Source: Christensenella sp. | GTDB lineage: Bacteria > Bacillota > Clostridia > Christensenellales > UBA3700 | NCBI GenBank assembly: GCA_022784465.1 | Contig: JALFUR010000010.1 | Location: 256,856-320,855 of the forward strand | Length of the DNA: 64,000 bases | Reading direction: 5' to 3' | Shown: positions 1 to 64,000 of the stretch, in pieces | Position numbering within the stretch: the stretch's first letter is position 1 | How the letters are laid out: every line of letters begins with the position of its first letter | Program-made: the position numbers and the translations under genes | Notes under the pieces: generated by a model | Databases searched by the model: none | What the model was told of the DNA's origin: nothing | The model's input: only the letters and a program-made list of their open reading frames with translations

Positions 1-3000
1 ATTTGTGCATATTCTTGCTTTGTTGCAAAATATCCATCATCTTTATTTCCTTTTATTATCTCTTGTCCTTTTTCACTAATTGTCGCACCTAAAACATCCG
101 CGTTAAAGTTAGCTCCTTTTAATTCATTATTTATTGCTGCAATCAATTGAGTATATTGATCTGTTGTTAACGAATAAGGAATATTTGTAAGTTCGCTAAC
201 CTCTGCAACTTCTACAGTAATTGCGCTTAATTGCTTTCTATATGATTGATTCAAATTAGAATATGTTGCGGTAATTGTTCTTTGAGTAATTTTTCCGCCA
301 TTTGTTGAAACATTATTAGATATAGATGTTTGCTGTGTTTCAGAACCAGAAACTAACAATGTTGTTCCAGTAAATGCATATTCAGAATAAGCCCACTTAT
401 AGTTTGCGTTTATTGTCTTAGCTGCATTTCTATCTAGAGAAACATTGAACATTGTATAAGCATAATATATTCCGCTTTCGCTATATGTTACCTTACCATT
501 ATTTGTTGTATATTTAAATGCTAAATCGTATACATATGCTGTTGTTAAATTAGAAACACTTGTTACACCAGATAATTCATTATAATTCATAATAACATTT
601 TGAGATTTTTCTAATTGATCTAAATACTCATATGTTACCAATTGATTATATTCTCTAGCTAAAGCGCTTATGCTTAATGAAGTAATATTTGTTTTACTTG
701 TTAAAGTAGAATACTTAACTGTATAAATCTTTTTGCCTGTTTCGCTATCTACTCCAGATAAGTAACATATAATAAACTTGTATTCTCCATTAACTAATTG
801 TGCCGCAACTGGACGAGTATATGAATTATATGATACGCTGTATCCTTCTCCAACGGCTGCACTACTATATGCTCCTATTGCATATATATCGTTTACACCA
901 TCTCCTGTTGTGTCAATTGCGGTCTCTGCAATTGTAGTACTATCATATTGCTTTTCTAATGTTGGAGCATTATTAATAGTCTTAGGAGTAATGATAAGCA
1001 TGATTGTAGCGCTACCTGTTCCAGAACTTGAAGATAGAATCTTTGCAGTTCTTGTTGAAGCATCAAATTCTCTACTTGTTGAGCTTACTTCTTTATTTGA
1101 TTCTTCAAAATATTCTGTATATACACCAACTTCTGTTCCTGAAATTGTTAGAACTTTTTCTTCATCGCCAATTGTTGCAGTGAATGATGCAGATATAGTT
1201 GATCCTGTATATTCGTATTCTTGAATAGTATCAACATTACCTGAAATTACCGCTTCAGCAATAATACCAATTGCAGGATTAAATATTGTTACCCAAATTG
1301 TCTTATCACCTTGCTTTGTTGATGTAATAAATGTTATTGTTGAATTCAATTCACATTCAGCTGTATCTGCACTATCTTGAAGTGTTACATCAAGATTAAA
1401 CAAGGCCACTGTTCTATTTAAACTTGTTCCATATGTTAAGTAGTTTGCATCATATGCTTCCCAAATAAATCTATTTAGTGGAGCTATTGTTTCTATAGCA
1501 ACACGATAACTTTCTGCACTGCTATCATATCCATAATAATATGTCTTATTAGCGTCGGTTTCAGTTTCATATACATTATGAAGATATCCATTTGTAGTAT
1601 ACTTGCCTTTTGCTGAGAAGTAGTAATCTATATATCCATTTGTATATGTTTCGCTAAACATAGATAGTTTTGTATTACTATCTCCATATAGTTTTGTAAT
1701 TGTTGCAGTAGCATTTGTATGTGTAGTTAAAATTGCATCAATAGCATAAGCAATTGTACATTGAATATTTGCGCCAATAGCGTTTACGTTTTCTCCAAAT
1801 GTTTTTACGACATATTTGTTTTCTCTAACTGCAATATAATTTATTGTACTTGAAGCAGTTGCACTTGCTGCAATTCCGCTAAATGCAGTAGCTATAGAAG
1901 TAGAATATGTAATAGCTACATTTTCTATTATGTTAGTATTTTCAATTGCAAAACCTGCAAACGATGCAATTGAAGAACCTTCCTCAACTGCAATATCTTT
2001 TGCCATATCTAAAGAACAATTCAATATTTTACCGCTATTTGTTCCTGCAATAACAGCAACTGGAGTCTTAATATCCTTACTAATAATACTTGTGGATACA
2101 AACTTAAAGTTTACATCTTGAATTGTTCCAGCATTTACTGCAACAAAGAATGCACTGTTTGTTTCACCTTGATTTAGTCCGCCATTTAATGTAATAGTGT
2201 AGCCATTTCCATACAATTTTCCGCTAAATGTTGTTCCTATTGTAGAAGCGTTATCAAAACCATAAATATTGTTTGTTAAATATCCTGTTCCGCTTGTTGC
2301 CAAGAAACTCTTAAGCTCATCTGGTGTTGAAATAGCAGTATATGCTTCATTTGATGTATAAACACCGCTAAATTGTCCTTCAGCAAGTTCACTGCTAGAT
2401 ACAGAAATGTTTGAACAATATTTTTCTTCAAGTGTACTTGCACCACTCTTTGAATTATCATACATTACAGCTGCAATTCTATCCGTATATGTTTCTAAAT
2501 CAATATTTTGCGAAGCATCTATAGATATTTCTAATGTATATACACTTTCTTCTTCTGAAATTTGTTGTGCGTATAATACTATATCTTTAATTTGCGAAGC
2601 TGTCATGACTGACCACAATGGTGAATCATTTACATTCAAAACAAAGTATTTAGCAACAGCTGCTTTAATTGCTGCAGCATTTTCTTCACTTAATGCCTTG
2701 GATTCGATAAATGAATTTAGCATTTGTGCTGTGCAAGTTTCATCGACAAACAATTGTAAAGATTTTAAATTCAACAAAGCAAGTTTTATTGCAAAATAGT
2801 TCACATTTGCATTTGTGCTACTATATTGTCTTTCAAGAGCAACTTTTGCTTCGCCAATCTTTATCGTAATTGTACTTGATGAAACAGTATAGTTTCCTAT
2901 TACAGAAGTTTTGTTTTGTGCAGAAGTAACATCAATATCATCTATTGTATAAGTAGCATTTCCGGTATATTCACCAGGAAGCAACTTAATATCGCTTGAA

Positions 3001-6000
3001 GAATAAGACAATACTAGAACTTCGCCTGCTACTCCATTTACTCTTAATCCTTTTGTAGATCCGTCAAACTCTTTTTCAAATGTGCCAGATACTGTCAATG
3101 CTCTTTGCGTAATTGTATATGAAGTTTTTGTTGTTGAACCTGAACTTGCATAAATATTACTTATTTTTCCACTAAACGTATAGTTAGAAGTACTTGCACT
3201 TATTGAAACACTTAAAGTAGGTGTATATGTGCCAGCATTGATGTATCCAGAAGAATTAGCCATCGTTATTCCAGAATTATTAATTCCGCCACTTGATGTA
3301 ATGCTATATGAAGTAAATGAAACTGTATCAGTGCCACTAAGAGCATTAACTACTGCTTTAACATTCGTTAGAGAACCCATACTAATAGAAGATAGGCTAC
3401 TTGTTCCGTCATATACTTTGCTTATATTAGAAAGAACAGCAGATACTTTTGATGAATCTGAAATTGTTTGTTTTCTTATAGTAAAGCTAAATGTACTATT
3501 AGTAAATTCAAAGTTTTGTTGAGAAGACGTCATAGAAATAGTAAACGTATGTGTTCCAGCGTTTGTAACTGTTTTATCCAAACTGAATGTCATTGTTGTT
3601 CCATCAATAGTAACTGATCCATTTGATAATTTTGCCGTTTGTCCATTCCATAACAATGTAGCAATAAAGTTGCTTGTGCCATATGTCTGACCAGCTAAGT
3701 AATCCGTACCATTTGCCACATAGACATCAACTCCTTGTTTTGTGAATCCTAATTTAGATAGAGCACCATCGGAAGTTGTACTACCTGTTACGATATCGAT
3801 TCTACGAGTTGTTACATCTCCTACTCCTGGAATTGTAGTATCAGCTAATCTATAATTATGTTCAGAATTCATGGCATTTGTTAACCAAACGTATTCTATG
3901 CCATCATAAATAAATGGCGTATAGTCAATATATGAACCAGAATTTTCCAAAATTACATCATATAAGTTTGTTCCGTTTGTTGCATCCTTTCCGGACATCT
4001 TTCCAGTAATATAATATGTGGTTACCTCTGCTCCATCGATATTAAATGTTGCCGTAACATTCTTATCTGACGAATCAAATCTATATTTTCCATCATATAC
4101 TTTTGTTACGTTTGTTAATGTAATCAATTTTGGAATAATAACACCTTTTCCTGTGATTGTGCATGTTTCGCCAACAGAAACACCTGCATCACTTAAATTC
4201 AACATGTAATTTGATGCAGTTCCGCCTTGTAATAATCTATATACTGTTGCATCAACAACAGAAGAGCCGTTATTGTATTTATATGTATAAGAAGAGGCCT
4301 TTAACTTGATGTTATTATATGCTCCGCTTGAATAAACTACATCTTTTGATGCATATTCTCCATCAAATGACTTGATTGAAGAATCTGTAGAAATCAAGCC
4401 TGTAATTGATTCAAATGTTCCTAGAGCTGTTGTGCCATCATATTCTTTTACTACATATCCAATTGAAACAGGAGCAGGCACAATATATGCAATATTAGAA
4501 ACTGAATATGATGTAGAGTTTGCATTCTTTATACAATAATTCGTTGCTACACCAGAATCCTTTATTCTATATAGAGAAACAGGAGAACCAGCTGCATCTA
4601 TATAATCAAATTTTTCCAATGATACATTTAGTGAACATTGACCAACTTGATTTGATGAATATTCTCCAGATAACTTATAATTTAATACTTCGCCTTTTTC
4701 AGACGTAACTAAAGTTGAGGAAGCTTGAGTTGTTCCGCTAGATGTATAAGATAAAGTTGTTCCTCCATCATATGTCTTATATGCATTTAATACATTTGCT
4801 CCAGCAGGAGTAATTGTTCCAACATTTGGAGTTTTTGATGATAAATAATAGTTTCCAAATAATGTATTATATTGAGTTCCTTGTATTGTTATTGCTGTAG
4901 TTGTAATATTTACAACGATACCTGTACCAACATTAGCGTTTGCATAAGTTGCCTCAATTCCTGTATTGGTGTCTGCGCCTAATAGTCCTGAAACAACAAA
5001 TGTAGCGTTTGTCGTAGCTGTTGTTTTGTCATATTCTTTTATTACTCTATCTACCTTTATTTCGGCAGGTGTCACATATACTTTTATTGTCTTTGTGCAA
5101 CTAGCTGTTGCCATGTTGCTACCAACATATTTTATTTCTACTTCAACAGAATATCCTTCTTCTTTTACATCCTTAATAGTTATTTCCTTAATCGTGATTG
5201 TCAATTCACCACTAGTTATTAATTTAGATGTGTCTAATACTTGACCATATGAATCGGTAACTTTAATATAATCAGAAAGTTCTGCGCCTAAAGCAATATT
5301 ATATCCTGTATATTTGCGCAACAAATCGGCAAATGTAGCTTCTATAGTTGGAGCGTTTGCTTGATTAATTCTTACCACTCTACCAGCATCCTTGCTACTC
5401 ATGGCAAAACCATTTGTCAAATCTCCGTTATAATAATAGTACTCTTTTGGATTGTCTATAGTTGCTTCCCCAACTTTTTGAGACAATTCATATAGAGTAA
5501 AGTATGCATTTGTTGTTCCAGACTTGTCTTTAACATAATAAGCAGTAACTATCTTCTCAACCCAACCTATATCTCTCTTTTCATATATAGAGTAAGTAAT
5601 ATTTCCTCCCATATTAATTGTTGCTGTTCTATCGCCAACCTCTGGAGAATCATATTTACCATCAATCGTTAGTTTTATGCTTGAATTTGTAGATAAAGAT
5701 ATTCCTCCTTGAGAATTATTGGAAATAGTTGGATTTGCTTCGCTTGCAACATAGGTAAATGTATGATCAATCGTGGCTTCAACTTTAGAACTATTAACAG
5801 AATTCGTTCCATACTCATAATGAATAGCATCACTTCCATCGTAGAATTTCTGAATGCTCGTTACATAAATTGAAATTGGAGCTATAACAATAAAGATTAC
5901 ATATGATTCAACAAGGCCTATGCTATTAGCACCTTTTCCATCAGAAGAGAAGAATTCTGTTCTATAGTCTTTAGAAACATATGCATTTGGATTAATGATG

Positions 6001-9000
6001 TTGCCCTCATTGTCCTTTGCGTATATATCATATTGAACCTTATATGAACCAATCTTCTTTAATTCTTCGCTAGCAGCAGATTCAACATATTCTCCTTTTG
6101 CATTCTTTACATAATAAGTTGTTTTAATGTTTCCATTTGCCTTAGCTGTAGCGAAAATATTGCTTGCTATAGAAGAAGATAATCTTGTTATAGACTGACC
6201 ATTTTGATTATATATTTCAACAGCAACGTTAGATGCGTCTGTTTTTCCATCATACATAACAGCCTTAAGTGGATGATATGTTGTGATATCTTTATCGTAC
6301 TCGTTAGAATAATAGTTTTTATCTGGACTTAATATCGCTGCGTTTCCGGTACAATAATACAATCTCATTCCATCACCTTCTCCTCTTTGGATTTGGTAAT
6401 TGAATTTCTTGTATTCTTTTGCGTTTTCAATTGATGAAGCAAATCTATATACTGGGATTTCTGTCACAGTATTTTTTGATGTCATCAATTTGTTTCCTTC
6501 ACTTGTTGCACCATAAATATTGATTGACCACATTATTGCAGATGTGTCTTCTGATTGAACTTCAAATTCGCACTTAATATCTGAACCAATTGTTTTATCT
6601 GCCCACTTTAAAGCATCTCCAAGAGTTGTTAATTCTGTATATGCACCGCCATCTGAGAAATTAGAAATTCCTTTATAAACATCCGCTGTCGATGATGTTG
6701 TATATTGTTCATAGTCAAATTTAAGGCCTGTTCCTATAACGTTTTCATTTGTCATTTCAAAAACTCTTAATGTCTTTGTTGGAATTTTTGAAGAAGAAGC
6801 TGTGGCAGATTCCAAAATATCACTAAAGCAGATAGCATATTTATTTGTTGAATCAATAATATTGCCACCACCGTAGTTTAAATTTAGAAGATATGTTCTT
6901 GTCGTATAGTAAGCACCACTATTAAATTGCGCTTCCGTTGGATTTTCAACTTTTACATATGAACTTCCATTGTATGTGTAATATGTCATTGAAGAGACAA
7001 ATTTAGCTAATTTTTCTTTTGCTGGATAATATGCACCAGTAGTATTGTTTGTCCCTCCGTTGTTATGAATATAAATTCCTGAGCCCTTGCTTATACCATT
7101 TGTAAAGTCTGTAGTATAATCTTTTCCAAAAGTAGAAATATCAAAAGTATAGTAGAAGTTTGTTGAAGCTCCATCGTCTGTAACACCGATACAAGATCCA
7201 CCATAATATGTTACTGTCATCTTGCTTCTGTTACCACCGACTGTTGAGCCGCCCCATCCAGCGTTATACCATGTTGTATTTAAACAAGCTCCCTTCCAGT
7301 TGAAGATAACGCCATCAATTGTACCGCTTCCAAGACCCTTTGGATTCCATGTTGAACTAGAACTATTACATCCAATAACACCACCTGTAGCAGCGTGGAA
7401 ATCGTTAAATGTACCACTGTCATCTGTACAACCAACAGCACCTAGCAATGAAGAAGCAGATCCTTCAATTTTTAGATTGTACATATATGAATTATGTAGC
7501 ATCATTCCTGCAAATCCACCAACATAGTTAAATATTGATCCTCTTGAACCACCACCATTGGTACTTCCTCTAGAGTTCATTATCAAGATGGAATTGTCTC
7601 CCATTGTAAGTGTACAGTTAGAAATAGTTGATCCCTTTCCAAGTAAACCAGTAAATGCTCCTAATAGGTTAGTTGTATATTTTGAATTGTTTGATGGCCA
7701 TGTTGTCCAGTTTGTTGGAATATCACGTTTATATACATATACTTGCGTGTTATCTTCCATTGTAAGCGTACAATTATCTATTTTACCTGAGCTATAGGCG
7801 CATACAACACCTACAAATATACTTCTTTCCAAATCTGGCGCAGAGTAGTCCGAATTTGCTATAGTTAAAACTGAACCTTCCTTGAACTTGAAGTTTACAT
7901 TTTTTATAATACCTCTATTTACGCCTACAAAACCGCCTGCAAGATATGATTCAACATCAACAGATGGTGTGTGAGCAACATCAGACAACATAACCATTTG
8001 TTGGGCAAAAGTATTTGCAACTATAGTTACACTATATCCTTTTCCATCAAGCGTTTTTTCGCTGTTAAATTCAAAATATTGTGTTGAATTCCAGCCAATA
8101 TTAACATCAATACTTGTTGAATTATATGTATATTTGTTTAAAATCAAATCTACTCCTAATTCTGCTTTTAGTGCAGCATAATAAGAAACAATTGAACCGT
8201 CTGCACACTTATATTTCTCGACAAGCAACAAGTGTGTTGAATCATATGTATATATATCTGAATCTGTATATCCACATTGATTTAAAGCACTTATTGTTGT
8301 AGCATCATTAGAAGCCCATGAAACTCCATATTCTTTAGATCCTTTTATGAACTGCTTTTCTGAAGTAAACACTTTTGCGATTTGAGCCTTATAAGCTTCA
8401 ACAAATCCTGTTTTTACATCTGAAGAAGAGTTTGATGGATTATATTTCATATACTGCATTAATTGGAAAATGTCAGTAATTAAAACTGTAGGGAAATAAT
8501 ACTCAATTTCTATTTGAGTTAAATATCCATTATTGTTAAATACTTCATTTAAGAATGCAGGCTTTAATGTTAATGTTACATATCCTGTATCGCTTGCTTT
8601 AGCAAAAGAAAGATAACTTGTATTGTCTTGTGTGTAAGTCTTAATTATTGTAGATAAAGGCATTTCCTCAATATATGCATAATCTAATCTTGAAATATTT
8701 GCATCATTAGTTTGAATAATTAAATTACCATTTTCATTGCTACCAAATCCTAATGAATAATCTGCATTTACTTCAACTCTTCCACCATATACAAAGCTTG
8801 TGTTGCCTGTTACTACACTATCAACATGACCCATAAAAGGAAGACCTGCACCAATAACATAGCCTTGATATAAACCGTCTTGTCTATATCCACCTTCATT
8901 AAGAAGTTCAGAATATGAAGAATAATCACTAGTTATAAATATGTTTTTATATGCTGGAGACGATGTTGTTTCAGCAGACTTACTAGATGCTTTTGCAAAA

Positions 9001-12000
9001 GCAAGACCTAGCATATATTTTCCTGCAAGTGTATAGAACATATTACCATTAAATTGAATAATCATGTCATGAACTTTATTGGTTGTACCATCAACACAAT
9101 CATGTATAGCATGACCTGCAATCTCAGGTGTAGTTCCTTCTATATTATTAGAAATAGCTATGCCCATTGCAAAGAACATAAACTTGGTATCTTCATAAAG
9201 AATTCTTACCTGCTCTTGAACTATTATAGTATTTCCGTTTTCATCCTTTCCCTCAACATCCTGAGTTCCATATAATTCATATCCCGGATTTGAAACATTG
9301 ATTGTTCCGCTTCCTGAAATCTTTGTATATTGAACAGCACCACCGTCATTTACTCCGACAATACCACCAAATACTACTGCGCCAGTTAAATTATCCTTTA
9401 GTAAATTGCTTGAAGAATCATATGTGATAACATTTCTGTTGAATGAACCATTTATTGTTACTTCTGCATTCTTTAAAGATGATCCAACTCCATTAAGAGC
9501 AACTGCACCACCAATTGTAACATTCTTTGCAAAGCCAGTAATGGTGTAGGTATTTTCCATTTTAATATTAAATCCATCAATTGAACCTCTATTAATTCCT
9601 ACACCAGGAGAAACTAATAAATCACAAGTTGCTTCTTGGCTTTCATATGTAAATACTGTAGGACTATTAAGTTCAACTGAACAGTTGTTAATTATGCCTA
9701 AATTAACTCCACAGAAAGAACCATATGCAACATTTGCTCCATTTCCAATTAAGCCTTTGTAATAATGTTGATTAGCAGAATCTCTTGTCTTTACTTTTAA
9801 GTTATTAATTGTTCCTCTATTTATTGAAATAAAGTCAGATATACCATAAATTCTAACTGAGGTTTCTCCGTTTGTACCTTCATACCACTTAGGATATTCT
9901 CCAACATTTGAAATTAAATTGTTTCCTGCTGCTGAACCACCAGAATCTTCAGTAAGACCGGCTATTTGGTTATCCGTATCTCCTATCCAGTAAGAAATAA
10001 AGTAGTGGCCGCCTCCGTTTAAAGTCTTTCTTGAGGTCATTTCAATTGTTGATGTAACCTTTTTATCATAAACAACATCGCCTTGTAAGTTACCCGTTGT
10101 TGCCCCTGCATATAAAGGCAAATTGCCTCTTCCAGCAACAAAGTTTATAATTGGGCTATCTTTCAATGCGTTTAGGTTATTATAAGAAATATTTTCGCCC
10201 GCAATATTTACAGAATATTGGATGTTAAATACATAATAATAACCAACAGCTGAACTTGCTCTTGATAAACCTGTCAATGTTAATCCTGTATCTCCAACTG
10301 TAGGAGTACATGAAATATTTTGAGAAGCTAGTTGTTCTGGTGCTACATGTGATGTAGTAGATGCCCAATTCAATGTGATTTTAAATCCGGTCATTATATA
10401 ATTAGAACATGTAACTTCTAATCCCGAAGTTAATGCTTCATATCCTTGTCCGTACTCGCTTCCATCTTGTAGAACTATTCTATTTGTAGCCTTGGCCATG
10501 TCGTGTTTTTCTCTATTTAATGTAGCAGATTGATCTTTAGAATAATCCTCTACTACTCCATATAAAGAGTTTTCATATCTTCCGGATACTTGGAAGGCAT
10601 CAACATCTCCAAGACATACTGCTGTAATATGAGCTTTAAATATTCTAGCTACAAGATCGGCATTTGCTTGATTCATAGAAGTAATACACTTACCAAATAC
10701 TAAACCTGAACCTCCACGTACAGAATTCCAGCATTCAACACCGCCTGTTAATGCTACATTTATACCGCTTATAGAATCCTTTTCTGCACCTAATTCTTCT
10801 ACCTTTAATAATGTAAATGAGGCAAGGCCTAAATTGTCAACAAGAGGCATATATCCTACAGCGCCGCCAACATTTGAATATGTAAACAATGTCTTATTTG
10901 TGTGAACAGAGCCCAATCCTTTTACTGTTAATCCTTTTACTATACCACCATTTGTTACGCCTATTGCTCCACCTACTACTCCATAAGAAAGCGCCGTAGT
11001 TTCATAACTTGTACTTGCCACATATATCTTTCCCACGTTACCATGGTTTATAGACGTAACATAAGAAACTTCGTTATTGATTACTGACCCTCTATCATTT
11101 AGCCCGCATAATCCACCAACAAGTCCAAGTGTTGTTCCTGAAGACGAAACTACTTTTGCTCCATAATTACATCCTATACTAACTTTATTATTTCTTAAAA
11201 TTCCTTGATTTATTCCGCATAAAACACCAAATGCTACGTTTGTTCCTGCTTGAATTGTTATGCTTTGATGTCGATTTGAGTTGCCTGCATTATATGTTGG
11301 GTCAACAACGATAGTCATATATTCAATAATGCCTTCGTTTCTTCCAACAACATTTCCAACAGCATTAACATCTATGGTATTTGTTCCGTTTGATACTTGT
11401 GCTAAAGTTCCATAATTTACTGTAGCATCATCTTTCCCCCAAGTATACGTTATTGTATATGATGTGTCTCCATCTTCAAATACTCTTTCTGTAGAGTTGT
11501 AACTAGAAAAATTAAACGAGCGACCTCTTAGTGTCTTTTTATAATTTAAAACTATATTTGTTGCAAGATCATTATTTTTTTGATTACTATCTACAACAAG
11601 ATTTGCACTTAATATTCCGTATCCAGCACAATAAATATAGTTATTATATTCACCTTTAGCGCTTGCTGTTTCAGAGTCTCCCATAAAACTCTTATATTCG
11701 GCTTCATTATTTATTAGTACATATAATCTAACTAATACATCACAAGTTGTAGCAGGATTTTTTGTACTATATATAATTGCGTTTGCATCTTGTGCAGAGA
11801 ATGTAAATTTGCCATTTGAAGATAAACTTGTTTCGTAATCTTTATTATTTATTTTTACAGGTTTTTGAGTTCCGTCTTCAAGTTCAATTGTTGCATCCAT
11901 TCCTTGGTAGCCCGTATATCCTAATGTGTTAGGACCTTTATATCCTACGGTAATTGTATCCCCACTTAACGAAATAGAGTTCAACATTGCAGAACCAACA

Positions 12001-15000
12001 GCTCCATCTCCACAATCCGCAATACCTATTCCTGCAATACCAGAAATGTATACATTGTCTGAGCCATTACCAAGTCCTGTATTTGTACCCATAATACCAG
12101 CGATACCATCAAAGATCTGCTTCTGATAATATGAACCATCTTCTTTTTGAGGAGTATTACTTGTGTACCAAATCAAGTTTCCATATCTATGAACATAAGT
12201 ATATGAATTTGTATCTGAAGCAGGTTGACTTCCGTCTGAGCCATATAAAATTGTGTTATATCTTCCTGCTATATATCCCCAACTTCCCCAGTTGGCACCA
12301 ATTGAAGCAAAGTTGAACGAAGTGCAATCTAATAATTTACCAACTCCAATTGTATCTCCGTTGTGTTTCATTGGATTAGTAGCATCTACTGTTCCTTCTT
12401 CACATCCAACACCAATTAAACCTCCAACATATAATCCGTTATCTGAACCTTTGCTAGATTTAGCATTTAATAATGCCCCTGCCACATTTGTAAATCCACA
12501 ATTACTTATATATCCAGAACTGGTTACTCCTGCTATTCCTCCAACGGCATATGAGTTCATTGCGATGTCATCTGCGCCTGCAATTAATGTGCCCTCATTT
12601 CTAAATGAACAATTTTGTATTACTCCAGAGATATCATCTCCATTGCCCTTATTGTATCCAGCAATTCCGCCTAAATAAGAATTTTTTGAACCAGTTGAAG
12701 CAAATACGCCTTGATTTGTTATAGAGGTATCATGTATTTTTCCTAGATTATATCCAGTAACGCCTCCCATATACTGGGTAGTTGCCCCTGTTTGGAAAGC
12801 ATACTTTTCTATTGTGGTATTAGAGTTCTTTGCTAAAATAACCATGCTCTTAATGGTGTCTTTTTTCGTAATTGAATAATAATTTTTATCCGCAGGAATA
12901 TCCAAGCCAGACTCTCCTTTGTATGGAGAGGTATATGAAGTATTTTGAATTATACCATTTGTATCATTAATTCCTGTATATAATCCAAAATATGCACTTA
13001 ATGCACTTCCTGTCACCAAAGTTGAAGGATATTGCGATTCTTTCTTATATGAAGAAGTTTGTATCCATGAGTTTGTAACAGTATCTGGTGTATTTACATA
13101 AATATATTGCATTGTACCATCATTGGACCCGGCGATTAATCCATAGGATAATTTATAACTTGGATCTCCGTATATTTTTTGCTCTCTTCCTTGATATACT
13201 TCTACTGGCTTAATGGTACCATCTTTCGTTCCAATAATTCCTTTATTTATTCCTACAACATTTCCTATTGAAGTATTCGCATATGGATATCCATTTACAT
13301 ATTGTTTTATATCTTGATATTGTCCTAATTCCGTAGTTGATCTAGGTTGAACATCCATATAAGTGTATAAGAAAATATTTTGCAATGTTCCATAGTTTAC
13401 AGCAAGCAACATTCCAACGCCATAATATTTCTCTCCGTTTACGCTCGCATATCCTCTAAATTCATCATTTGTAAACTTTAAATAATCCGATGTATACCCT
13501 ACAGTTGTTTCTGAATATCCTACATTTTCAATGCCAGCATTGCTTGAATGTTTGTCTGAAGTGTTACCTAGATAGTAATTATAAATACCATGTCCGTTAC
13601 CATCAATTGTCTTATACGAAGGAAGAATTCTACTTCCGTTATATGTTGTATTAAAGGTAATATTTGCAGCCAACTTATATGTTGTTGTTTGAGAATATGT
13701 AGTTCTGTCATAATATCTCGAATAAATAAAGTCGAAAATTGCTACGTTCGATTTAGAACCAGGATCAATAACATTAATGCTCATCGAGTTGAATCTGTCT
13801 TTTGAAGTATTATAATCATTACCTCCCGTTGTAGAGGATACAGGAATAATTAGAATTCTAACAAAAGCAATACCTTCTCTTGGAACCGCGTCTTCACCAT
13901 AGTCATAACCCGTGATACCTTGTACTCCGTCTTGATCTGTAGATGTGTTTCTAGATGCGCCAGTCGTAATATAATTTATTGAGCTTGCATCGCTAGAACT
14001 ACCTAATGAGTAATTGTTTATGTATAAAGAATCTACACCGCTTTTCCATGCATATTTTATTACATATGAAGTTGCACTTGTTACAGAATCGCTTGATGAA
14101 ACATATTGAATGTCTTGAATATATAAATAATTGCTAAATGTAGATGCAACTCTTGCTCCGCTTGTATTGAAAAATGATACTTTTGTAAAATATTTAGAAT
14201 AATCTGATGCAAACGAATCTATTCTAGCATCTTTATTTACGTAGATAAAATCATAATATCTTGGATTTGCAGCTGTAGGATTAGCAACTTTAGTCGCATC
14301 TAATATTGAATCATATAAAGTTTTTGTATCATCAAGCGTAATTAACAATTTAGCTTGTGTTACCATATATGCAACATTATTTAAAGAAGATGCTGTCAAA
14401 TCATTTGTTTCTGCAATACTAAACGAAATAGTATAAGATCCAGAGTTTAAAATTGTTGATACACTAGAAGAATTTAGTTGATTATCTAAAAATGTATTTG
14501 TCATTGCAACATTAACATAATGAATTGCAGAATCGCTTGTTATTATTTTTACTCTTGAACCTTCCATAGCAACAGATCTTATACCTGTTACCAATAGAGG
14601 GTCAATAAATGGATTGATTCTTGTATATGGATTAATTTCAACTCCGTTATATACTTTTTGATTATCTCCTGTCCAGCTTAATTCAATTGTTGTTTGATTG
14701 ATGGTATAAGTATATGTATATATCGCTTTTTTTACATTATTGTTTACAGGATACGTGTATGTAATAATATATGTTCCAGCATCTTGTATTGGTTCTCCTG
14801 CATCTTTTATTGAAGATAAATCAGAGTTTACTGCTGTATATGTCATTGTACAAATTGGCGTATCTAGAGATATTTTTTCAGAAGATTGGGCTTTACCATA
14901 ATAAGAAGACCATGAGAATGTATTAAACAAACTCCATAAAACCGCTTCATCGTCAATTATCTGAGCATATTGATTGTCTGGAACGTTTTGCGCCATAAAA

Positions 15001-17444
15001 TTGTAAAACTTTCCTTCATCATCATTAGACCCTATTCCAGAAGTAGTTATATAATCAAATCCAGCAATTGATGTAAATCCTACCTCCGCTTGAGCCTTTA
15101 CTATAGAAAAAGGAATGGTATATGTAGTATTAATAGCGAAATTGCTAACACCTGTTGTTTCACCCTTTGATATGGTTATAGAATATGACCCAACATTTCT
15201 AATATCCGTAGCAGACATAATAATGTTTAATTCTTCATTATCTATAAGATTAGAATATTCAAGTTTTGTTTCAGGAGATGTTTGACATGCTTTTAACAAC
15301 TCATTAAAATATTTTTTTCCAACTGTTGTAATCCCTGTTTTGTCTGATGTACTTGATGAAGTATATAGCGAATTTGTTGTGTAAATGAAAGAATAATTAG
15401 CTGCTAAACTAACATCCATCGTTACATCTGCAGGTGTTATAGTGATTGTTTTAGAACCAGTAATGGTCTTGTAGTTTGTGAAATTTATTTTATAATAAAC
15501 CACTTTACCACTATCTTTAACATCCGTAATTGTAATTGGACTCGTTTGATATGTTGCTGAGTCTTTAGAATATTGAATAGAAGCATATCCTGATTCTAAT
15601 AAATCTTCAAAATTTTCTGACTCTTTCAATCCTGTAGCCGAAACAGTTATTCCGTGTGGCATTCCATCAAACACATATCTTGTGTCTCTTGAACTATCTA
15701 TTGGCGCGTCCGCTTGTTCCACCACAATGTTAATACTATACGCAACGTTATATACCACATAATAAGAACTCAACAAAACTCCTCCTGTTTTTGATGAATT
15801 ATATATATGAGTACCGACATCTTTAGCATTTAATTCTGTACAATCGTATCCACCTACTTTTGCTGTTTGACCTATACTTGAACCTTCTCTGTATATTTCA
15901 TTGGTTGTAGTGATTCCTGTGTCTTTTTTCCCAATATAAGAACATTTTCCTGTATTAGTAGAGGTCTGTTCCATTGATGAATTAATCGAACTTGTAATTG
16001 CTGTTGTTTGATTAATAACGCCAGCATACATTCCGTTATAAGTATAAGAAACATTCGAGGAAACAGAGCCTTTTGAGATTATAGGAATTGTTCTATCGCC
16101 AACCCCTCCCGCTGCGACTTCTCGTGTATCATATACCGTTGAATTAATAGTCACTGTATCAACGAATTTACCGGTTGTAGCTTGACCTGTTTTTTGTGGA
16201 TCATAACTAGACAATTGTCCAATCCACATTTTCGAATTATCTGAACGGCAAAAACCTATCTCTCCTTCGCTTAAACTGAATGTTGCCGAAACGGAAACTG
16301 TGCTTGATTGCGTTTTTATATCAGCACTTGAAGCGTTTTTAAAAACATTGCTTGTAGATATTGATTTAGCTGTACCTATAAAAGAATTTGCGTTCTTGGT
16401 TCCTTTCATGTTCGTTATAGAAACAGTTCCTGTAAAACTATATATTAATCCGTTAATAGTAACAGCTCCATTATCTTGAGAATAACCAATACAAGCGCCT
16501 AGATGCGCTCTCTCATTTCCTCCTCTCCCTGTACCTTTTGCGCTCACATTTCCAGAACCATTTATCTTTAAATTAGTTATCGATAATGCTGTATCATTTC
16601 TTCCTGCTAATCCCCCACAATAAAAATTAAAGTCTGGGTATATCAACCCAGAACCAGGAGCACCGTTTTGCATTGATAAAGTATTACCCTGGAAATCTAT
16701 TGTCATTTTTGTAATTGTAGTCGATTTTGAACTACTGTTTGAAATCCAACCCGCAAACATAGAAAAGCCACTTTCATGACCACTTGTTGGCCTTTTGCCT
16801 TCTGGCGTTGAATATACAGCATTACACATAAGAGTTACTGAACAATTCTCTAAAGTTGACCCCTTAAATAATCCTGCTACAGCTCCAATATAAGTATCTT
16901 TACCAGTACCGTCTTTTATTTCATGATTTAATTGATATATTACAAATTTTGTATTTTTTATTGTTGCCTCATGTACAACACCAAACATTCCTCCCCAAAA
17001 GCCATCCATATGAGATCCTGATAAATACAATTTAACAGTATGTCCACAACCATCAAAAGTTCCTGAAAAACGCGAGCCGTTGTTCTCAGAACCGCTTTCG
17101 TAATCAACAGGACTTCCTGAAGAACCAATATCAATATCTTCTGTTAAATAATAAGAATTTGAATCTTTAAATCCCCTTTTAGTAGATGAAGAATTCGAAA
17201 TTGGAGTTCCCGTTCCCGTATATCCTGATGGAACAGAACCATCTTCAAGACCATCTCCATTAGAAGCATAACCAATACTACCCTTACTACTAGGACCCCA
17301 AGCAACATTAGATACGTTTGCATCATCTACTGAAACAACATTGTTTGAATTATTTGAAACGTCAAAAGAAAAAACCATAGCACAAGCTATAGCAACAACT
17401 GCTATTATGCATACTATAGAAACAAGTTTTTTCTTTTGAATCAT
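1..17444 (-). CDS. Giant secreted/surface adhesin-like protein (>=5,814 aa in window; C-terminal end runs off the left edge). Contains GLUG-type beta-helix cassettes plus YDG/MBG-like repeats.
   Basis: ATG at 17444 sits 7 nt after AAGGAG. Hand translation gives MIQKKKLVSIVCIIAVVAIACAMVFSFDVSNNS..., and the same frame is still open at nt 3 (...KGNKDDGYFATKQEYAQ). The track lists no ATG-to-stop ORF in this frame, which fits a stop outside the window. Recurrent motifs: FDGxGH/YxI, VGGxxG...G.I.NC, and ITP/ITQ...K.YDGT. Confidence 0.85.
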   Translation of the reverse strand, partial: MIQKKKLVSIVCIIAVVAIACAMVFSFDVSNNSNNVVSVDDANVSNVAWGPSSKGSIGYASNGDGLEDGSVPSGYTGTGTPISNSSSTKRGFKDSNSYYLTEDIDIGSSGSPVDYESGSENNGSRFSGTFDGCGHTVKLYLSGSHMDGFWGGMFGVVHEATIKNTKFVIYQLNHEIKDGTGKDTYIGAVAGLFKGSTLENCSVTLMCNAVYSTPEGKRPTSGHESGFSMFAGWISNSSSKSTTITKMTIDFQGNTLSMQNGAPGSGLIYPDFNFYCGGLAGRNDTALSITNLKINGSGNVSAKGTGRGGNERAHLGACIGYSQDNGAVTINGLIYSFTGTVSITNMKGTKNANSFIGTAKSISTSNVFKNASSADIKTQSSTVSVSATFSLSEGEIGFCRSDNSKMWIGQLSSYDPQKTGQATTGKFVDTVTINSTVYDTREVAAGGVGDRTIPIISKGSVSSNVSYTYNGMYAGVINQTTAITSSINSSMEQTSTNTGKCSYIGKKDTGITTTNEIYREGSSIGQTAKVGGYDCTELNAKDVGTHIYNSSKTGGVLLSSYYVVYNVAYSINIVVEQADAPIDSSRDTRYVFDGMPHGITVSATGLKESENFEDLLESGYASIQYSKDSATYQTSPITITDVKDSGKVVYYKINFTNYKTITGSKTITITPADVTMDVSLAANYSFIYTTNSLYTSSSTSDKTGITTVGKKYFNELLKACQTSPETKLEYSNLIDNEELNIIMSATDIRNVGSYSITISKGETTGVSNFAINTTYTIPFSIVKAQAEVGFTSIAGFDYITTSGIGSNDDEGKFYNFMAQNVPDNQYAQIIDDEAVLWSLFNTFSWSSYYGKAQSSEKISLDTPICTMTYTAVNSDLSSIKDAGEPIQDAGTYIITYTYPVNNNVKKAIYTYTYTINQTTIELSWTGDNQKVYNGVEINPYTRINPFIDPLLVTGIRSVAMEGSRVKIITSDSAIHYVNVAMTNTFLDNQLNSSSVSTILNSGSYTISFSIAETNDLTASSLNNVAYMVTQAKLLITLDDTKTLYDSILDATKVANPTAANPRYYDFIYVNKDARIDSFASDYSKYFTKVSFFNTSGARVASTFSNYLYIQDIQYVSSSDSVTSATSYVIKYAWKSGVDSLYINNYSLGSSSDASSINYITTGASRNTSTDQDGVQGITGYDYGEDAVPREGIAFVRILIIPVSSTTGGNDYNTSKDRFNSMSINVIDPGSKSNVAIFDFIYSRYYDRTTYSQTTTYKLAANITFNTTYNGSRILPSYKTIDGNGHGIYNYYLGNTSDKHSSNAGIENVGYSETTVGYTSDYLKFTNDEFRGYASVNGEKYYGVGMLLAVNYGTLQNIFLYTYMDVQPRSTTELGQYQDIKQYVNGYPYANTSIGNVVGINKGIIGTKDGTIKPVEVYQGREQKIYGDPSYKLSYGLIAGSNDGTMQYIYVNTPDTVTNSWIQTSSYKKESQYPSTLVTGSALSAYFGLYTGINDTNGIIQNTSYTSPYKGESGLDIPADKNYYSITKKDTIKSMVILAKNSNTTIEKYAFQTGATTQYMGGVTGYNLGKIHDTSITNQGVFASTGSKNSYLGGIAGYNKGNGDDISGVIQNCSFRNEGTLIAGADDIAMNSYAVGGIAGVTSSGYISNCGFTNVAGALLNAKSSKGSDNGLYVGGLIGVGCEEGTVDATNPMKHNGDTIGVGKLLDCTSFNFASIGANWGSWGYIAGRYNTILYGSDGSQPASDTNSYTYVHRYGNLIWYTSNTPQKEDGSYYQKQIFDGIAGIMGTNTGLGNGSDNVYISGIAGIGIADCGDGAVGSAMLNSISLSGDTITVGYKGPNTLGYTGYQGMDATIELEDGTQKPVKINNKDYETSLSSNGKFTFSAQDANAIIYSTKNPATTCDVLVRLYVLINNEAEYKSFMGDSETASAKGEYNNYIYCAGYGILSANLVVDSNQKNNDLATNIVLNYKKTLRGRSFNFSSYNSTERVFEDGDTSYTITYTWGKDDATVNYGTLAQVSNGTNTIDVNAVGNVVGRNEGIIEYMTIVVDPTYNAGNSNRHQSITIQAGTNVAFGVLCGINQGILRNNKVSIGCNYGAKVVSSSGTTLGLVGGLCGLNDRGSVINNEVSYVTSINHGNVGKIYVASTSYETTALSYGVVGGAIGVTNGGIVKGLTVKGLGSVHTNKTLFTYSNVGGAVGYMPLVDNLGLASFTLLKVEELGAEKDSISGINVALTGGVECWNSVRGGSGLVFGKCITSMNQANADLVARIFKAHITAVCLGDVDAFQVSGRYENSLYGVVEDYSKDQSATLNREKHDMAKATNRIVLQDGSEYGQGYEALTSGLEVTCSNYIMTGFKITLNWASTTSHVAPEQLASQNISCTPTVGDTGLTLTGLSRASSAVGYYYVFNIQYSVNIAGENISYNNLNALKDSPIINFVAGRGNLPLYAGATTGNLQGDVVYDKKVTSTIEMTSRKTLNGGGHYFISYWIGDTDNQIAGLTEDSGGSAAGNNLISNVGEYPKWYEGTNGETSVRIYGISDFISINRGTINNLKVKTRDSANQHYYKGLIGNGANVAYGSFCGVNLGIINNCSVELNSPTVFTYESQEATCDLLVSPGVGINRGSIDGFNIKMENTYTITGFAKNVTIGGAVALNGVGSSLKNAEVTINGSFNRNVITYDSSSNLLKDNLTGAVVFGGIVGVNDGGAVQYTKISGSGTINVSNPGYELYGTQDVEGKDENGNTIIVQEQVRILYEDTKFMFFAMGIAISNNIEGTTPEIAGHAIHDCVDGTTNKVHDMIIQFNGNMFYTLAGKYMLGLAFAKASSKSAETTSSPAYKNIFITSDYSSYSELLNEGGYRQDGLYQGYVIGAGLPFMGHVDSVVTGNTSFVYGGRVEVNADYSLGFGSNENGNLIIQTNDANISRLDYAYIEEMPLSTIIKTYTQDNTSYLSFAKASDTGYVTLTLKPAFLNEVFNNNGYLTQIEIEYYFPTVLITDIFQLMQYMKYNPSNSSSDVKTGFVEAYKAQIAKVFTSEKQFIKGSKEYGVSWASNDATTISALNQCGYTDSDIYTYDSTHLLLVEKYKCADGSIVSYYAALKAELGVDLILNKYTYNSTSIDVNIGWNSTQYFEFNSEKTLDGKGYSVTIVANTFAQQMVMLSDVAHTPSVDVESYLAGGFVGVNRGIIKNVNFKFKEGSVLTIANSDYSAPDLERSIFVGVVCAYSSGKIDNCTLTMEDNTQVYVYKRDIPTNWTTWPSNNSKYTTNLLGAFTGLLGKGSTISNCTLTMGDNSILIMNSRGSTNGGGSRGSIFNYVGGFAGMMLHNSYMYNLKIEGSASSLLGAVGCTDDSGTFNDFHAATGGVIGCNSSSSTWNPKGLGSGTIDGVIFNWKGACLNTTWYNAGWGGSTVGGNRSKMTVTYYGGSCIGVTDDGASTNFYYTFDISTFGKDYTTDFTNGISKGSGIYIHNNGGTNNTTGAYYPAKEKLAKFVSSMTYYTYNGSSYVKVENPTEAQFNSGAYYTTRTYLLNLNYGGGNIIDSTNKYAICFSDILESATASSSKIPTKTLRVFEMTNENVIGTGLKFDYEQYTTSSTADVYKGISNFSDGGAYTELTTLGDALKWADKTIGSDIKCEFEVQSEDTSAIMWSINIYGATSEGNKLMTSKNTVTEIPVYRFASSIENAKEYKKFNYQIQRGEGDGMRLYYCTGNAAILSPDKNYYSNEYDKDITTYHPLKAVMYDGKTDASNVAVEIYNQNGQSITRLSSSIASNIFATAKANGNIKTTYYVKNAKGEYVESAASEELKKIGSYKVQYDIYAKDNEGNIINPNAYVSKDYRTEFFSSDGKGANSIGLVESYVIFIVIAPISIYVTSIQKFYDGSDAIHYEYGTNSVNSSKVEATIDHTFTYVASEANPTISNNSQGGISLSTNSSIKLTIDGKYDSPEVGDRTATINMGGNITYSIYEKRDIGWVEKIVTAYYVKDKSGTTNAYFTLYELSQKVGEATIDNPKEYYYYNGDLTNGFAMSSKDAGRVVRINQANAPTIEATFADLLRKYTGYNIALGAELSDYIKVTDSYGQVLDTSKLITSGELTITIKEITIKDVKEEGYSVEVEIKYVGSNMATASCTKTIKVYVTPAEIKVDRVIKEYDKTTATTNATFVVSGLLGADTNTGIEATYANANVGTGIVVNITTTAITIQGTQYNTLFGNYYLSSKTPNVGTITPAGANVLNAYKTYDGGTTLSYTSSGTTQASSTLVTSEKGEVLNYKLSGEYSSNQVGQCSLNVSLEKFDYIDAAGSPVSLYRIKDSGVATNYCIKNANSTSYSVSNIAYIVPAPVSIGYVVKEYDGTTALGTFESITGLISTDSSIKSFDGEYASKDVVYSSGAYNNIKLKASSYTYKYNNGSSVVDATVYRLLQGGTASNYMLNLSDAGVSVGETCTITGKGVIIPKLITLTNVTKVYDGKYRFDSSDKNVTATFNIDGAEVTTYYITGKMSGKDATNGTNLYDVILENSGSYIDYTPFIYDGIEYVWLTNAMNSEHNYRLADTTIPGVGDVTTRRIDIVTGSTTSDGALSKLGFTKQGVDVYVANGTDYLAGQTYGTSNFIATLLWNGQTAKLSNGSVTIDGTTMTFSLDKTVTNAGTHTFTISMTSSQQNFEFTNSTFSFTIRKQTISDSSKVSAVLSNISKVYDGTSSLSSISMGSLTNVKAVVNALSGTDTVSFTSYSITSSGGINNSGITMANSSGYINAGTYTPTLSVSISASTSNYTFSGKISNIYASSGSTTKTSYTITQRALTVSGTFEKEFDGSTKGLRVNGVAGEVLVLSYSSSDIKLLPGEYTGNATYTIDDIDVTSAQNKTSVIGNYTVSSSTITIKIGEAKVALERQYSSTNANVNYFAIKLALLNLKSLQLFVDETCTAQMLNSFIESKALSEENAAAIKAAVAKYFVLNVNDSPLWSVMTASQIKDIVLYAQQISEEESVYTLEISIDASQNIDLETYTDRIAAVMYDNSKSGASTLEEKYCSNISVSSSELAEGQFSGVYTSNEAYTAISTPDELKSFLATSGTGYLTNNIYGFDNASTIGTTFSGKLYGNGYTITLNGGLNQGETNSAFFVAVNAGTIQDVNFKFVSTSIISKDIKTPVAVIAGTNSGKILNCSLDMAKDIAVEEGSSIASFAGFAIENTNIIENVAITYSTSIATAFSGIAASATASSTINYIAVRENKYVVKTFGENVNAIGANIQCTIAYAIDAILTTHTNATATITKLYGDSNTKLSMFSETYTNGYIDYYFSAKGKYTTNGYLHNVYETETDANKTYYYGYDSSAESYRVAIETIAPLNRFIWEAYDANYLTYGTSLNRTVALFNLDVTLQDSADTAECELNSTITFITSTKQGDKTIWVTIFNPAIGIIAEAVISGNVDTIQEYEYTGSTISASFTATIGDEEKVLTISGTEVGVYTEYFEESNKEVSSTSREFDASTRTAKILSSSSGTGSATIMLIITPKTINNAPTLEKQYDSTTIAETAIDTTGDGVNDIYAIGAYSSAAVGEGYSVSYNSYTRPVAAQLVNGEYKFIICYLSGVDSETGKKIYTVKYSTLTSKTNITSLSISALAREYNQLVTYEYLDQLEKSQNVIMNYNELSGVTSVSNLTTAYVYDLAFKYTTNNGKVTYSESGIYYAYTMFNVSLDRNAAKTINANYKWAYSEYAFTGTTLLVSGSETQQTSISNNVSTNGGKITQRTITATYSNLNQSYRKQLSAITVEVAEVSELTNIPYSLTTDQYTQLIAAINNELKGANFNADVLGATISEKGQEIIKGNKDDGYFATKQEYAQ

Positions 17445-17649
17445 GTGCGCTCCTTATATATAAATATATATATAATATAAATATAACGCGCAAAGTATAC
17501 AATAGGTAGTCGTTTTTTTATACAAAATATAGCCGTTTTTAATCTTCATTTTACTTAGCGCCTTAAACTTTCCTTAAAGATTTTTAAGGGTTAAATCAAA
17601 TTTAATTTTCATTTAATTTTTACGCCACGAAAACATAGATAGAATCGAG

Positions 17650-17694
17650 AAAATAAGGCAATTTTTCTTTGCCAAAAATTGGTCAATTTTTGCC
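17650..17694 (-). terminator. Weak tandem hairpins between the fibre operon and the giant adhesin gene (possible leaky terminator)
   Basis: On the minus strand: CAAAAA/UUUUUG hairpin, then GGCAA-AGAAAAA-UUGCC followed by UUAUUUUCU. Stems are short and AT-rich. Confidence 0.35.
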
Positions 17695-17703
17695 TTTAAA
17701 TCA

Positions 17704-18321
17704 TTAAGAGGCAGAATTAATAATTTCCGTTCCTATTGTAAATGAGATTTGAGTTGAACTTAAAGTCTCAGGAAATAACTCCTCAGATAGATCAAATTTA
17801 ACAAAGCACAAAATATAACCAGTGCCATTTGTAATGTTATTTATAGAAATATAGTTTGTTCCGCTAGAAGGCTTTATCCATGTTGATGGCTCGCCTTTTG
17901 CGTCTGTTGAAAAATTAAAAGAGCTATCCTTTATAATAAAGCTATAGCTTAAATTTTCATTTAAATAACTTACATAATTAGAATCTAAATTATAAGCGTT
18001 TCTTTTATAGTTAACGCCTGTAATATAAAATTTAACATTAATAGGTGTTGAAGAGGTAGATATATATTTTAGGCAATACACTCCATATATTCCGTTGTCT
18101 CCAGTAACCGCCTCATAATTATCTACATTTGGATTAGTAGCAGCAGGAGAAAATCCTGTGGATTTATCTCCTATTACTAAAGATAAAACCGAGCCGGTTT
18201 CACTGGTAATTTTAAAAGTAAAATCTACTTGTCCTGCGGAATAAAAGGCAAATGTTGTTCCGCTTAAAGCGGCTAGAACAACAATTAGCATTAATATAAT
18301 TACTATTCCGCTTTTTTTCAC
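17704..18321 (-). CDS. Small secreted protein with SipW/TasA-class signal peptide (205 aa); minor fibre subunit candidate
   Basis: N-terminus MKKSGIVIILMLIVVLAALSGTTFAFYSAGQ (K-rich n-region, hydrophobic core, GTxFAFYS motif). GTG start overlaps the upstream TGA stop (GTGA). AAGGAG lies 8 nt upstream. Confidence 0.6.
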   Translation of the reverse strand: MKKSGIVIILMLIVVLAALSGTTFAFYSAGQVDFTFKITSETGSVLSLVIGDKSTGFSPAATNPNVDNYEAVTGDNGIYGVYCLKYISTSSTPINVKFYITGVNYKRNAYNLDSNYVSYLNENLSYSFIIKDSSFNFSTDAKGEPSTWIKPSSGTNYISINNITNGTGYILCFVKFDLSEELFPETLSSTQISFTIGTEIINSAS

Positions 18322-18971
18322 TCTTCGCTCCTTGTTATTGTTGCATTTACATAATTGCCCGACTCTTTTTTCTTTATTGTCATTGTTCCAATAAGTGCAT
18401 TTGTCGTAACTTTTGGAACAGTCTCACTATCTATATAAACAGTTTCAAGTTGCGGACATCCCGAAAAAGATGTTCCTAAAATTTCACTTACGCTACTTGG
18501 TATTACTATACTTTTTATCAAAGAAAACGACTCCATATATTCTGCAGATTTAATATTTATTTTTGTAACAGACAAATTCTTTGTCGTTCCAGATATGTAC
18601 CAATTAATACTTGCAGGTACTACTAAATCCTCGTATTCACCCATAGAGCCTGTATACCCAATTAAAGATACGCTAGTAAAACTTGTACTCTCCACCGTAG
18701 GAACTACTTCATCGCTATATAATTGAAACCCAATAAAAGCATTATTTTCGCTTGAATACTTCAAATAGTAATTTCCCTCGCTATAGTTAGCTTGGAAAAT
18801 CATGTACTTATATGTTGTATTGCTAACTGTAATTACAGGTGAATCCTGCCCTTCAATATTTATCGAAGGATTGCCACCCCAGAACGCAACGGCAGTAGAG
18901 GTAACTGCAATTACTATAATTGCAATTGTAAGAGAATAAACTATTAACAATTTAGTGCTAGTTTTTTTCAT
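18318..18971 (-). CDS. Small secreted protein (217 aa) with SipW-class signal peptide and a short BspA-type leucine-rich-repeat segment
   Basis: N-terminus MKKTSTKLLIVYSLTIAIIVIAVTSTAVAFWGGN. The C-terminal half has IKSIVIPSSVSEILGTSFSGCPQLETVYI, matching the pattern IPxSVxxIGxxAFxxCxxLxxIxI. Start overlaps the upstream stop by 1 nt (TAATG). Confidence 0.6.
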   Translation of the reverse strand: MKKTSTKLLIVYSLTIAIIVIAVTSTAVAFWGGNPSINIEGQDSPVITVSNTTYKYMIFQANYSEGNYYLKYSSENNAFIGFQLYSDEVVPTVESTSFTSVSLIGYTGSMGEYEDLVVPASINWYISGTTKNLSVTKINIKSAEYMESFSLIKSIVIPSSVSEILGTSFSGCPQLETVYIDSETVPKVTTNALIGTMTIKKKESGNYVNATITRSEE

Positions 18972-19801
18972 TATTTAATCTCCGCTGCTAAATAAAACAT
19001 ATATGTTGATCCCTGGTAATAAGGACTGCTAAACGCAAAAGGCTTGTTAAATATTTTGTCGGTAGAGTTATATCCGCAAAAGCCAATATATATTCCTACA
19101 TAGTTTTGCGTTCCAGCATTGGATACTTCTTTTTCATATTCAAGTCCTATGCCGCTTATTTTTGCGCTTGTGTATCCTGTGCCATTTCTTACGACTTTAC
19201 TTTCTGCACTTTTCCAATAATCAAACTCGAAACAATTAGTAACATAGGCTTCACCGATTACTATATGTGTTACTTTGTTATTTGTATTATCCCAAACAAC
19301 ATAGAAACTACTTGCACCTTCACCTGTAGGATACGAATCTACGCTATTTGAATAAAACCTTGTATCTTCTCCAACTGCTGTAGTATTCATAATTGCCGCA
19401 ATATCGGCAATTGCCTCAGATAAAGAGCGCGAATAAGAAGCCCCAAGTTCAATTATTACTTTGCTTAACTTTATATAAAATGTTACATTCGTTGGCGCTT
19501 GCGCCCTATATGGAAAATTTATGTCTATTGAATATAGATAATCTGCCTCACTCTCACCATAAGGCTCTCCTGTAGATTTAAAACCTTCCTGTCCTCTATA
19601 TGGATCGACACTAAAATCTTTACTTAAATCATAATCTGTTTTAGATTCTGTTCCTGTTCCTAAAACAACTACGGTTGGAGTTCCTGATTCCATATCAAGA
19701 ATCAAGGACGCCGTCATGGAATCAGAGAACCACGCATACGTACTTAATAATGCTATAAATAGCACTATTATTACTAATATGGGTGCCACTCTCTTTTCCA
19801 T
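18971..19801 (-). CDS. Secreted protein (276 aa) with SipW/TasA-class signal peptide; fibre subunit candidate
   Basis: N-terminus MEKRVAPILVIIVLFIALLSTYAWFSDSMTAS (YAWFSD matches the SipW-cognate signal-peptide class). Tightly packed in the operon, 9 nt after the upstream gene. Confidence 0.6.
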   Translation of the reverse strand: MEKRVAPILVIIVLFIALLSTYAWFSDSMTASLILDMESGTPTVVVLGTGTESKTDYDLSKDFSVDPYRGQEGFKSTGEPYGESEADYLYSIDINFPYRAQAPTNVTFYIKLSKVIIELGASYSRSLSEAIADIAAIMNTTAVGEDTRFYSNSVDSYPTGEGASSFYVVWDNTNNKVTHIVIGEAYVTNCFEFDYWKSAESKVVRNGTGYTSAKISGIGLEYEKEVSNAGTQNYVGIYIGFCGYNSTDKIFNKPFAFSSPYYQGSTYMFYLAAEIK

Positions 19802-19810
19802 TAAGAATAA

Positions 19811-20626
19811 TCATTCTCCTTTTTCTTCGCTGTTTGCAGGAGCACTAGGAGCATCTTGAATACTATCCTCTTTTTTTGCATTTAACATTGCAAGATACTC
19901 TTCAATTGCCTTTTTCTTTATTTCTTCCTCGTCTAATGGCTTATCTACTCCGGCCAATTCTTTTAATATTGATGCTTTTACATCTTCTAAGTCTTGCTTG
20001 CTCTTTTCTTCTATTCTCTTAATCCTTGCATTTACAATTGCACGTATAAACACAATCACATTATAAATAAGTAGGGCCGCAAGCGGAATAACAACTGCCC
20101 ACAAAAAGTTAGTTGCATCTTGGAACCATCTAATGAATTTACCAACTTTTGGTATTACCTTTACAACTTTTCCTTGAATAGTTCCCTCAAGATATCTGAT
20201 GTCCTTACCTTCGGCTTCTGCATCTCCCTTTGTATAATAATATTGAACATCTAAATCTTCCCTATATTCAACTTTTGTAATTCTGTGGGTAATCCACGCG
20301 CTTTCACCATTTACAATTCCCCTATAGATAACTACATCTCCAACTTCTAAGTTGCGTTTTTCCTCGTCTGTTAAACTTTTAATAATTACTAAATCGTCAA
20401 TTGCAAAAGATTTTATCTTGTACCTGTCTTCGTTTCCATCCATGGAAGCAGATAAAACAACTGTTAAATTATATCCATCCCCCAATTCTTTATTAGTTAC
20501 TTTAGATCCGGTAATAACAGCAATAGATAGCACAATCGAAGCAATGATAATCATTATTTCAATAACCATAACCACTATATTAACGATTTTTTTAGTCTTA
20601 CTTTCCGGCTTATTATTCTTTGCCAT
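19811..20626 (-). CDS. sipW: Signal peptidase I, SipW (archaeal/ER) type, paralog 2, with C-terminal TM segment and charged cytoplasmic tail
   Basis: N-terminal TM, catalytic-Ser box VVLSASMDG, GDVVIY, His box ITHRITKV, second TM (FLWAVVIPLAALLIYNVIVFI), K/E-rich tail. AAGGAGA RBS. Confidence 0.7.
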   Translation of the reverse strand: MAKNNKPESKTKKIVNIVVMVIEIMIIIASIVLSIAVITGSKVTNKELGDGYNLTVVLSASMDGNEDRYKIKSFAIDDLVIIKSLTDEEKRNLEVGDVVIYRGIVNGESAWITHRITKVEYREDLDVQYYYTKGDAEAEGKDIRYLEGTIQGKVVKVIPKVGKFIRWFQDATNFLWAVVIPLAALLIYNVIVFIRAIVNARIKRIEEKSKQDLEDVKASILKELAGVDKPLDEEEIKKKAIEEYLAMLNAKKEDSIQDAPSAPANSEEKGE

Positions 20627-20639
20627 TTTTTACTTCTCC

Positions 20640-21521
20640 TTAACCGTAATATTCTACATCGTCATCAAATGCTTCAACGTCAAACCAGAAATTAATTGTA
20701 CACTTTCCGCCTAAAATATCATTTACGCATTGTTGGTCTGTTCCTTCAAACCAAATAACTACTGTAAATTTCTTTTGTTGAGCATGAGATAGTTCTCTAC
20801 CAGTTTCTTTCATTACATAGAAACCGTCATATTCGTCATCTTCTGTATATACTTCTCCTAAGAAAGGAGTAGTTGTTGGGACTTGTAGCAATGGATACGA
20901 CACATTAAGCTCACTTAGAGTCAATCCAACTTGAGATTCTTTACAATCGTCATACGCTACATATTCTGCCGTTCCATCGGCTTTAGCTTGTGCATAAACC
21001 TTAGTATTGCTTGGCCTATTTTCCACATCATCCTCGTCTTCAATAATCATTACTCTAATTGCTGACGCGGTATTTAATGTGTTTTTAACAATTTCAACAC
21101 CCATTGTATATGTACATTTTCTTGTAGGGCTATTGTTAACTAAATAGAAACTATATGCAATATATGAAGCGCCGTGGTGTCCACCTTCGTAGCCAAATAT
21201 ATCTGCTTCCATATTTAGCCATGTGTAGGTATATGCGCCCAAGTCTTCTGGTCCTTCCATATTAATGTTTGTCGTCCTATCCTCAGGTTTTGAATCCTTA
21301 ATTTTAGATAAAGAAAGACCCTCGTTTATATTACTTTCTTTTATAGAAATTTGCATAGAGTTAGCATTAATAAAAGTCAAAACACCATATGTTCCACCTG
21401 TTAAAAGTAGCGTAACCAATAAAACAACAATAATAACCTTTGTTGCAGTACGTGTTTTACTTGCAGCCTTGATCATTTTGTTCTTAATAATAGCGTCTTG
21501 TTCTTTCTTTGTTAATGCCAT
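20640..21521 (-). CDS. TasA/camelysin-like secreted or membrane-anchored protein (293 aa) with an N-terminal cytoplasmic extension
   Basis: About 25-aa basic N-region, then TM VIIVVLLVTLLLTGGTYGVLTF. The C-terminal FTVVIWFEGTDQQCVNDILGGKCTINFWF resembles the TasA/camelysin C-terminal F.F.DNG.DQN.FQGD...F pattern (recalled from memory). Confidence 0.5.
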   Translation of the reverse strand: MALTKKEQDAIIKNKMIKAASKTRTATKVIIVVLLVTLLLTGGTYGVLTFINANSMQISIKESNINEGLSLSKIKDSKPEDRTTNINMEGPEDLGAYTYTWLNMEADIFGYEGGHHGASYIAYSFYLVNNSPTRKCTYTMGVEIVKNTLNTASAIRVMIIEDEDDVENRPSNTKVYAQAKADGTAEYVAYDDCKESQVGLTLSELNVSYPLLQVPTTTPFLGEVYTEDDEYDGFYVMKETGRELSHAQQKKFTVVIWFEGTDQQCVNDILGGKCTINFWFDVEAFDDDVEYYG

Positions 21522-21527
21522 TTTTCC

Positions 21528-22244
21528 CTATTTTTGACTATTTATATATTCTTCTATAGCCTTTTTCTTTATTTGCTCTTCTAATTCTTTTTGCTTATTT
21601 TGTTGCTCTAAAAGTTGTTTTAGTTCCTCTTCTTGTTCTTTCTTTAGTTTCTCCTCTCTTGCTTTTGTATTTTCTTTAACAAAAATAACAATTTGCCAAA
21701 TCATAATAGCAAATAGCGGTATAACTATTACTGTAACGAACCCGTACCACTTAGACAAGAATCTTGCAAGAGTAGAAATAAAACTGCTTGTTCCCACAAT
21801 TTTACCTTGTATATTATCTACAGGAATAGGAACCCTATCGTCAGGAGATCCTAGTTTATCTCCTCTTGTTTTTACATACCATGTATCTGTTTTTTCATCA
21901 TAGTAAGGGTCTTCTACTATTCTATGAGTTACAGTATATCCCTCTAAACGGTTGTCTTTATCAAAACCATATGGTGCTATAAAAGCTATGACATCTCCTG
22001 CTTTATACTCTTGTGGCGTTGGGTCTTTATCCGCCTTACAAATAACCACATCGCCAACGTTGTAAGTTCCCGTCATAGAATCTGTTACAACCCTATATGT
22101 AGAATATCCAAATAAATTTGGAGTTTGTCCACATATTTTTTGTGCAAGTATTGTTAGTAAACATCCTACCAAAAATAGAATGATTACCCACTGCAAAACC
22201 TTTAGAGCAACATATATATGTTTTTTTACTGTTTTACTGCTCAT
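21528..22244 (-). CDS. sipW: Signal peptidase I, SipW (archaeal/ER) type, paralog 1, with C-terminal TM segment and coiled-coil tail
   Basis: N-terminal TM, Ser box RVVTDSMTGTYNVGDVVICK, His box VTHRIVED, second TM (FVTVIVIPLFAIMIWQIVIFV), K/E-rich tail. Start overlaps the upstream gene by 11 nt. Confidence 0.75.
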   Translation of the reverse strand: MSSKTVKKHIYVALKVLQWVIILFLVGCLLTILAQKICGQTPNLFGYSTYRVVTDSMTGTYNVGDVVICKADKDPTPQEYKAGDVIAFIAPYGFDKDNRLEGYTVTHRIVEDPYYDEKTDTWYVKTRGDKLGSPDDRVPIPVDNIQGKIVGTSSFISTLARFLSKWYGFVTVIVIPLFAIMIWQIVIFVKENTKAREEKLKKEQEEELKQLLEQQNKQKELEEQIKKKAIEEYINSQK

Positions 22245-23838
22245 TATCTACGTTTTCAATATTTGCATATACAACAGCCTCATCCATTTCTTCGCCTGCT
22301 GTATGCTTTGCAAGTTGTGCATCTAATTGTTCTAAGCGCTTTGTTTCTCTCTCTTCCGCTTTTTTCGCTGCAATTTGTTCTCTTTCTAAGGTCTTTTCTC
22401 TCTTTTGTCTTGCTCTTAAAATCATAGACTTTTCTTTTTCTATTTGAGCAATCAACCTTTCTGCTAATTGTTCTTTGCTATATGACTTATCCAAAACGGC
22501 TGTTGTCTTTGTTGCCGCATTTTCCATCTTAACTTTCTCTAAGACTCTATCAATAGCTTTATTAATACGAGACATTTCAGCTTTTGTTAAAGTTAACTCT
22601 TCCGCAGTTCTCTGGAAAACATCTCTTGTTTCTTCTATAAGTCCTATCTCTTCTGGAATCTCAAACTCTTCGTCCTCGTCTTCCTCTTCTTCCTCTATAT
22701 CTTCTTGATCTTCCTCGTCCTCTTCCTCTTCTTCTTCGTCCTTCTTTTCTTGAATCTCCTCAGGAATGGTGTCTTGATCTATAGCTTCTTCTATTTCTTT
22801 TTCTTCTTCAGATTTTGTCTCTTCCTCTTTTTCTTCTTCTTTTTTCTCTTCTTCTTGTTTTTCCTCTTCAACTTTATCTTTTTCTTCCATATTTGATTCG
22901 TTAAAGAAAGCAGTATCTTCCGTTTTACCTTCAATCAAACCTTGCATTAACATAGAGCCAAGACATATCATGTCTTGAACACCAGTCATAAGTTCTGCAT
23001 CCATGTTGTAAGGTTTAACATCGTTTTCAACTGAGAATCCCATCTTTGTATACGATTCAACAAACTGCCACAAAACAAGCGCTTTTTTAAAGTCTGGGTT
23101 TTTCAAAATAACGTTAGTTCTAGTTATTGGTGGTCTAATTGGTGCAGATCCTACCATTTGCTTTGCAAATGGAGAAGACAAGAAATCTAAGATAATTCTC
23201 TGTATTTTTGCAATTCTTTCAACTACAGATAAATCTTCCTTTTGCATTGATTTAACTTCATCTATTGGTAAAGCACCAATTAAATCTAATTTATAAAATA
23301 TTCTTGTTTTTCCTGTAAATATAGAAGTATCTACATTAAGCTCCATAACGTTATCGTTAATATATGCAGCTTTAATAGCGTCCATACGACGAGTTACGAA
23401 ATTGTTAAGATTCTTTAAAAGTGTATAGATAAATCTGTTTTCATAAACCTCGAAACTTTCCTCTTTTGTAACATTTAGAATCTTATTTGGAGTAACCATT
23501 CCGTCTTCGTCAACACTAGAGATAAAGTTTGTATGTTGAGCAAGGTGTTTAACAGATTCAGTAGATATAGCTCTTGCTAAAGAGATATCTACGATATCTT
23601 CTTCTTGTACAATGAACTTTCTTGGATTTCTAACGATATTATCTAAAGAAACAATACTATCTTCTATTACCTCTACCCATTCAAGGTCAAAAGTTTTTGT
23701 TCTTGTTTTTTTACTTAATTTAATTAAAGGTCTTGCAACTCTCAATTTCTTTTGAAAGTCTGCATAGAATTGCTCAGATTTAAGCATTTTGTTGATATTC
23801 TCAACATATTGATTATACTTTGCTCTATCCTCGTTCAT
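22234..23838 (-). CDS. McrC N-terminal (DUF2357)-like protein lacking a recognisable nuclease domain; long acidic low-complexity tract plus K/E coiled-coil C-terminus (534 aa)
   Basis: IVRNPRKFIVQEEDIV...ESFEVYENRFIYTLLKNLNNFV resembles the DUF2357/McrC-N pattern (..RxPxxxL...DTxENRFxK). I found no PD-(D/E)xK-like motif. There is a ~90-aa E/D/K tract and then heptad-like K/E/R repeats. It starts 22 nt after the McrB-like gene. Confidence 0.5.
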   Translation of the reverse strand: MNEDRAKYNQYVENINKMLKSEQFYADFQKKLRVARPLIKLSKKTRTKTFDLEWVEVIEDSIVSLDNIVRNPRKFIVQEEDIVDISLARAISTESVKHLAQHTNFISSVDEDGMVTPNKILNVTKEESFEVYENRFIYTLLKNLNNFVTRRMDAIKAAYINDNVMELNVDTSIFTGKTRIFYKLDLIGALPIDEVKSMQKEDLSVVERIAKIQRIILDFLSSPFAKQMVGSAPIRPPITRTNVILKNPDFKKALVLWQFVESYTKMGFSVENDVKPYNMDAELMTGVQDMICLGSMLMQGLIEGKTEDTAFFNESNMEEKDKVEEEKQEEEKKEEEKEEETKSEEEKEIEEAIDQDTIPEEIQEKKDEEEEEEDEEDQEDIEEEEEDEDEEFEIPEEIGLIEETRDVFQRTAEELTLTKAEMSRINKAIDRVLEKVKMENAATKTTAVLDKSYSKEQLAERLIAQIEKEKSMILRARQKREKTLEREQIAAKKAEERETKRLEQLDAQLAKHTAGEEMDEAVVYANIENVDNEQ

Positions 23839-23860
23839 CTATTTCCCTCGTGCACTTATA

Positions 23861-25405
23861 TTAGAACAACTTCTTCAATCTCATTAAGTATTCCTTACAT
23901 TCTGACATATTCTCTTCACCAAAGTGATCAGATAAATATTGTATATATGCGTCAATTTCATCACGAATGAAACCTAAGTTCAATGATTCAAACTTACGCA
24001 AAATCTTATTACACAAAACGTAATCTAGTCCATCAATCTCTGTACCGCCACATGCAACATATACAGGAACGAATTCACGCAACTGCTTAACAATACGGTT
24101 ACCAAATGCCAAACGGAAGTGTTCAATAACATAATCATCCATTTCTTCGAATTTTTTTAAATTCTCATCAGATACTTTATGCTCTTCTTGTGCTTTTGCA
24201 AATAATGCTTCAAGTGTCTTATAGTTAACAGGGAAATTCTCTGTTAATGGTGCATCAAAAGCTGCTGCTTTTGAGTTAATGTTTATAGGCATACCTCTAT
24301 CGTAAACCTTATCTGAAATAGCGAATGTAGAGTCGTCGTTATTAGCTGTTCCTACATACCACATGTTTTCTGGTAATCTAAAACGTCCTTTTTCTATATG
24401 AATCGGATCGGATGGCCAACCAGATGGTACTAAGTCAATAATCCATTGTGCTCTAGATGGCATTTCCAAAATAGACAACATTTCAGCGAAATAATACTCA
24501 ACACGCGCGATATTCATTTCGTCTAGAACTGTTATATATACATCGTTTGTATAAGTAGCTTCATACATTTTCTTTAAAACTTCGGTTTCGTTGAAACGCT
24601 TAGTGAATTCGTTGAAATAACCGAAAATTTCGGTTCTATCACGCCATGACGGTTGAACAGATGTGATTGTTGTTGGATTATTAAAAAAGTGTCCTAAACA
24701 TTCTGGCAAAGATGTTTTACCTGTACCTGAAATACCTTGAAGAATAATAAGTCTACTTGTTGCCATACTAGCTATAAATAAACGAATAATCTTAATCTCA
24801 TAATACAACTTACGCCAAGGTCTTTCTGGATTATTTGCAGCATAGAATCTAATTCTATCGCAAAGCTGCTCTAGAGTGAAATTATCGTCATATTCTCTAA
24901 CAGGAGCATTTGGACCATTGTATATTTCGTCAACTTCTGTTAATTTATAGAAACGACTTTCTTTATGAACAACACCCTCTTCTCCTTCTTTCTTTTCAGC
25001 ATTTTCATCCGCAGTATCTTCAAGTAACCCTTCATTTCCATATCCAGTTACTTTCATACCTAAAATCTTATCTTTTTCTTGATTAAGTTTAATAATTTGT
25101 CTTTTTAAATTGTGAATTTCATCAACAAGATCCTGGTTAACAACCCTCGATCTTAATTTTCCAGCAAATCTAACAAGCCCCCATACAACAAGCCAGATAA
25201 TACCAACTAATACGATAACAACAGCAAGAACAATTAAAATAGCTACCGCCCAATTTCCTCCAGTCCATGTGCTACTATATTTTACAAAAGTAGCATAATA
25301 ATTTGGGAAATTGAACATGTTATATATTCCTCTAAAAATCCCTAAAAAAATCTCGCTAATTCCGCCCCATAGGACGCCTAGAAAATCCTTAATAAAATCT
25401 GTCAT
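23861..25405 (-). CDS. Membrane-anchored McrB-family AAA+ NTPase (GTPase-type motifs), 514 aa
   Basis: N-terminal hydrophobic segments (WAVAILIVLAVVIVLVGIIWLVVWGLV). Walker A LQGISGTGKTS. VQPSWRDRTEIFGY (cf. McrB FHxSYSYEDF). VLDEMNIARVEYYFAEMLSILE (cf. DEINRANxxxxFGELxxLLE). LPENMWYVGTANNDDSTFAISDKVYDRG (cf. GTMNTADRS..D.ALRRRF, contains NxxD). Confidence 0.7.
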   Translation of the reverse strand: MTDFIKDFLGVLWGGISEIFLGIFRGIYNMFNFPNYYATFVKYSSTWTGGNWAVAILIVLAVVIVLVGIIWLVVWGLVRFAGKLRSRVVNQDLVDEIHNLKRQIIKLNQEKDKILGMKVTGYGNEGLLEDTADENAEKKEGEEGVVHKESRFYKLTEVDEIYNGPNAPVREYDDNFTLEQLCDRIRFYAANNPERPWRKLYYEIKIIRLFIASMATSRLIILQGISGTGKTSLPECLGHFFNNPTTITSVQPSWRDRTEIFGYFNEFTKRFNETEVLKKMYEATYTNDVYITVLDEMNIARVEYYFAEMLSILEMPSRAQWIIDLVPSGWPSDPIHIEKGRFRLPENMWYVGTANNDDSTFAISDKVYDRGMPININSKAAAFDAPLTENFPVNYKTLEALFAKAQEEHKVSDENLKKFEEMDDYVIEHFRLAFGNRIVKQLREFVPVYVACGGTEIDGLDYVLCNKILRKFESLNLGFIRDEIDAYIQYLSDHFGEENMSECKEYLMRLKKLF

Positions 25406-25471
25406 CGTATATATCTCTCTCTTTATAATTGTTTCATATACGCGGGCTCGTGCACCCGAATAAATGATATG

Positions 25472-25501
25472 AACTAGCCCTAAGAATGCTTAGGACTAGT
25501 T
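25472..25501 (-). terminator. Hairpin downstream of the major-subunit gene (attenuator/terminator)
   Basis: 13-bp stem with one mismatch (AACTAGCCCTAAG / CTTAGGACTAGTT) and a 4-nt loop, 22 nt after the stop at 25523. Followed by a moderately U-rich stretch and a GC-rich mini-hairpin (25442..25458). Confidence 0.55.
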
Positions 25502-25522
25502 TAAAGACGGTTATGTGGTTAA

Positions 25523-26449
25523 TTAAGCATTTTTTGATGTGAATGCGTATCTAATTGTGAATGTTGCATTGGCAGCAGAAGCATCGGCTGTCCATCCATC
25601 AATCCATGTATAAATTGCTAGGTTAACATAATCATTTCTAGCAATATTACCAAAATCTACTTCATATGTAACATATGTATTGTTTGTAACTAATCCCATA
25701 TTAGTTTCGTCTTGATTAGGAGTTTCCCCTACAGTAGTAAAGTAAGTTGTCAAGTTTGGGTTAGTATAATTAAATTCACTAGCATTTGTATCTGTTGCTG
25801 TTTTCAATGTAGAACCGCTTGGAGATACATATCCAGAACTTGCACTAGAAGCAATCTCTGCGCCTGATTCTGCACCAGATGTTATACCTTCTACCCAATC
25901 ATATCCATTTGTTGCATATAATCCCTTATCATTGCAAATTGCAAACTTTGTTGCAGCTGCTGCGTAAAATGAAGAGGTTGATGCTTTGCTACCATCCGCT
26001 AAAACAAGAACAACTTTCAAAACTAGATGTTTTTGAGCATCTTTTGCAGTATTAACAACCCTAATAAAAGCTGGGTCCTTTGCAACGGCATTACCGTTTT
26101 GCGTTACCGTTCCACCGCTCTTTGTTGCTGTATAGAAAGTTGCTCCGTCTGCATAAGTTGCTTGCAAAGCTTTTGAAATTTTTGTATTAATAGCCGCAAT
26201 AGGTGAATACAATCCAGCAAACGCCTTATCTGAAATATCGATTTGGTCTGAAGATGCTCCTGCAAACGAAACGGTTGAACCAGTTTTATTACCTAAAACT
26301 AGAGCCCAATCTGCTGATGCTTGTGTAGTCATATTAACATTAGCTACAGCAATTGATGAAGCAGAGAACCATGCATATGTAGCTGTAGACAATGCTACTA
26401 CTACAACCACTATCATTGCGATAGTTGTAATTAATGTGCTTTTTTTCAT
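25523..26449 (-). CDS. TasA/camelysin-like candidate major fibre subunit with SipW-class signal peptide (309 aa from the corrected start)
   Basis: Corrected start MKKSTLITTIAMIVVVVVALSTATYAWFSASS at 26449, preceded by AGGAGA 8 nt upstream. The track ORF start at 26572 adds 41 basic residues with no RBS. C-terminal YVNLAIYTWIDGWTADASAANATFTIRYAF parallels the 293-aa paralog. It has its own promoter and terminator. Confidence 0.6.
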   Translation of the reverse strand: MKKSTLITTIAMIVVVVVALSTATYAWFSASSIAVANVNMTTQASADWALVLGNKTGSTVSFAGASSDQIDISDKAFAGLYSPIAAINTKISKALQATYADGATFYTATKSGGTVTQNGNAVAKDPAFIRVVNTAKDAQKHLVLKVVLVLADGSKASTSSFYAAAATKFAICNDKGLYATNGYDWVEGITSGAESGAEIASSASSGYVSPSGSTLKTATDTNASEFNYTNPNLTTYFTTVGETPNQDETNMGLVTNNTYVTYEVDFGNIARNDYVNLAIYTWIDGWTADASAANATFTIRYAFTSKNA

Positions 26450-26512
26450 AATTTTTCGTCTCCTTTTATGAATTTTGTATTTTTTTATGTGCTTGAAATA
26501 AAAATACATGCT

Positions 26513-26541
26513 TTTATAAACTTTTAGATGCCTTTTGTAAA
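26513..26541 (-). promoter_or_regulatory. Sigma-A-like promoter for the major-subunit gene
   Basis: Minus strand: TTTACA, 17-nt spacer, TATAAA, about 65 nt upstream of the ATG at 26449. A 7-bp inverted repeat TTTGTAA/TTACAAA overlaps the -35. Confidence 0.5.
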
Positions 26542-26603
26542 CAAACCACCGTCTTACAAATTTGTTTAACATTGCATGCAGTTATATTTCTTTATAGCCT
26601 TAT

Positions 26604-27734
26604 TTATTTTTTCTTTTTTGTTGGACGAGAAACGTTAAGTTTAATAACATTTGCTCCTCTAACAATTTCTTTATCTTTATCTGTAGATTTTTTCAAACCT
26701 GCAAATTCTTCATTTGATGTTGCAACCTGACCAGCTTTTAGTTTTAATGCTTTTTTCTTTTCTTCTTCAATTTTTTGTTGTCTTTCTTTTTCTAGTCTTT
26801 GCGCTTCTTTTTCCTTTTCTAAAGCTTCTTGTTCAAGTCTCAATTGTTTTTCACGTTCTCTTTCTGCAACTTTTTTAGCAGCTGCTGCTGCAAGTCTTGC
26901 TTTTATTTCGTCCCTTTGAGAAGTTACTTCAATTACAACATTTTCTTCTTTTTCTGTTTTCTTATCCTCTACTGATGGAGCATTTTCTGCTTGAACAATA
27001 TATGTTTTTTTGTCTTCTACAGCTTCATCTTTTGATGCTGTAACAAAAGCGTCAACTTTTCTTTTTGGTCTAGAAAATGCAGATCCTGAGAATATTGTTA
27101 TATTATTATCAATAAACATATCAATATTGTTTTTATCTTTAACATTTCCAACAACCATAGTTATATTGTTTGCTTTTGTCAATTGAGACAAGATAGATAA
27201 CAATCCTTTATTGCTTGAATTGTAATATCTATAATCAAGCAAAAAATAACTTGCAGGATATTTTGTCAATACATCAACCGGAGCCTTATCTACACCTTCA
27301 ATCATAATTGTTGCACCAATGCTTGTTAAAAACTTTAACCCAGCAAGAGCTGCTTTATCTCCAAATTTTTCTAGTTGATAAATATCAAAGCACAAAATTA
27401 AATTTGGTTGCAAAATTGATCCCAATCTATGAACGTTGCCTTCTGCTAGTAGTTTAGCTGAAGCCTTGTAGATAAAAATCTGATCGAAATATTTCCTATA
27501 GTCTTTTTCAAAGTTCTTTAACGCTAAAAAATTCAACGTTACAATTCTATTTGAAGTTTCTGCTGTTGGTCCATATTGCCATGGATACATAGAACCAAGA
27601 ACATCATCTTCTAACACCTGCCATACTTCCAAAAATTGTAATTGAGATTCTTCGTTGTAGTATGGGTTGTAATAGTAGGTAATAGGATTTTTTACAGCAC
27701 TTTTAGATTTTGCTTTTGCACTTTTTGTCGACAT
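26604..27734 (-). CDS. Degenerate (probably catalytically inactive) EAL-domain-like protein with C-terminal K/E-rich coiled coil (376 aa)
   Basis: The order and spacing of EAL blocks is kept but catalytic residues are replaced. LEVWQ..(EALxRW); PWQYGPTAETSNRIVTLNFLAL (P.eFi.lAEe.gli..l). LKFLTSIGATIMIEGVDKAPVDVLTKYPASYFLLDYRYY (L+..G..iaiDDFGtGyssl..L..lp.d.lKiD). ITMVVGNVKDKNN...IFSGSAFSRP (viAEGVE...QGy.fs.P). Confidence 0.45.
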   Translation of the reverse strand: MSTKSAKAKSKSAVKNPITYYYNPYYNEESQLQFLEVWQVLEDDVLGSMYPWQYGPTAETSNRIVTLNFLALKNFEKDYRKYFDQIFIYKASAKLLAEGNVHRLGSILQPNLILCFDIYQLEKFGDKAALAGLKFLTSIGATIMIEGVDKAPVDVLTKYPASYFLLDYRYYNSSNKGLLSILSQLTKANNITMVVGNVKDKNNIDMFIDNNITIFSGSAFSRPKRKVDAFVTASKDEAVEDKKTYIVQAENAPSVEDKKTEKEENVVIEVTSQRDEIKARLAAAAAKKVAEREREKQLRLEQEALEKEKEAQRLEKERQQKIEEEKKKALKLKAGQVATSNEEFAGLKKSTDKDKEIVRGANVIKLNVSRPTKKKK

Positions 27735-28402
27735 ATAAACCCTCCTAACCTATTATTACTACATTTTGATGTATTTTCATTTTAGCGATTTTATTAAATG
27801 CTGTCAATCTTCTTATTATTATAATAAGTCTATAAAACGCATATTTTATTAAAATTTTAAGTTTTTTTTAAGACCATTTTTTGGTTTTAAATAGCAAAAA
27901 AAACAATACATATTATGCAATTTTACAATTTTGAAAGAGATTAAAAAATTATCAAAAATTTCGTTTGTAAAATTTTTTTGACATATTTTTTACATAAAAT
28001 TCTTTACCATATTGTCCATAATAACTTGTGTTTTGTGAATAAAATTTTGCAATTTTTTTCAACAATTTTGCATAAAACAACAAAATATTGTGTTAGAAAA
28101 ATTCAAGACCACAATTTGTTGGGATTATTGTTCTTGTAGTCTTAAGAAAATTTTTTAAATGCTTCACAATTTTTAATTAATGTAAAATTTTTTGGAATTT
28201 TTAATAATTTTGTTAAAAGATATCATGCATAAATTGTCCTTTTTTCTACAAAAAGCCTGGGGTTAAGAAAATTTTCTTTTAAAATAACCTTAAATTCTAT
28301 AATTATCTTTTTTTATATATATTTTTTATTTATTGATTTTTATTTATCCGTATTATATAATTTATTTACAAAAAAATATAAATTATAACTAGGAGGTTAT
28401 TT

Positions 28403-30757
28403 ATGAAAGACAAAAAGTTTTTAGCCAAACTCATTGCGGTTATTCTTGTTGTTTCAATGCTTTGTGTAGGCATGTTTGCATGCAAAAAAGATGAAAAACC
28501 AAAGCCTGAACCAGACAAACAAGAAGAAGAAAAATATGATGCAGTTACACCTCTTGTAAATGCTGTTGTAAAGAGTTTGGAAAATGGTGACATGGAAGAT
28601 CTTGTAGTTTCTGGAGAATTAGGTCTTGGCCTAAAGAACGGAAACAACACTTCTAATTACAAAATTTCTCTTGATTTAGATTTAAACTTATATAATGGTT
28701 CTAACGAAGAATCTAATACTTCTTTACAAGCAGAAATTAAAGACGGAGATAGCATAATTTTCGGAATGTATTATTATGATTATTCTTCAAAAAATCAAGG
28801 CTCAGATGCTTTTGCTGATGGAAAACTTTATATGCAATATAAAGATGGCACTGCAATGAAAAAGATTGCCATTACTGTTCCTCAGGTTAATGCTACAATG
28901 AAAGCTTTGGATGCTAAAGTAGACTTCTCTAAGATTGATTTATCTAATATTGATATCTCTAGCGCTGCTACAATTTTATCCGTTGTTTCTTCTATTACAG
29001 AAGTTGATGCTGCAGATAATACAAAGTTCACAGTAAACTTAACAAATGTATTAAATAATTTTGCTGATATTTTAGGCGGTATTGATTTAAATGGTGAAGA
29101 TATGCCTCTTGGAATCGCTCTAAAGGGTTCTGATTTAGCAACAATTCTTCCAGAAATCGAAATCGTTATTGATTATGATTTAAAATCTAACGGACATTTA
29201 GATAAATTAGATGTAAACTTAAAGCTATCAGACAAAGATATCATTATCAATAAGGTAGATAATAAACCTCTTCTTGTTGTTGGTATGAATGGTGCTGTTG
29301 AAGTTCATCCTACATTAAAATTCGCTGTAAGCAAAAGTTCTGCTCCGGTTGTTGTTACAGGAGCATACGATGATCCAGTGATAAATAAAACAGAAAGCAA
29401 ATATGTAAATCAATCATTAATTAACGCTCAAGTTTCTATTGGTTTGAAAGTTGATCAAGACATCGCTCTAAACGTTATGGATGGATTAAAAATTAACTTG
29501 GCTGCAGATACATACACAGCTAAATTAAAAGTTGATGCTGATCCTACTGTTATCTTAGGCAAATTGTTCAGCTATGTTCCAGCAACTGAATATGTAGCAG
29601 GCGAATTTTATTTTGAACAAATAGTTAAAGATAAGTTGTATGTAAGAGCAGATAATGTTACAGCAGCTAATGTTACAAATTACTATGTAAGAGTTGCTAA
29701 CTTAGGCTTTGATGGATTTGGCGCTATCTTAGATACCATTTCTTCAATTTTAGGTTGCGTAAACGCTCTTGAACTTGAAATCGCTGGTTCTACAGCAGAA
29801 AACGTTCCTCTAAAATTATATGCTGCTAAAGACTCAAATGGTCTATTAAAAATTACTATTGAGAAACTTGATCTTATTACTAATAACGATGGTGCGCCTT
29901 TACTTGGATCTTTAAGTGGTTTTGAAATTCAAGGTTTAATTAATGCAATTAAGCCAGTTATTATTAGTCTTGTTGGCGCTGATGAAGCAAACAACACAGC
30001 AATCTTTGAAACAATCGCTGGATACTTAACAAATGCATATATTGGACTATTTGCAGATAACGCAGAAAGCTTAGCTGCTGATTACAAAAAGCCAGGCGCT
30101 CATGCTGAAATCAAGATAGATAACATTCCATTCTCTGGATACACTCAATTCAAGGGAGCATACAATTCAAATTATGACTACTACAAGATGACAGCAGAAG
30201 CTAAATATACAGAAGTAAGCATTACAGAGTTTGCTAAAGATACAACATATTACACATATGATGAACAATACAGCAAAGTAGATAAAGATTTAGTTGAAAC
30301 TCCAAAAAAAGGCGTAGAATACTATACAAAGGACGGAGAAACATATACTAAAGTTAATGTATCAGCATGGGAAAAAGGTGTAACATATTACACAAGGGCT
30401 ATGGTATATAATCAAGCTGCTAAATACGAAAGTGGTAAAACATATTATACATATGAAGCTGCTAAGTATACTAAGGCTAATGTAACAAGTGCTGAAACAT
30501 TTGATTCTGAAAAAGCTGCAAGCGTAGATAAAGCATTATATGTTGGTGGTTCAGATGTTAATGCTACAAAACCATTTGGTATTGGTCTTGATGCAACTTT
30601 AGATATTACTAAAGCTGGTGGTCTTGTTCTTAATGCTACTGTAAAGGGTATGGACTTCATTGGTCTTGCTCCTACATTAACAGTTAAGATTTCAAATGCT
30701 AGCGGTTCTCTATTCACATATGATTATCCAACATGGGAACAAATTACTGCTGCTTAA
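28403..30757 (+). CDS. Large lipoprotein (784 aa) with C-terminal YYT(x)nYTK repeats; function unknown
   Basis: AGGAGG RBS. Signal peptide with lipobox LCVGMFAC followed by KKDEKPKPEPD linker. Four ~14-aa repeats (DTTYYTYDEQYSKV, GVEYYTKDGETYTKV, GVTYYTRAMVYNQA, GKTYYTYEAAKYTKA). Confidence 0.7.
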   Translation: MKDKKFLAKLIAVILVVSMLCVGMFACKKDEKPKPEPDKQEEEKYDAVTPLVNAVVKSLENGDMEDLVVSGELGLGLKNGNNTSNYKISLDLDLNLYNGSNEESNTSLQAEIKDGDSIIFGMYYYDYSSKNQGSDAFADGKLYMQYKDGTAMKKIAITVPQVNATMKALDAKVDFSKIDLSNIDISSAATILSVVSSITEVDAADNTKFTVNLTNVLNNFADILGGIDLNGEDMPLGIALKGSDLATILPEIEIVIDYDLKSNGHLDKLDVNLKLSDKDIIINKVDNKPLLVVGMNGAVEVHPTLKFAVSKSSAPVVVTGAYDDPVINKTESKYVNQSLINAQVSIGLKVDQDIALNVMDGLKINLAADTYTAKLKVDADPTVILGKLFSYVPATEYVAGEFYFEQIVKDKLYVRADNVTAANVTNYYVRVANLGFDGFGAILDTISSILGCVNALELEIAGSTAENVPLKLYAAKDSNGLLKITIEKLDLITNNDGAPLLGSLSGFEIQGLINAIKPVIISLVGADEANNTAIFETIAGYLTNAYIGLFADNAESLAADYKKPGAHAEIKIDNIPFSGYTQFKGAYNSNYDYYKMTAEAKYTEVSITEFAKDTTYYTYDEQYSKVDKDLVETPKKGVEYYTKDGETYTKVNVSAWEKGVTYYTRAMVYNQAAKYESGKTYYTYEAAKYTKANVTSAETFDSEKAASVDKALYVGGSDVNATKPFGIGLDATLDITKAGGLVLNATVKGMDFIGLAPTLTVKISNASGSLFTYDYPTWEQITAA

Positions 30758-30781
30758 TAACTAATTAAATTAGTTCAACAT

Positions 30782-30811
30782 TAGAGGCTCTTTATGGGCC
30801 TCTATTTTTTT
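30782..30811 (+). terminator. Rho-independent terminator after the lipoprotein gene
   Basis: TAGAGGC-tctttatgg-GCCTCTA followed by TTTTTTT. Confidence 0.75.
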
Positions 30812-30839
30812 ATCATTTATTAAAAATAGTTATATTTTC

Positions 30840-30867
30840 TTTACTAAATATTTTAAATAGTTATAAT
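30840..30867 (+). promoter_or_regulatory. Sigma-A-like promoter for leuS
   Basis: TTTACT, 16-nt spacer, TATAAT. AAGAGG RBS downstream. The leader is only ~25 nt. Confidence 0.5.
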
Positions 30868-30899
30868 ATTATATATATAAATAAGAGGTTTATTATATT

Positions 30900-33329
30900 A
30901 TGGATTTTAAACAAATTGAACAAAAATGGCAGAAAAAATGGGAAGAAGAAAAATTATATTCTTTCGATACTTCAAAAAGAGACAATAAATATTATGTTCT
31001 AGAAATGTTCTCATACCCTTCAGGTGCAAAATTGCATGCTGGACATTGGTATAATTATGGACCAAGTGATTCTTTTGCTAGATTTATGAGAATGCAAGGC
31101 AAAGAGGTGTTTCAACCTATGGGCTTTGACGCTTTTGGTTTACCTGCAGAAAACTATGCAATTAAAACAGGTATTCACCCACAAGATAGTACACTAAAAA
31201 ATATTGATACTATGGAAAAACAATTAAAGGCTATGGGTGCTTCTTTTGATTGGGACTATGAAATAAAAACCTGTATGCCAGATTATTATAAATGGACTCA
31301 ATGGATTTTCTTGCAATTATATAAAAACAAACTTGCATATAGAAAAAAAGCGCCAGTTAACTGGTGTACATCTTGTAATACCGTACTTGCAAATGAACAA
31401 GTAATAGATGGCTGTTGCGAAAGATGTGGAAGCCCTGTTATACAAAAAGATCTAACACAATGGTTCTTTAAAATAACAGATTATGCTGAAGAATTATTGC
31501 AAGGATTAGACACTCTTGATTGGCCAGAAAAAACAAAAGCTATGCAAAGACATTGGATTGGAAAATCTACTGGCGGCGAGATTGAATTTTTATGTGAAAG
31601 TGGAGATAAATTTAGAGTATTTACAACTCGTGCAGATACTGCATATGGTATTACATATGTTGTTCTTGCTCCCGAACATCCACTTGTAGACAAGTTGACA
31701 ACAGCAGAACAAAAACAAGCTGTTGAACAATATAAATATGAATGTTCAAAAACTAAAGAAATAGAAAGATTATCTACTTCTAGAGAAAAAACTGGCGTAT
31801 TTACTGGTAGCTATTGCTATAATCCTGTAAACGGCAAAAAAGTTCCTATTTGGATAGGAGATTACGTTCTTGCTTCGTATGGAACAGGAGCCGTAATGGG
31901 AGTTCCTGCCCACGATGAAAGAGATTATACTTTTGCTAAAAAACATAATATCCCAATTATTAGAACAATAAAAAGCAAGAACGGAGAGGACGATTCCCTT
32001 CCTTTCTGCGAATATGGAGTTTGTTGCAATAGTGAAGAATTTGATAACATGACAACAGAAGAAGCAAAGGTTGCTATTGTAAAGAAACTTGAAAAGGAAC
32101 ATAAAGGCGAATTAAAGACCAATTATAGATTACGTGACTGGCTTATTTCTCGTCAAAGATACTGGGGTTGCCCTATTCCAATTGTTTATTGCGAAAAGTG
32201 TGGTGAGGTTCCAGTTAAAGAATCTCAATTGCCTGTAAAATTGCCATACAACGTAGATTTCACACCAGACGGCAAAAGCCCTCTATTAAAGTGTGAGGAG
32301 TTTATGAATACAACTTGCCCTTGTTGTGGTGGCCCTGCTAGAAGAGACCCAGATACTATGGATACCTTTGTTTGCTCAAGCTGGTATTTCTTAAGATATC
32401 CAGACGCAAAAAATGATAAAATGGCTTTTGATCCAAAGATAATAAATAAAATGCTTCCAGTAGATAAATATATTGGAGGAGCTGAACACGCATGTATGCA
32501 TTTGTTATATGCTAGATTCTTTACAAAAGCTTTAAGAGATTTAGGATATTTAAACTTTGATGAACCATTTAAATCTTTGGTTCACCAAGGAACGATTTTA
32601 GGCCCAGACGGATACAAAATGAGTAAATCTAGGGGAAATGTTGTATCTCCTGACGATTGCATTAAAAAATACGGTTCTGATGCGTTTAGAATGTATTTAA
32701 TGTTCGGTTTTTCTTATATAGAAGGCGGACCATGGAATGAAAGCGGTATAGATTCTATTGTTAAATTTATTGAAAGAGTTGAAAGACTTGTTTCAAAATC
32801 TGTTGAGATAAAAGAAACAAATAATACTTTTGATTCAAAAGAAAAGGATTTAAACTTTATTAGAAACTCTACAATAATGAAAGTAACACAAGATATGAAA
32901 GCATTCTCTTTCAATACTGGAATTGCCAGAATAATGGAATATGTTAATGCTTTATACAAATATATAGATAGCCCTTCATTTAATGAAAAATTCTTTAAAG
33001 ATTGCGTGAAAGACCTTGTGTTAATTTTAGCTCCAATTATTCCTCATACTGCAGAAGAGTTTTTCGAAATGCTTGGAAATACAACATCTGTATTTAACGA
33101 AAAATACCCTACATATGACGAAAAAGCCCTTGTTAAAGATGAGTATGAACTTGCTGTTCAAATAAATAGTAAAATAAAGGCAAAAATTGTTGTTCCAGCA
33201 AATGCTACACAACAAGAAATACAGACAATTGCTTTGAATGATTCCTCTGTTAAGAATGCTTTAGGATCATTAAATATTTTGAAAGTAATTGTAATACCAA
33301 AAAGATTAGTTAACATTGTAGCAAAATAA
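30900..33329 (+). CDS. leuS: Leucine--tRNA ligase
   Basis: 809 aa. Class I HIGH-type motif (LHAGHWYNY), KMSKS motif (YKMSKSRGN), CP1 editing region and Zn-binding CxxC pairs typical of bacterial LeuS. Confidence 0.97.
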
Positions 33330-33345
33330 TTATATAAACATAAAT

Positions 33346-33392
33346 AATACATCTAACAAGGCATAGCCTAGTTAAATCTAAAATGTATTATA
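33346..33392 (+). repeat. Copy A of a conserved ~46-nt nested-hairpin element directly upstream of a start codon (serS)
   Basis: AATACATCTAAC-AAGGCATAGCCTA-GTTAAATCTAAAATGTATTATA. Outer stem AATACA/TGTATT, inner stem AAC+AGGC/GCCT+GTT. Second copy at 41875..41919. Confidence 0.6.
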
Positions 33393-33401
33393 TGAGACAA
33401 T

Positions 33402-34685
33402 ATGATAGATATTAAATTTTTAAGAAACAATCCTGATATAGTAAAGGAAAATATTAAAAAGAAATTTCAGGACCAAAAATTAGTATTAGTTGACGAAGTA
33501 TTAGATTTAGACAATCAATTTCGTGAGGCAAAAAATAGAGGCGACTATTTACGTTCACAAAGAAATAGCATAAGCAAACAAATAGGCTTTTATATGGCCA
33601 AAGGCCAAAAAGAAGAGGCAGAAAAGGCTAAAGCTCAAGTAAATAGCATGGCTCAAGAACTTCTTGAATTAGAGCAAAAAGAAACAACTCTTCAAGAAGA
33701 AATTAAAAAGAGAATGATGGTTATTCCAAACATTATCGACGATTCTGTTCCTATTGGAAAAGACGATAGCGAAAACGTTGAAATGGAAAAATTTGGAGAA
33801 CCTTTTGTTCCTTCATATGAAATTCCATATCATGTGGACATCATGGAAAGTTTTGACGGCATAGACCTAGATAGTGCAAGAAAAACAAGTGGTAATGGAT
33901 TCTATTATTTAAAAGGAGACATTGCTAGATTACATAGCGCAATTCTATCCTATGCTAGAGACTTCATGATAGACAGGGGCTTTACTTACTATATTCCTCC
34001 TTTTATGATTCATTCTAGCGTCGTTAATGGAGTTATGAGTTTTGCTGAAATGGAAAATATGATGTACAAGATTGAAGGAGAAGATTTATACCTTATTGGA
34101 ACCTCTGAGCACTCTATGATTGGTAAATTTATGGATACAATTACACCTGAAGAAAAATTGCCAATTTGCTTAACAAGTTACTCTCCTTGTTTCAGAAAAG
34201 AAGTAGGTGCACACGGAATAGAAGAAAGAGGCGTATATAGAATCCATCAATTTGAAAAACAAGAAATGATTGTTGTATGTAAACCTGAAGAAAGCATGGA
34301 ATGGTACAAAAAGTTATACACAAATACTGTAGATTTCTTTAGATCTTTAGATATACCTGTAAGAACTCTTGAATGCTGCTCAGGAGATTTAGCAGATTTA
34401 AAGGTAAAGAGTTGCGATGTGGAAGCTTGGTCTCCAAGACAAAAGAAGTATTTCGAAGTAGGTAGTTGCTCTAACTTGGGTGATGCTCAAGCTCGTAGAC
34501 TTGGCATAAGAGTCAAAGGAGCAGGAAAAGAAAACTATTTCGCTCACACTTTAAACAATACTGTTGTTGCCCCACCTCGTATGCTTATTGCTTTCTTGGA
34601 AAACAATCTAAACGAAGATGGTTCTGTAAATATTCCAAAACCTTTACAAATGTACATGGGTGGAAAAACTAAAATTACAAAATAA
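33402..34685 (+). CDS. serS: Serine--tRNA ligase
   Basis: 427 aa. N-terminal coiled-coil arm (MIDIKFLRNNPD...) and class II core (TSEHSM, FRKE, GSCSN...RR motifs). Confidence 0.97.
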   Translation: MIDIKFLRNNPDIVKENIKKKFQDQKLVLVDEVLDLDNQFREAKNRGDYLRSQRNSISKQIGFYMAKGQKEEAEKAKAQVNSMAQELLELEQKETTLQEEIKKRMMVIPNIIDDSVPIGKDDSENVEMEKFGEPFVPSYEIPYHVDIMESFDGIDLDSARKTSGNGFYYLKGDIARLHSAILSYARDFMIDRGFTYYIPPFMIHSSVVNGVMSFAEMENMMYKIEGEDLYLIGTSEHSMIGKFMDTITPEEKLPICLTSYSPCFRKEVGAHGIEERGVYRIHQFEKQEMIVVCKPEESMEWYKKLYTNTVDFFRSLDIPVRTLECCSGDLADLKVKSCDVEAWSPRQKKYFEVGSCSNLGDAQARRLGIRVKGAGKENYFAHTLNNTVVAPPRMLIAFLENNLNEDGSVNIPKPLQMYMGGKTKITK

Positions 34686-34713
34686 AAAACTTAATCTGTA
34701 TACATTTATTTTG

Positions 34714-34748
34714 CGAGTTACTTCTTGTTGTAGTAACTCGTTTTATTT
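34714..34748 (+). terminator. Rho-independent terminator after serS
   Basis: Perfect 9-bp stem CGAGTTACT/AGTAACTCG followed by TTTTATTT. Confidence 0.75.
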
Positions 34749-34762
34749 GTTAAAATAAGTTT

Positions 34763-35599
34763 ATGGAACAAAAAAATGCAAATTTAAAAAAAGAAAGAAT
34801 ATGGGAATTAGACTTTATTAGAGGCCTTTGTGTTCTTTTAATGATTTTCGACCACACAATGTATGACCTTACCTCATATTCTTATCAATGGTTTAAAGAG
34901 ACAGGAAAACAAATTTTTTATGAGATTTATTCTATTTCCTATCATTATTTTTTTGAACTAGATTTGCGTCTTATTGTTGAGCCTATTGTTGTTATTATAT
35001 TTTGCGCAGTTTGCGGTATATCTTGTTCTTTTTCAAGAAATAATCTTAAGCGTGCAATTGAACTTGCGGTTTGTTCAATTTTAATTACTATTGTTACGAC
35101 TATTATAGAAAGCCCTATTACTTTTGGAATTCTTCATATGCTTACTGTTTCAATTTTAATGTGGTGTTTAATTAATTTTATATGTCGTAAAAAACCTTTA
35201 GTAACAGCTTTTGCTTGTGGAATTATTGGCATTGCCGTAATTGTAATAGCTTATGTATGTAACTCTATTTACGAAACAAATCCAACTGCATTTACAGATA
35301 ACAATACCTGGTATTTCTTAGGCGAGTTTATGCGTGCTGATCCTAGCAAAATAGTTAATAATGACGATCAACCTATTTTCCCTTTAATGGGATACATGCT
35401 TCTAGGCGCTGCAATTGGACCAATTGTTTATAAAAACAAAAAATCCCTAATGCCTTCTTTAGGAAAATACGATTGGTATGCTCCTGTTAATTTTTGGGGC
35501 AGAATTGCAATTTGGGTATATATTTTCCATCAAATAATTATTGCTGGTGTTTTTGCTGTTATAAGTCTTGTCCTTACAGGAAAGTTCTTAATGCCATAA
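34763..35599 (+). CDS. Polytopic membrane protein, DUF1624/heparan-alpha-glucosaminide N-acetyltransferase-like acyltransferase family
   Basis: N-terminal ERIWELDFIRGLCVLLMIFDHT motif and multiple TM helices, 278 aa. Confidence 0.55.
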   Translation: MEQKNANLKKERIWELDFIRGLCVLLMIFDHTMYDLTSYSYQWFKETGKQIFYEIYSISYHYFFELDLRLIVEPIVVIIFCAVCGISCSFSRNNLKRAIELAVCSILITIVTTIIESPITFGILHMLTVSILMWCLINFICRKKPLVTAFACGIIGIAVIVIAYVCNSIYETNPTAFTDNNTWYFLGEFMRADPSKIVNNDDQPIFPLMGYMLLGAAIGPIVYKNKKSLMPSLGKYDWYAPVNFWGRIAIWVYIFHQIIIAGVFAVISLVLTGKFLMP

Positions 35600-35603
35600 A
35601 AAA

Positions 35604-35626
35604 CCCACACGATATATACGTGTGGG
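35604..35626. terminator. Bidirectional hairpin between convergent genes
   Basis: CCCACACG-atatata-CGTGTGGG, flanked by an A-tract on the left (giving a U-tract for the minus-strand transcript). Confidence 0.65.
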
Positions 35627-35651
35627 ATAAAAATCGATTATTAATTTATTA

Positions 35652-36251
35652 TTAATCGTCGTCGTTTAAATTCTTTAGTTTGCGAATTCTTTCTTGAACC
35701 TCATCTTCGTCTTCTTCTTCAAAATCATTAGGATCGATGTTTTTACTCATTAAAGAGAATTCTTTGTCTGTTTCGTCTTCCTCTTCTTCGTATTCTTCTT
35801 CGACATCTTCTGGTTCATCCTCGTCTAGCACTTGTGGGAACAAATCTTCATCATCTATTGGCTCGTCGATATTGTCTTCAGAAAAAGCTGATGTATCGTC
35901 ATCGTAGCTATCATCAACATTTTCTTCCTCTTCTTCGGCATCCTCTCCCCCAAGATAATCTAGATCTAATGTCTCTGTTTCTATTACTGAAACTGGATTA
36001 TCATCTCTATCTTCTGAAGAATCATCATCGTTCTTTTTATTTTGCTTTAAATGCTCTTCACATTCTTTGCAATATTTTTTTCCAGGCTCAACAAAATTGA
36101 CTTCGCAAATTGGACAAATTTCTTGAAAGATATCTACTTCATTTGTTAATTGCGCTTTGCATACTTCGCATAATTCCTCTTCTGCTTTAATCCAATTAAG
36201 TTCGCATCTAGGACATAATTTAAATTTTGCCATATTATTTTCCTTCCCCAT
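35652..36251 (-). CDS. Double zinc-ribbon protein with a long acidic tail (199 aa), downstream of spo0A
   Basis: CPRC..(13)..CEVC and CPIC..(11)..CKEC, followed by ~130 aa very rich in D/E. Confidence 0.5.
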   Translation of the reverse strand: MGKENNMAKFKLCPRCELNWIKAEEELCEVCKAQLTNEVDIFQEICPICEVNFVEPGKKYCKECEEHLKQNKKNDDDSSEDRDDNPVSVIETETLDLDYLGGEDAEEEEENVDDSYDDDTSAFSEDNIDEPIDDEDLFPQVLDEDEPEDVEEEYEEEEDETDKEFSLMSKNIDPNDFEEEDEDEVQERIRKLKNLNDDD

Positions 36252-36343
36252 AAAGTTAAATTATTTTTTCTCTTCGTGAAAGTATTATATGCACAATATT
36301 ATATTTTGTAAATACCTTTTTAGAAAATAATAAGAATTTTCTT

Positions 36344-37135
36344 CTATATACCCTCTGTTAAAAGCTTATTTGCTACTAATGCTATTAACTCCCCATTCGA
36401 GGGCTTGTCCAGTTTTGTGTATAATTTCATGCCAACAATTTTATTTATATTATCAAATTTACCCTTATTCCAAGATACATCAATTGCATGTCTTATTGCC
36501 CTTTCTACTCTTGGAGCTTCAGTCTTATTCTTCTTGGCAATTGCTGGATAAATCTTTTTGGTAATATAATTTATGGAATCTGGTTCTGCCATCATCATTT
36601 TTACCGCATCTTTTAAATATTGAAAGCCTTTTATATGCGCAGGTATTCCGATTGCTAAAAAAACATTATTTATTTTATCGTCTATAACTTTTGATGACTT
36701 CTTTAGAACTTGCATCATTTCTTTTTCTGCTTGAGTTGTTGGCTCAATTATAATATTATCTTTTTTACTTAATTGAACAACTCTTTGACGCAAGATTTCT
36801 AGATTTACTGGCTTTCTTATAAAATATGAAGCTCCAACAGACATTGCTTGATTGATTATTGCATCATTCATTAAATGACTTACAACAATGTATATAGGTT
36901 TATGATTTAACTTCGTTAAATCAACGCTTTGCATTACACCAATTCCATCAACTCCAGATAAGATTATATCTATAATAACAACATCCGGTTTAAATGCTTC
37001 AATTTTTACTATTCCATCAACTCCATTATTGGCAAAAGCTACTACCTCAAAATCTGGATCGTTTACATACATTTCTTCTATTTCTTTTACTAATTCCTTA
37101 TTTTCATCTATTACAACTATTTTAGTTTTACTCAT
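36344..37135 (-). CDS. spo0A: Sporulation master regulator Spo0A (response regulator)
   Basis: REC domain (KIVVIDEN..., DVVIIDIILSGVDG). Diagnostic Spo0A C-terminal domain: IGIPAHIKGFQYLKDAV...ITKKIYPAIAKKNKTEAPRVERAIRHAIDVSWNKG...KPSNGELIALVANKL. Confidence 0.9.
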   Translation of the reverse strand: MSKTKIVVIDENKELVKEIEEMYVNDPDFEVVAFANNGVDGIVKIEAFKPDVVIIDIILSGVDGIGVMQSVDLTKLNHKPIYIVVSHLMNDAIINQAMSVGASYFIRKPVNLEILRQRVVQLSKKDNIIIEPTTQAEKEMMQVLKKSSKVIDDKINNVFLAIGIPAHIKGFQYLKDAVKMMMAEPDSINYITKKIYPAIAKKNKTEAPRVERAIRHAIDVSWNKGKFDNINKIVGMKLYTKLDKPSNGELIALVANKLLTEGI

Positions 37136-37170
37136 TTCGATACTTCCTTTTAAATTTTATTTTTTAATAA

Positions 37171-37200
37171 TTGACAAGCCTAATATATTCTTGTTATAAT
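37171..37200 (+). promoter_or_regulatory. Strong sigma-A-like promoter for tRNA-Ser
   Basis: TTGACA, 18-nt spacer, TATAAT, ending 11 nt before the tRNA 5' end. Confidence 0.7.
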
Positions 37201-37211
37201 CCTTAATGCTT

Positions 37212-37299
37212 GGAGGAATGGCTGAGTGGTTGAAGGCGGCGGTCTTGAAAACCGTTGAAGTGAGAGCTTCCTGGGGTTCGAATCCCTATTCCTCCGCCA
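37212..37299 (+). tRNA. tRNA-Ser (anticodon UGA), class II with long variable arm, encoded CCA
   Basis: Acceptor GGAGGAA/TTCCTCC. Anticodon stem-loop GCGGT-CTTGAAA-ACCGT. Long variable arm. T-arm GGGGTTCGAATCCCC-like. Discriminator G plus CCA. Confidence 0.9.
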
Positions 37300-37325
37300 A
37301 AGAGACGATATGTCTCTTTTTTTTA
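37300..37325 (+). terminator. Terminator after tRNA-Ser
   Basis: AGAGAC-gatat-GTCTCT followed by TTTTTTTT. Confidence 0.7.
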
Positions 37326-37721
37326 TTCTAACTTCTTTGGAAAAACGCTGACGATTATCTTTCTGAATTCAATTTTGCTTTCACTGCTCTCATACTGTTT
37401 TATTCTTAATTGAATAAGTTGCTTTGGAATAATATACATAACAGCAACCAAAAGAAAAATAGTAATTGAATTAATAATTGATTTTTGTTTTAAAAGCACA
37501 ACACCAAATATACTGAATACGCGTTTAGAAAACAAATAAAAATTATATAGTAAAATGCTTTTGCAACCCCCATCAATGCAGCTCTCAAATGCCTTTGCCA
37601 ATGCAGTAAACATTTCTACAGAAAATACCGAAATAATTAAAATAACGATAAAAATAATCATTATTAATCGCATAATAAAAATACTATCGGTATTCTTCGA
37701 TTTATTTAATTTTCTAAACAC
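37323..37721 (-). CDS. Small membrane protein (132 aa), unknown function
   Basis: Three predicted hydrophobic helices. No recognisable family. Confidence 0.45.
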   Translation of the reverse strand: MFRKLNKSKNTDSIFIMRLIMIIFIVILIISVFSVEMFTALAKAFESCIDGGCKSILLYNFYLFSKRVFSIFGVVLLKQKSIINSITIFLLVAVMYIIPKQLIQLRIKQYESSESKIEFRKIIVSVFPKKLE

Positions 37722-37823
37722 TTTTTAGCACTCCCCCGTGCTTTTTTCACATATTTTGCAATGTGTATCAACATTATAGATTTTAATGTTTTTATTTGTC
37801 AACAATACCCATGAATGTTTTTT

Positions 37824-37840
37824 TGTCGAAATTTGTCGAA
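37824..37840 (+). promoter_or_regulatory. Two tandem perfect Spo0A-box heptamers (TGTCGAA) spaced 10 bp apart
   Basis: TTTGTCGAAaTTTGTCGAA. Heptamers at 37824..37830 and 37834..37840, about 100-120 bp upstream of the minus-strand gene starting at 37721. Confidence 0.4.
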
Positions 37841-37861
37841 TGTTTTCTTTAAATTTAGAAT

Positions 37862-37901
37862 AAAAATAGCCTCTCATTTATTTTGTGAAAAAAGAGAGGC
37901 T
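37862..37901 (-). terminator. Terminator after gpmI
   Basis: On the minus strand, AGCCTCTC...GAGAGGCT stem followed by a U-tract (A-tract at 37862..37866 on plus). Confidence 0.65.
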
Positions 37902-37919
37902 AATTAATTTTTTTGATAA

Positions 37920-39455
37920 TTATCTAATAATCAAAGATCTTCCTGTCATTTCTTGTGGAATTGGTAATCCCATCATATCAAGCATTGTTGGTGCTATATC
38001 GCAAAGTTTTCCGCCTTCTGCTAACGCTTTAACCTCATCGTTTCCAACGGCTACTAGAGGTACTGGATTTGTTGTATGTGCAGTAAATGGAGATCCATCC
38101 GGATTAAACATATAATCGCAGTTGCCATGGTCTGCTGTAATTAATGCTTGTCCACCAATAGATAAAATTGTATCAACAACTTTTTTAACACATTCACTTG
38201 TTACCTTAACAGCTTGTTTTGCAGCAGGAACAACTCCTGTGTGTCCAACCATATCACAGTTAGCAAAATTTAGAATCATAACATCATATTTGCCTTCTTT
38301 TATAACACTACAAGCTTTTTCACATACTTCATAAGCGCTCATTTGAGGCATCATGTCAAATGTGGCAATTTTTGGAGAATCGATTAAAATTCTATCCTCG
38401 CCTTCATTTGGGGCTTCAACGCCTCCATTAAAGAAGAATGTTACATGCGCATATTTTTGTGTTTCTGCAATTCTAAATTGCTTTAAAGAATTCTTTGCTA
38501 AATATTCTCCCAAAGTATTTTTATATACTTCTTTTCTATATGCTACATCTAGTGCATTATCAAATGTTGCATCATACACTGTAAATGAGACAAATTTTGG
38601 TGCTAAAAATCCTTTTTTTCTATTAAAGCCTTGGAAATCTTCATATATGAATGAACGTGTAAGTTGACGGGCTCTATCAGGTCTGAAATTAAAGAATATA
38701 ATGCTATCACCTTTTTCAATTGTCGCAACCGGTTTATTGTTTTCAACAATTACAGTTGGAATAACAAACTCATCAGTTACTCCTTTGTCGTAACTGTTTT
38801 GCATTGCATCAACTGCATTAGTCTCAAAAACACCTTCTCCATCAACAATTGCTGAATAAGCTTTTTCAACTCTATCCCAAATGTTGTCTCTATCCATAGC
38901 ATAGAAACGACCAGAAATTGAAGCAATTTTTCCAAATGAAATCTCATCCATATAGTTTTGCAACAATTCCATATAGTGTTTTCCGCTTGTTGGAGAAACA
39001 TCTCTTCCATCCATAAAGCAATGAACATAAATGTTGTCTAAGCCCATTTCCTTTGCCATTTTAATAAGAGCAAATAAATGTGTATAATGCGAATGAACTC
39101 CACCATCAGACAACAATCCCATTACATGTAATTGCTTTTTGTTGTCTTTTGCAGATTTCATTGCCTTAACTATAGCTTCATTAGAAAAGAAATCTCCATC
39201 TTCAATTGCTTTGGTAATCTTTGTTAAATCTTGATATATAATTCTTCCTGCACCTATATTCATATGACCAACTTCACTATTTCCCATTTGGCCTTCAGGA
39301 AGACCAACAGATAAACCTGAAGCTTGGATATGCGTTGTAGGATTTGATGACATTAATTCAAATACTTCTTTTGATGTATCAACAGAAATAGCATTTGCAG
39401 GGCAAAAATCATTAATGCCGTAGCCATCCATTATTATAAGACCAGTAAATTTCAT
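37920..39455 (-). CDS. gpmI: 2,3-bisphosphoglycerate-independent phosphoglycerate mutase
   Basis: 511 aa. IIMDGYG, GNSEVGHMNIGAGR and GGVHSH motifs and C-terminal ADHGN typical of iPGM. Confidence 0.95.
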   Translation of the reverse strand: MKFTGLIIMDGYGINDFCPANAISVDTSKEVFELMSSNPTTHIQASGLSVGLPEGQMGNSEVGHMNIGAGRIIYQDLTKITKAIEDGDFFSNEAIVKAMKSAKDNKKQLHVMGLLSDGGVHSHYTHLFALIKMAKEMGLDNIYVHCFMDGRDVSPTSGKHYMELLQNYMDEISFGKIASISGRFYAMDRDNIWDRVEKAYSAIVDGEGVFETNAVDAMQNSYDKGVTDEFVIPTVIVENNKPVATIEKGDSIIFFNFRPDRARQLTRSFIYEDFQGFNRKKGFLAPKFVSFTVYDATFDNALDVAYRKEVYKNTLGEYLAKNSLKQFRIAETQKYAHVTFFFNGGVEAPNEGEDRILIDSPKIATFDMMPQMSAYEVCEKACSVIKEGKYDVMILNFANCDMVGHTGVVPAAKQAVKVTSECVKKVVDTILSIGGQALITADHGNCDYMFNPDGSPFTAHTTNPVPLVAVGNDEVKALAEGGKLCDIAPTMLDMMGLPIPQEMTGRSLIIR

Positions 39456-39467
39456 ATACGCCTCTAA

Positions 39468-40217
39468 TTAGTGCTTAACAACAATTGAGAAATCAACAGC
39501 CTTTAGGGAAGCACCACCAATTAATCCACCATCAATTTGTTTCATTTCCATTAATTCGTGAGCGTTCTTAGCGTTCATAGATCCGCCATATTGAATTCTT
39601 AGCTTATTAGCAGCTTTTCTATTATATAGTTTTGCAATTCTGTTTCTAATGATTTTAATTGTATCATTTGCATCTTGTGCAGTTGCTGTCTTTCCTGTTC
39701 CGATTGCCCATACTGGCTCATAAGCAATTACAATATTTGCTAGTTGATCTTCTGGAATGTCTGCAAATGCGCCATCAACTTGTTTTTTAAGTACGCTCTT
39801 AACTCTATTTTTTTCTCTTTGTTCTAATGTTTCACCAACACAAATAATTGGCTTTAATCCACTTGCTAAAGCAGCCTTAACTCTCATATTTACAGTAGCA
39901 TCTGTTTCTCCGAAATATTGTCTTCTTTCGCTGTGTCCAATAATTACATATTCTACACCTAATTCAACAAGCATTTCTGCACTGATTTCTCCTGTGAAAG
40001 CTCCTTTTTCTGCCCAGTGAACATTTTCTGCTCCTAGTTTAATATTTGTTCCTTTAATTAATTCTGCTGCTGTAGCAATGTTTGTATAAGGAACACAAAT
40101 AACAATTTCTGTGCCTTTAACGTCTTTTACTAAAGGAATTAATTCTGTAATTAATGCTTTTGTTCCAGCATTTGTGTTGTTCATTTTCCAGTTTCCTGCA
40201 ATAATTGGTTTTCTCAT
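39468..40217 (-). CDS. tpiA: Triose-phosphate isomerase
   Basis: 249 aa. AGNWKMN, IGHSERR, AYEPVWAIGTG and GGASL motifs. Confidence 0.97.
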   Translation of the reverse strand: MRKPIIAGNWKMNNTNAGTKALITELIPLVKDVKGTEIVICVPYTNIATAAELIKGTNIKLGAENVHWAEKGAFTGEISAEMLVELGVEYVIIGHSERRQYFGETDATVNMRVKAALASGLKPIICVGETLEQREKNRVKSVLKKQVDGAFADIPEDQLANIVIAYEPVWAIGTGKTATAQDANDTIKIIRNRIAKLYNRKAANKLRIQYGGSMNAKNAHELMEMKQIDGGLIGGASLKAVDFSIVVKH

Positions 40218-40288
40218 TTTATACCTCTTTTTAAATTTTTCTTTTCATTTTTATAAAAAGGGCTAGAATATCTAACCCTATTTTATTA

Positions 40289-41617
40289 TTAGTCTTTATC
40301 GTTTAAACATGCAATTCCAGGAAGAACTTTTCCTTCAAACAATTCAAGAGAAGCTCCACCTCCTGTAGATATATGTGTCATCTTATCTGCAAATCCTAAT
40401 TGAGCAACAGCAGCAGCAGAATCTCCACCACCAATAATTGTTGTTGCACCTTCTGCTTCAGCTAAAGCTTTAGCAACAGCAATTGTTCCCTTTGCTAATA
40501 CTGGATTTTCAAATACGCCCATTGGTCCATTCCAAATAATTGTCTTTGCAGCCTTTGCAACACTTGCAAATAATTCTGCACTCTTTGGTCCAATATCTAA
40601 TCCCATTTGGCCATCTGGAATTGCATCGCTATCTACATATTGAACATCAATAGCAGCATCGATTGGGTCTGGGAATGAAGCGGCAATAGCTGTATCAATT
40701 GGCAAGTAAATCTTCTTTCCTGCAGCTTCAGCTTTTGCCATCATATCTTTACAATAATCAATCTTTTCATCATCAACTAATGAAGAACCAACGCTCAATC
40801 CTTGAGCTTTTAAGAATGTATAAGCCATTCCGCCTCCAATAATTAATGAATCACATTTATTTAATAGATTGTCTATAACTTTTAATTTATCTGCGACCTT
40901 AGCTCCACCAAGAATTGCCACAAATGGTCTTACTGGATGATCTAAAGAATCTGCCATAACTGTTAATTCTTTTTCAATTAAGAATCCACAAACGGCATCT
41001 TTTACTAATCCGTATTCAGCGATTGCAGCTGTTGTAGCATGAGAACGATGGGCTGTACCAAATGCATCATTAACATAGATAAATCCTTCTCCGCATAATT
41101 CTGCTAATTTCTTACATAACTCTTCGCTTCTTCCTTCTTCTCCTGCGTCAAATCTTGTATTTTCAAGTAATACAACTTCACCTGGTTTTAATGCTGCAAC
41201 TTTTGCATGAGCATCTTCACCAACTATATCATGCGCAAAAGTAACCTTTCCGTCTAATAATTCGTTTAATCTCTTTGCAACTGGTTCTAGAGTAAACTTC
41301 TTTGGATCTTTCTTTAAAGCATTAGCAATAGCATCAGCTTTTGCTTGTGCTTGTTCTTCTGCAGGAAGAGCCTCTATAGCTTTCTTTTCCTTCTTAGTTA
41401 ATCCGAATCCTTCTGTGAAAATGTTATGAGGTTTGCCCATATGAGAACATAAAACTACCTTTGCGCCATGTTCCATAAGATATTTAATTGTAGGCAATGC
41501 TCCATTAATACGATTTTCATCTGTAATAACACCATCTTTCATTGGTACATTAAAGTCAACACGAACTAAGCATGTCTTTCCTTTTACATCTACATCTCTA
41601 ATTGTCTTTTTATTCAT
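40289..41617 (-). CDS. pgk: Phosphoglycerate kinase (with a ~40-aa insertion after the SHxGKP motif)
   Basis: 442 aa. RVDFNVP, CSHMGKP, FGTAHR and STGGGASLE motifs. Confidence 0.96.
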
Positions 41618-41658
41618 AGATATAACATACTCCTTTTTAATAATTTTTTACGATAATA

Positions 41659-41687
41659 ATTTTACCATATTTACATATTAATGTAAA
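41659..41687 (-). promoter_or_regulatory. Sigma-A-like promoter for pgk-tpiA-gpmI, overlapped by a 20-bp near-palindrome
   Basis: Minus strand: TTTACA, 17-nt spacer, TGgTAAAAT (extended -10). Palindrome ATTTACAT-atta-ATGTAAAT at 41669..41688 covers the -35. Confidence 0.55.
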
Positions 41688-41743
41688 TTATTATCTTTTT
41701 GATGTGTTTGTATTGTTAATTGTTCTTAATTGTAAAAGTAAAT

Positions 41744-41772
41744 AGTCAAATGCTAAACTAAAATGCGTTAAT
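41744..41772 (-). repeat. Copy 1 of a 29-bp exact repeat (AGTCAAATGCTAAACTAAAATGCGTTAAT), upstream of pgk
   Basis: Identical 29-mer at 53182..53210. The two copies lie 127 and 130 bp upstream of the pgk and rpsF start codons, in the same orientation relative to the gene. Confidence 0.8.
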
Positions 41773-41874
41773 GCTCATTTTTTTGTTTATGATTTTTCAT
41801 TTTTCTACATAAGACACTATCATATTTTGTTGTTCAAATAAATATAGATTGATATAATTGAAATGATATTAATT

Positions 41875-41919
41875 AATACATCTAACTTAAGTTTTTAAGT
41901 TAAATCTAAATGTATTATA
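41875..41919 (+). repeat. Copy B of the conserved nested-hairpin element, directly upstream of the SIS-domain gene
   Basis: AATACATCTAAC-TTAAGTTTTTAA-GTTAAATCTAAATGTATTATA. Same outer stem and flanks as copy A; the inner stem sequence differs but still pairs (TTAA/TTAA versus AGGC/GCCT). Confidence 0.6.
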
Positions 41920-41929
41920 AAGGTGTTTT

Positions 41930-42964
41930 ATGACAACATTAATGCAACAAGAAATTTTTTCTGAACCAACAATGCTTAAAAATACCATTAAAGCTTGTTC
42001 AAGTGTTCTTCCTGCTTTAAAAGCAGAGTTTAAAAAAAGAAAAATTACAAAGATTGTAACAATGGCTCGCGGAACTTCAGATAATGCAGCAACTGTATTT
42101 TCTTTCCTATGTCCATTAAAAACAGGTTTAGTTACTTCTAAATTCCACCCATCAATCTTTACTGTTTACGATCAAAAAGTAAATTTAAATGACACAATGA
42201 TGGTTATTATATCTCAAAGTGGAATGAGCAAAGACACAATAAAAGTAATGAATGACGCAAAAGCTTGCGGTGCTATGATTGTTGGCGTTACAAACAATGC
42301 TGAAAGCCCAATTGCAAAAGAATCTGATTTCCATCTATTTATGGATGTTGAAGAAGAAAAATCTGTAGCAGCTACAAAAACATATATTGGAGAAATATTT
42401 GCTTTATCTATGCTTGTTGATGCCCTTGCTGAAGACAATTCTGTTGACTATAACGAGATAGCAAACAACATAAATGCTTTACTTTCGCTTTTTGATAATC
42501 AAGTAAGCGCAATGGCTGAGGATATGTATAAAAAGAATAATTTCATTATTTTATCTAGAGGAACAACATTAGGCTCAGGAGATGAACTTTCTCTTAAATT
42601 AACAGAATGTTGCTACATCTTTAATAGATCTTATTCTTCAGCAAACTTTATGCATGGACCTTTATCTTTATTAGATTCTAATGCAAATGTAATTATGCTT
42701 GCTCCTGATTCACAATTCACTCAAGAATTTATCGACATGGCAAATAGAATAAAAGAAAAAGATGCAACACTATATGCCTTTACAGATATAAAAGAAATTC
42801 AAAACATGTCAACAAAATTCGTCAACATGCCTAAGACAAACAATTTAACAAGTCCTATATATTATGGCGTTATGGCTTCTTTACTTGCGCTTTCTATTGG
42901 ACTTAAAAAAGGCCACAATGTTGACGCTCCAAGAAACTTAAAAAAGGTTACTGTAACTCTTTAA
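41930..42964 (+). CDS. Tandem SIS-domain sugar-phosphate isomerase/deaminase (GlmS C-terminal-like; AgaS/FrlB-type)
   Basis: 344 aa. No glutaminase domain. SIS motifs (MARGTSDNAA, IISQSGMSKDT, GVTNNAESP). Confidence 0.7.
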   Translation: MTTLMQQEIFSEPTMLKNTIKACSSVLPALKAEFKKRKITKIVTMARGTSDNAATVFSFLCPLKTGLVTSKFHPSIFTVYDQKVNLNDTMMVIISQSGMSKDTIKVMNDAKACGAMIVGVTNNAESPIAKESDFHLFMDVEEEKSVAATKTYIGEIFALSMLVDALAEDNSVDYNEIANNINALLSLFDNQVSAMAEDMYKKNNFIILSRGTTLGSGDELSLKLTECCYIFNRSYSSANFMHGPLSLLDSNANVIMLAPDSQFTQEFIDMANRIKEKDATLYAFTDIKEIQNMSTKFVNMPKTNNLTSPIYYGVMASLLALSIGLKKGHNVDAPRNLKKVTVTL

Positions 42965-42974
42965 TGAACCATTA

Positions 42975-43015
42975 AAAATGGCTGAGAGCAATTGATACTC
43001 TCAGCCCATTTTTTA
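42975..43015. terminator. Bidirectional terminator between convergent genes
   Basis: AAAAATGGCTGAGAG-caattgata-CTCTCAGCCCATTTTTT. Confidence 0.7.
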
Positions 43016-43027
43016 TTTTAACAATAA

Positions 43028-44527
43028 TTAATCTTTTGCTGATTTATGATTATCAATATATGTTGATAGATCAGCTTCTGTAATATATGCTGGAACTTTA
43101 TCTTTAATTGATTCGTCATCTTTATTAATAACGAATTCATCATCCTTAGCATATGTGTGTGTCTTATATCCACTTACTATATATGCCTTTGCATATGTTA
43201 TTTCACTTGTCATTGAATAAGAATTTAAATCCATTCTATACAAATAGTTTGTCTCTGCTGAGTTTTCAAAATATACATAGTTATCTAAAAATACTGGTGC
43301 TCCATATTGGCTTCCAAAAGTAACTGTTGATATCTTTTCAGCATATGCACTTGTATTAATAGCATCACCATCTTGTGTCAATATATCTGCCTTGTACAAT
43401 AAATTGCTTAGCAAATAGTATATTGTTGATCCTTCTTGTTTAACAATATTAATTGTTGAGCTTGTTGTTAAGGTATCTGACTTGATTTCATCACTACCTG
43501 TCATTGGCTTATATACAACTAAAGATGTAGAAGAATAGTCTAACAATCCTTTTTCAAATCCAAGTGGATAAACTGTAGATAATGCAGATTTAGCATATTG
43601 CTTTTCATTTGCTTTATCAAAAGCAAAATTTTCATCTTCAAACTTATATCCGTATGTTCCTACACTTGCTTCTGCATTTGCTGCTTTTTTTGTATAATAT
43701 AAAACATTTTCTTTTGCATCGTATTTTATTACATCAACAGTAAATTGATTGGCAATGTCTAAGTAATATTCATCTTCTTTATCTGTAAAGGAATTTGTTT
43801 TTATTATTTCCTTTATTGTTCCATCTTTAAGAATTACACTTATTGAATTGCTTTGAATTAATTCGTTATCGCTAGCTTTTGCAAAGAATACCATTTGCTT
43901 TTCTTTTGATATTTCAACGTCTGTGTATTCTTCAACTAAAACTTTTTCTTTTTCAACTTTTTTGTCTGTATATCCTACAAAATAAATATTAGATTCGTTA
44001 GTATAAATTAATCCCTTTTCTGTAAAAATATAACTGCTTGATGTGCTTTCAACGATAGCTATTGATTGAGTCTTTGTTCCATCAGTTTTTGATCTCATGT
44101 ATTCAAGACCATCAATTGGTGTTCCTTTGTTGTCGGTTCTAATTGTTCTAGTTACATAATAAATCCAATCGCCATAAACATATAAACCTGCGTTTGAATA
44201 TCCTGAATAGAATGTTTTTGGAACAACAACACCTAAACATTTCAATGAGCCATCTTCTTCGATTTTGCTCTTCATAATGCTTCCTTTAACACTAGCTCCA
44301 CCCCATTCGTTTTCTGAAGCTGCAGTTAAAGCTGTTGTATTTACACCGTTTACATAATATAAATATGAGCCCTGTTTAACAACAACGGTTCCATTGTTTT
44401 CCGCAACAGAATCGCTATATTCTGTGCCTCCAACTGCATCCCATTTATATTTATTACAAGCGGTAAAAGAAAATAGCATTACTACTACTGATACCAAAGT
44501 AATTAAACCTAGTAATATTTTTTTCAT
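43028..44527 (-). CDS. Lipoprotein (499 aa), probably beta-propeller-like (DUF5050-like YY-rich repeats)
   Basis: Signal peptide plus lipobox (LFSFTAC). Recurrent YYVN/YYV/IYF motifs. Confidence 0.55.
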   Translation of the reverse strand: MKKILLGLITLVSVVVMLFSFTACNKYKWDAVGGTEYSDSVAENNGTVVVKQGSYLYYVNGVNTTALTAASENEWGGASVKGSIMKSKIEEDGSLKCLGVVVPKTFYSGYSNAGLYVYGDWIYYVTRTIRTDNKGTPIDGLEYMRSKTDGTKTQSIAIVESTSSSYIFTEKGLIYTNESNIYFVGYTDKKVEKEKVLVEEYTDVEISKEKQMVFFAKASDNELIQSNSISVILKDGTIKEIIKTNSFTDKEDEYYLDIANQFTVDVIKYDAKENVLYYTKKAANAEASVGTYGYKFEDENFAFDKANEKQYAKSALSTVYPLGFEKGLLDYSSTSLVVYKPMTGSDEIKSDTLTTSSTINIVKQEGSTIYYLLSNLLYKADILTQDGDAINTSAYAEKISTVTFGSQYGAPVFLDNYVYFENSAETNYLYRMDLNSYSMTSEITYAKAYIVSGYKTHTYAKDDEFVINKDDESIKDKVPAYITEADLSTYIDNHKSAKD

Positions 44528-44621
44528 ATATACACTCCTAATGTACGTATAAATAAACGCAAAGTTATTATAATATAATAATATTTATTATGCAAGAATT
44601 TTTACTTTCGTCTTGCTCTAC

Positions 44622-45299
44622 TTATTTTTCTTGGTTAGACCAATCTATAGCAGTCATACCATTTTTTAACAAAAACTCATTTGCTTTAGAAAAATGTTTG
44701 CATTCTAAAAACCCATGATAAAACGATAGCGGAGATGGGTGGACTGACGTTAAAACTAAGTGTTTATTTGTATCAATTAACTTTAATTTTTGCTTAGCAT
44801 TGTTTCCCCATAACAAAAAAACCATAGGTTTTTCTCTATTGTTTAGAATTTCTACAACCTTATTTGTGAACTTCTCCCATCCAATATTACAATGAGACTG
44901 CGGACACCCTGCTCTAACTGTTAAAATTGTGTTTAATAAAAAAACACCTTGCTTAGCCCATATAGATAAATCTCCATTACTTGTCATCTTTATACCTAAA
45001 TCATATTCTATAGCTTTAAAGATGTTCTTTAAAGATGGAGGACACTCTACTCCTTTGTTAACGGAAAAAGCAAGGCCATTGGCTTGATTATCCCCATGAT
45101 AAGGATCTTGTCCTATAATAACAACTTTTACATCCTCATATGCGGTCTTTTCAAAAGCCGCTAAAATCTGCTTTTTTGGTGGATATACAGTATAAGCGCT
45201 ATATTCTTTAATTAAAAAATTTCGAATATTTGAAAAATATTCTTTTTCTATTTCTTCTTTTAATAATTTGTCCCAACTATTGCCAAGTGATGTAGCCAT
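44622..45299 (-). CDS. ung: Uracil-DNA glycosylase (family 1)
   Basis: 225 aa. VVIIGQDPYHG, GVFLLN and HPSPLS motifs. Confidence 0.93.
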   Translation of the reverse strand: MATSLGNSWDKLLKEEIEKEYFSNIRNFLIKEYSAYTVYPPKKQILAAFEKTAYEDVKVVIIGQDPYHGDNQANGLAFSVNKGVECPPSLKNIFKAIEYDLGIKMTSNGDLSIWAKQGVFLLNTILTVRAGCPQSHCNIGWEKFTNKVVEILNNREKPMVFLLWGNNAKQKLKLIDTNKHLVLTSVHPSPLSFYHGFLECKHFSKANEFLLKNGMTAIDWSNQEK

Positions 45300-45370
45300 A
45301 TTCTAAATTTAATTTTACCATATTCTTTAGATTATTGACTTTTTTTATTTGTAAGAATTATTATTTATTT

Positions 45371-46177
45371 ATGATTGATTGTCACACTCATTGTTACTAT
45401 TCACATGATAGTAAGGAAAACCCAATAAATTCAATAAATCAAGCCATTAATCTTGGACTTGAGTATTTGGCTTTTACCGACCACTGTGACAAAGATTGCC
45501 TTTTTGTTGATGCGTATAAAAACAAAATCCGACAAATAGATCTACCTTCATATTTTAATGAAATAAATGCACTAAAAGAACAATTTAAAAACAAGATTGA
45601 AATAGGCGTGGGAATTGAATGCGGATTTATGACTCAAGCAACGCCAATATACGAAGACATTTTAAAAACTTATAGTACTGATATAATTATTAACTCTGTT
45701 CATCTTGTTGATTTTATAGATTGCTATTATAGAGAATACTTTGAGAAAAAAACAAAAGAAGAAGCGTATCTAAATTATATTAAATCTATACGTAGCAGCT
45801 TAGATGTACCATATCAATATGATACAGTAGCTCACATTGGCTATGTTTCAAGAAAAGCAATTTATGAAGATAAGATGTTTAAATATAGCGATTTTCGTGA
45901 CGAGATTGACGACATTTTAAAAACCATAATATTAAAAGGAAAAGCTTTAGAAATTAATTCTCATGCAGAAACAACAGGAGATATTTCTCTTCCAAATAGC
46001 GAAATCATAAAAAGATATTTTGAATTAGGTGGAGAATTAATTACTTTTGGCTCTGACGCTCATATAAGTTCAAAAATATGTTATATGTACAATGACATTT
46101 CTCAAATGCTAAAAAATATAGGATTTAAATATGTTTTTAAGTATTTGTCTCATAAGCCAATAGCTTGCAAATTATAA
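45371..46177 (+). CDS. PHP-domain histidinol-phosphatase (HisJ) family protein
   Basis: MIDCHTHCYYSHDS metal-binding motif. I prefer the ATG at 45371 over the track's upstream non-ATG start at 45335. Confidence 0.75.
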   Translation: MIDCHTHCYYSHDSKENPINSINQAINLGLEYLAFTDHCDKDCLFVDAYKNKIRQIDLPSYFNEINALKEQFKNKIEIGVGIECGFMTQATPIYEDILKTYSTDIIINSVHLVDFIDCYYREYFEKKTKEEAYLNYIKSIRSSLDVPYQYDTVAHIGYVSRKAIYEDKMFKYSDFRDEIDDILKTIILKGKALEINSHAETTGDISLPNSEIIKRYFELGGELITFGSDAHISSKICYMYNDISQMLKNIGFKYVFKYLSHKPIACKL

Positions 46178-46189
46178 TACTATTATAAA

Positions 46190-46239
46190 AAGAGTTGCCA
46201 ATTGGTTTTTTATCACCTTTTAACAACTCTTATTTTTTT
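46190..46239. terminator. Bidirectional hairpin between convergent genes
   Basis: AAGAGTTG...CAACTCTT (26-nt loop with an internal CCAATTGG), followed by ATTTTTTT and preceded by an A-tract. Confidence 0.45.
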
Positions 46240-46259
46240 GTTTAATAATTTGTTATGCT

Positions 46260-48524
46260 CTATGCTTCTTCAACTGTTTTTTCTGGTTGTACAACTAAAT
46301 ATGCTTCTCCGCCGGACAAACAAATTTCCTTTACTGCGTTTGGAGTAAATTCGTGTGCATATACTTTGTATATGCCTGTTAAAGAACTAGACTCTTTAAT
46401 TGATAAATAATTTGAATTAACTGGACCTAATTTCTTTGCTCTAACACTAGCTATATCAACGACATCTCCACTATTAAAGTTCTTTACAATGTCATCAATT
46501 GTCAATTCTGTCTTGATATGCTTTTCATGATATTCTTCATCTTCAACTACTTCTACAAGTTGTTGAGCAAATGCATCTGGATATGATTCTGACTCTTCAA
46601 GCGTCATTGTCTTCTTAACTAAATGTCCAAATCCTTTTGCTTCAATAGTTGTAAATCCATCTAATGTTAAATCTTTTGCAAAGTCTTTTGGCTCATATGG
46701 CTTTTTAGATATTACTAATGATTCCATTATTAAACCAATTAACTCTTTTACTTTTCTTGCAGATACTTTTGAACGAACATTAATCATTGTTGGCAAATCT
46801 ACTAATCCCTTTCTATGTCCAACGTCTTCCTGGTGGAAATATCTTGCATCAATAGATGTTGGATCAACAGCCAAATATACTTTTAAAGTTTTACCATTAA
46901 TAACAAGTCTTGCAATGTTAATTCTTCCTTGGTTAAAGTTTTCTCTATGGCGAGAAATTCTATCATGAACACCATAAGACAATAATTCGTTTTTAATATC
47001 AGAATAGAAAGTTTTTATGTTATCATCAGCAACACGCAACTTCATTTCAAAGCTCATCTTTGGCTTAATTCTTACGTTGTCATCAGCAGTCTTTAAGAAA
47101 TCGTTTTCTTGATCTTCTTCTGCATATGTTTCAGCTATTTGAGCATTAGCCTCTTCTACTTGTTGTTCTTCTTGCACTTGATCGAAATAATCATCTGCGC
47201 CCGTATTAACTTCTTCTACTGGAACTTCAACAACTTCCTCTACTGGTTCTGTCATTGCAATATTTATAGATTTTGATCCTTCTGGAACAACATCACTCAT
47301 TAATCCGCTCAATGCATTTGCAATCATTTGCAAACTCTTTTCAATATTTCCTAATCTTTCAAAACTTGCCTCATTAATTTTGTTTTGATTTGCTAATTTT
47401 TCAATAATATCTTTTAATTGTTCTGCCATTTCTGTATCCTCTTCTATAGAAACTGGTTCTGCTTCTGCAGGTTCTTCTTTGTTTTCTTGTTCTTCTTGCG
47501 CTTCGCTTTCTTCCTCTTCGCCTTCTTGCTCAACTTCTTCAATAATTGGTTGAGAAATAGGAGTTTCTTCTGTGTTTTCTATTATGCTTTCATTTGCTTT
47601 TTTCTCTTCTAAAGGAATAGGTATATAAGTGCTTCTAATTAAAATTAGTGAAGAGATTATGCTAAAAGCTAATGCTGCTATAGATATAATTAATCTAACT
47701 AAATCTTGTAAATTGTTGATAAAACGATAAATTGATATTCCTGTTGCAAAAATTGATGCAATCAATAACATAAAAATACCAACATCGACAATGTTTACTC
47801 GTTTGTTGATTATACGTAATATTATTCCGACAATGTATCCGCCTACTGCAATTCCGCTAATAATAAAAATTATTATTTTTCCTTGTTGAGTTGTTGCTAA
47901 AGCTGGAACTTGTGGATTTGCATCCGCAACAAATATTCCCGCAACACATAATAATGCCAACAAAGCATTTCCTAATACTTTAAAATTAGAAAATAATTCT
48001 TTGTAGTATTTCTTTAAATTGCTGTTTGCATCAAATTGTCTATAACTGCAATACTGATCATTTTCAAACCTATATGTTATTGAGTGAATTATTAAGAATA
48101 TAGCGCCAATAACTGCTACTCCTAAAAATAAAAAGTACTCATAACCAAGATTAGAAAAATCAATTCCGTCCTTTATGTATTTAAGGGCTATGCTTCCTAT
48201 TCCAACCAAAATAAACATTATTGCAATAGCATCAGGTAGACCAACTCTTTTTCTAAAAGAATTTACTGCCATCCATGCAAGTATAACGCCTCCAATTAAG
48301 CCAACTGCTGCAATAAAAATTGTTAATAGTATTTCAGAATATGAACTAGCTTGAATAGCCGCAAATAAATCAACATTCAAAAATACATAAACTAAGGCTA
48401 GAATAACACAAGCACCAGAAATAGTTGGACAAATACCGTATCGCAAACTTACAGCACTGATAAAACTAACTTTCTTTTGCTTTTCCTTCACTTTATACCT
48501 CTTATTTTGTGAAAAAAATTTCAC
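46260..48524 (-). CDS. Polytopic membrane protein (754 aa) with an acidic linker and a cytoplasmic C-terminal module ending in a uL15-like tail
   Basis: About 300 aa with ~8 hydrophobic helices. E/Q-rich linker. C-terminus ...LTIDDIVKNFNSGDVVDIASVRAKKLG...YKVYAHEFTPNAVKEICLSGGEAYLV resembles the C-terminal end of ribosomal protein uL15 (recalled pattern ..V.A..FS.sA.e.I..AGG...). Confidence 0.55.
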   Translation of the reverse strand: MKFFSQNKRYKVKEKQKKVSFISAVSLRYGICPTISGACVILALVYVFLNVDLFAAIQASSYSEILLTIFIAAVGLIGGVILAWMAVNSFRKRVGLPDAIAIMFILVGIGSIALKYIKDGIDFSNLGYEYFLFLGVAVIGAIFLIIHSITYRFENDQYCSYRQFDANSNLKKYYKELFSNFKVLGNALLALLCVAGIFVADANPQVPALATTQQGKIIIFIISGIAVGGYIVGIILRIINKRVNIVDVGIFMLLIASIFATGISIYRFINNLQDLVRLIISIAALAFSIISSLILIRSTYIPIPLEEKKANESIIENTEETPISQPIIEEVEQEGEEEESEAQEEQENKEEPAEAEPVSIEEDTEMAEQLKDIIEKLANQNKINEASFERLGNIEKSLQMIANALSGLMSDVVPEGSKSINIAMTEPVEEVVEVPVEEVNTGADDYFDQVQEEQQVEEANAQIAETYAEEDQENDFLKTADDNVRIKPKMSFEMKLRVADDNIKTFYSDIKNELLSYGVHDRISRHRENFNQGRINIARLVINGKTLKVYLAVDPTSIDARYFHQEDVGHRKGLVDLPTMINVRSKVSARKVKELIGLIMESLVISKKPYEPKDFAKDLTLDGFTTIEAKGFGHLVKKTMTLEESESYPDAFAQQLVEVVEDEEYHEKHIKTELTIDDIVKNFNSGDVVDIASVRAKKLGPVNSNYLSIKESSSLTGIYKVYAHEFTPNAVKEICLSGGEAYLVVQPEKTVEEA

Positions 48525-48684
48525 ATCAATATTTATATTATATTACATACGCACGCATTATTCAAACACGAAAATGACAAAATGTATTGACTTAATTGCC
48601 AAATTACATATTTTTTGACATATATTTTTTCTTGTTTTGCTTGAGCTGGTTTTGCAAATAAAATTTTTTTTATCTAAACAAAAA

Positions 48685-48730
48685 ATATCTCCAAGGTCTT
48701 TTCTTCTTAAAGTGTTATCTTTGGAGATAT
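48685..48730 (-). terminator. Terminator-like hairpin after the alcohol dehydrogenase gene
   Basis: 10-bp stem ATATCTCCAA/TTGGAGATAT. The A-tract on plus gives a U-tract on the minus transcript. The loop is long (26 nt). Confidence 0.45.
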
Positions 48731-48769
48731 TAATTTGTTTTTATTAATTGAATAGTTAATGATTATTAT

Positions 48770-49981
48770 TTATCCTTGGATTTCATGGAATAATCTTATG
48801 AAATCTTCTTGATCTAGCAACTTTGGACATGGGTACAATGGATTTGCTTCAGCCTCAGCTCTTTTTGCCATTGTTGGAATATCTTCATCTTTTATTGTCC
48901 ATTTTCCAGATATCTTTGTTGGAATATCCATACTAGCATTTAAATCCTTAATTGCTTGAATAAACGCTTTTGCTTTTTCCTCATCATTTGCTCCTTTAAT
49001 TCCAACAACATCAGCAAGTTGCGCTAATTTTTTATATGCAGTTGAACCATATTCGTCTAATAAATGTGGAAGCAAAACAGCATTTGCATAACCATGAGGA
49101 ACCCCATAGAATCCACCTAACGTATGAGCCATAGCGTGTACATTTCCAACATATGCTCTAGTAAATGCAACTCCTGCATAATAAGCAGCTTTTTGCATAT
49201 TGTCTCTTGCTGTTAAATTATGTGGATCATTATATGCTGTTTGAAGATTCTCAAATATTAACTTTGTTGCTTTTATGGCCATTTCCTTAGTCTCTTTTGT
49301 ATTTGAAGAACCTATATATGCTTCAACGGCATGAGTTAAGGCATCAACTCCTGTTGTAGATGTCATGATAGGAGGCAAATTCTCCGTTTGACGAGGATCT
49401 AGTATTGCATATCTAGGAATTAATACTGGATCGTTTATTGGATATTTTTCATGAGTTTCAGGATTAGAGATTACTGCTGCTAATGTAGTTTCTGAACCAG
49501 TTCCTGCAGTAGTTGGTATTGCAAATAAAGGTGGCAATTTATGCATAACCTTCAAAATACCTTTCATCTTTGAAATTGGTTTGTTTGGACGAGCAACTCT
49601 TGCTCCAATTCCCTTTGCACAGTCCATTGGAGAACCGCCACCAAAAGCTACGATTGCCTCACAATTGTTCTCTGTATACATTTTAAATCCATCTTCAACG
49701 CATGTTGTTGTTGGATTTGGAATTGCCTTATAGTACCAAATGCATTCAACATTTGCTTCTTTAAATGCTGCAACTAATTTGTCGCAAAATCCTTGATTTT
49801 TAAAATATTCATCCGATACTAAAAGAACTTTTTTAATTCCCTTTTCTTTAATAAATGTAGGTAGTCCTTCAACACCATTTTCAAATTGAAGAATTTCTGG
49901 TTTTCTCCATGGTAAGAAAAAACATGCAACATACATTATTTTTTGATAAGTTCTACACCAAATTTTCTTAAAAATATTCAT
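48770..49981 (-). CDS. Iron-containing (group III) alcohol dehydrogenase
   Basis: 403 aa. GGGSPMDCAK and the His-rich metal site (HAMAHTLGG...HG) are typical of the Fe-ADH family. Confidence 0.85.
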   Translation of the reverse strand: MNIFKKIWCRTYQKIMYVACFFLPWRKPEILQFENGVEGLPTFIKEKGIKKVLLVSDEYFKNQGFCDKLVAAFKEANVECIWYYKAIPNPTTTCVEDGFKMYTENNCEAIVAFGGGSPMDCAKGIGARVARPNKPISKMKGILKVMHKLPPLFAIPTTAGTGSETTLAAVISNPETHEKYPINDPVLIPRYAILDPRQTENLPPIMTSTTGVDALTHAVEAYIGSSNTKETKEMAIKATKLIFENLQTAYNDPHNLTARDNMQKAAYYAGVAFTRAYVGNVHAMAHTLGGFYGVPHGYANAVLLPHLLDEYGSTAYKKLAQLADVVGIKGANDEEKAKAFIQAIKDLNASMDIPTKISGKWTIKDEDIPTMAKRAEAEANPLYPCPKLLDQEDFIRLFHEIQG

Positions 49982-50070
49982 ATTTAACTCCGTAAATTTA
50001 ATCTATAAATTAATTATAATTTTTAAAATAGATATAGTCAATTGAAAGAAAAACAAAGACCCTTCTTTGC

Positions 50071-50925
50071 TCACTTTATGTATTCAGGATAATTTACAAA
50101 CTCCATTTGTTTTCCGCTAATTGGATGCGCAAATTTTAAATAATATGAATGTAACGCTTGTGTAGTTAATTTATACCCAGAATCTAATATCTCATATTCT
50201 TTTGCGTTTTTGTTATATAGCCCATCCATAAGAAGTGGATGATCAATGCTGGACATATGCACTCTTATTTGATGAGTCCTTCCTGTTTTTAATTCTAATT
50301 CTACTAGACAATAAGTAGAATAGTTTTGAATAACTTTATATTTTGTTATAGCTACTTGTCCATTATTAGATATCTCTCTTAGCATAATACTGTCATTAGA
50401 CCTTGCTATTTTTTTGTCTATTGTTCCTTCTCCTTGCAAATGTCCTTCACATAATGCTAAATATTTTTTTTGAATTTCATTTTTAGATAAAACAGAATGG
50501 GCAAGTTGATTTTTAGCTATTATCATTAATCCTGTTGTGTCTTTATCTAATCTATTTACTGGCCTATAAACAAAATCACCCCAAATAGCAGCTAGTGCAT
50601 TTTCCAAACTTTTACCATAATGATTTCTCGTATTAATAACAGCAATTCCAGCCGGCTTATTGATTATGGCAATATCTTCATCCTCATAAATAAATTCTAT
50701 TGGAAAAGAATAAGGCTTAATATGTCTTATCTCACTATCCTCTAAAACAATCTCAAACCATTCTCCTTCTTTTATAAAATCTGTTATTATTTTTGATTCT
50801 TCATTTATTCTAATCAAACCTAGTTTTTTTCTTAATCTTGCTCTCAATGTTGCAGAATAACCTAAGCGACGCAAATTGTCGTTAATGCTTCCTGTTAATA
50901 CTGCTTTTAGCTTTATAATTCTCAT
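50071..50925 (-). CDS. RluA-family pseudouridine synthase
   Basis: 284 aa. NRLDKDTTGLMIIAK catalytic Asp motif and GRTHQIRVHM. Confidence 0.85.
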   Translation of the reverse strand: MRIIKLKAVLTGSINDNLRRLGYSATLRARLRKKLGLIRINEESKIITDFIKEGEWFEIVLEDSEIRHIKPYSFPIEFIYEDEDIAIINKPAGIAVINTRNHYGKSLENALAAIWGDFVYRPVNRLDKDTTGLMIIAKNQLAHSVLSKNEIQKKYLALCEGHLQGEGTIDKKIARSNDSIMLREISNNGQVAITKYKVIQNYSTYCLVELELKTGRTHQIRVHMSSIDHPLLMDGLYNKNAKEYEILDSGYKLTTQALHSYYLKFAHPISGKQMEFVNYPEYIK

Positions 50926-50933
50926 GTCAATAA

Positions 50934-51617
50934 TTATACACTATCGTGAAGAAAAATTGAACAAATGGTATTTTCTATACAACTTGAAAGATCTTCTTTA
51001 TATTGTTTATTATTTAATAGTTTTTCATCTTCTTGATTAGATAAAAACCCGCATTCGATTATTATTGATGGAACAAGCGCACATTTTGTTATGTAATAAT
51101 CCCCAGGAAGACACTCTAAATTATCCTTTCCTGAATACTTTTTATTGAAATGAACATTTAACCCTTGTTGCATTAAATAGGCAAATTCTTTTCCAATGTT
51201 AGTATCATCATAAAAAACCTGAACTCCTCTTCTTTGCGCGTTTGAGTACTTATTAACATGAATGCTTATTACCGCACTAGCATTTGCCTCTTGAATAATT
51301 TTCGCTCTTTCTTTCATATCAGATAATTTTTTCTCTCCTAGCGCCTCATCTTTTTCTCTTGTCATTATTATTTCAAAGTTTTGCTTTTTTAACTTTTTTT
51401 CAATTAACTTTGCTATTTCTAAAGTAACATCCGCTTCTATTGTTCCATTTATTCCAACGCAACCGCCATCCCAACCGCCATGCCCAGCATCAATCACAAT
51501 TGTTCCTACGCAAAAGTTTTCTTGTTTTGTCATAAAAAAACATGTGCTTGCAAGTGACACAATAACAGCAACAATCACGCACGAAAAAGTTATGGATTTT
51601 TTTGTAAAAATGAACAT
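50934..51617 (-). CDS. cwlD: N-acetylmuramoyl-L-alanine amidase, CwlD-like (spore cortex muramic-lactam pathway)
   Basis: 227 aa. N-terminal TM, VIDAGHGGWDGG, ISIHVN and ECGFLSN motifs (Amidase_3). Size and anchor match CwlD. Confidence 0.75.
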   Translation of the reverse strand: MFIFTKKSITFSCVIVAVIVSLASTCFFMTKQENFCVGTIVIDAGHGGWDGGCVGINGTIEADVTLEIAKLIEKKLKKQNFEIIMTREKDEALGEKKLSDMKERAKIIQEANASAVISIHVNKYSNAQRRGVQVFYDDTNIGKEFAYLMQQGLNVHFNKKYSGKDNLECLPGDYYITKCALVPSIIIECGFLSNQEDEKLLNNKQYKEDLSSCIENTICSIFLHDSV

Positions 51618-51660
51618 ATAATCTTTTTTCCGTTAATTATCTATCTAAATGAAAATTTTT

Positions 51661-51838
51661 TGTCGAAAAGTGCCTTTTTGGTCTAGTTATCCACATATTT
51701 ATCCACAAAAACATTTGTTCGTGTGGAAAACTCAAAGGTGTTTTTTCTGAAATTTTTCTATTATGTGTTGATTAATTTTTTTCAATTTTTGTATTTTTTC
51801 TGAGCCTTTTTGTGGATAAAAAATTGCTTTATGGATAA
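51661..51838. promoter_or_regulatory. DnaA-box cluster (3 perfect, 2 one-mismatch) plus one perfect Spo0A box, upstream of cwlD
   Basis: TGTCGAA at 51661..51667. TTATCCACA at 51687..51695 and 51699..51707. TGTGGAAAA at 51723..51731. TGTGGATAA at 51811..51819. TATGGATAA at 51830..51838. Confidence 0.6.
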
Positions 51839-51996
51839 AACCGTTTTTCCTTTTTTATTTTATTCTTTATATCAATCTTTTATGACAATCAAATGTTTAG
51901 CTTGCTTGTCTATTTAACTAAAATAGTTGCGGGTTTTTTGTTCGTTATCTATTGTTACATAACAAGTAAGATTGACGCAATTGCATGTACAAACTA

Positions 51997-52025
51997 TAAA
52001 AAAAGAGTTCAATTTCTTGAACTCT
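51997..52025 (-). terminator. Terminator after rpsR
   Basis: On the minus strand, AGAGTTCAA-gaaa-TTGAACTCT followed by TTTTTTT. Confidence 0.8.
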
Positions 52026-52057
52026 CTTACTTGTTGAATTTGTTATAACTTTGTTAA

Positions 52058-52345
52058 CTAGTCTGCTACATATGGAAGCAAAGCCATTTCTCTTGCTCTC
52101 TTAATAGCTGTAGTTAAAGCTCTTTGGTGTTTTGCACATACGCCACTCATTCTTCTTGGAACGATTTTTCCGTTCTCAGTAGTAAACTTACGTAATTTTG
52201 CAATATCTTTATAATCTACATTGTCTATTTTTTCTACACAGAATAAACAAACTTTTCTACGTGGAGCCTTTTTTCCGTTAGAATTAAAACGTTTTCCTTG
52301 TGGCTTTTCTGTAGAATTAGTTGTTGTAACCTTTTCTTCACTCAT
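52058..52345 (-). CDS. rpsR: 30S ribosomal protein S18
   Basis: 95 aa. ...[16 protein letters not shown]...LRKF..E.GKI.PRR.SG.CAKHQR.L..AIKRAR..ALLPY. Confidence 0.95.
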
Positions 52346-52359
52346 TTTTAAATCTCCTA

Positions 52360-52761
52360 TTAAAATGGTAATCCTTCTTCGCTTGCAGGCTCAGATTCTA
52401 ATACTGGAGCTGCGTTAGTTGGATTTTGTTGTGCACCTTGTTCGGTACGTGGTGATAAAAATTCTACATCATCGGCTTGTATATCAATAGCTTGACGTGG
52501 TGTTCCGTCTTGAGCTGTATATTTTCTAATTTGAATAGAACCAACGATTGAAACTTTTTTACCTTTTGATAAGTTATTAGCACAATTATCTGCTAAATTT
52601 CTCCAACAAACAACATTGAAAAAATCTGTTTCATATTCTCCATTTTGATTTTTTTGTCTTCTATTTACTGCAATTGAGAATCTGCAATATGAAATTCCAC
52701 TTGCTGTTGTTTGTTTGTCAATATCTGAACAAATATTACCAATTAAAAAAACCTTGTTCAT
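52360..52761 (-). CDS. ssb: Single-stranded DNA-binding protein
   Basis: 133 aa. [11 protein letters not shown]-fold N-terminus and an acidic C-terminal tip ending ...EEGLPF. Confidence 0.93.
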
Positions 52762-52770
52762 TTTTTCTCC

Positions 52771-53052
52771 TTATTTTCTAACAATCATGCATCTTACTGT
52801 ATCATCAGTGATACGAATAAGTCTTTCAATTTCTGCTGGAACTGATGGAACTGCTGTGAAATTGATAAGAACATAATATCCTTCTGTCTTAAAATCAATT
52901 GGGTAAGCGTATTTACGTGTTCCCCACTTGTCTACGGAATCAACTGTTCCTTCTTGAGAAGTGATAATAGTACTAATTCTATCAATTATTGCTTGCTTGT
53001 TTTCATCAGAAACATCATTCTTGATAATAAATAACAACTCGTACTTATTCAT
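52771..53052 (-). CDS. rpsF: 30S ribosomal protein S6
   Basis: 93 aa. MNKYELLFII... and WG.RKYAYPI motifs. Conserved rpsF-ssb-rpsR order. Confidence 0.95.
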   Translation of the reverse strand: MNKYELLFIIKNDVSDENKQAIIDRISTIITSQEGTVDSVDKWGTRKYAYPIDFKTEGYYVLINFTAVPSVPAEIERLIRITDDTVRCMIVRK

Positions 53053-53130
53053 TGTAATACCTCCTTTTGGTCTAATGTCCCCATTTCAAAAGAATGGAGC
53101 AAGGGGTTTGAAAAATTCAAACGTATAATC

Positions 53131-53160
53131 AATATATCATTATGTTTTTATTTTTGTAAA
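53131..53160 (-). promoter_or_regulatory. Sigma-A-like promoter for rpsF-ssb-rpsR
   Basis: Minus strand: TTTACA, 18-nt spacer, TGaTATATT (extended -10). About 70-nt structured leader downstream. Confidence 0.5.
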
Positions 53161-53181
53161 GTAAAATAAGTATATTTTATA

Positions 53182-53210
53182 AGTCAAATGCTAAACTAAA
53201 ATGCGTTAAT
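53182..53210 (-). repeat. Copy 2 of the 29-bp exact repeat, upstream of rpsF
   Basis: Identical to 41744..41772. Confidence 0.8.
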
Positions 53211-53245
53211 AGACAGATTTTAAAAGCATAAATATGTTTATCAAT

Positions 53246-53283
53246 AAAAAGGCACATCGTCTATTTTAGATAGACTCTGTGCC
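53246..53283 (-). terminator. Terminator after the XRE-family membrane regulator gene
   Basis: On the minus strand, GGCACA-GA-GTCTAT-ctaaa-ATAGAC-GA-TGTGCC followed by UUUUUAUU. Confidence 0.8.
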
Positions 53284-53307
53284 CAGGTGACGAAAAATGT
53301 TTATTAT

Positions 53308-54081
53308 TTATTGAATTTCATGAGAATATTTTGTTAATATTTCTTCTGTTAAAATATCCGCGCTGAAATCTTTTGATCTTTCTATAGCTTTTGAGTATTC
53401 TTTTGCCATATTTATTGCACTGACTATTAAAAAGATTGGTCCAACTAGAGCTCTAACGACAATTAAAAACAAATCAAACACTCTTGAGATAATTGACTTC
53501 TTTACATATAGATCCCCTATGAAGATTTTGCCTTCTACTTTTTTCCCTTTTGTAATTTGATTATTGAAATTCCAAGATATAATACTAGAACCTAAAAATG
53601 CTGCTAAAACAAAGTTAGCGGCGAACAATGACATGTCTTTTTCGCTTATAGCCACATATAGAGCAATAATTGACCAAACAAGAGCAAGACCACCCCATAT
53701 AACGCTGTTTTTAATAATAGATACTTTTAATTCATACTCTCTATCGATAGCATATAATCTCATTGGCTTAAGATATGGTTGCTTGAATTCGTTCGATAAA
53801 GCAACCATTGGTTCTTTATTAACTTTCTCTTCGCTATTTACAATATTTACATTAATGTTTTGTGGGCTTTTACTTGCGCAATCTCCAGAGATTAATTCAT
53901 CTAAAGAAACATTAAAAATCTCTGCTATTTTAATCATTGTATCTGCATCAGGTTCTGTCTCGCCTTTTTCCCATCTTGAAACTGCTTGCGGTGTAACAAT
54001 TAATTTCTCTGCAAGTTGTTGTTGTGTCATTTCGTTTGCTTTACGTAATTCTAAGATTTTGTCTTTTATTTGTTTTTTCAT
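53308..54081 (-). CDS. XRE-family HTH protein fused to a membrane domain (257 aa from the corrected start)
   Basis: MTQQQLAEKLIVTPQAVSRWEKGETEPD HTH, with C-terminal hydrophobic helices. GGAGG lies 9 nt before the ATG at 54081 (MKKQIK...), so the track start at 54108 is probably too long. Confidence 0.75.
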   Translation of the reverse strand: MKKQIKDKILELRKANEMTQQQLAEKLIVTPQAVSRWEKGETEPDADTMIKIAEIFNVSLDELISGDCASKSPQNINVNIVNSEEKVNKEPMVALSNEFKQPYLKPMRLYAIDREYELKVSIIKNSVIWGGLALVWSIIALYVAISEKDMSLFAANFVLAAFLGSSIISWNFNNQITKGKKVEGKIFIGDLYVKKSIISRVFDLFLIVVRALVGPIFLIVSAINMAKEYSKAIERSKDFSADILTEEILTKYSHEIQ

Positions 54082-54139
54082 TTTGTGGGCCTCCATTTCC
54101 CTACTCAAATGTTAACAAAAACCATTTTCTACTTAACTA

Positions 54140-54181
54140 AACAAACTGTTGATTTAAGTTCGTTTTGCTCAACAGTTTGTT
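54140..54181. other. Perfect 13-bp inverted repeat (16-nt spacer) between gltX and the XRE gene: terminator or operator
   Basis: AACAAACTGTTGA-(16 nt)-TCAACAGTTTGTT. Lies 33 nt after the gltX stop and 59-100 nt upstream of the XRE start. No clean U-tract on the minus strand. Confidence 0.45.
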
Positions 54182-54213
54182 GAATAAGTTATTTTTTGCA
54201 AAAAACTACCGAT

Positions 54214-55659
54214 TTAAAGCGCTTTTTTTAATAAATTTATTGAAAAATCTAATCTTCTTAATGTTTCTTCTTTTCCGATTAACTCCGCAATCTCTGTAGC
54301 GCCTCCTGGAGTTGATGCAGCTGCTGTTATTGCTAGTCTTAAAGGTAAAAATACTTGTCCTGTCTTCATCTCGTTTGCTTGAGCAATGCTACTTAATATC
54401 TCTTTTAAATTGTCGTTTGTCCAAACATCTACTTTTGCTAGTGTATCTTGACATAAAGTTAACGCCTTTAGCGCAATGTCTAAAGTTATTTTCATTTTCT
54501 TGTGTTCAAACATTGATACATCGTATTCTTTAAATTCTTCAAGGAAATTTACCTTTTCTGGAATATCACTAAAGATCTCTATTCTTGGTATTAATAGTTG
54601 AGCAAGTTTTGTATAATCATATTTTCCTGCGATTTTACTTGCATCAAAATATGGTTTAGCATATTTAATAAAATCTTCTACAGACAATTTCTTTATATAT
54701 TCTCCATTCATCCAGCGCATTTTTGCTTCATCAAAAATGCTTGAAGATTTTGAAATGCCCTCTATATCAAACATGTCAATTAATTGATCCATAGAAAGAA
54801 TTTCTTCATTGCCTTTTGGAGACCATCCAAGTAGTGCAATGTAATTTACAATTGCTTCAGGCAAATATCCTTTTTCCAAAAAGTCCTCAAAGTTAGCATC
54901 CCCGTATCTTTTAGATAATTTATGTTGAGCGTCTTTCATTATAGGGGACAAGTGCATATATTGAGGTCTTTCCCATCCAAATGCATCATACATCAAATTA
55001 TATTTTGGAGTTGACGACAAATACTCAACGCCTCTAATTACACAATTTATGTGCATTAAATGGTCATCAACAACGTTAGCAAAATTATATGTTGGCATTC
55101 CATCAGACTTTATTAGTATTTCATCTTCCATGTCTTTATTTGGAACACAAATATGACCAAATACCATATCATCGTATTCGCTTACTCCCTCTTCTGGAAT
55201 ATTTTGTCTAATTACATAAGGCTCGCCAGCTTGTAGTTTTGCGTTAACTTCTTCTTTTGTTAACGAAAGACAATGCTTGTCGTATTTTCCTATTCCGTTT
55301 TCGTCTTTCAATGTTTCTAATCTTTCTTTTGAACAAAAACAATAATAGGCTCCACCTTTTTCAACTAATTCTTGTGCATATTTTAAATACAAAGATTTTC
55401 TTTCACTTTGAATATAAGGACCATATCCTCCGTCCTTATCTGGACCTTCATCGTGGTCAATTCCCGCTTTTTTTAAAGTTGCATAAATAACATCAACTGC
55501 CCCTTCAACATATCTTTCTTGATCTGTATCTTCAATTCTTAAGACAAAAGTTCCATTATTTTTTCTAGCCCATAAATACGCATATAAACATGTTCTTAAA
55601 TTACCAATGTGCATAAATCCTGTTGGACTTGGAGCAAATCTAGTTCTAATCTTTTCCAT
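54214..55659 (-). CDS. gltX: Glutamate--tRNA ligase
   Basis: 481 aa. RFAPSPTGFMHIGNLRT (HIGH) and KLSKR (KMSKS-type) motifs. Confidence 0.95.
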   Translation of the reverse strand: MEKIRTRFAPSPTGFMHIGNLRTCLYAYLWARKNNGTFVLRIEDTDQERYVEGAVDVIYATLKKAGIDHDEGPDKDGGYGPYIQSERKSLYLKYAQELVEKGGAYYCFCSKERLETLKDENGIGKYDKHCLSLTKEEVNAKLQAGEPYVIRQNIPEEGVSEYDDMVFGHICVPNKDMEDEILIKSDGMPTYNFANVVDDHLMHINCVIRGVEYLSSTPKYNLMYDAFGWERPQYMHLSPIMKDAQHKLSKRYGDANFEDFLEKGYLPEAIVNYIALLGWSPKGNEEILSMDQLIDMFDIEGISKSSSIFDEAKMRWMNGEYIKKLSVEDFIKYAKPYFDASKIAGKYDYTKLAQLLIPRIEIFSDIPEKVNFLEEFKEYDVSMFEHKKMKITLDIALKALTLCQDTLAKVDVWTNDNLKEILSSIAQANEMKTGQVFLPLRLAITAAASTPGGATEIAELIGKEETLRRLDFSINLLKKAL

Positions 55660-55728
55660 AACAATTTCCTTTAATTTTTATTCTTTATAAGAATATCATA
55701 TTTTATTTGATTTGTGTATAATATATGT

Positions 55729-57021
55729 ATGTCAAAAGATTATTTTAACGACCTTATAGAAAAAACACTTAGACTTGTTGCAATTAATTCCGTGCAAGAT
55801 GTTCCTTGCTCTATTTCTCCTTTTGGAAATGGCGTTGGTTTATGTCTTTTAGAAACAGAAAAAATTTGTAAAGAATTTGGATTTAAGACGCATAATGAAG
55901 AGGGCTATTATGTTACAGCCTCTATAGGAAACGGAGAAGAATTTGGCATATTAGGACACGTTGACACTGTTCCTTTTGATGCAAAAGCTTGGTCCGTAAA
56001 TCCTCTAGGCGAAATTAAAAACAATATCTTATATGGTCGTGGAGTTTTAGACGATAAAGGTCCAATGCTTGCATGCCTTGTTGCTGTAAAAGAATTGCTA
56101 GATTTAGGCTATAAGCCAAAATATAAAATCAAATTCATTTTTGGCGGAAACGAAGAAAGTGGATGGAAATGTATAGAAAGGTTTAACCAAAAAGAAAAAA
56201 TGCCACAAATTGGAATCTCTCCCGATGCAGATTTTCCAGTTATTAATTGTGAAAAAGGCATAGTTGAAATTACATCAAAAATAAAAAAACCATCTAGTTT
56301 ATGCAAAATTAAAGGCGGCTCAAGATCTAACGTTGTTATTGGAGAATGTAATGCTGTTGTAAATGGAATTCTACCTGCTCCAAAAGATATAAATGTTTCC
56401 ATTGAGCATTCTCAACATCACACATATATTAAAGCATTAGGACAAGCTGCTCATGGGTCTACTCCAAACAAGGGAGACAATGCTTTTCATCATATATTAA
56501 ATTATTTGGCACAATATAATCCTAGCGAATATTTAGAATTATCTAAAAAATTGTGTCATATAACTGGTGAAGGCTTAAATCTAAAATTACATGATACTGT
56601 TAGTGGTGATTTAACATTTAATGTAGGCGTTGTAAAAGACAACAATGATTATTTAGAAATCGTTATGGATATTAGATATCCTATAACATATACAAAAGAG
56701 CAAATTTTAGAAATAGTCAAATCTAATTTATCTCAAGATAGTACTATTACGCATTTCCATGATCCTTTGTATGTAGCTAAAGATGACCCTTTAGTTGAAT
56801 GTTTACTAAAAGCATATACAAAAGTAACGCAACAAAAGGCTGAACCTATTACAATTGGTGGCGGAACTTACGCTAGAGCCCTTCCTCATGGGGTTGCTTT
56901 TGGTCCTATTTTCCCAGATCAAGAATCTACAATTCATCAAATTGACGAAAGAGTGTCTTTGATAGATTTTGAAAAAGCATATAATGTTTATTTTGAAGCT
57001 TTAAAAATGTTATTTAATTAA
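55729..57021 (+). CDS. M20-family metallopeptidase (PepV/Sapep-like dipeptidase)
   Basis: GHVDTVP, DDKGP, GNEESG and GGGTYAR motifs. ATG at 55729 preferred. The track's GTG at 55714 lies inside a TATAAT box (55717..55722). Confidence 0.8.
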   Translation: MSKDYFNDLIEKTLRLVAINSVQDVPCSISPFGNGVGLCLLETEKICKEFGFKTHNEEGYYVTASIGNGEEFGILGHVDTVPFDAKAWSVNPLGEIKNNILYGRGVLDDKGPMLACLVAVKELLDLGYKPKYKIKFIFGGNEESGWKCIERFNQKEKMPQIGISPDADFPVINCEKGIVEITSKIKKPSSLCKIKGGSRSNVVIGECNAVVNGILPAPKDINVSIEHSQHHTYIKALGQAAHGSTPNKGDNAFHHILNYLAQYNPSEYLELSKKLCHITGEGLNLKLHDTVSGDLTFNVGVVKDNNDYLEIVMDIRYPITYTKEQILEIVKSNLSQDSTITHFHDPLYVAKDDPLVECLLKAYTKVTQQKAEPITIGGGTYARALPHGVAFGPIFPDQESTIHQIDERVSLIDFEKAYNVYFEALKMLFN

Positions 57022-57070
57022 AAAAATGCCTATACTTTTTTGCTTGTGCATTTTGGTATAGGCATCTTTT
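57022..57070. terminator. Bidirectional terminator between convergent genes
   Basis: AAAAA-ATGCCTATAC-(20 nt)-GTATAGGCAT-CTTTT. Confidence 0.75.
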
Positions 57071-57086
57071 CGTATTGTTTTACTCT

Positions 57087-58799
57087 CTACATTATATGCG
57101 TTCCGTGCTCTGCGTTATATTTTGCAATATCTGCTTGTCTAATCTCTGTTCTTCTAATTTTTCCATTAAATGTTTTTGGGAGTTCTTTAACAAATTCAAT
57201 AACTCTTGGATATTTATATGGAGCAGTATTATGTTTTACATAATCTTGTAATTCTTTCTTTAGTTCGTCTGATTCTACATATCCGTTTTTAACAACAATT
57301 GTTGCTTTTACGTTAAATCCACGAACAGGATCTGGAATTCCTGTTACTGCAACCTCTAAAACTGCTGGGTGCTCTAATAGTACGCTCTCAACTTCAAAAG
57401 GTCCAATTCTGTATCCTGAAGACTTAATTACATCATCATTACGTCCAACATATTGAATCTTTTTGTTTTCATCGATAAAAGCTTTATCTCCTGTATGATA
57501 ATATCCATCTCTCCATGACTCTGCTGTTGCTTCTGGATTGTTATAATAGCCACAACATAATCCACATGGCTTATTATCTAGAGTTGCTTTAATACAAATT
57601 TCACCAACCTCACCTGGCATACATAATTGGCCATCTTCATTTACAATCTCTGTTTGATAGCCTAAAGCAGATTTTCCAATAGATCCAGATTTTGGTTTAT
57701 CATAGCCATATAATGTAGCAATACAGCAAGTTGTTTCTGTTTGACCAAATCCCTCATATATTTCAAGTCCTGTTGCTGCTTTCCATGTGTTAAATATTTC
57801 AGGATTTAAAGCTTCTCCGGCTGCATTACAATGAACTAAAGATGACAAATCGTATTTTGATACATCGCTTTGCAACAATAGTCTATACATTGTTGGAGGA
57901 ACACAGAATGTTGTAACTTTATATTTTTCCATTATTCCTAAAATCTTGTCAGCATTAAACTTTTCAAAGTCATAAACTAGTACAGCTGACTCTCCAAGCC
58001 ATTGTCCATAGAACTTGCCCCAAAGAGATTTTAACCAACCTGTATCTGAAATTGTAAAGTGTACACCACCATCAACAACTCTATGCCAAAAGACTCCCGT
58101 TACAATATGTCCTAATGGATAAGTGAAATCGTGTAATACCATTTTTGGATAATCATTTGTTCCGGATGTAAAAGATAAAAGCATAATATCTGTTGCTTTT
58201 GTAGCAGCATCTCCTGTTGGTCTTTCAAACACATCTGAACATGCTTCGTATTCTTCTTCAAAATTGTGCCATCCTGACAAATGTTTATCTAAAGTTGTTA
58301 TCTTTATTGAAACTGATGGGCAATCTTTTGAGCATTCTTCAAATCTATCTGCTGGATCTCCATCTCCTGTAATAATTACAGCTTTAATATTAGCTGCTTG
58401 ACACCTATATGTGTAATCATGATACATCAACATATGTGTAGCTTGAATTCCAATAGCGCCAATTTTATGTAAAGCAAGCATTGATATCCAGAACAAATAG
58501 CTTCTTTTTAATACTAATAAAACTTTATCTCCTTTCTTTATCCCTAAAGAAATAAAATAGTTTGCTGCTTTATTTGAAAGTTTCATTAAATCTCTAAAAG
58601 TAAATCTCTTTTCTTCAGTTTCGTCTTTTGAAACCCAAATCATTGCTAACTTATTTGGCTTTGTCTTTGCCAATTCATCAATTACATCAAAAGCGTAATT
58701 AAAATTGTCTGGATATGTTATTTTGTAATTTTTTTGTGCATCTTCTAATGATTCAAAAGAATCTCTATTTCTTCCAATAAATTTTTCGTAGATAGCCAT
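57087..58799 (-). CDS. AMP-forming acyl-CoA synthetase (medium-chain/acetyl-CoA synthetase-like, ANL superfamily)
   Basis: 570 aa. AMP-binding box LSFTSGTNDYPKMVLH, YGQTE-like FGQTET, TGD and the C-terminal GKIRR lysine motif. Confidence 0.85.
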   Translation of the reverse strand: MAIYEKFIGRNRDSFESLEDAQKNYKITYPDNFNYAFDVIDELAKTKPNKLAMIWVSKDETEEKRFTFRDLMKLSNKAANYFISLGIKKGDKVLLVLKRSYLFWISMLALHKIGAIGIQATHMLMYHDYTYRCQAANIKAVIITGDGDPADRFEECSKDCPSVSIKITTLDKHLSGWHNFEEEYEACSDVFERPTGDAATKATDIMLLSFTSGTNDYPKMVLHDFTYPLGHIVTGVFWHRVVDGGVHFTISDTGWLKSLWGKFYGQWLGESAVLVYDFEKFNADKILGIMEKYKVTTFCVPPTMYRLLLQSDVSKYDLSSLVHCNAAGEALNPEIFNTWKAATGLEIYEGFGQTETTCCIATLYGYDKPKSGSIGKSALGYQTEIVNEDGQLCMPGEVGEICIKATLDNKPCGLCCGYYNNPEATAESWRDGYYHTGDKAFIDENKKIQYVGRNDDVIKSSGYRIGPFEVESVLLEHPAVLEVAVTGIPDPVRGFNVKATIVVKNGYVESDELKKELQDYVKHNTAPYKYPRVIEFVKELPKTFNGKIRRTEIRQADIAKYNAEHGTHIM

Positions 58800-58821
58800 A
58801 TTTTTTTCTCCTATTTGCTTG

Positions 58822-59373
58822 CTACTTTTTATTAATAACTATTGCGATAAACTTTGCTGGTCCACCAATTGACATCTCTCTATGAGGAGTTGTGGCATCA
58901 AAATAAACGCTGTCTCCTTCCTCAAGTTCATATGTAATATCTCCAAAATCAAACTTCAATTTTCCTGATACAACATAATTGAACTCTTGTCCATCATGCG
59001 AATGCATCTCTGGAACAACAGATGGTTCAACCGTTACCATAAATGGCTCAGCTAGTTTCTTTTTAAATGTGAATGCTAAATGCTTATAATCATATGCATC
59101 ATTTCTAGATATTTTATATCCTTTTCCTGATCTTACTAACGCACATCCTGTTATTGTTGGACCATTTCCTTCTAACAAATCTACAACATCAACATTAAAC
59201 ATTTTTGCAACATTATACATTGTACTGAATGAGAAATCCTTTTCTCCTGCTTCATAAGCAAGATATTCTTCCTCTGAAATGCCAAGTCTTTCAGCTACTT
59301 CAAGAGCAGTATAATCCATTATTTCTCTTAAATCGCGCATTCTCATGCCCATTTCTTTTAATTGATCTGTCAT
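58822..59373 (-). CDS. XRE-family HTH plus cupin-domain transcriptional regulator
   Basis: 183 aa. N-terminal HTH (ALEVAERLGISEEEYLAYEAGE) and C-terminal cupin (HSHDGQEFNYVVSGKL...H). Confidence 0.8.
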   Translation of the reverse strand: MTDQLKEMGMRMRDLREIMDYTALEVAERLGISEEEYLAYEAGEKDFSFSTMYNVAKMFNVDVVDLLEGNGPTITGCALVRSGKGYKISRNDAYDYKHLAFTFKKKLAEPFMVTVEPSVVPEMHSHDGQEFNYVVSGKLKFDFGDITYELEEGDSVYFDATTPHREMSIGGPAKFIAIVINKK

Positions 59374-59388
59374 TTTTTTACCTATATT

Positions 59389-59919
59389 CTAATAATTAAA
59401 GCCTAAATCAATTGCTTTTTTGTTCATTTCTAACTTGTCTGCGTGTTTAGTAGAAACGACTTTTGTCAAAGCTTGCATTAACGTATCGTAAGACACAACT
59501 TTGCTTTCTTTTACAACTTTTCCAAGAATAATCATATTTGCTAGCCCAGGCAAAGAATTGTCTGATGCCATTTGTGTTGCAGGTATTTCATATATTGAAA
59601 CATCTGCCCTTTCTACCTTATCTTCAATTAATGAACTATCATAGAATATTTGTCCATTTGATTCAGTTTCAGATAAGTATTTAAACAAAGATGGTTTATT
59701 CATTGCTATTAAAATTGTTGGTTGAGAAACAATTGGAGAACCTACTGGTGTATCGCTAATCATAACGCTGCAGTTTGCTGTACCGCCTCTCATTTCTGGT
59801 CCATATGAAGGCAACCAACTTATTTCTTTATTGTCTATTAATCCTGCTTGAGCAAGAACTTTTCCTGAAAATAAAATACCTTGTCCACCAAAACCTGCAA
59901 ATAAAATCTTGTTATCCAT
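59389..59919 (-). CDS. 2-oxoacid:ferredoxin oxidoreductase, gamma subunit
   Basis: 176 aa. FAGFGGQGILFSGKVLAQA motif typical of the POR/VOR/KOR gamma domain. Confidence 0.85.
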   Translation of the reverse strand: MDNKILFAGFGGQGILFSGKVLAQAGLIDNKEISWLPSYGPEMRGGTANCSVMISDTPVGSPIVSQPTILIAMNKPSLFKYLSETESNGQIFYDSSLIEDKVERADVSIYEIPATQMASDNSLPGLANMIILGKVVKESKVVSYDTLMQALTKVVSTKHADKLEMNKKAIDLGFNY

Positions 59920-60671
59920 TATTTGTTCTCCTCCTGTGCATATTTATCTTTGTAAACACCTAAAGGATAGTATGTTTGCATGTTTTCTTCTAACCATTTT
60001 AAAGCATCAACTGGTGATTTTCCCCAGTTTGTAGGGCATGTAGATAAAACTTCAATTAAAGAAAAACCTTTCTTGTCTATTTGATTTTGGAATGCTTTCT
60101 TTATTGCTTTTTTTGCTTTGTTAATATTTCTTACATTATTTACAGCAACTCTTTCTACATAAGATGCGCCATCAATTTGAGATAGCATTTCGCAGACTTT
60201 AACTGGATATCCAACTACTGTTACATCTCTTCCATAAGGAGATGTTTGTGTAACTTGTTGTGGTAATGTTGTAGGAGCCATTTGTCCGCCTGTCATACCA
60301 TAAATGGCATTGTTGACAAATATAATAGTGATATTTTCATTTCTTGCTGCAGAGTGAACTGTTTCTGCTGTTCCTATTGCAGCTAAATCTCCATCGCCTT
60401 GATATGTAAATACAATATTATCTGGCTTTGCTCTTTTAATTCCTGTAGCTACAGCTGGTGCACGACCATGTGCAGCTTGAACCATATCGCAATTAAAATA
60501 ATTATACGAGAATACGCTACATCCAACTGAAGCAACTCCTACTGTTTTATCTAAAACTCCCAATTCCTCTAAAGACTCAGCAACTAAACGATGAATTATA
60601 CCGTGAGTACATCCTGGGCAATAGTGAAATTGTGCATCTGTTAAACCTTTAGTTTTCTTGAATACTTCCAT
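59919..60671 (-). CDS. 2-oxoacid:ferredoxin oxidoreductase, beta (TPP-binding) subunit
   Basis: 250 aa. CPGCTHG and GDGDLAAIG...NN TPP-binding motif. 1-nt overlap with the gamma gene. Confidence 0.9.
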   Translation of the reverse strand: MEVFKKTKGLTDAQFHYCPGCTHGIIHRLVAESLEELGVLDKTVGVASVGCSVFSYNYFNCDMVQAAHGRAPAVATGIKRAKPDNIVFTYQGDGDLAAIGTAETVHSAARNENITIIFVNNAIYGMTGGQMAPTTLPQQVTQTSPYGRDVTVVGYPVKVCEMLSQIDGASYVERVAVNNVRNINKAKKAIKKAFQNQIDKKGFSLIEVLSTCPTNWGKSPVDALKWLEENMQTYYPLGVYKDKYAQEENK

Positions 60672-60682
60672 TTTGTTACCTC

Positions 60683-61735
60683 CTATTTAGCAGCCTTTTC
60701 TATAGCTTCATATACTTCTTGTGGAGACATTATTACTCCACCTGTTCTGTTGCATAATGTAACAGGCTTTGAACAATTAATGGCAAGTTTAATATCGTCT
60801 ATCATTTGACCCATAGATAATTCTACAGAAATAAATGATTTAACTTTTTCTGCAGCTTTTTTCAATGCTTCTTCTGGGAATGGCCATAGTGTTATTGGTC
60901 TAATCATACCAACTTTTATTCCATTTTTTCTTGCTTCAACAATAGCGTTTTTAGATACTCTTGATGCGATACCAAAAGCAACTACACAAATCTCTGCGTC
61001 TTCCATCATGAATTCTTCATACATAACTTCTTCTTTCTTTACAATTTCGTATCTTTTGTATCTATCAAAATTCCATTGTTCAAGTTCTGGAGCATTTAAA
61101 CTTAATGAGTTAACAATATTTCTATGATCTCTATTGCCTCTGCCGCAAGCCGCCCATGGCTTTTCATATGTATTAACTTGTACTTGATCAATACTAACTG
61201 GTTCCATCATTTGTCCGATTGTACCATCTGTTAGAATCATAAGTGGCATTCTATATTTATCTGCTAAATCAAAGCCTTTTATTGTCATGCTGAACATTTC
61301 TTGAACTGACGCTGGAGCTAATACTATTAAATGATAATCTCCGTGTCCACCACCTTTAGTAGCTTGATAATAATCAGATTGTGATGGTTGAATTCCGCCA
61401 AGTCCAGGGCCACCTCTTTCAACGTTTACAATAACAGCTGGCAAATCGCATCCAGCCATATATGAGATGCCTTCGCTTTTTAAAGAAATTCCAGGGCTTG
61501 ATGAACTTGTCATAGATCTAACACCCGCTGCTGATGCGCCTAATACCATATTAATAGCTGCTATTTCGCTTTCTGCTTGTAAGAATGTTCCACCAATTTT
61601 AGGCATTCTTTTTGCCATATAAGCAGCAACTTCTGTTTGTGGTGTTATAGGATAACCAAAATAGTGTCTGCATCCTGCAACAATAGCTGCTTCTGCAAGA
61701 GCTTCATTTCCTTTCATTAAAACCTTCTCTGCCAT
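60683..61735 (-). CDS. 2-oxoacid:ferredoxin oxidoreductase, alpha subunit
   Basis: 350 aa. MKGNEALAEAAIVAGCRHYFGYPITPQTE N-terminus typical of VorB/KorA-type alpha subunits. Confidence 0.9.
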   Translation of the reverse strand: MAEKVLMKGNEALAEAAIVAGCRHYFGYPITPQTEVAAYMAKRMPKIGGTFLQAESEIAAINMVLGASAAGVRSMTSSSSPGISLKSEGISYMAGCDLPAVIVNVERGGPGLGGIQPSQSDYYQATKGGGHGDYHLIVLAPASVQEMFSMTIKGFDLADKYRMPLMILTDGTIGQMMEPVSIDQVQVNTYEKPWAACGRGNRDHRNIVNSLSLNAPELEQWNFDRYKRYEIVKKEEVMYEEFMMEDAEICVVAFGIASRVSKNAIVEARKNGIKVGMIRPITLWPFPEEALKKAAEKVKSFISVELSMGQMIDDIKLAINCSKPVTLCNRTGGVIMSPQEVYEAIEKAAK

Positions 61736-61744
61736 TTTAACCTC

Positions 61745-61948
61745 CTATCTTTCCACTGTGATTACAACATCTGGACACATCATTGCGCAGCTTGCACAAC
61801 CTATACATGCATCTTGATTAACCACTTCTGCTGGATGATACCCTTTCGAGTTCATTCTCTTAGATAGCGAAACTATCTTCTTTGGACAAGCTGTTACGCA
61901 CAAACCGCAACCTTTACACTTATCTTCATTAAATGTTACTTTTGCCAT
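61745..61948 (-). CDS. 2-oxoacid:ferredoxin oxidoreductase, delta subunit (2x[4Fe-4S] ferredoxin)
   Basis: 67 aa. CKGCGLCVTACP and CIGCASCAMMCP. Confidence 0.85.
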   Translation of the reverse strand: MAKVTFNEDKCKGCGLCVTACPKKIVSLSKRMNSKGYHPAEVVNQDACIGCASCAMMCPDVVITVER

Positions 61949-61964
61949 TCTATCTATACTCCTT

Positions 61965-62633
61965 TTAGCACCAATCTCCGTAATGAATTACTTCAATAGG
62001 TATTAAATTTTTTATTTCATCTTTTAATTCGTCATATAAATCTTCTCTTGCACAAGTAAATTTTACATCAAGTCCTGTTACTTTAGAAAACTCATTTACG
62101 AATTTTATACTATTTAATATTGTTTCTTTCGTTGTTTCTCTTCCTAGATTTGAATCATTTACTATTCCAGTAAACTTGATCCCGCAAGCCTGTTCAATTT
62201 CTGTCATTATTTCAATTAAACCTTCAATAGTTTTTGTTTCAAATCTATACTTATTTACTACAAGTAGCATGTCATAATTGTTTTCTTTAAGAATATCTTT
62301 TTCAAATCTTCCTAAAGCTAATGCGCCTCTATCATCTCCGCCTACATCAACAACAGCATTTTTCTCTTTATCATGAATCATTGCATATGCTTGTGGATTC
62401 ATTGCCGGTGTATCTACGTTCGAATTTGCAAACGACGATGCCACAAGCGGAATGTTATATCTGTCTAAAATATCTTTACCATCTAATGTTCTAAAATAGG
62501 GATTAACAATATCCATGTCAAAAATTTCCACATTGTAACCTTGGTTTTTTTGCCATACAGCATAATTAACCGCAACGTTGGTTTTTCCGCTTCCATAATG
62601 TCCTGCAAGTATTGTTATTCTCTTTGGTTCCAT
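61965..62633 (-). CDS. P-loop ATPase of the MinD/ParA/CobQ-like class (222 aa), function unknown
   Basis: Deviant Walker A ILAGHYGSGKTNVAVNYA. 1-nt overlap with the upstream acyl-CoA ligase gene. Confidence 0.55.
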   Translation of the reverse strand: MEPKRITILAGHYGSGKTNVAVNYAVWQKNQGYNVEIFDMDIVNPYFRTLDGKDILDRYNIPLVASSFANSNVDTPAMNPQAYAMIHDKEKNAVVDVGGDDRGALALGRFEKDILKENNYDMLLVVNKYRFETKTIEGLIEIMTEIEQACGIKFTGIVNDSNLGRETTKETILNSIKFVNEFSKVTGLDVKFTCAREDLYDELKDEIKNLIPIEVIHYGDWC

Positions 62634-64000
62634 TATCTTTTCCCTTGTATTCTAGCTAGCGCATCTTCTCTCATTTTATATTTTAGAATTTTTCCGGCTA
62701 CATTCATTGGGAATGCATCAGTAAATTCAAAATATCTAGGAATTTTATGTTTTGCTATTCTCGTTGACATATATTCTCTAAGCTCTTCTTCTGTTAATTC
62801 GCTTCCCTCTTGTGAAATGACAAAAGCATATGCCTCTTCGCCATATTTTTCATCAGGAACTCCTACAACTTGTACATCTTTAACCTTTGGATGAGTATAT
62901 ATAAAATCTTCAATTTCCTTTGGATATAAATTTTCTCCACCACGGATAATCATATCCTTTAATCTACCAGTAATTTTATAATTTCCATCTGGTCTTCTTA
63001 ATGTCAAATCTCCTGTATGTAACCATCCTTCTGAATCTATTACTTTTGCTGTTTCTTCAGGTAGTTTATAATATCCTTTCATGATATTATACCCTCTTGC
63101 TACAAATTCACCAACAACATTATCTCCAACTTTTTCATTTGTTTCTGGATTTACAACATCACACTCAATGCAAGGAAGTGGACCGCCAACAGTCTCTACT
63201 CTAACTTCAACAGAATCCTGAGTGCTACTCATTGTGCAACCAGGAGACGCTTCTGTTTGGCCATAAACTATTGTTATTTCTTTCATGTTCATCTTGTTTA
63301 GCACTTCATTCATTACAGGAACAGGACAAGGACTACCTGCCATAATTCCAGTTCTTACATGAGAAAAATCTGTAACTGCAAAATCTTCATGATTAAGCAT
63401 AGCAATAAACATTGTTGGAACACCATGAAAACAAGTGATTTTTTTATCATTTACACACTTTAAAGAATTCTTTGCTCTAAAAGTAGATAACGGATACAAA
63501 GATACTCCGTGAGTAATTGCAGCCGTCATAGCTAAAACCATTCCAAAACAGTGGAACATTGGAACTTGAATCATCATTCTATCTTCTGTAGATAAATCCA
63601 TTCTATCCCCAATGTTTTTTCCGTTATTTACAACATTAAAATGTGTTAACATTACGCCTTTAGGAAAGCCTGTTGTACCCGATGTATATTGCATATTACA
63701 CACATCGTGAACATCAATATTTGCGGCACGCTTATATACTTCATTAATGTCAACGTTTTTAGATAATTTCATCGCCTCATCAAATGAATAACATCCTGGC
63801 ATATTAAAACCAACGGTTATAACATTTCTTAAAAATGGCAATTTCTTTGCGTGTAATTCTTGTCCTTTTTCATTATTTGCAAGCTCTGGGCACAATTCAT
63901 TTATAATGCCAGCATAATCTGAATCTCTATATCCTTGTGTAATAACAACAGTATGAGTATCTGATTGTCTTAACAAAAACTCTGCTTCGTGACTTTTATA
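62633..64000 (-). CDS. AMP-dependent acyl-CoA ligase (long/medium-chain fatty-acid-CoA ligase-like); N-terminus beyond the right edge
   Basis: QYTSGTTGFPKGVMLTH AMP-binding box, YGQTE, TGD and GKILK. The frame stays open upstream of the track's Met to nt 64000 (..YKSHEAEFLLRQSD). Confidence 0.85.
   Translation of the reverse strand, partial: YKSHEAEFLLRQSDTHTVVITQGYRDSDYAGIINELCPELANNEKGQELHAKKLPFLRNVITVGFNMPGCYSFDEAMKLSKNVDINEVYKRAANIDVHDVCNMQYTSGTTGFPKGVMLTHFNVVNNGKNIGDRMDLSTEDRMMIQVPMFHCFGMVLAMTAAITHGVSLYPLSTFRAKNSLKCVNDKKITCFHGVPTMFIAMLNHEDFAVTDFSHVRTGIMAGSPCPVPVMNEVLNKMNMKEITIVYGQTEASPGCTMSSTQDSVEVRVETVGGPLPCIECDVVNPETNEKVGDNVVGEFVARGYNIMKGYYKLPEETAKVIDSEGWLHTGDLTLRRPDGNYKITGRLKDMIIRGGENLYPKEIEDFIYTHPKVKDVQVVGVPDEKYGEEAYAFVISQEGSELTEEELREYMSTRIAKHKIPRYFEFTDAFPMNVAGKILKYKMREDALARIQGKR

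Follow-up and report, generated by a model that had tools for sequence, protein, structure and literature searches.

A predicted exported protein of 6,122 residues encoded beside a CoCoPALM-like gene cluster in Christensenella sp.

The left end of the window, a 64,000-nt stretch of contig JALFUR010000010.1 of Christensenella sp., a low-GC and uncultured member of the Clostridia, is occupied by a single giant gene transcribed leftwards (3–17444). The gene is real and conserved, and the window holds the first 95% of its functional 6,122-residue coding sequence. With a probability of about 0.6, the product is exported and serves as a surface fibre or adhesin, and it may partner the putative pilus system encoded in the adjacent cluster (17704–27734). 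The attachment of gut bacteria to their hosts, to particles of food and to one another depends largely on giant surface proteins, which are routinely missed in annotation, as this one was.

The reading frame, its completeness and its relatives

Translation of the reverse complement of nt 1–17444 yields 5,814 codons from the ATG at 17444 to nt 3, beginning MIQKKK and reading ...IIKGNKDDGYFATKQEYAQ at nt 3, with no in-frame stop between these positions, just as the initial annotation had reported for an uninterrupted minus-strand frame of about 17.4 kb. An in-frame stop lies four codons 5' of the ATG, and 17444 is therefore the earliest start possible. The Shine-Dalgarno sequence AAGGAG that had been placed 7 nt upstream is read directly at 17450–17455 (minus strand), but it ends 5 nt before the ATG, a trivial correction. 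Given the base composition of this strand, about 8% of its codons would be stops if they were random, and arithmetic from that composition puts the probability of 5,814 open codons by chance at about 1e-219.

The gene fills 27.3% of the window (earlier given as 27%). The ORF track omits it, since the lister reports no edge-open ORFs and the stop is beyond the window edge. This explanation had been offered from the window itself and holds in a second locus (L001), where DNA identical to the window across 20.8 kb carries a complete gene call of 6,122 aa; the window therefore lacks about 308 codons and the stop, which lie to its left. The short ORFs, which had correctly been dismissed as shadows of the giant, span 778–17326, with end coordinates that agree with the earlier description; three are on the minus strand, but 15 rather than 13 on the plus strand, because one count admits only ATG starts and the other ATG, GTG or TTG. 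Assembly collapse of repeats, on which the initial annotation had asked for a check, is excluded because the gene has no direct DNA repeat longer than 33 nt and independent assemblies agree.

Five colinear relatives of 6,138–6,450 aa are present in other metagenomes, with 33–88% identity and intact ORFs, and a 6,175-aa gene has the same position in locus L176. The dN/dS values of the giant (0.07–0.54) indicate that it is under purifying selection. It founds a very small family, for the most part unannotated, among Christensenellales-like gut bacteria that are uncultured; at full length, the family has 10 matches in a set of 1.84 billion representative proteins. With the last 600 residues encoded in the window there was no match at E <= 1e-3 in 185,579 GTDB species genomes and none in the JGI metagenomes. 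An N-terminal alignment searched against the latter retrieved nothing but generic beta-helix matches at residues ~95–205, in many unrelated metagenomic proteins (27–45% identity), which were uninformative on the cluster. In a word-indexed homologue search neither the last 1,500 nor the first 1,200 residues encoded in the window found matches, which, as relatives exist, reflects a limit of the method.

Architecture and strain variation of the giant protein

All features given with coordinates here and below lie on the minus strand. Residues 1–32 (17349–17444) carry KKK followed by about 21 hydrophobic residues (MIQKKKLVSIVCIIAVVAIACAMVFSFD) and form the sole strong hydrophobic segment of the protein (Kyte-Doolittle mean 3.1), with no conserved second segment. 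Residues 1–31 are identical in every strain variant read, and the position of the segment is conserved in all relatives. The segment is predicted to act as a Sec signal peptide or, if it stays uncleaved, to anchor the N-terminus in the membrane; the profile for SipW-dependent signals (TIGR04088) has no match in residues 1–200 at E <= 1.

The protein is rich in S, T, G, N and Y and poor in Cys. Two Pfam families match above their gathering cut-offs: the GLUG-motif family PF07581 (24.1 bits; cut-off 20.5) and the YDG-domain family PF18657 (34.8 bits, best at residues 4129–4204; cut-off 25). The YDG family is also matched in three of 24 chunks of the relatives, and MBG_2 in one relative (E 2.6e-37). 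About 90% of the giant has no Pfam match, and PDB sequence and profile searches gave no relevant match.

Six beta-helix modules can be placed in the window, each opened by the motif F-x-G-x-[FLI]-[DN]-G-x-G-[HY]. Module 1 (residues ~95–400) lies within a strain-variable head (residues ~50–650, 15495–17297). Module 2 (residues ~1201–1800, 12045–13844) has GLUG-like GG[IV][AT]G turns and a Glug match of 18.2 bits at residues 1588–1615, below the cut-off. Module 3 (residues ~1960–2300, 10545–11567) has profile matches to modules 2, 4 and 5 with E down to 4.7e-11, and module 4 (residues ~2401–2850, 8895–10244) is placed by profile comparison. Module 5 (residues ~3121–3460, 7065–8084) carries the PF07581 match (residues 3166–3185, two stretches) and is the part of the giant best conserved across the family, and module 6 (residues ~5021–5260, 1665–2384) matches modules 1 and 5 with E from 5e-8 to 9e-5. 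The six are mutually related by in-family profiles, and apart from module 5 (and module 2, below threshold) they are related in this way only; self-BLASTP of the giant detects no internal repeats, so that profiles are needed to relate the modules. A single-sequence AF2 model of residues 36–700 predicts residues ~124–390 to be all-beta, at low confidence (pLDDT 36).

There are eight K-x-[YF]-D-[GSK] repeats. Seven are YDG-type Ig-like repeats between modules 5 and 6 (residues ~3856–4870, 2835–5879; PF18657 in three stretches), and a lone YDG-like repeat, placed by the repeat motif, follows module 6 (residues ~5487–5587, 684–986). The window ends within a conserved C-terminal domain (residues 5714–5814, 3–305; GGKITQRTITATYSNLNQSYR...), which in the relatives runs on into a seventh beta-helix-like module and a terminal motif NFRQYWAYxNICPWL...GYQFE, conserved in the full-length relatives P0001–P0004. 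The tail of the giant left of the window thus presumably contains a seventh module too.

The initial annotation had suggested looking for a C-terminal anchor. An LPXTG-like motif and a C-terminal hydrophobic segment are absent from P0001–P0004, which stand in for the off-window tail, and SLH, CWB2 and choline-binding Pfam repeats were found in neither the giant nor its relatives (including the C-terminal chunk L088:21283–22596), in which the matches are confined to YDG, MBG_2 and Glug. An S-layer protein was considered and rejected as a reading of the giant.

The head differs sharply between strains, with 12–40% identity where the flanking DNA is 95–97% identical, and at least three alleles are seen. 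Module 2 is the second block that differs between strains (50–66% identity to P0001). The dS values are 1.12 for the head and 1.07 for module 2, against 0.04–0.27 elsewhere in the giant, a pattern that points to modules 1 and 2 being swapped between strains by recombination.

The adjacent cluster

The cluster upstream of the giant opens with an EAL-domain protein of 376 aa (26604–27734) and an exported protein of 349 aa as an ORF, or about 308 aa from an internal start (25523–26572), with a weakly TapA-like N-terminus (E 0.009) whose sequence, MKKSTLITTIAMIVVVVVALSTATYAWF, is invariant in the three distant loci where it was read. There follows a McrB-like AAA+ GTPase of 514 aa (23861–25405; PDC-M26A E 7.6e-36, NF008457 E 1.2e-7, AAA_5 similarity), with a predicted N-terminal TM helix (residues ~52–78), a heptad-like stretch (~85–120) and no FtsB/DivIC Pfam match. 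Its partner is a McrC-like DUF2357 protein of 534 aa (22234–23838; DUF2357 39.2 bits, cut-off 23.3), which has a long, acidic, K/E-rich, coiled-coil-like tail and no detectable nuclease domain. McrB/McrC-like pairs are otherwise known from restriction systems only.

Two peptidases come next in the cluster. The first is a SipW/archaeal-type signal peptidase I of 238 aa (21528–22244) with motifs TDSM, THRI and TRGD, which belongs to the SipW-type class (TIGR02228 61.3 bits, cut-off 51.85; NF046067 E 5e-18). The second, of 271 aa (19811–20626), is a diverged SipW-type enzyme (NF046067 E 1.7e-13; TIGR02228 39.5 bits, below the cut-off) with motifs SASM, THRI and TKGDA, a C-terminal TM and a K/E-rich tail. 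A membrane-anchored or exported protein of 293 aa (20640–21521; ...LTGGTYGVLTF...) is encoded between them.

The remaining cluster genes encode small exported proteins. The product of 276 aa (18971–19801) has an N-terminal ...STYAWFSD motif and a borderline TIGR04088 match (17.9 bits; cut-off 19), and its family has 29 members, 28 of them without a name and one labelled only 'hypothetical protein'. Its AF2 model (pLDDT 79.8, pTM 0.73) retrieved no TasA or pilin fold from the PDB with Foldseek (best E 0.037, TM <0.25), and a profile search of PDB sequences, TasA and CalY included, gave nothing relevant, as was also the case for sequence and profile searches with the small cluster proteins. The 217-aa protein (18318–18971) has a weak BspA-type LRR_5 match that recurs in its orthologues, and the last cluster gene encodes a 205-aa protein (17704–18321) with an N-terminus ...LSGTTFAFYS. 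Five small exported proteins of the cluster share similar N-termini, [ST]x[YF]A[FW][FY]S.

Gene order is conserved across distant loci wherever the contigs extend. The exported parts are 27–36% identical across these loci, as against 87–90% for the cytoplasmic pair; the McrC-like protein is 87–89% identical over 317 residues in distant loci, and the GTPase about 89–90% identical across loci whose other cluster proteins share 27–57%. An unrelated defence island was rejected as an interpretation of the pair, in view of its constant order beside the SipW genes in all loci examined with contigs long enough and of the McrC-like protein having no detectable nuclease domain.

In its gene content the cluster fits the 'CoCoPALM' description of Bell et al. 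(PMC11090510), for which a role in pilus assembly was predicted. The traits given in the accessible portion of that paper are a McrB-like GTPase with an N-terminal FtsB-like TM and coiled-coil and an NxD rather than NxxD signature, a coiled-coil McrC homologue (DUF2357), and adjacent signal-peptidase-family genes. The cluster is similar in its predicted TM and coiled-coil-like McrB GTPase, its DUF2357 protein with a coiled-coil-like tail and its neighbouring signal-peptidase-family genes, with two SipW-like genes directly downstream of the McrC homologue; the GTPase motif GTANNDDS parses either as N-N-D and a second D (NxD) or as N-N-D-D (NxxD). Neither a giant protein nor small exported subunits nor an EAL gene are brought up in that portion of the paper, and its supplements hold no CoCoPALM details.

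The giant directly follows the 205-aa gene in five lineages, in which the cluster proteins are only 27–55% identical, and L094 encodes, on the opposite side of the same cluster, a protein that shares the C-terminal domain (32% identity, E 9e-53) and is at least 2,940 aa long. Clusters without an adjacent giant also occur (L091, L092/L093 and L175), and the giant is therefore accessory to the cluster. Between the two lie 259 nt that contain a terminator-like hairpin, so that the giant may be transcribed on its own, separately from the cluster. On its 3' side, birA begins 2–3 nt past the stop codon or overlaps it in L087–L089, and a P-type ATPase gene is also downstream.

Possible roles and comparison with known systems

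As a surface fibre or adhesin, the giant would be an all-beta protein of megadalton size, directed to Sec export by its one N-terminal hydrophobic segment. Seven diverged GLUG-type beta-helix modules, as exposed faces for ligands or antigens, would be joined by beta-sandwich stalks of YDG/MBG-type Ig-like repeats and unassigned beta-rich regions, with the conserved C-terminal domain at the end. Without a sortase motif, SLH repeats or a C-terminal TM, it would stay on the cell either because its N-terminal helix is left uncleaved or because it docks, perhaps through the C-terminal domain, onto a structure that the cluster builds. We infer its surface location, adhesive role, mode of anchoring and functional coupling to the cluster from these features. 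As counterpoints, an uncleaved N-terminal anchor would put the variable head beside the membrane, an odd place for a binding tip, and the N-terminus of the giant lacks a SipW-cognate signal score.

The closest comparison is with the GLUG/YDG/MBG surface proteins of Bacillota and Fusobacteriota (PF07581, PF18657, PF18676), with which the giant shares all three elements, an N-terminal export signal and an S/T/G/N/Y-rich composition. It differs in being mostly too diverged for Pfam and in having none of the anchors usual among them (LPXTG, SLH or choline-binding). Ebh/Embp of Staphylococcus and the Mobiluncus mulieris adhesin have a C-terminal TM or sortase-type anchor, and in having no known anchor the giant is unlike these too. 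As far as the available excerpts on them extend (PMC9302970, PMC10619420), Ebh/Embp and the 7,651-residue Mobiluncus adhesin, which has 51 cross-linked Ig-like repeat domains, are like the giant megadalton-sized, Sec-exported, modular, presumed to project from the cell and the largest protein of their genome region, but they are built of many near-identical tandem repeats, whereas the modules of the giant are related at the profile level only. The SiiE, LapA and Bap-type RTX/T1SS adhesins (PMC6272769, PMC7493085) are similarly non-fimbrial with Ig-like stalk repeats; in the passages available on them they are Gram-negative, calcium-stiffened and carry a C-terminal signal for type I secretion, whereas the giant belongs to a Bacillota host (Spo0A is encoded in the window) and its signal is N-terminal and of Sec type. 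No RTX or BIg Pfam matches were found in the giant or its relatives, and with birA and the P-type ATPase gene as its downstream genes it does not belong to the RTX/T1SS class.

We know of no TasA-type operon with a 6,100-residue partner. The cluster itself is comparable to the fibre operons TapA-SipW-TasA of Bacillus subtilis, SipW-BsaA of Clostridium perfringens and CalY/TasA of B. cereus, which, in the parts of their descriptions at hand (PMC9674648, PMC10151520, PMC7395162), likewise place dedicated archaeal-type peptidases beside small exported proteins with signal peptides ending in aromatic-rich segments (cf. TIGR04088). It differs from them in having two peptidases with long K/E-rich tails, the McrB/McrC-like pair and an EAL protein, and in that its 276-aa subunit, as modelled, has no TasA-like fold and no sequence match to solved structures.

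A bolder proposal, which we consider doubtful, assigns the giant to an uncharacterised class of Gram-positive surface organelle as its adhesive cargo or tip. In such an organelle SipW-type peptidases would process novel-fold subunits and the McrB-like GTPase and its McrC-like partner would drive or gate assembly. Put forward as a rival to the fibre reading, it would have the adjacent CoCoPALM cluster build a new kind of organelle with the giant as dedicated cargo or tip adhesin; in this form it is tentative but stands ahead of the other alternatives. Here the peptidases would process the giant along with the small subunits, the membrane-anchored GTPase/DUF2357 pair would act in assembly, and the C-terminal domain, or a new N-terminus exposed by cleavage, would join the giant to the fibre. 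The adjacency in five lineages, the L094 relative on the other side of the cluster, the two SipW-like peptidases, the five small proteins with alike N-termini (one of them invariant), the strong conservation of the cytoplasmic pair beside diverged exported parts and the pilus role predicted in the available portion of Bell et al. (PMC11090510) all favour it. However, the giant lacks a TIGR04088-type signal, the model of the 276-aa subunit matches neither TasA nor a pilin fold, some lineages have the cluster with no adjacent giant, the giant may have its own promoter behind an upstream terminator, and we found no characterised CoCoPALM system in the literature. If the proposal is true, the conserved C-terminal domain would be a new docking module for the organelle machine. 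The recurrent adjacency in any case provides a concrete candidate substrate for a system so far merely named, and the role of McrBC-like GTPases beside signal peptidases becomes approachable by experiment.

It is improbable that the giant is an extracellular enzyme or multi-enzyme whose beta-helices would, for example, work as polysaccharide lyases or hydrolases and attack glycans of the host or its diet, or the walls of other cells. The parallel beta-helix is a common fold of polysaccharide lyases and hydrolases and the giant would have seven such modules, but Pfam, NCBIfam and PDB sequence searches recovered no catalytic family and the recognised elements are only the adhesin-type GLUG, YDG and MBG. 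A preprint, in the part available, does tie giant genes to cell-wall degradation (10.1101/2023.11.21.568195).

Far less probable still is a role in contact-dependent competition or as a polymorphic toxin (Rhs-, LXG- or CDI-like), with the variable part as the toxin. The great length, export and strain variation by recombination would suit it, but we reject it since the variation falls in N-terminal beta-helix modules, the C-terminal end ranks with the best-conserved regions, the next gene is birA rather than an immunity gene, and no toxin, Rhs or LXG domain was found. Next to no probability attaches to the long frame being an artefact, whether of assembly, by chimerism or collapse, or in the form of a pseudogene still open while it decays: all of the sequences are metagenome assemblies and nothing further speaks for it, and it is refuted by the improbably long open frame, the identical sequence in independent assemblies, the intact orthologues in divergent lineages, dN/dS below 1 and the absence of long repeats.

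For the preferred reading as a surface fibre or adhesin, exchange of modules 1 and 2 would be expected of parts that are met by hosts, phages and neighbouring cells. Because they are exchanged between strains, these beta-helix modules are candidate sites of strain-specific binding or of escape from antibodies and phages.

The giant open frame and its relatives

The giant gene lies on the minus strand of the window at nt 3-17444, with its 3' end cut off by the left edge. Translation of the reverse complement of nt 1-17444 yields 5,814 stop-free codons, from MIQKKK... at the ATG at 17444 to ...KQEYAQ at nt 3, which bears out the uninterrupted frame described in the initial annotation; an in-frame stop precedes the ATG by four codons, and an AAGGAG ends 5 nt before this start. 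Stops are expected from base composition at about 8% of random codons on this strand, giving a chance probability for the open run of about 1e-219. The gene was indeed dropped from the ORF track, and its absence is explained by the inability of the ORF lister to report edge-open frames; only 18 short ORFs are listed between 778 and 17326.

The 276-aa neighbour protein is present on eight public contigs. The missing end of the giant is supplied by the contig L001 (Logan SRR14369243_5539), which is 100% identical to the window across 20.8 kb and in which the gene is called complete at 6,122 aa; the window is thus short of about 308 codons. Repeat collapse, for which a check had been suggested, is not a concern, since there are no direct DNA repeats longer than 33 nt and no internal protein repeats by BLASTP. 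Relative to the conspecific copy in locus L088, dN/dS is 0.07-0.54 in all 300-codon windows. An artefactual frame is refuted, and both the original observation and its interpretation stand.

With residues 3131-4330 as query, a HMMER search through 1.84 billion representative proteins gave only 10 matches (E <= 1e-3). Four are full-length and colinear with the giant, namely P0001 (6,138 aa, 88% identical, same species) and the more distant P0002, P0003 and P0004 (6,264, 6,450 and 6,370 aa; 33-38% identity), and a fifth, P0005 (2,822 aa), is partial; another giant gene (6,175 aa) is present in L176. A word-indexed protein search with either end of the giant returned nothing, although the library searched exhaustively with HMMER contained the 88%-identical full-length relative. 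Very long proteins seem to escape this index, and a finding of 'no homologues' there is untrustworthy for giants.

Protein anatomy and strain variation

Residues 1-32 include KKK followed by about 21 hydrophobic residues, the sole strong hydrophobic segment, whose position is kept in all relatives. Six stretches begin with F/T-x-G-x-[FLI]-[DN]-G-x-G-[HY], hold GG[ILV][AV]G turns, and are mutually related at the profile level; one of these beta-helix modules is above the Pfam GLUG cut-off (24.1 vs 20.5 bits), a second is narrowly below it, and the C-termini of relatives suggest a seventh in the tail beyond the window. There are seven YDG-type Ig-like repeats at residues 3856-4870 and an eighth at 5487-5587 (PF18657, 34.8 bits, cut-off 25), and one relative has a strong MBG_2 domain. 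A conserved C-terminal part begins near residue 5714, occupies about 430 residues in full-length relatives, and terminates in NFRQYWAYxNICPWL...GYQFE. The proposed search for a C-terminal anchor, made on full-length relatives by hydrophobicity and Pfam, revealed no LPXTG motif, C-terminal transmembrane (TM) helix, or SLH or choline-binding repeat. The remaining ~90% of the length has no match in Pfam, NCBIfam or PDB sequences; the composition is rich in S/T/G/N/Y and poor in Cys.

In contigs with flanking DNA 95-97% identical to the window, residues 1-31 of the giants are exactly alike, identity falls to 12-40% at residues ~50-650, and then returns to 80-99%; at least three alleles of this head region, which includes beta-helix module 1, are seen. 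Two blocks diverge between the window giant and P0001/L088, corresponding to beta-helix modules 1 (residues ~100-400) and 2 (residues ~1200-1600), with dS of ~1.1 vs 0.04-0.27 elsewhere. The combination of high dS and dN/dS below 1 points to recombination that brought in divergent alleles, not to local hypermutation.

The upstream gene cluster and its association with the giant

Upstream of the giant and on the same strand is a cluster of ten genes (17704-27734), likened to the 'CoCoPALM' putative pilus assembly clusters (PMC11090510), on which no follow-up work was found in the portions of the literature available. The conserved first gene (26604-27734) codes for a stand-alone EAL domain with a long K/E-rich C-terminal tail, which hints at c-di-GMP-linked control. 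It is followed by an exported protein (25523-26572; L091 3249-4256, L092 3339-4268, L094 3222-4214) whose N-terminus, MKKSTLITTIAMIVVVVVALSTATYAWF, does not vary among the three distant loci in which it was read, while identity over the whole protein is only ~34%, the pattern of a filament subunit with a structural N-terminal segment; its 349-aa start is probably too far upstream, as it is called at 307-309 aa in other assemblies. The segment 22234-25405 encodes two proteins: a 514-aa McrB-like AAA+ GTPase, which has a TM helix at its N-terminus and hits the PADLOC candidate family PDC-M26A (E 7.6e-36), and a DUF2357 (McrC N-domain) protein, whose tail is acidic and coiled-coil-like and in which no nuclease domain is recognisable. 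A SipW/archaeal-type signal peptidase I (21528-22244; TIGR02228, 61.3 vs 51.85 bits) and a second, diverged SipW-like peptidase (19811-20626) each have a C-terminal TM helix and then a long K/E-rich tail with the common motif KKKAIEEY; the coiled-coil-like regions in the McrB-like and DUF2357 proteins are possible contact sites for these tails.

Four small cluster proteins have hydrophobic N-termini ending in [ST]x[YF]A[FW][FY]-like or GG[TA][YW]G motifs. The 276-aa subunit belongs to a family of 29 members (28 unnamed and one just 'hypothetical protein'), and its AlphaFold model (pLDDT 79.8) has no counterpart among solved folds, including those of TasA and pilins. A 217-aa exported protein (18318-18971) has a weak, below-cut-off match to BspA-type LRR_5 (E 1.7e-4), also weak or faint in its orthologues in L087, L094 and L176.

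Gene order is kept in distant loci, but conservation of the proteins is strikingly uneven. Between the window and L090-L094, the McrB-like GTPase is 89-90% identical and the N-terminal part of the DUF2357 protein 87-89%, whereas identity is only 27-57% for the SipW, EAL and exported proteins (peptidases ~52%, EAL ~55%, exported proteins 27-36% across distant loci). Such conservation is unusual for a McrB/McrC-like pair, normally found in fast-evolving restriction systems.

In five lineages, namely the window species, L087, L089, L090 and L176, the giant comes immediately after the 205-aa gene; no giant is within reach of the cluster in L091 and L092/L093, so the giant is an accessory but recurrent partner. 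The next gene is birA in L087, L088 and L089, the loci where it was identified; in L094 and L175 birA comes after the cluster without an intervening giant, but L094 has, just upstream of the EAL gene, a gene for a protein of >=2,940 aa sharing the C-terminal domain of the giant (32% identity, E 9e-53). Between giant and cluster is a spacer of 259 nt that is AT-rich and contains a terminator-like hairpin; the giant may therefore be transcribed on its own. The conspecific DNA left of the window (L088 22601-32599) has birA starting 2 nt past the giant's stop, then genes for a P-type ATPase, a SleB-like Hydrolase_2, an FkbH-like protein, a carrier protein and an MBOAT protein.

Interpretation and host

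The reading with the best support makes the giant a megadalton surface fibre or adhesin exported by Sec; its beta-helix modules would be carried on Ig-like stalks, and the two modules that vary between strains would be the exposed, selected faces. It could be anchored by an uncleaved N-terminal helix or by docking onto a cluster-made structure; no SipW-cognate signal was recognised at its N-terminus. A more novel rival is that it is the dedicated cargo of a new McrBC-GTPase-linked organelle, and another is that it is a glycan- or wall-degrading enzyme; a polymorphic toxin is contradicted by the conserved C-terminus and the neighbouring birA. Finding a giant surface protein in a gut member of the Bacillota is no surprise by itself; the interest of the proposed fibre or adhesin lies in its tiny, largely unannotated family, in the lack of any known anchor, and in its repeated occurrence next to a cluster that is uncharacterised and whose McrB-like GTPase is unusually conserved.

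The host is an uncultured, gut-associated, Christensenellales-like bacterium. The window (GC ~32%) encodes Spo0A, glycolysis genes and several aminoacyl-tRNA synthetases. Among GTDB species genomes, identity to its LeuRS does not exceed 77%, and the best matches are in Christensenellales or Clostridia MAGs, many labelled animal or human gut. For three further large ORFs, at 28403-30757 (plus strand, 784 aa), 43028-44527 (minus, 499 aa) and 46260-48524 (minus, 754 aa), Pfam gives no match even at E <= 1. The Spo0A gene of this Christensenellales-like genome (36344-37135, minus; Spo0A_C, E 1e-34) adjoins an 85-nt tRNA on the plus strand (37212-37296).

Follow-up and report, generated by a model that had tools for sequence, protein, structure and literature searches.

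The genes considered here lie on the minus strand of the window, i.e., the whole 64,000-nucleotide stretch of DNA analysed, from Christensenella sp., a member of the gut Clostridia. Following the reading direction, the first is a gene for a predicted EAL-domain protein with a K/E-rich C-terminal tail (26604..27734), and it is followed by A, a 308-aa putative major SipW-type substrate (25523..26449), a McrB-type AAA+ GTPase homologue (23861..25405), a McrC-like protein with DUF2357 (22234..23838), SipW1, an ER/archaeal-type signal peptidase I (21528..22244), B, a conserved bitopic membrane protein with a variant cleavage-like motif (20640..21521), SipW2, a second peptidase of the same type (19811..20626), and three further substrates: C (276 aa; 18971..19801), D (217 aa; 18318..18971) and E (205 aa, GTG start; 17704..18321). 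Beyond E an open frame for a giant surface protein of >5814 aa (3..17444) continues past the window edge. An earlier note on this DNA had reported five open reading frames at the positions of A–E, and a spacing of −11 to +22 nt between the genes from 25405 to 17704; all five frames were found there, and the spacing agrees with the gene coordinates and with tight packing. The McrB-like and DUF2357 genes, the two most conserved of the locus, as well as the giant frame, had been passed over in that note.

The two ER/archaeal-type peptidases, also claimed there, are well founded. SipW1 scores 61.3 bits against TIGR02228 (cut-off 51.85) and matches the SipW model NF046067 at E=5e-18, whereas SipW2 stays under the TIGR02228 cut-off with 39.5 bits, though at E=4.8e-10, and matches NF046067 at E=1.7e-13. 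Across 15 orthologues of SipW1 and SipW2 the catalytic residues do not vary (Ser in (D/A)SM, His in HRI, Asp in T.GD), and at the level of sequence both peptidases were thus shown to be SipW/ER-type with Ser-His-Asp intact. SipW1 has transmembrane segments at its N- and C-terminus and a cytoplasmic tail with EEQIKKKAIEEYI; the tail of SipW2 carries the same motif as EEEIKKKAIEEYL, the common form being EE(I/L)KK(K/Q)AIEEY(L/I). The architecture of a transmembrane segment plus a charged helix is common to both SipW tails and the GTPase.

Over the six reading frames of the window (64 kb), the pattern [YFVW]A[WF][FYW][STGAN] has seven matches, and four of these are residues ~22–31 of A, C, D and E, where the preceding 22 residues include 18–21 hydrophobic or small ones. 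With the predicted cleavage point marked by an arrow, the leaders end MKKSTLITTIAMIVVVVVALSTATYA↓WFS (A), LLSTYA↓WFSDS (C), TSTAVA↓FWGGN (D) and SGTTFA↓FYSAG (E). The TasA-like signal peptides earlier ascribed to all five proteins can be upheld; those of A, C, D and E end (Y/F/V)A↓(W/F)(F/Y/W), and B has a variant, TGGTYG↓VLTF, with Gly at position −1. In B this motif is preceded by a basic, conserved cytoplasmic N-region of ~28 residues (..EQDAIIKNK..), and the protein further consists of one transmembrane segment and a conserved ecto-domain; it is 99.7% identical between strains and matches nothing in Pfam or NCBIfam. The signal-peptide model TIGR04088 (cut-off 19) was reached, marginally, by C as an isolated N-terminus (21.3 bits), but not by whole C (17.9 bits) or by A, B, D and E, while the control, TasA, scores 41.6. 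The mature N-terminus of TasA is A28, as confirmed against 8AUR, and owing to its aromatic P2 and P1'/P2' residues it is cut poorly by LepB and is a client of SipW (PMC10269814). Aromatics at the same positions support TasA-like cleavage regions in the substrates described here.

Subunits of the TasA/camelysin type, proposed in the earlier note, were not recovered. A Pfam search of A–E and nine substrates from distant loci gave no match to PF12389, hhalign against mature TasA gave a probability of <1%, and Foldseek searches of the PDB with AF2 models of A (pLDDT 87) and C (pLDDT 69.5, moderate) gave no match at E<=1e-3; no significant sequence or Foldseek similarity of the mature domains to TasA, BsaA or any solved pilin was seen. 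The weak Foldseek matches of C, whose family is narrow (14 proteins found), are viral jelly rolls and lectins, with TasA (5OF2) at rank 44 (E=0.21). E has no family match in Pfam or NCBIfam. The LRR-bearing subunit that had been postulated is D, the C-terminal half of which has LRR-like repeats of the BspA type; these score below threshold against Pfam LRR_5 (21.9 bits, cut-off 27.7) and keep the pattern IP.SV.SI...SFSG...L..V in six orthologues. A–E are not detectable by sequence as paralogues of each other, which speaks against five related subunits of one fibre; for this reason an arrangement of one major and four minor subunits of a single fibre is conjectural.

For protein A an upstream ATG at 26572 was considered as the start and rejected; translation begins at the ATG at 26449, because this codon is preceded by the ribosome-binding site AAAGGAGA and every homologue begins MKKS. 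The sequence TTTACA-17-TATAAA (26541..26513), read by eye, is a putative promoter 5' of A, and the surrounding TTTGTTT..AAGGCATCTAAAAG block is conserved in low-GC relatives (alignment A2). A hairpin of 12–13 bp with a weak T tail (25501..25472) lies just 3' of the stop codon and is a candidate attenuating terminator or mRNA stabiliser. An abundant subunit with its own promoter and terminator, as had been suggested, is consistent with these two signals, but its rank above four minor subunits stays conjectural. A word search found about 100 homologues of A, and HMMER found 1029 representatives, with no Pfam domain in either set. The leader is near-invariant, its protein sequence being kept despite synonymous changes (including TCT/AGT for Ser), and the C-terminus (..YTWIDGW..FTIRYAF) is likewise conserved, whereas residues ~36–278 (25615..26343) form a hypervariable cassette. 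Compared with its allele on a same-species contig, A is 38% identical where its neighbours are 95–100% identical, and the DNA identity breaks within A at 26343 and 25615; among R. bromii-type loci with GTPases of >=98% identity, A has a median identity of 40%. These alignments show A to be an allelic cassette with conserved termini. One related locus (L004) holds extra, 5'-truncated copies of A that resemble silent cassettes. The hypervariability had escaped the earlier note. The AF2 model of A is an all-beta sandwich (pLDDT 87, pTM 0.83) with residues 19–32 disordered (pLDDT <50).

The GTPase has an N-terminal transmembrane hairpin with a conserved aromatic outside loop, a coiled coil, and the motifs GISGTGKTS (Walker A), VLDEMNIA (Walker B) and TANNDDS (signature). 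It matches NCBIfam McrB at E=1.2e-7, McrB entries 6HZ4, 6UT6 and 7VSR as top PDB matches at E=4e-8, and the PADLOC candidate defence model PDC-M26A at E=7.6e-36. Its McrC-like partner consists of an N-terminal DUF2357 (Pfam, 39.2 bits, cut-off 23.3), an acidic low-complexity linker and a K/E-rich coiled coil; no nuclease domain was detected in it, and its sole D..ExK-like string (LD..DEVK) turns into LE and EVR/EVQ in orthologues. The GTPase, the most conserved gene of the locus, is 70–91% identical across genera and the N-terminal 317 residues of the DUF2357 protein 75–91%; identities of the GTPase and the DUF2357 N-domain taken together (70–91%) stand against 23–55% for peptidases and substrates.

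Metagenomic loci numbered at least 389, and synteny was counted in the best 80 of them, with denominators (70, 66 or 40) that differ by feature. Among these 80 best loci, the DUF2357 gene lies directly downstream of the GTPase in 68/70, and SipW directly upstream of it in 57/66; 39 of the 40 distant loci with enough flank have a B homologue nearby, and an ORF with a SipW-type signal is present in 37/40. In L007–L009 the gene order is shuffled and all parts are retained. Hosts of related loci include Christensenellales and Ruminococcus bromii, and in different orders of Clostridia the McrB-like/DUF2357 pair is strictly co-inherited with SipW, B and an A-like gene; judged from these comparisons, the GTPase and the DUF2357 protein define the system. 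This bears on the notion that the locus is a plain expanded TasA/SipW donor-strand fibre operon, inside which the McrB-like and DUF2357 genes form an unrelated restriction or defence cassette by chance. SipW peptidases with TasA-like cleavage motifs, the known multi-paralogue TasA/BsaA operons and the PADLOC match of the GTPase would all fit it; yet no part of the locus is better conserved than the pair, which is co-inherited despite shuffling, the GTPase has a transmembrane hairpin and no DNA-binding domain, the McrC-like protein has no nuclease, and TasA homology was not detected. Because of the synteny, above all, this explanation is strongly disfavoured and is regarded as highly improbable.

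The EAL protein (Pfam EAL 36.3 bits, cut-off 31.3), with a strong promoter-like site 5' of its gene (27807..27779), has a homologue directly upstream of A in L001–L010 (52–99% identity) and weaker ones upstream of A in other lineages (23–34%). The giant frame begins 259 nt downstream of E with its own upstream region, has an ordinary signal or anchor at its N-terminus and a single, weak Pfam match (YDG); its homologue in L001 has 6144 aa. Over its first 640 aa the giant protein shares only 33% identity between contigs of the same species, with a break in DNA identity at 17199. It is found downstream in L004, L010 and L018 and is missing from most lineages, therefore it is probably a lineage-specific accessory. 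A hypervariable A together with such a giant protein would suit a phage arms race, and a conflict or defence system may be considered, in which a McrBC-derived GTPase, tethered at the base of a phage-receptor surface structure, senses nucleic acid on entry, blocks it or sets off shutdown, with A as receptor decoy or mask. The closest relatives of the GTPase, CoCoNuT and McrBC, are restriction-type defence systems (PMC11090510), which favours this possibility, as does the PDC-M26A match; the kinship also counts against a surface-assembly reading. However, Pfam, NCBIfam and PADLOC revealed neither a nuclease nor any other effector domain in the locus, and the system, whose place on the chromosome beside LeuRS and SerRS is fixed, is vertically conserved within lineages, unlike a mobile defence island; a defence role is thus held to be improbable.

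The explanation that we prefer, with a confidence only slightly above even, is a dedicated export and assembly module, i.e., a SipW-processed surface polymer or coat, whose assembly would be coupled to a McrBC-derived motor. Sec would insert the precursors, which would be held in the membrane by their hydrophobic cores and cleaved after (Y/F/V)-A by SipW1 and SipW2, the aromatic P2, P1' and P2' residues making them ill-suited to the housekeeping peptidase. Once freed, the disordered N-terminal segment of A could, together with the conserved C-terminal strands, let the protein assemble with itself into an abundant polymer at the surface (fibre or coat), with the variable middle facing outward under diversifying selection by phages or host immunity. 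The invariant, membrane-anchored B may serve as base or initiator, and C, D (a putative LRR adhesin) and E as low-copy accessory subunits. On the cytoplasmic face, a McrB-like hexamer with its McrC-like plug would be tied to the peptidases and/or B via transmembrane segments and K/E-rich coiled coils, and GTP use by this complex may gate or drive assembly. To our knowledge, donor-strand polymers require no cytoplasmic NTPase, so the role of the motor is unexplained by analogy. There is precedent for multi-paralogue SipW/TasA-like operons and for energy-dependent crossing of the cell wall, i.e., by BsaA with type IV pilus genes (bioRxiv 10.1101/2024.11.04.621531). The filament and the polymerisation of A are proposed from genes and models.

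Since A–E are unrelated in sequence, they could be independent cargo instead of subunits of one structure. One may then ask whether the locus is a secretion or sorting system for heterogeneous surface proteins, forming no filament, in which SipW strips a special leader from unrelated cargo, A is a variable coat or S-layer-like antigen, D is an LRR adhesin, and the membrane GTPase complex acts in quality control, extracting or clearing either the very hydrophobic leaders or precursors that have stalled, or else works as a gate for export. Extraction is a common task of membrane AAA+ proteins, conservation within A is far stronger in the leader than in the mature part, as would fit a recognition tag, and A is hypervariable as S-layer and flagellin-type antigens are. 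Yet the conserved C-terminal strands and the post-cleavage segment of A suggest contacts between subunits, as in flagellin-like polymers, none of the anchoring domains SLH, CWB2 or LPXTG was found in A–E with Pfam and NCBIfam, and we know of no McrB-type GTPase that is an unfoldase. Such a sorting system is considered unlikely, while it deserves more weight than a defence role.

The motor-coupled surface polymer, as preferred here, shares features with several known systems. As in Bacillus subtilis tapA-sipW-tasA and B. cereus sipW-tasA-calY, an ER-type SipW is encoded beside its own clients, whose leaders end T-(W/Y/F)-A↓(A/W/F)-F-(N/S), and there is a major subunit with its own expression signals next to accessory proteins, these roles being putative here; in contrast, two peptidases and five unrelated clients without detected TasA/camelysin (PF12389) homology are present, the locus has obligatory partners in the McrB-like GTPase and the McrC-like protein, and its major protein varies as an allelic cassette. 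Clostridium perfringens sipW-bsaA-bsaB-bsaC (Obana, 2020; Kivimaki, 2025, preprint) is likewise a clostridial SipW operon with several secreted clients, and for efficient export its BsaA polymer depends on a machine driven by NTP, that of the type IV pilus genes, which in function parallels a SipW system assisted by a motor. BsaA is, however, a remote TasA homologue locked by isopeptide bonds, whereas in the present locus TasA homology was not detected, a VWA protein and type IV pilus genes are absent, and the motor is McrBC-derived. With the canonical McrBC type IV restriction enzyme (E. coli; 6HZ4, 6UT6) the locus has in common the AAA+ GTPase core with Walker A/B and N..D signature and the pairing with a DUF2357/McrC N-domain protein, but where McrB has its DNA-binding domain there are a transmembrane hairpin and a coiled coil, the partner lacks the PD-(D/E)xK nuclease, and the pair is accompanied by secretion genes. 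Flagellin and type IV pilin loci (fliC alleles; Neisseria pilE/pilS) resemble A in their conserved termini and hypervariable middle, in the swapping of an entire cassette between strains and in the extra copies of L004, which look like silent cassettes, while fold and export route are unrelated and neither a prepilin peptidase nor a PilB-type ATPase is present.

The architecture of the locus, as read from its genes, matches CoCoPALM, a named yet uncharacterised system mentioned in one paragraph of Bell et al. (2024; PMC11090510) without substrates, mechanism or experiments, and with a follow-up announced. Both have, in Bacillota, a McrB-type GTPase after a transmembrane segment and coiled coil, an adjacent McrC homologue (DUF2357) with coiled coil, and associated signal-peptidase-family genes. 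Two traits of CoCoPALM are unconfirmed here: the NxD motif that defines this GTPase branch is indistinguishable from NxxD, because the sequence reads NNDD, and homology of the GTPase N-terminal part to FtsB was not recovered by HMMER. New compared with that description are the SipW type of the peptidases, TasA-like leaders, B as a universal component, a major substrate that is hypervariable, and the occurrence in R. bromii.

The minus strand between 17704 and 26449 carries nine closely packed ORFs, and the gene spacings of -11 to +22 nt given in an earlier note on this DNA are correct by coordinates. Five of these ORFs, termed here A (the major substrate, 25523..26449), B (20640..21521), C (18971..19801), D (18318..18971) and E (17704..18321), encode proteins in which a basic n-region is followed by a hydrophobic core of ~18-20 residues and then by an aromatic-rich motif. 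The leader of A ends in ..STATYA↓WFS, that of C in ..LSTYA↓WFS, that of D in ..STAVA↓FWG and that of E in ..GTTFA↓FYS (arrows mark the putative cleavage site). A common SipW-type motif had been ascribed to all five proteins; this holds for A, C, D and E, while B carries a variant, ..GGTYG↓VLTF, preceded by a basic cytoplasmic N-region of ~28 residues. The pattern [YFVW]A[WF][FYW][STGAN] occurs only seven times in the six frames of the window, and four of these matches are the N-termini of A, C, D and E.

The start of A was placed at the ATG at 26449, on the grounds of conservation (all homologues start with MKKS) and of the ribosome-binding site AAAGGAGA. An alternative start, ATG 26572, would add a 41-codon upstream extension (26450..26572, minus strand) that is K/R/Y-rich and implausible. 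The gene of this abundant subunit was said to have its own promoter and terminator; a promoter-like TTTACA-17-TATAAA, read by eye, lies 5′ of A and a hairpin of 12-13 bp follows the gene. The Rfam scan of the window returned tRNA only, with no riboswitch 5′ of A. Upstream of A in many lineages there is a conserved neighbour, an EAL-domain protein with a K/E-rich tail (26604..27734, minus strand; 36.3 bits), whose gene has a strong promoter-like TTGACA-17-TAAAAT at 27807..27779.

The two signal peptidases, SipW1 (21528..22244, minus strand) and SipW2 (19811..20626, minus strand), both match the SipW model NF046067 and the archaeal/ER model TIGR02228, which together with their conserved Ser, His and Asp bears out their earlier assignment to the SipW/ER-archaeal type. 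SipW1 reaches 61.3 bits with TIGR02228 (cut-off 51.85) vs. 17.1 bits with the bacterial model TIGR02227; SipW2, at 39.5 bits with TIGR02228, stays below the cut-off (E=4.8e-10), and its NF046067 match has E=1.7e-13. In 15 orthologues from both paralogue groups there is no variation at three positions, namely the Ser of (D/A)SM, the His (not Lys) of HRI and the Asp of T.GD. A phmmer search of PDB sequences with SipW1 gave no Sec11/SPase match. The cytoplasmic tails of both peptidases contain a conserved EE(I/L)KK(K/Q)AIEEY(L/I), also written EEIKKKAIEEYL, at 19880..19915 and 21540..21566 of the minus strand; the window holds no further copy. In four related loci (L006-L009) SipW2 carries the motif twice, and it may serve in docking. 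Weak Pfam DUF7198 matches (E 0.04-0.08) fall on the C-termini of both SipWs and on the N-terminus of the McrB-like GTPase encoded in the same locus, all of them transmembrane-plus-charged-helix segments, which suggests a membrane-proximal coiled-coil architecture common to these proteins.

Are the five leaders then substrates of SipW? On TIGR04088, the signal-peptide model to which the earlier note had pointed, only C reaches the curated cut-off of 19 bits, and only as an isolated N-terminus (21.3 bits, vs. 17.9 for the whole protein); A, B, D and E have no match, relatives from other lineages score 13-16 bits and the TasA control scores 41.6 bits. By these scores the leaders of A to E would be only marginal members of the family. 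Read by eye, the T-(Y/F)-A↓(W/F)-(F/Y)-S of the locus leaders parallels the T-W-A↓A-F-N of TasA, and the aromatic P2 and P2′ residues, an unusual feature of TasA, are common to both. Owing to these residues, TasA resists LepB and needs SipW (PMC10269814). The predicted SipW dependence of the locus clients is well supported. A type IV-pilin-like reading of the N-terminus of A was discarded, since neither a prepilin peptidase nor a PilB-type ATPase is found among the locus proteins and the motif, like that of TasA, follows the hydrophobic core; it is retained only within the speculative filament-motor reading given below.

No such likeness to TasA was detected in the cargo. Membership of the TasA/camelysin family, proposed earlier, is not supported: Pfam, NCBIfam, PDB profiles, hhalign and Foldseek (with models of A and C) returned nothing significant. 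PF12389 (Peptidase_M73, IPR022121) has no match at E<=0.1 in A to E, nor in nine substrates from distant loci, and no PDB sequence matches the profile of A at E<=10. In hhalign comparisons of each family with mature TasA the probability is <1% (the TasA sequence used is identical to 8AUR over residues 28-261, which confirms cleavage after ..GGGTWA). The AF2 model of A (pLDDT 87, pTM 0.83) is an all-beta sandwich with disordered residues 19-32 (pLDDT <50); Foldseek against the PDB gives nothing at E<=1e-3 for this model, its weak matches being jelly-roll-type modules, with TasA outside the top 50. The model of C (pLDDT 69.5, pTM 0.72) is beta-rich, with weak Foldseek matches to viral jelly rolls and lectins and with TasA (5OF2) at rank 44 (E=0.21). 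Nor are the five cargo proteins detectably related to one another: hhalign probabilities on the mature regions are <=10%, and paralogy among A to E was rejected. A pattern of strand, loop and F.F.F/A strand, noted by eye, is common to the C-termini of A, B, C, E and TasA, and the best local hhalign matches of A and C to TasA both lie at TasA residues 188-201; this is only a hint. The only hints of donor-strand polymerisation are the disordered post-cleavage segment of A and the conserved terminal strands. A 'TasA-like' label derived from leader motifs alone can overlook the machinery that defines the locus.

This machinery comprises the McrB-like GTPase (23861..25405, minus strand) and a DUF2357 protein (22234..23838, minus strand). 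The GTPase (514 aa) has two N-terminal hydrophobic segments (residues ~8-30 and ~51-81), a conserved aromatic loop and a heptad-like stretch, VVNQDLVDEIHNLKRQIIKLNQEKDKIL, followed by the AAA+ domain. Its best matches are to McrB (NF008457 of NCBIfam, E=1.2e-7; PDB 6HZ4, 6UT6 and 7VSR, E=4e-8), and the alignment covers Walker A (GISGTGKTS), Walker B (VLDEMNIA) and the signature region (TANNDDS). The latter can be read as NxD plus a second D, the pattern of Bell et al., or as NxxD, which is the spacing in the ungapped HMMER alignment with E. coli McrB. No Pfam HMM match, even at E<=10, connects the GTPase N-terminus with FtsB/DivIC. The DUF2357 protein (534 aa) contains the McrC N-terminal domain (39.2 bits vs. 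a cut-off of 23.3), then an acidic low-complexity stretch and, in its C-terminal half, a K/E-rich coiled coil. Pfam, NCBIfam and PADLOC give no nuclease family match in it, and its sole D..ExK-like string is not conserved among orthologues.

Comparison of related loci indicates which genes belong together. In the closest relative, a contig of the same species, the gene order is the same, with SerRS 100% and LeuRS 99.8% identical, and the locus proteins are 95-99.8% identical except for A (38%) and the start of a giant protein encoded beside the locus (33%). Eight GTDB loci of species representatives, all from Christensenellales or uncultured Clostridia MAGs, keep all parts; in three of them (L007-L009) the order is shuffled to A-SipW2-GTPase-B-DUF2357-SipW1-C-D and no part is lost. 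Among species representatives conservation is highest for the GTPase (70-91% identity) and for the DUF2357 N-domain (75-91%), with 35-52% for the SipWs and 23-55% for B to E. A metagenome scan with the GTPase as query gave at least 389 loci, and synteny was counted in the best 80 of these: DUF2357 lies directly 3′ of the GTPase in 68/70, a SipW gene directly 5′ in 57/66 (the others have it at another place in the locus), an ORF whose leader is of the SipW type within 6 kb in 37/40 and a B homologue within 6 kb in 39/40. The core gene set consists of B, the major substrate, SipW, the GTPase and DUF2357, which is new from the present analysis.

The synteny also bears on how the McrB-like/DUF2357 pair is explained. 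If the earlier note's plain TasA operon were right, an McrBC cassette within it would be a passenger; the constant neighbourhood of the pair and the SipW genes opposes such a passenger, and we regard this explanation as very improbable. A defence or conflict apparatus appears quite improbable as well. For the pair, PADLOC gives a match to the AAA core only, with the candidate model PDC-M26A, and the reading of the pair as a defence island was rejected, the synteny being against a passenger cassette. The largest lineage goes under the names Ruminococcus/R. bromii/Oscillospiraceae in NCBI records, and the R. bromii-type GTPase cluster has 4126 member sequences, all annotated as hypothetical, on at least 1000 contigs. 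The 90% cluster with the R. bromii-type GTPase (511 aa) lists in addition many 407-aa 'argininosuccinate synthase' members, which looks like a database clustering artefact and not biology.

The major substrate itself varies at the level of strains. Between the window and the same-species contig the DNA identity of ~97% is lost between 26343 and 25615 (codons ~36-278 of A) and a second time from 17199 downwards. Since the break falls within A and both ends are kept, A is an allelic cassette whose leader/N-terminus and C-terminus are conserved. Among 88 aligned A homologues, residues 1-28 show little or no variation and the remainder has ~30% mean identity; synonymous changes in the leader DNA, including TCT/AGT for Ser, imply that the constraint acts on the protein. 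In 146 contig pairs of the R. bromii lineage with GTPases at least 98% identical, median identity is 40% for the major substrate (range 30-100), 98.9% for B, 95% for DUF2357 and 91% for SipW; as the pattern is the same, hypervariability is a property of the system and not a peculiarity of this genome. Cassette replacement of the major substrate at strain level, in two orders of Clostridia, is likewise new from the present analysis.

In one related locus, L004 (an 'uncultured Christensenella sp.' MAG), two extra A paralogues (6135-7127, plus strand; 7187-8185, minus strand) lie 2-4 kb upstream of the expressed copy. One is without the first 11 codons and the ribosome-binding site, the other has a degenerate N-terminus, and by analogy with pilS they look like silent cassettes for recombinational switching; the window holds none. 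Other surface genes lie nearby. The giant ORF (3..17444, minus strand; >5814 aa, leaving the window; 6144 aa in the same-species contig) begins 259 nt 3′ of E; its N-terminus carries an ordinary signal or anchor, and its sole Pfam hit is a weak YDG match. With only ~33% identity between the same-species contigs from 17199 downwards, this ORF constitutes a second hypervariable surface gene beside the locus. A divergently oriented gene for a 784-aa lipoprotein (28403..30757, plus strand), 91% identical between the same-species contigs (neighbours 99-100%) and 22-29% in related species, encodes another fast-evolving surface protein.

The observations from which a model can be built are SipWs with intact catalytic residues, five TasA-like leaders, an obligatory, membrane-anchored McrB-type GTPase with a nuclease-less McrC-like partner, an invariant B and a hypervariable A of the cassette type. 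We infer from these, as a moderately probable reading, a SipW-processed surface polymer or coat whose assembly is coupled to an McrBC-derived GTPase complex. Sec would insert the clients, and SipW would afterwards cleave them behind (Y/F/V)-A. A would self-assemble through its conserved termini into an abundant surface polymer or coat with the variable part outward, B would form the membrane base, and C, D (with its LRR) and E would be accessory subunits. On the cytoplasmic face, the GTPase complex would couple to the peptidases or to B and gate or drive assembly, the coupling running through transmembrane segments and charged coiled coils, in which the SipW tail motif could mediate. The same leaders, peptidases and GTPase pair could instead constitute a non-filament system for sorting or quality control, which seems to us unlikely; the terminal segments of A hint rather at a polymer.

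A more far-reaching version of the surface-polymer reading is speculative, and we think it unlikely: the membrane-anchored GTPase with its nuclease-less McrC-like plug would serve as cytoplasmic motor for Gram-positive surface filaments of a hitherto unknown class, with subunits processed by SipW and not by prepilin peptidase or sortase. The motor, coupled through the SipW transmembrane/coiled-coil tails and/or the cytoplasmic tail of B, would drive or gate polymer extrusion through the cell wall, and the invariant leader of A would be the targeting signal. If this were true, a restriction-enzyme engine would have been exapted for filament assembly in keystone gut species, e.g., Ruminococcus bromii; if the broader reading is right, a surface structure processed by SipW has taken a restriction-type GTPase motor into service for its assembly or export. 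To our knowledge, no mechanism has so far been proposed that links a GTPase of this type with a SipW surface structure. The system is abundant in human-gut Clostridia, and the major substrate, being among the most strain-variable proteins at the locus, probably helps to determine susceptibility to phages, recognition by the immune system or colonisation at the level of strains.

How does the locus relate to known systems? In one paragraph, Bell et al. (eLife 2024;13:RP94800) gave the name CoCoPALM to a large clade of McrB-like GTPases that pair with coiled-coil McrC homologues and carry a fused FtsB-like module of transmembrane segment and coiled coil; the authors defer these to a future paper. 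Its text supplements give no CoCoPALM details, no follow-up paper was found, and literature searches on a SipW and McrB/DUF2357 combination, or on R. bromii pili, yielded nothing beyond that paragraph. Of the CoCoPALM features, the window has the McrB-type GTPase, the adjacent DUF2357 with a coiled coil and signal-peptidase genes (two SipW); the NxD signature is ambiguous, since NNDD reads both ways, and for FtsB homology there was no HMM match. The locus fits the CoCoPALM architecture and is a member of this named but functionally uncharacterised class, so it is not categorically new and is more interesting than an 'expanded tasA operon'; the SipW-type nature of CoCoPALM peptidases and leaders is new from the present analysis. 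New as well is that the system occurs in R. bromii; since this species is cultured, the class is directly testable. In canonical McrBC, McrC carries a PD-(D/E)xK nuclease and McrB a DNA-binding N-domain, whereas here the McrC-like protein has no nuclease match and the GTPase N-terminus is a transmembrane hairpin. TasA/BsaA-like families are very divergent, often with several paralogues per operon, and in C. perfringens the export of BsaA is dependent on genes of the type IV pilus (Kivimaki et al., bioRxiv 10.1101/2024.11.04.621531), which provides a precedent for motor-assisted SipW systems.

Follow-up and report, generated by a model that had tools for sequence, protein, structure and literature searches.

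A CoCoPALM-type pair of a membrane-anchored McrB-like NTPase and a DUF2357 partner, conserved alongside SipW-type signal peptidases in gut Firmicutes

A type of system termed CoCoPALM has been named by Bell et al. (eLife 2024; PMC11090510), in three sentences and without analysis as far as the parts of that article bearing on it go. In the outline given there, NxD GTPases resembling McrB carry an FtsB-like transmembrane helix and coiled coil as a fused N-terminal domain, which the authors term FtsB-homologous; their partners are McrC homologues with coiled coils, and signal peptidases are associated with them. The same parts of the article equate DUF2357 with the McrC N-domain. Described here is a gene pair from the window, meaning the whole 64,000-nucleotide stretch of Christensenella sp. 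DNA that was analysed. Judged by its sequence and by the article's brief wording, the pair is a CoCoPALM-type module, already named and never studied experimentally. An earlier note on this DNA had taken the arrangement to be undescribed, a view that the article overturns.

The first gene of the pair (23861..25405, minus strand) encodes a membrane-anchored McrB-like NTPase of the NxD clade, 514 aa in length. Both this open reading frame and that of the partner were found on the minus strand at the positions given in the earlier note, and the peptide motifs quoted there all occur in the translations. A single strong transmembrane segment stands out near the N-terminus, with a Kyte-Doolittle peak of 3.56 at residues 56-74 and K/R residues after it, and the helix, delimited by hydropathy and homologues, covers approximately residues 52-80 (25166..25252, minus strand). 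All 81 of the 81 full-length homologues place it at the same position, with a higher K/R count after the helix than before it. Since the K/R residues come after the helix, the AAA+ domain is predicted to lie on the cytoplasmic side. A short heptad segment detected by heptad scan (residues 87-114; 25064..25147, minus strand) scores above 99.9% of shuffles and is also kept in homologue A1, so that both the anchor and the short coiled coil proposed earlier are borne out. The DNA-binding N-terminus usual for such NTPases has been replaced by the transmembrane helix and short coiled coil.

The AAA+ core (approximately residues 199-400; 24206..24811, minus strand) can be aligned to that of E. coli McrB over some 175-200 residues and carries the Walker A motif GISGTGKT, the Walker B motif VLDEMN and Arg370. 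E. coli McrB is the best solved relative (phmmer against the PDB, E=5e-8, residues 207-404; hhalign probability 96.6%, E=6.7e-10), and the NCBIfam McrB model matches at E=1e-7, all of which agrees with the McrB-type assignment made from the sequence earlier; Pfam AAA_5 scores 21.1 bits, slightly below its cutoff of 22. The signature motif is N355-N-D357, an NxD motif, followed by D358 (24335..24343, minus strand). The NxxD read previously is literally possible (N355-N-D-D358), but N355 and D357 are unchanging across homologues while position 358 may be D, E or Q, so the invariant motif is NxD; the Walker motifs and R370 are likewise retained and invariant. The pattern GTxNxD[DEQ]ST is present in 135 of the 150 top cluster representatives, with the remaining 15 mostly lacking a detected pattern and many of these sequences being incomplete. 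The protein search returned more than 8000 matches at E<=0.001, with an identity of 60% or more in the 120 clusters that score best, and the wider NxD[DEQ] family divides into transmembrane-bearing and soluble long classes, as in the relevant parts of Bell et al. (PMC11090510).

The partner (22234..23838, minus strand; 534 aa) belongs to the DUF2357, or McrC N-domain, family. The Pfam match (residues 40-162; 23353..23721, minus strand; E=6e-10) exceeds the gathering score, in keeping with the McrC-N/DUF2357-like start noted earlier, and of 10 selected homologues that were scanned, 7 pass the Pfam cutoff for DUF2357, which is also the precomputed annotation on all 120 homologues listed, from a search with at least 1002 matches at E<=0.001. 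With match numbers of this order for both proteins, the pair is no product of chance. Direct similarity to E. coli McrC was undetected (hhalign probability 0.06, no Foldseek match), and the label "McrC-like" therefore rests on Pfam DUF2357 and gene adjacency. The most conserved block, NPRKF...HLAQHTN...TPNKILN...YENRF, falls inside the DUF2357 match and is left unstructured in an AF2 model that is itself of moderate quality (pLDDT 69 overall, below 50 at residues 75-124), which is as expected for a segment that may fold upon binding. A second conserved block (residues 205-265, RPPIxRTNVILKNPxF..LW; 23044..23226, minus strand) shows no conserved D...ExK triad in the homologue alignment. It is followed by an acidic low-complexity tract recognised by composition (residues 306-400, 58% Asp+Glu; 22639..22923, minus strand), variable in length and sometimes missing among homologues, which span 361 to 1245 aa, and by a charged K/E/R helical tail, also defined by composition (residues 401-534; 22237..22638, minus strand). 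A heptad scan of this tail stayed below threshold, and one long homologue matches coiled-coil Pfam families; the tail could be either a coiled coil or a single alpha-helix. Searches of the partner found no nuclease family, PDB sequence match or fold match, and a conserved acidic/lysine triad is absent among its homologues, which upholds the reported lack of a PD-(D/E)xK signature. In this protein, the nuclease has been replaced by the acidic tract and charged helical tail.

A spacer of 22 nt holding a Shine-Dalgarno-like GAGGGA separates the NTPase stop from the partner ATG, and the partner stop and the start of the next gene overlap by 11 nt with the common sequence ATGAGCAGTAA, both distances being exactly those previously given. 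The overlapping gene (21528..22244, minus strand) encodes SipW-type signal peptidase 1 (SipW1), 238 aa, with two transmembrane segments, a C-terminal cytoplasmic K/E tail and a TIGR02228 score of 61.3 bits against a cutoff of 51.85. After a secreted protein paralogue of 293 aa with an N-terminal transmembrane/signal segment (20640..21521, minus strand), homologues of which were found in about 60 loci, comes signal peptidase 2 (19811..20626, minus strand; 271 aa), matching the SipW NCBIfam model at E=1.7e-13 and TIGR02228 at 39.5 bits, under the cutoff; its K/E tail has the motif KKKAIEEY in common with that of SipW1. Three more small secreted proteins of 276, 217 and 205 aa with SipW-type signal peptides (17704..19801, minus strand) are candidate minor subunits, the 276-aa protein scoring 17.9 bits against a cutoff of 19 with the SipW-dependent signal peptide model TIGR04088, and their gene order is kept in loci L006 and L013.

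On the other side of the pair, the candidate major subunit (25523..26449, minus strand) is a secreted beta-sandwich protein of 308 aa, counted from Met42 of the ORF 25523..26572, with a SipW-type signal peptide. Its homologues are about 308 aa long, with a nearly invariant signal peptide and mature parts that are 25-40% identical, and its AF2 model is all-beta (pLDDT 85.6), with no match in Pfam, PDB sequences or PDB folds. The signal peptides of the substrates end in a T-x-A-x-F-[SN]-like motif. Comparison of the secreted proteins with pilin and TasA families by sequence and fold gave no known match, the genes provide no evidence of a fibre, and the "TasA-like fibre" earlier seen in these neighbours is not supported. 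A 13-bp stem-loop between this gene and that of the NTPase (25472..25501, minus strand) is a candidate attenuator; L006 has another, different stem-loop at the corresponding place. Further upstream, a 376-aa protein with a K/E-rich C-terminal tail (26604..27734, minus strand) matches Pfam EAL at E=5e-9, and a profile from operon-linked homologues matches EAL-domain structures (E=3e-34). Of the catalytic positions, the window protein has lost N, ExxE, DD, K, EGVE and Q; it is a candidate c-di-GMP sensor or scaffold and not an active phosphodiesterase. Ahead of the gene that opens the cluster lies a promoter-like site, TTGACA-17-TAAAAT (27779..27807, minus strand), an 11/12 match to the consensus in a region where the total of such sites is not above shuffle expectation. 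At the opposite end, a giant surface protein of more than 5800 aa with an N-terminal transmembrane/signal segment (3..17444, minus strand) runs past the window edge; it shows no more than a weak YDG match in Pfam, is a candidate adhesin encoded directly downstream, and from its position may be part of the system. Besides the pair, the operon has genes for two signal peptidases of the SipW type, for five secreted proteins, beta-sandwich or small, that bear SipW-type signal peptides, for the catalytically dead EAL protein and, if position is a guide, for the giant protein. The flanking genes encode LeuRS, SerRS, Spo0A and glycolytic enzymes, a core-chromosome context and not a defence island.

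This cluster recurs, conserved, in hundreds of gut Firmicutes. Relatives of the pair were found in at least 594 species, and in the 80 species-level genomes chosen from these for a synteny survey the partner comes after the NTPase, within 400 bp downstream in 68 of the 76 loci with sequence there and farther downstream in the other 8. Of 46 well-flanked loci, 45 have a SipW-type peptidase gene on the same strand no more than 5 kb away and 44 have secreted paralogues, so the linkage to sipW and to proteins with SipW-type signal peptides that had been claimed is tight and conserved; in L052 (Bacilli), also well flanked, the pair has no SipW nearby. Of the 51 loci with 6 kb or more of upstream sequence, 31 have an EAL homologue ahead of the NTPase gene. 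The gene order with SipW and substrates spans Christensenellales, Oscillospiraceae, Lachnospiraceae and Bacilli, and the NTPase is 50-90% identical across lineages whose secreted proteins share only 25-40%. Two Ruminococcus genomes (L056, L076) encode in-frame fusions of the partner with SipW. Clusters in L022, L025 and L032 end with large proteins of 1212-1833 aa, and weak BspA/LRR_5-type similarity was seen solely in smaller neighbours. The earlier note had staked its reading on three points, and on each the result was favourable: no nuclease domain appeared in the partner, sipW synteny was present, and the NTPase did not fall outside McrB/AAA_5.

The best explanation, and one we consider probable, is that the pair forms an NTPase complex at the cytoplasmic face which, coupled to SipW, gates or powers the processing and assembly of secreted subunits. 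The NTPase ring would be held to the membrane by its transmembrane helices, and the DUF2357 segment of the partner would bind the ring and stimulate NTP hydrolysis, by analogy with the action of McrC on McrB. A physical link is suggested by the in-frame fusions and the 11-nt overlap in the window, and the ring may be tied to SipW through the tail of the partner and through the unusual K/E tails that the SipW paralogues have in the cytoplasm. Nucleotide-driven conformational work could then gate or power SipW processing and, in an ordered way, the release of secreted subunits or their assembly into a surface structure, with the NTPase either performing mechanical work or acting as a switch, and the degenerate EAL protein may supply c-di-GMP-dependent control. 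As far as is known, TasA-type fibres assemble without a cytoplasmic NTPase, and the target of such a motor is therefore without precedent.

It is unlikely, though worth weighing, that the pair instead works for the giant adhesin, or for some other large surface protein, as a membrane-tethered AAA+ device, unfoldase- or holdase-like, aiding its export, anchoring or release, with the small SipW substrates as accessory wall or anchor proteins and not a polymeric fibre. The gene that adjoins the cluster downstream on the same strand, coding for more than 5800 aa, would fit such a role, as would the large proteins ending the cluster in L022, L025 and L032 and the lack of a pilin signature in the small secreted proteins. 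However, what stays constant over the 80 loci is SipW with the small secreted paralogues and not a giant protein, and the known fusion joins the partner to SipW and not to an adhesin. Very little probability is given to an envelope-linked anti-phage or abortive-infection module, related to CoCoNuT or McrBC, that resides in the operon by chance, as the earlier note had envisaged. The PADLOC candidate PDC-M26A does match the NTPase (E=8e-36), and its closest soluble relatives in a representative search are CoCoNuT-type long coiled-coil NxD GTPases, in the sense of the parts of Bell et al. treating them (PMC11090510). Yet the PADLOC match is limited to the AAA+ core (profile positions 313-437 of 724), a PADLOC search of the partner gave no match, and no nuclease or other effector was found; the gene order kept across four lineages, the high NTPase identity and the core-chromosome location all count against such hitch-hiking. 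We do not take the pair for a stray defence module. Least credible of all is an FtsB/FtsL-like envelope or division factor unconnected to its neighbours, to which the transmembrane and leucine-zipper architecture, the FtsB-homologous label of Bell et al. (PMC11090510, in the parts concerned) and FtsL or FtsL_2 matches in 3 of 10 homologue N-termini would point, but those matches are all sub-threshold, the conserved neighbours are SipW and secreted proteins and not division genes, and the partner-SipW fusions indicate the peptidase.

Set against known systems, the pair resembles E. coli McrBC (PDB 6hz4, 6ut6) in its AAA+ Walker A/B motifs, sensor Asn, signature Asp and Arg, in the gene order B then C, and in a partner of the DUF2357 family. 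It differs in having a transmembrane helix instead of the DNA-binding N-domain, NxD instead of NxxD, no PD-(D/E)xK nuclease in the partner, and a context of secretion and not restriction. With CoCoNuT (CnuB/CnuC), as presented in the parts of PMC11090510 dealing with it, the pair shares the NxD GTPase clade, coiled-coil extensions and an McrC homologue whose nuclease is often lost or inactivated; CoCoNuT GTPases, however, are soluble proteins that carry long coiled coils and are found together with nucleases and RNA-binding domains, while the window NTPase is membrane-anchored among SipW and secretion genes. The operon EAL profile matches the structures of FimX/LapD-type degenerate EAL c-di-GMP receptors, and the window protein has likewise lost its catalytic residues, but it lacks GGDEF, PilZ or HAMP partners and has a K/E-rich helix as its tail. 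As in the Bacillus subtilis tapA-sipW-tasA operon, a SipW-type (archaeal/ER-type) signal peptidase adjoins secreted substrates; those of the window are not of the Peptidase_M73/TasA family by Pfam, PDB sequence or Foldseek, its SipW paralogues carry additional cytoplasmic K/E tails, and the B. subtilis operon is not known to hold an NTPase, a DUF2357 protein or an EAL protein. The likeness to CoCoPALM extends to an NxD-branch McrB-like GTPase (NxD then D/E) preceded by a transmembrane helix and coiled coil, to an McrC/DUF2357 homologue that is extended by a charged helical region, and to associated signal-peptidase-family genes. No conflict was found with the published description, which in the parts concerned gives no checkable accession numbers. 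Beyond the text of those parts (PMC11090510), the locus adds the degenerate EAL gene, the partner-SipW fusions of its relatives, orphan beta-sandwich substrates with near-invariant signal peptides, and K/E tails on the SipW paralogues.

The McrB-like AAA+ protein (the NTPase) and the DUF2357/McrC-like protein that follows it (the partner) are encoded within a run of co-directional minus-strand genes among the ORFs of the window. The cluster opens with the gene of an EAL-like protein (26604-27734 (-)), which is followed by a secreted-protein gene in the ORF 25523-26572 (-), where homologue lengths place the real start at Met42 (26449), giving a product of 308 aa. Downstream lie the genes for the NTPase (23861-25405 (-), 514 aa), the partner (22234-23838 (-), 534 aa), a SipW-type signal peptidase (SipW1, 21528-22244 (-)), a 293-aa secreted protein (20640-21521 (-)), a second SipW paralogue (SipW2, 19811-20626 (-)) and three small secreted proteins (17704-19801 (-)), followed by a giant ORF, over 5800 codons long, which starts at 17444 and leaves the window. 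Since the genes flanking the cluster encode LeuRS, SerRS, Spo0A, phosphoglycerate kinase and phosphoglycerate mutase, the stretch is regarded as core chromosome of a low-GC Firmicute. The giant ORF (3-17444 (-)) has an N-terminal TM/signal segment (…IACAMVFSFD) and is nearly blank in Pfam, with a weak YDG match only. On the opposite strand, a divergent 784-aa ORF (28403-30757 (+)) adjoins the promoter region of the cluster and has no Pfam match at E<=1e-5.

The junctions around the pair are exactly as the earlier note had described them, with a 22-nt gap between the NTPase and partner genes and an 11-nt overlap between those of the partner and SipW1. A ribosome-binding-like site, GAGGGA, is found inside the 22-nt spacer, and the 11-nt stretch common to the partner stop and the SipW1 start reads ATGAGCAGTAA. 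Between the gene for the 308-aa protein and that of the NTPase there is a stem-loop of 13 bp with a weak T tail (25472-25501 (-)), and another, different stem-loop occupies the equivalent position in L006 (L handles denote the loci compared from other genomes). The stem-loop in the window is a candidate attenuator which would set the ratio of subunit to machinery expression, and its layout is what would be expected if the first secreted protein were the abundant product and the downstream genes were expressed via readthrough. The 9-mer GTGCACGAG is present in two copies in the 64-kb window against 0.07 expected, at 23847-23855 (-), preceding the ATG of the partner by 9 nt, and at 25447-25455 (-), preceding that of the NTPase by 42 nt. 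As a shared signal it was rejected, the recurrence being probably due to chance and not kept even in 90%-identical relatives (L004, L006 and L013).

The NTPase combines a membrane tether with an intact McrB-type catalytic site. A Kyte-Doolittle scan detected one strong TM segment, with a peak of 3.56 at residues 56-74, in a TM helix spanning approximately residues 52-80; this segment is followed by RFAGKLRSR, and the AAA+ domain is therefore placed in the cytoplasm. Residues 87-114 constitute a heptad segment scoring above 99.9% of shuffles in a heptad scan, and no DNA-binding family was matched at the N-terminus, which holds the TM helix and the heptad segment instead. Similarity of the N-termini to FtsB/FtsL has been detected as sub-threshold Pfam matches only (E=0.02-0.09, in 3 of 10 homologues). 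Among solved structures the best match is E. coli McrB, found by phmmer against 6hz4 at E=5e-8 over residues 207-404, and hhalign of a 20-sequence NTPase profile against McrB gave a probability of 96.6% and E=6.7e-10. The NCBIfam McrB model also matches (E=1e-7), and Pfam AAA_5 lies just below its gathering cutoff (21.1 bits vs 22). The membrane anchor, coiled coil and McrB-type core that had been read from the sequence at first sight are thus all borne out.

Within the McrB-like core, the Walker A sequence GISGTGKT, the Walker B sequence VLDEMN and R370 show no variation. When sequences of as little as 34% identity were aligned, conservation was seen for the Walker A residues G224, G227, G229, K230 and T231, for D295 in Walker B, where at least 90% of sequences also have E296, and for R301, E303, Y305, F306, G352, T353, N355, D357, S359, T360 and R370. 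The earlier note had given the signature of this family as NxxD, which requires amendment: N355 and D357 are invariant and position 358 varies between D, E and Q, making the signature N-x-D followed by D/E/Q. The window NTPase reads N-N-D-D and fits both forms. The pattern GTxNxD[DEQ]ST occurs in 135 of the 150 top 50%-identity cluster representatives; most of the remaining 15 returned nothing with the search pattern, many of them being truncated sequences. The representatives form two groups, one TM-bearing with 450-700 aa and the other soluble with 700-870 aa.

The partner is a DUF2357 protein devoid of a recognisable nuclease. Pfam DUF2357 (PF09823) matches its residues 40-162 (E=6e-10, 39.2 bits vs a gathering score of 23.3), is precomputed on all 120 listed partner homologues and scores above the cutoff in 7 of 10 selected partners. 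Comparison of 36-69 partners revealed two conserved blocks, at residues 50-150 (NPRKFI...HLAQHTN...TPNKILN...YENRF) and 205-265 (RPPIxRTNVILKNPxF...LW), and no conserved Asp/Glu/Lys triad (D...ExK). Neither the window partner nor any of 10 selected homologues, covering all sizes, matched a nuclease family, and no PDB sequence or fold match to the partner was obtained, in agreement with the initial claim that no PD-(D/E)xK nuclease is present. An AF2 model of residues 1-330, based on 35 sequences, is of moderate quality (pLDDT 69) and leaves residues 75-124, the most conserved stretch, unstructured. A Foldseek search of this N-domain model, at a pLDDT of only 69, returned neither McrC nor a nuclease from the PDB at E<=0.001, an outcome that is uninformative and does not count as a negative. 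A profile of 36 partner N-domains gave no match to PDB sequences, and hhalign of the partner alignment (A4) against E. coli McrC, a single-sequence template, gave a probability of 0.06. The partner is termed McrC-like because it is a DUF2357 member and holds a conserved position directly after the McrB-like gene. Asp and Glu make up 58% of residues 306-400, an acidic tract which varies or is absent in other partners (whole partners span 361-1245 aa), and the C-terminal tail is a charged K/E/R helical segment. Heptads were supported in the NTPase only, the threshold of this crude scan having not been reached in the partner, SipW or EAL tails, and a long partner homologue in L050 matches coiled-coil Pfam families. 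The tails of the three proteins may be ER/K-type single helices.

Both signal peptidases have two TM segments each. SipW1 passes the archaeal-type signal peptidase model TIGR02228 (61.3 bits vs a cutoff of 51.85), while SipW2 is weaker but clearly related, with 39.5 bits, below that cutoff, and E=1.7e-13 for the SipW model. C-terminal cytoplasmic K/E-rich tails of 45-75 residues are present in SipW1 (21528-21680 (-)) and SipW2 (19811-20010 (-)), with KKKAIEEY common to both; SipW of B. subtilis is not known to carry such a K/E-rich tail.

The N-terminal hydrophobic segments of the secreted proteins end in sequences such as TYAWFSAS, TYAWFSDS and TFAFYSAG, their resemblance to the SipW-type signal motif having been judged by eye. 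With TIGR04088, the model for SipW-dependent signal peptides, the 276-aa protein reached 17.9 bits vs a cutoff of 19 and the other secreted proteins gave no match. The signal peptide MKKSTLITTIAMIVVVVVALSTATYAWFS of the 308-aa protein (25523-26449 (-)) is nearly invariant in 57 homologues (alignment A3), whereas their mature parts are only 25-40% identical, a contrast that the word-index search may inflate. Such near-invariance suggests that the signal peptide may be recognised by more than Sec. An AF2 model of the 308-aa protein is a confident beta-sandwich (pLDDT 85.6), with low confidence at residues 22-34, across the junction between signal peptide and mature chain; despite this overall quality, Foldseek found nothing in the PDB at E<=0.001. 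None of the secreted proteins matched PDB sequences or any Pfam family, that of TasA and camelysin (Peptidase_M73) included. A TasA-like identity of these neighbours is not sustained and, because no PDB fold, PDB sequence or Pfam match was obtained, they are not called TasA-like here, nor is the 308-aa protein, the candidate major subunit, for which the label was dropped. The secreted proteins may form a fibre. Among the small ones, a 217-aa protein (18318-18971 (-)) weakly resembles BspA-type LRR_5 (E=1.7e-4, short of the cutoff). The clusters in L022, L025 and L032 close with proteins of 1212-1833 aa that match the profile of this protein, and smaller neighbours in L001 and L003 have precomputed LRR_5 matches.

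The EAL protein is degenerate. A search with its profile retrieved EAL structures at E=3e-34, among them FimX and LapD, which are c-di-GMP receptors, and the window protein has lost the catalytic Asn, ExxE, DD, Lys, EGVE and Gln, while bearing a K/E-rich tail. The catalytic Asn and Lys are absent in all 25 operon-linked EAL members. The protein may act as a c-di-GMP receptor.

Association of the pair with sipW extends well beyond the window. In a scan of one genome per species, at least 594 genomes encode a relative, and the best 80 of these at least 594 were kept, all of them MAGs labelled Christensenellales, Oscillospiraceae/Acutalibacteraceae/Ruminococcus, Lachnospiraceae or Bacilli/'Tenericutes'. 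Iterative HMMs made from the window proteins were run against all ORFs of the 80 loci, using HMMER's own alignments. The partner is encoded within 400 bp downstream of the NTPase in 68 of the 76 loci with sequence there, and further downstream in the other eight, four of which have a sipW or secreted-protein gene in between and one a split partner ORF; the NTPase-partner spacer has a median of ~37 nt. Where at least 3 kb upstream and at least 5 kb downstream were available (46 loci), a SipW with an intact catalytic region was found within 5 kb on the same strand in 45, and secreted paralogues within 6 kb in 44. The synteny with sipW is thus conserved. Fast-evolving secreted proteins and the dead EAL protein co-occur with it, an EAL-like gene being located upstream in 31 of the 51 loci with at least 6 kb of upstream sequence.

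The linkage sometimes takes the form of a fusion. In two Ruminococcus MAGs (L056:7353-10307 and L076:9828-12824), the reading frame of the partner runs on into a complete SipW, yielding proteins of 984 and 998 aa in which SipW HMM positions 5-214 are matched at E ~1e-55 and Pfam Peptidase_S26 also matches. These fusions are topologically consistent, since the cytoplasmic C-terminus of the partner is joined to the cytoplasmic N-terminus of SipW. As a Rosetta-stone link, they argue for a physical association of partner and peptidase. The sole exception among the well-flanked loci is L052, from a Bacilli MAG, with no SipW nearby. The product of the gene after the partner in this locus (L052:12606-14276) is anchored in the membrane and has a C-terminal beta domain as well as long Asp-rich repeats, which are DxDxDG-like and, by eye, Ca-binding-like or thrombospondin-type-3-like. 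This protein would represent another type of cargo for the motor pair.

It has been considered that the pair might instead be a defence module, given that PADLOC matched the NTPase to component A of PDC-M26. This match is limited to the AAA+ core, covering profile positions 313-437 of 724, and the partner had no PADLOC match; no effector was found, synteny and sequence are too conserved, and the genomic context is one of housekeeping genes, making a defence function unlikely. A role in surface assembly is the preferred reading. The model follows the example of McrBC, in which GTP hydrolysis is stimulated by the N-domain of McrC on its insertion into the McrB hexamer (Niu et al. 2020; Nirwan et al. 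2019, as cited in PMC11090510). On the proposed mechanism, the NTPase would form a ring under the membrane which the partner would activate, and the charged helical tails of the partner, SipW and EAL proteins would tie this ring to the peptidase. Nucleotide turnover would thereby gate or drive substrate processing and assembly, either mechanically or as a switch. We give about even chances to this general mechanism, that of a SipW-coupled processing and assembly NTPase. More specifically, and only tentatively, the cluster could represent an uncharacterised NTP-dependent surface-fibre pathway of monoderm bacteria, conserved in hundreds of gut Firmicutes species, in which an exapted McrB-like ring and a McrC-like adaptor are coupled to SipW and, controlled by a second messenger, gate or drive the processing and polymerisation of subunits.

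McrBC is known from textbooks as a motor of DNA restriction, whereas the two-protein engine in the window has a membrane anchor in place of DNA binding and cleavage, adjoins signal peptidases and secreted surface proteins, and has relatives in at least 594 species, mostly uncultured gut and rumen Firmicutes. If this motor controls or powers surface assembly, it would add an energy-dependent step to a SipW/TasA-type pathway thought to need none, and would provide a means of approaching how abundant gut commensals, Christensenellales and Ruminococcus among them, adhere and form biofilms. Testable hypotheses on the wiring of the system arise from the fusions of partner and SipW, from the dead EAL protein and from signal peptides that hardly vary on substrates that evolve fast; together with the SipW tails and the orphan substrates, the fusions and the degenerate EAL gene are additions of use at the bench.

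When compared to known systems, the pair departs from canonical McrBC type IV restriction at both ends: the McrB N-terminal modified-DNA-binding domain is replaced by a TM helix and heptad segment, and the PD-(D/E)xK nuclease of the McrC C-terminus was not found in the window partner by any of the searches. The cluster resembles the TasA/SipW fibre system in encoding a SipW-type signal peptidase, but differs in that its secreted proteins have no TasA/camelysin family match. The closest description is found in the census of McrBC systems by Bell et al. (eLife 2024; PMC11090510), the relevant passages of which equate DUF2357 with the McrC N-terminal domain and define an NxD branch, where the motif is 'usually followed by a glutamate or a second aspartate'. 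Within this branch, 'another large clade' is described: its GTPase bears a fused FtsB-like domain made of a transmembrane part and a coiled coil, coiled coils are usual in both the McrB and McrC homologues, and proteins of the signal-peptidase family are associated with them in the genome. This clade is named CoCoPALM, its analysis being left to a future paper. Our literature search returned no follow-up CoCoPALM paper and no other paper joining SipW with McrB-like proteins; the class has been named, yet is without an experimental or detailed computational description. The earlier interpretation of a McrBC-derived, membrane-anchored, nuclease-less pair linked to sipW was largely right, and its claim that the arrangement was undescribed gives way to this prior naming. 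The window NTPase matches the FtsB-like TM and coiled-coil arrangement in architecture, with FtsB/FtsL homology at sub-threshold level only, and the partner has a charged helical tail, below the heptad threshold, where a coiled coil is described for the McrC homologue. The NxD followed by a D/E-type residue and the association with a signal peptidase (45 of 46 loci, the overlap in the window and the L056/L076 fusions) are shared with CoCoPALM and, judged from the published description rather than the authors' accession lists, the window pair is very probably a member of this class.
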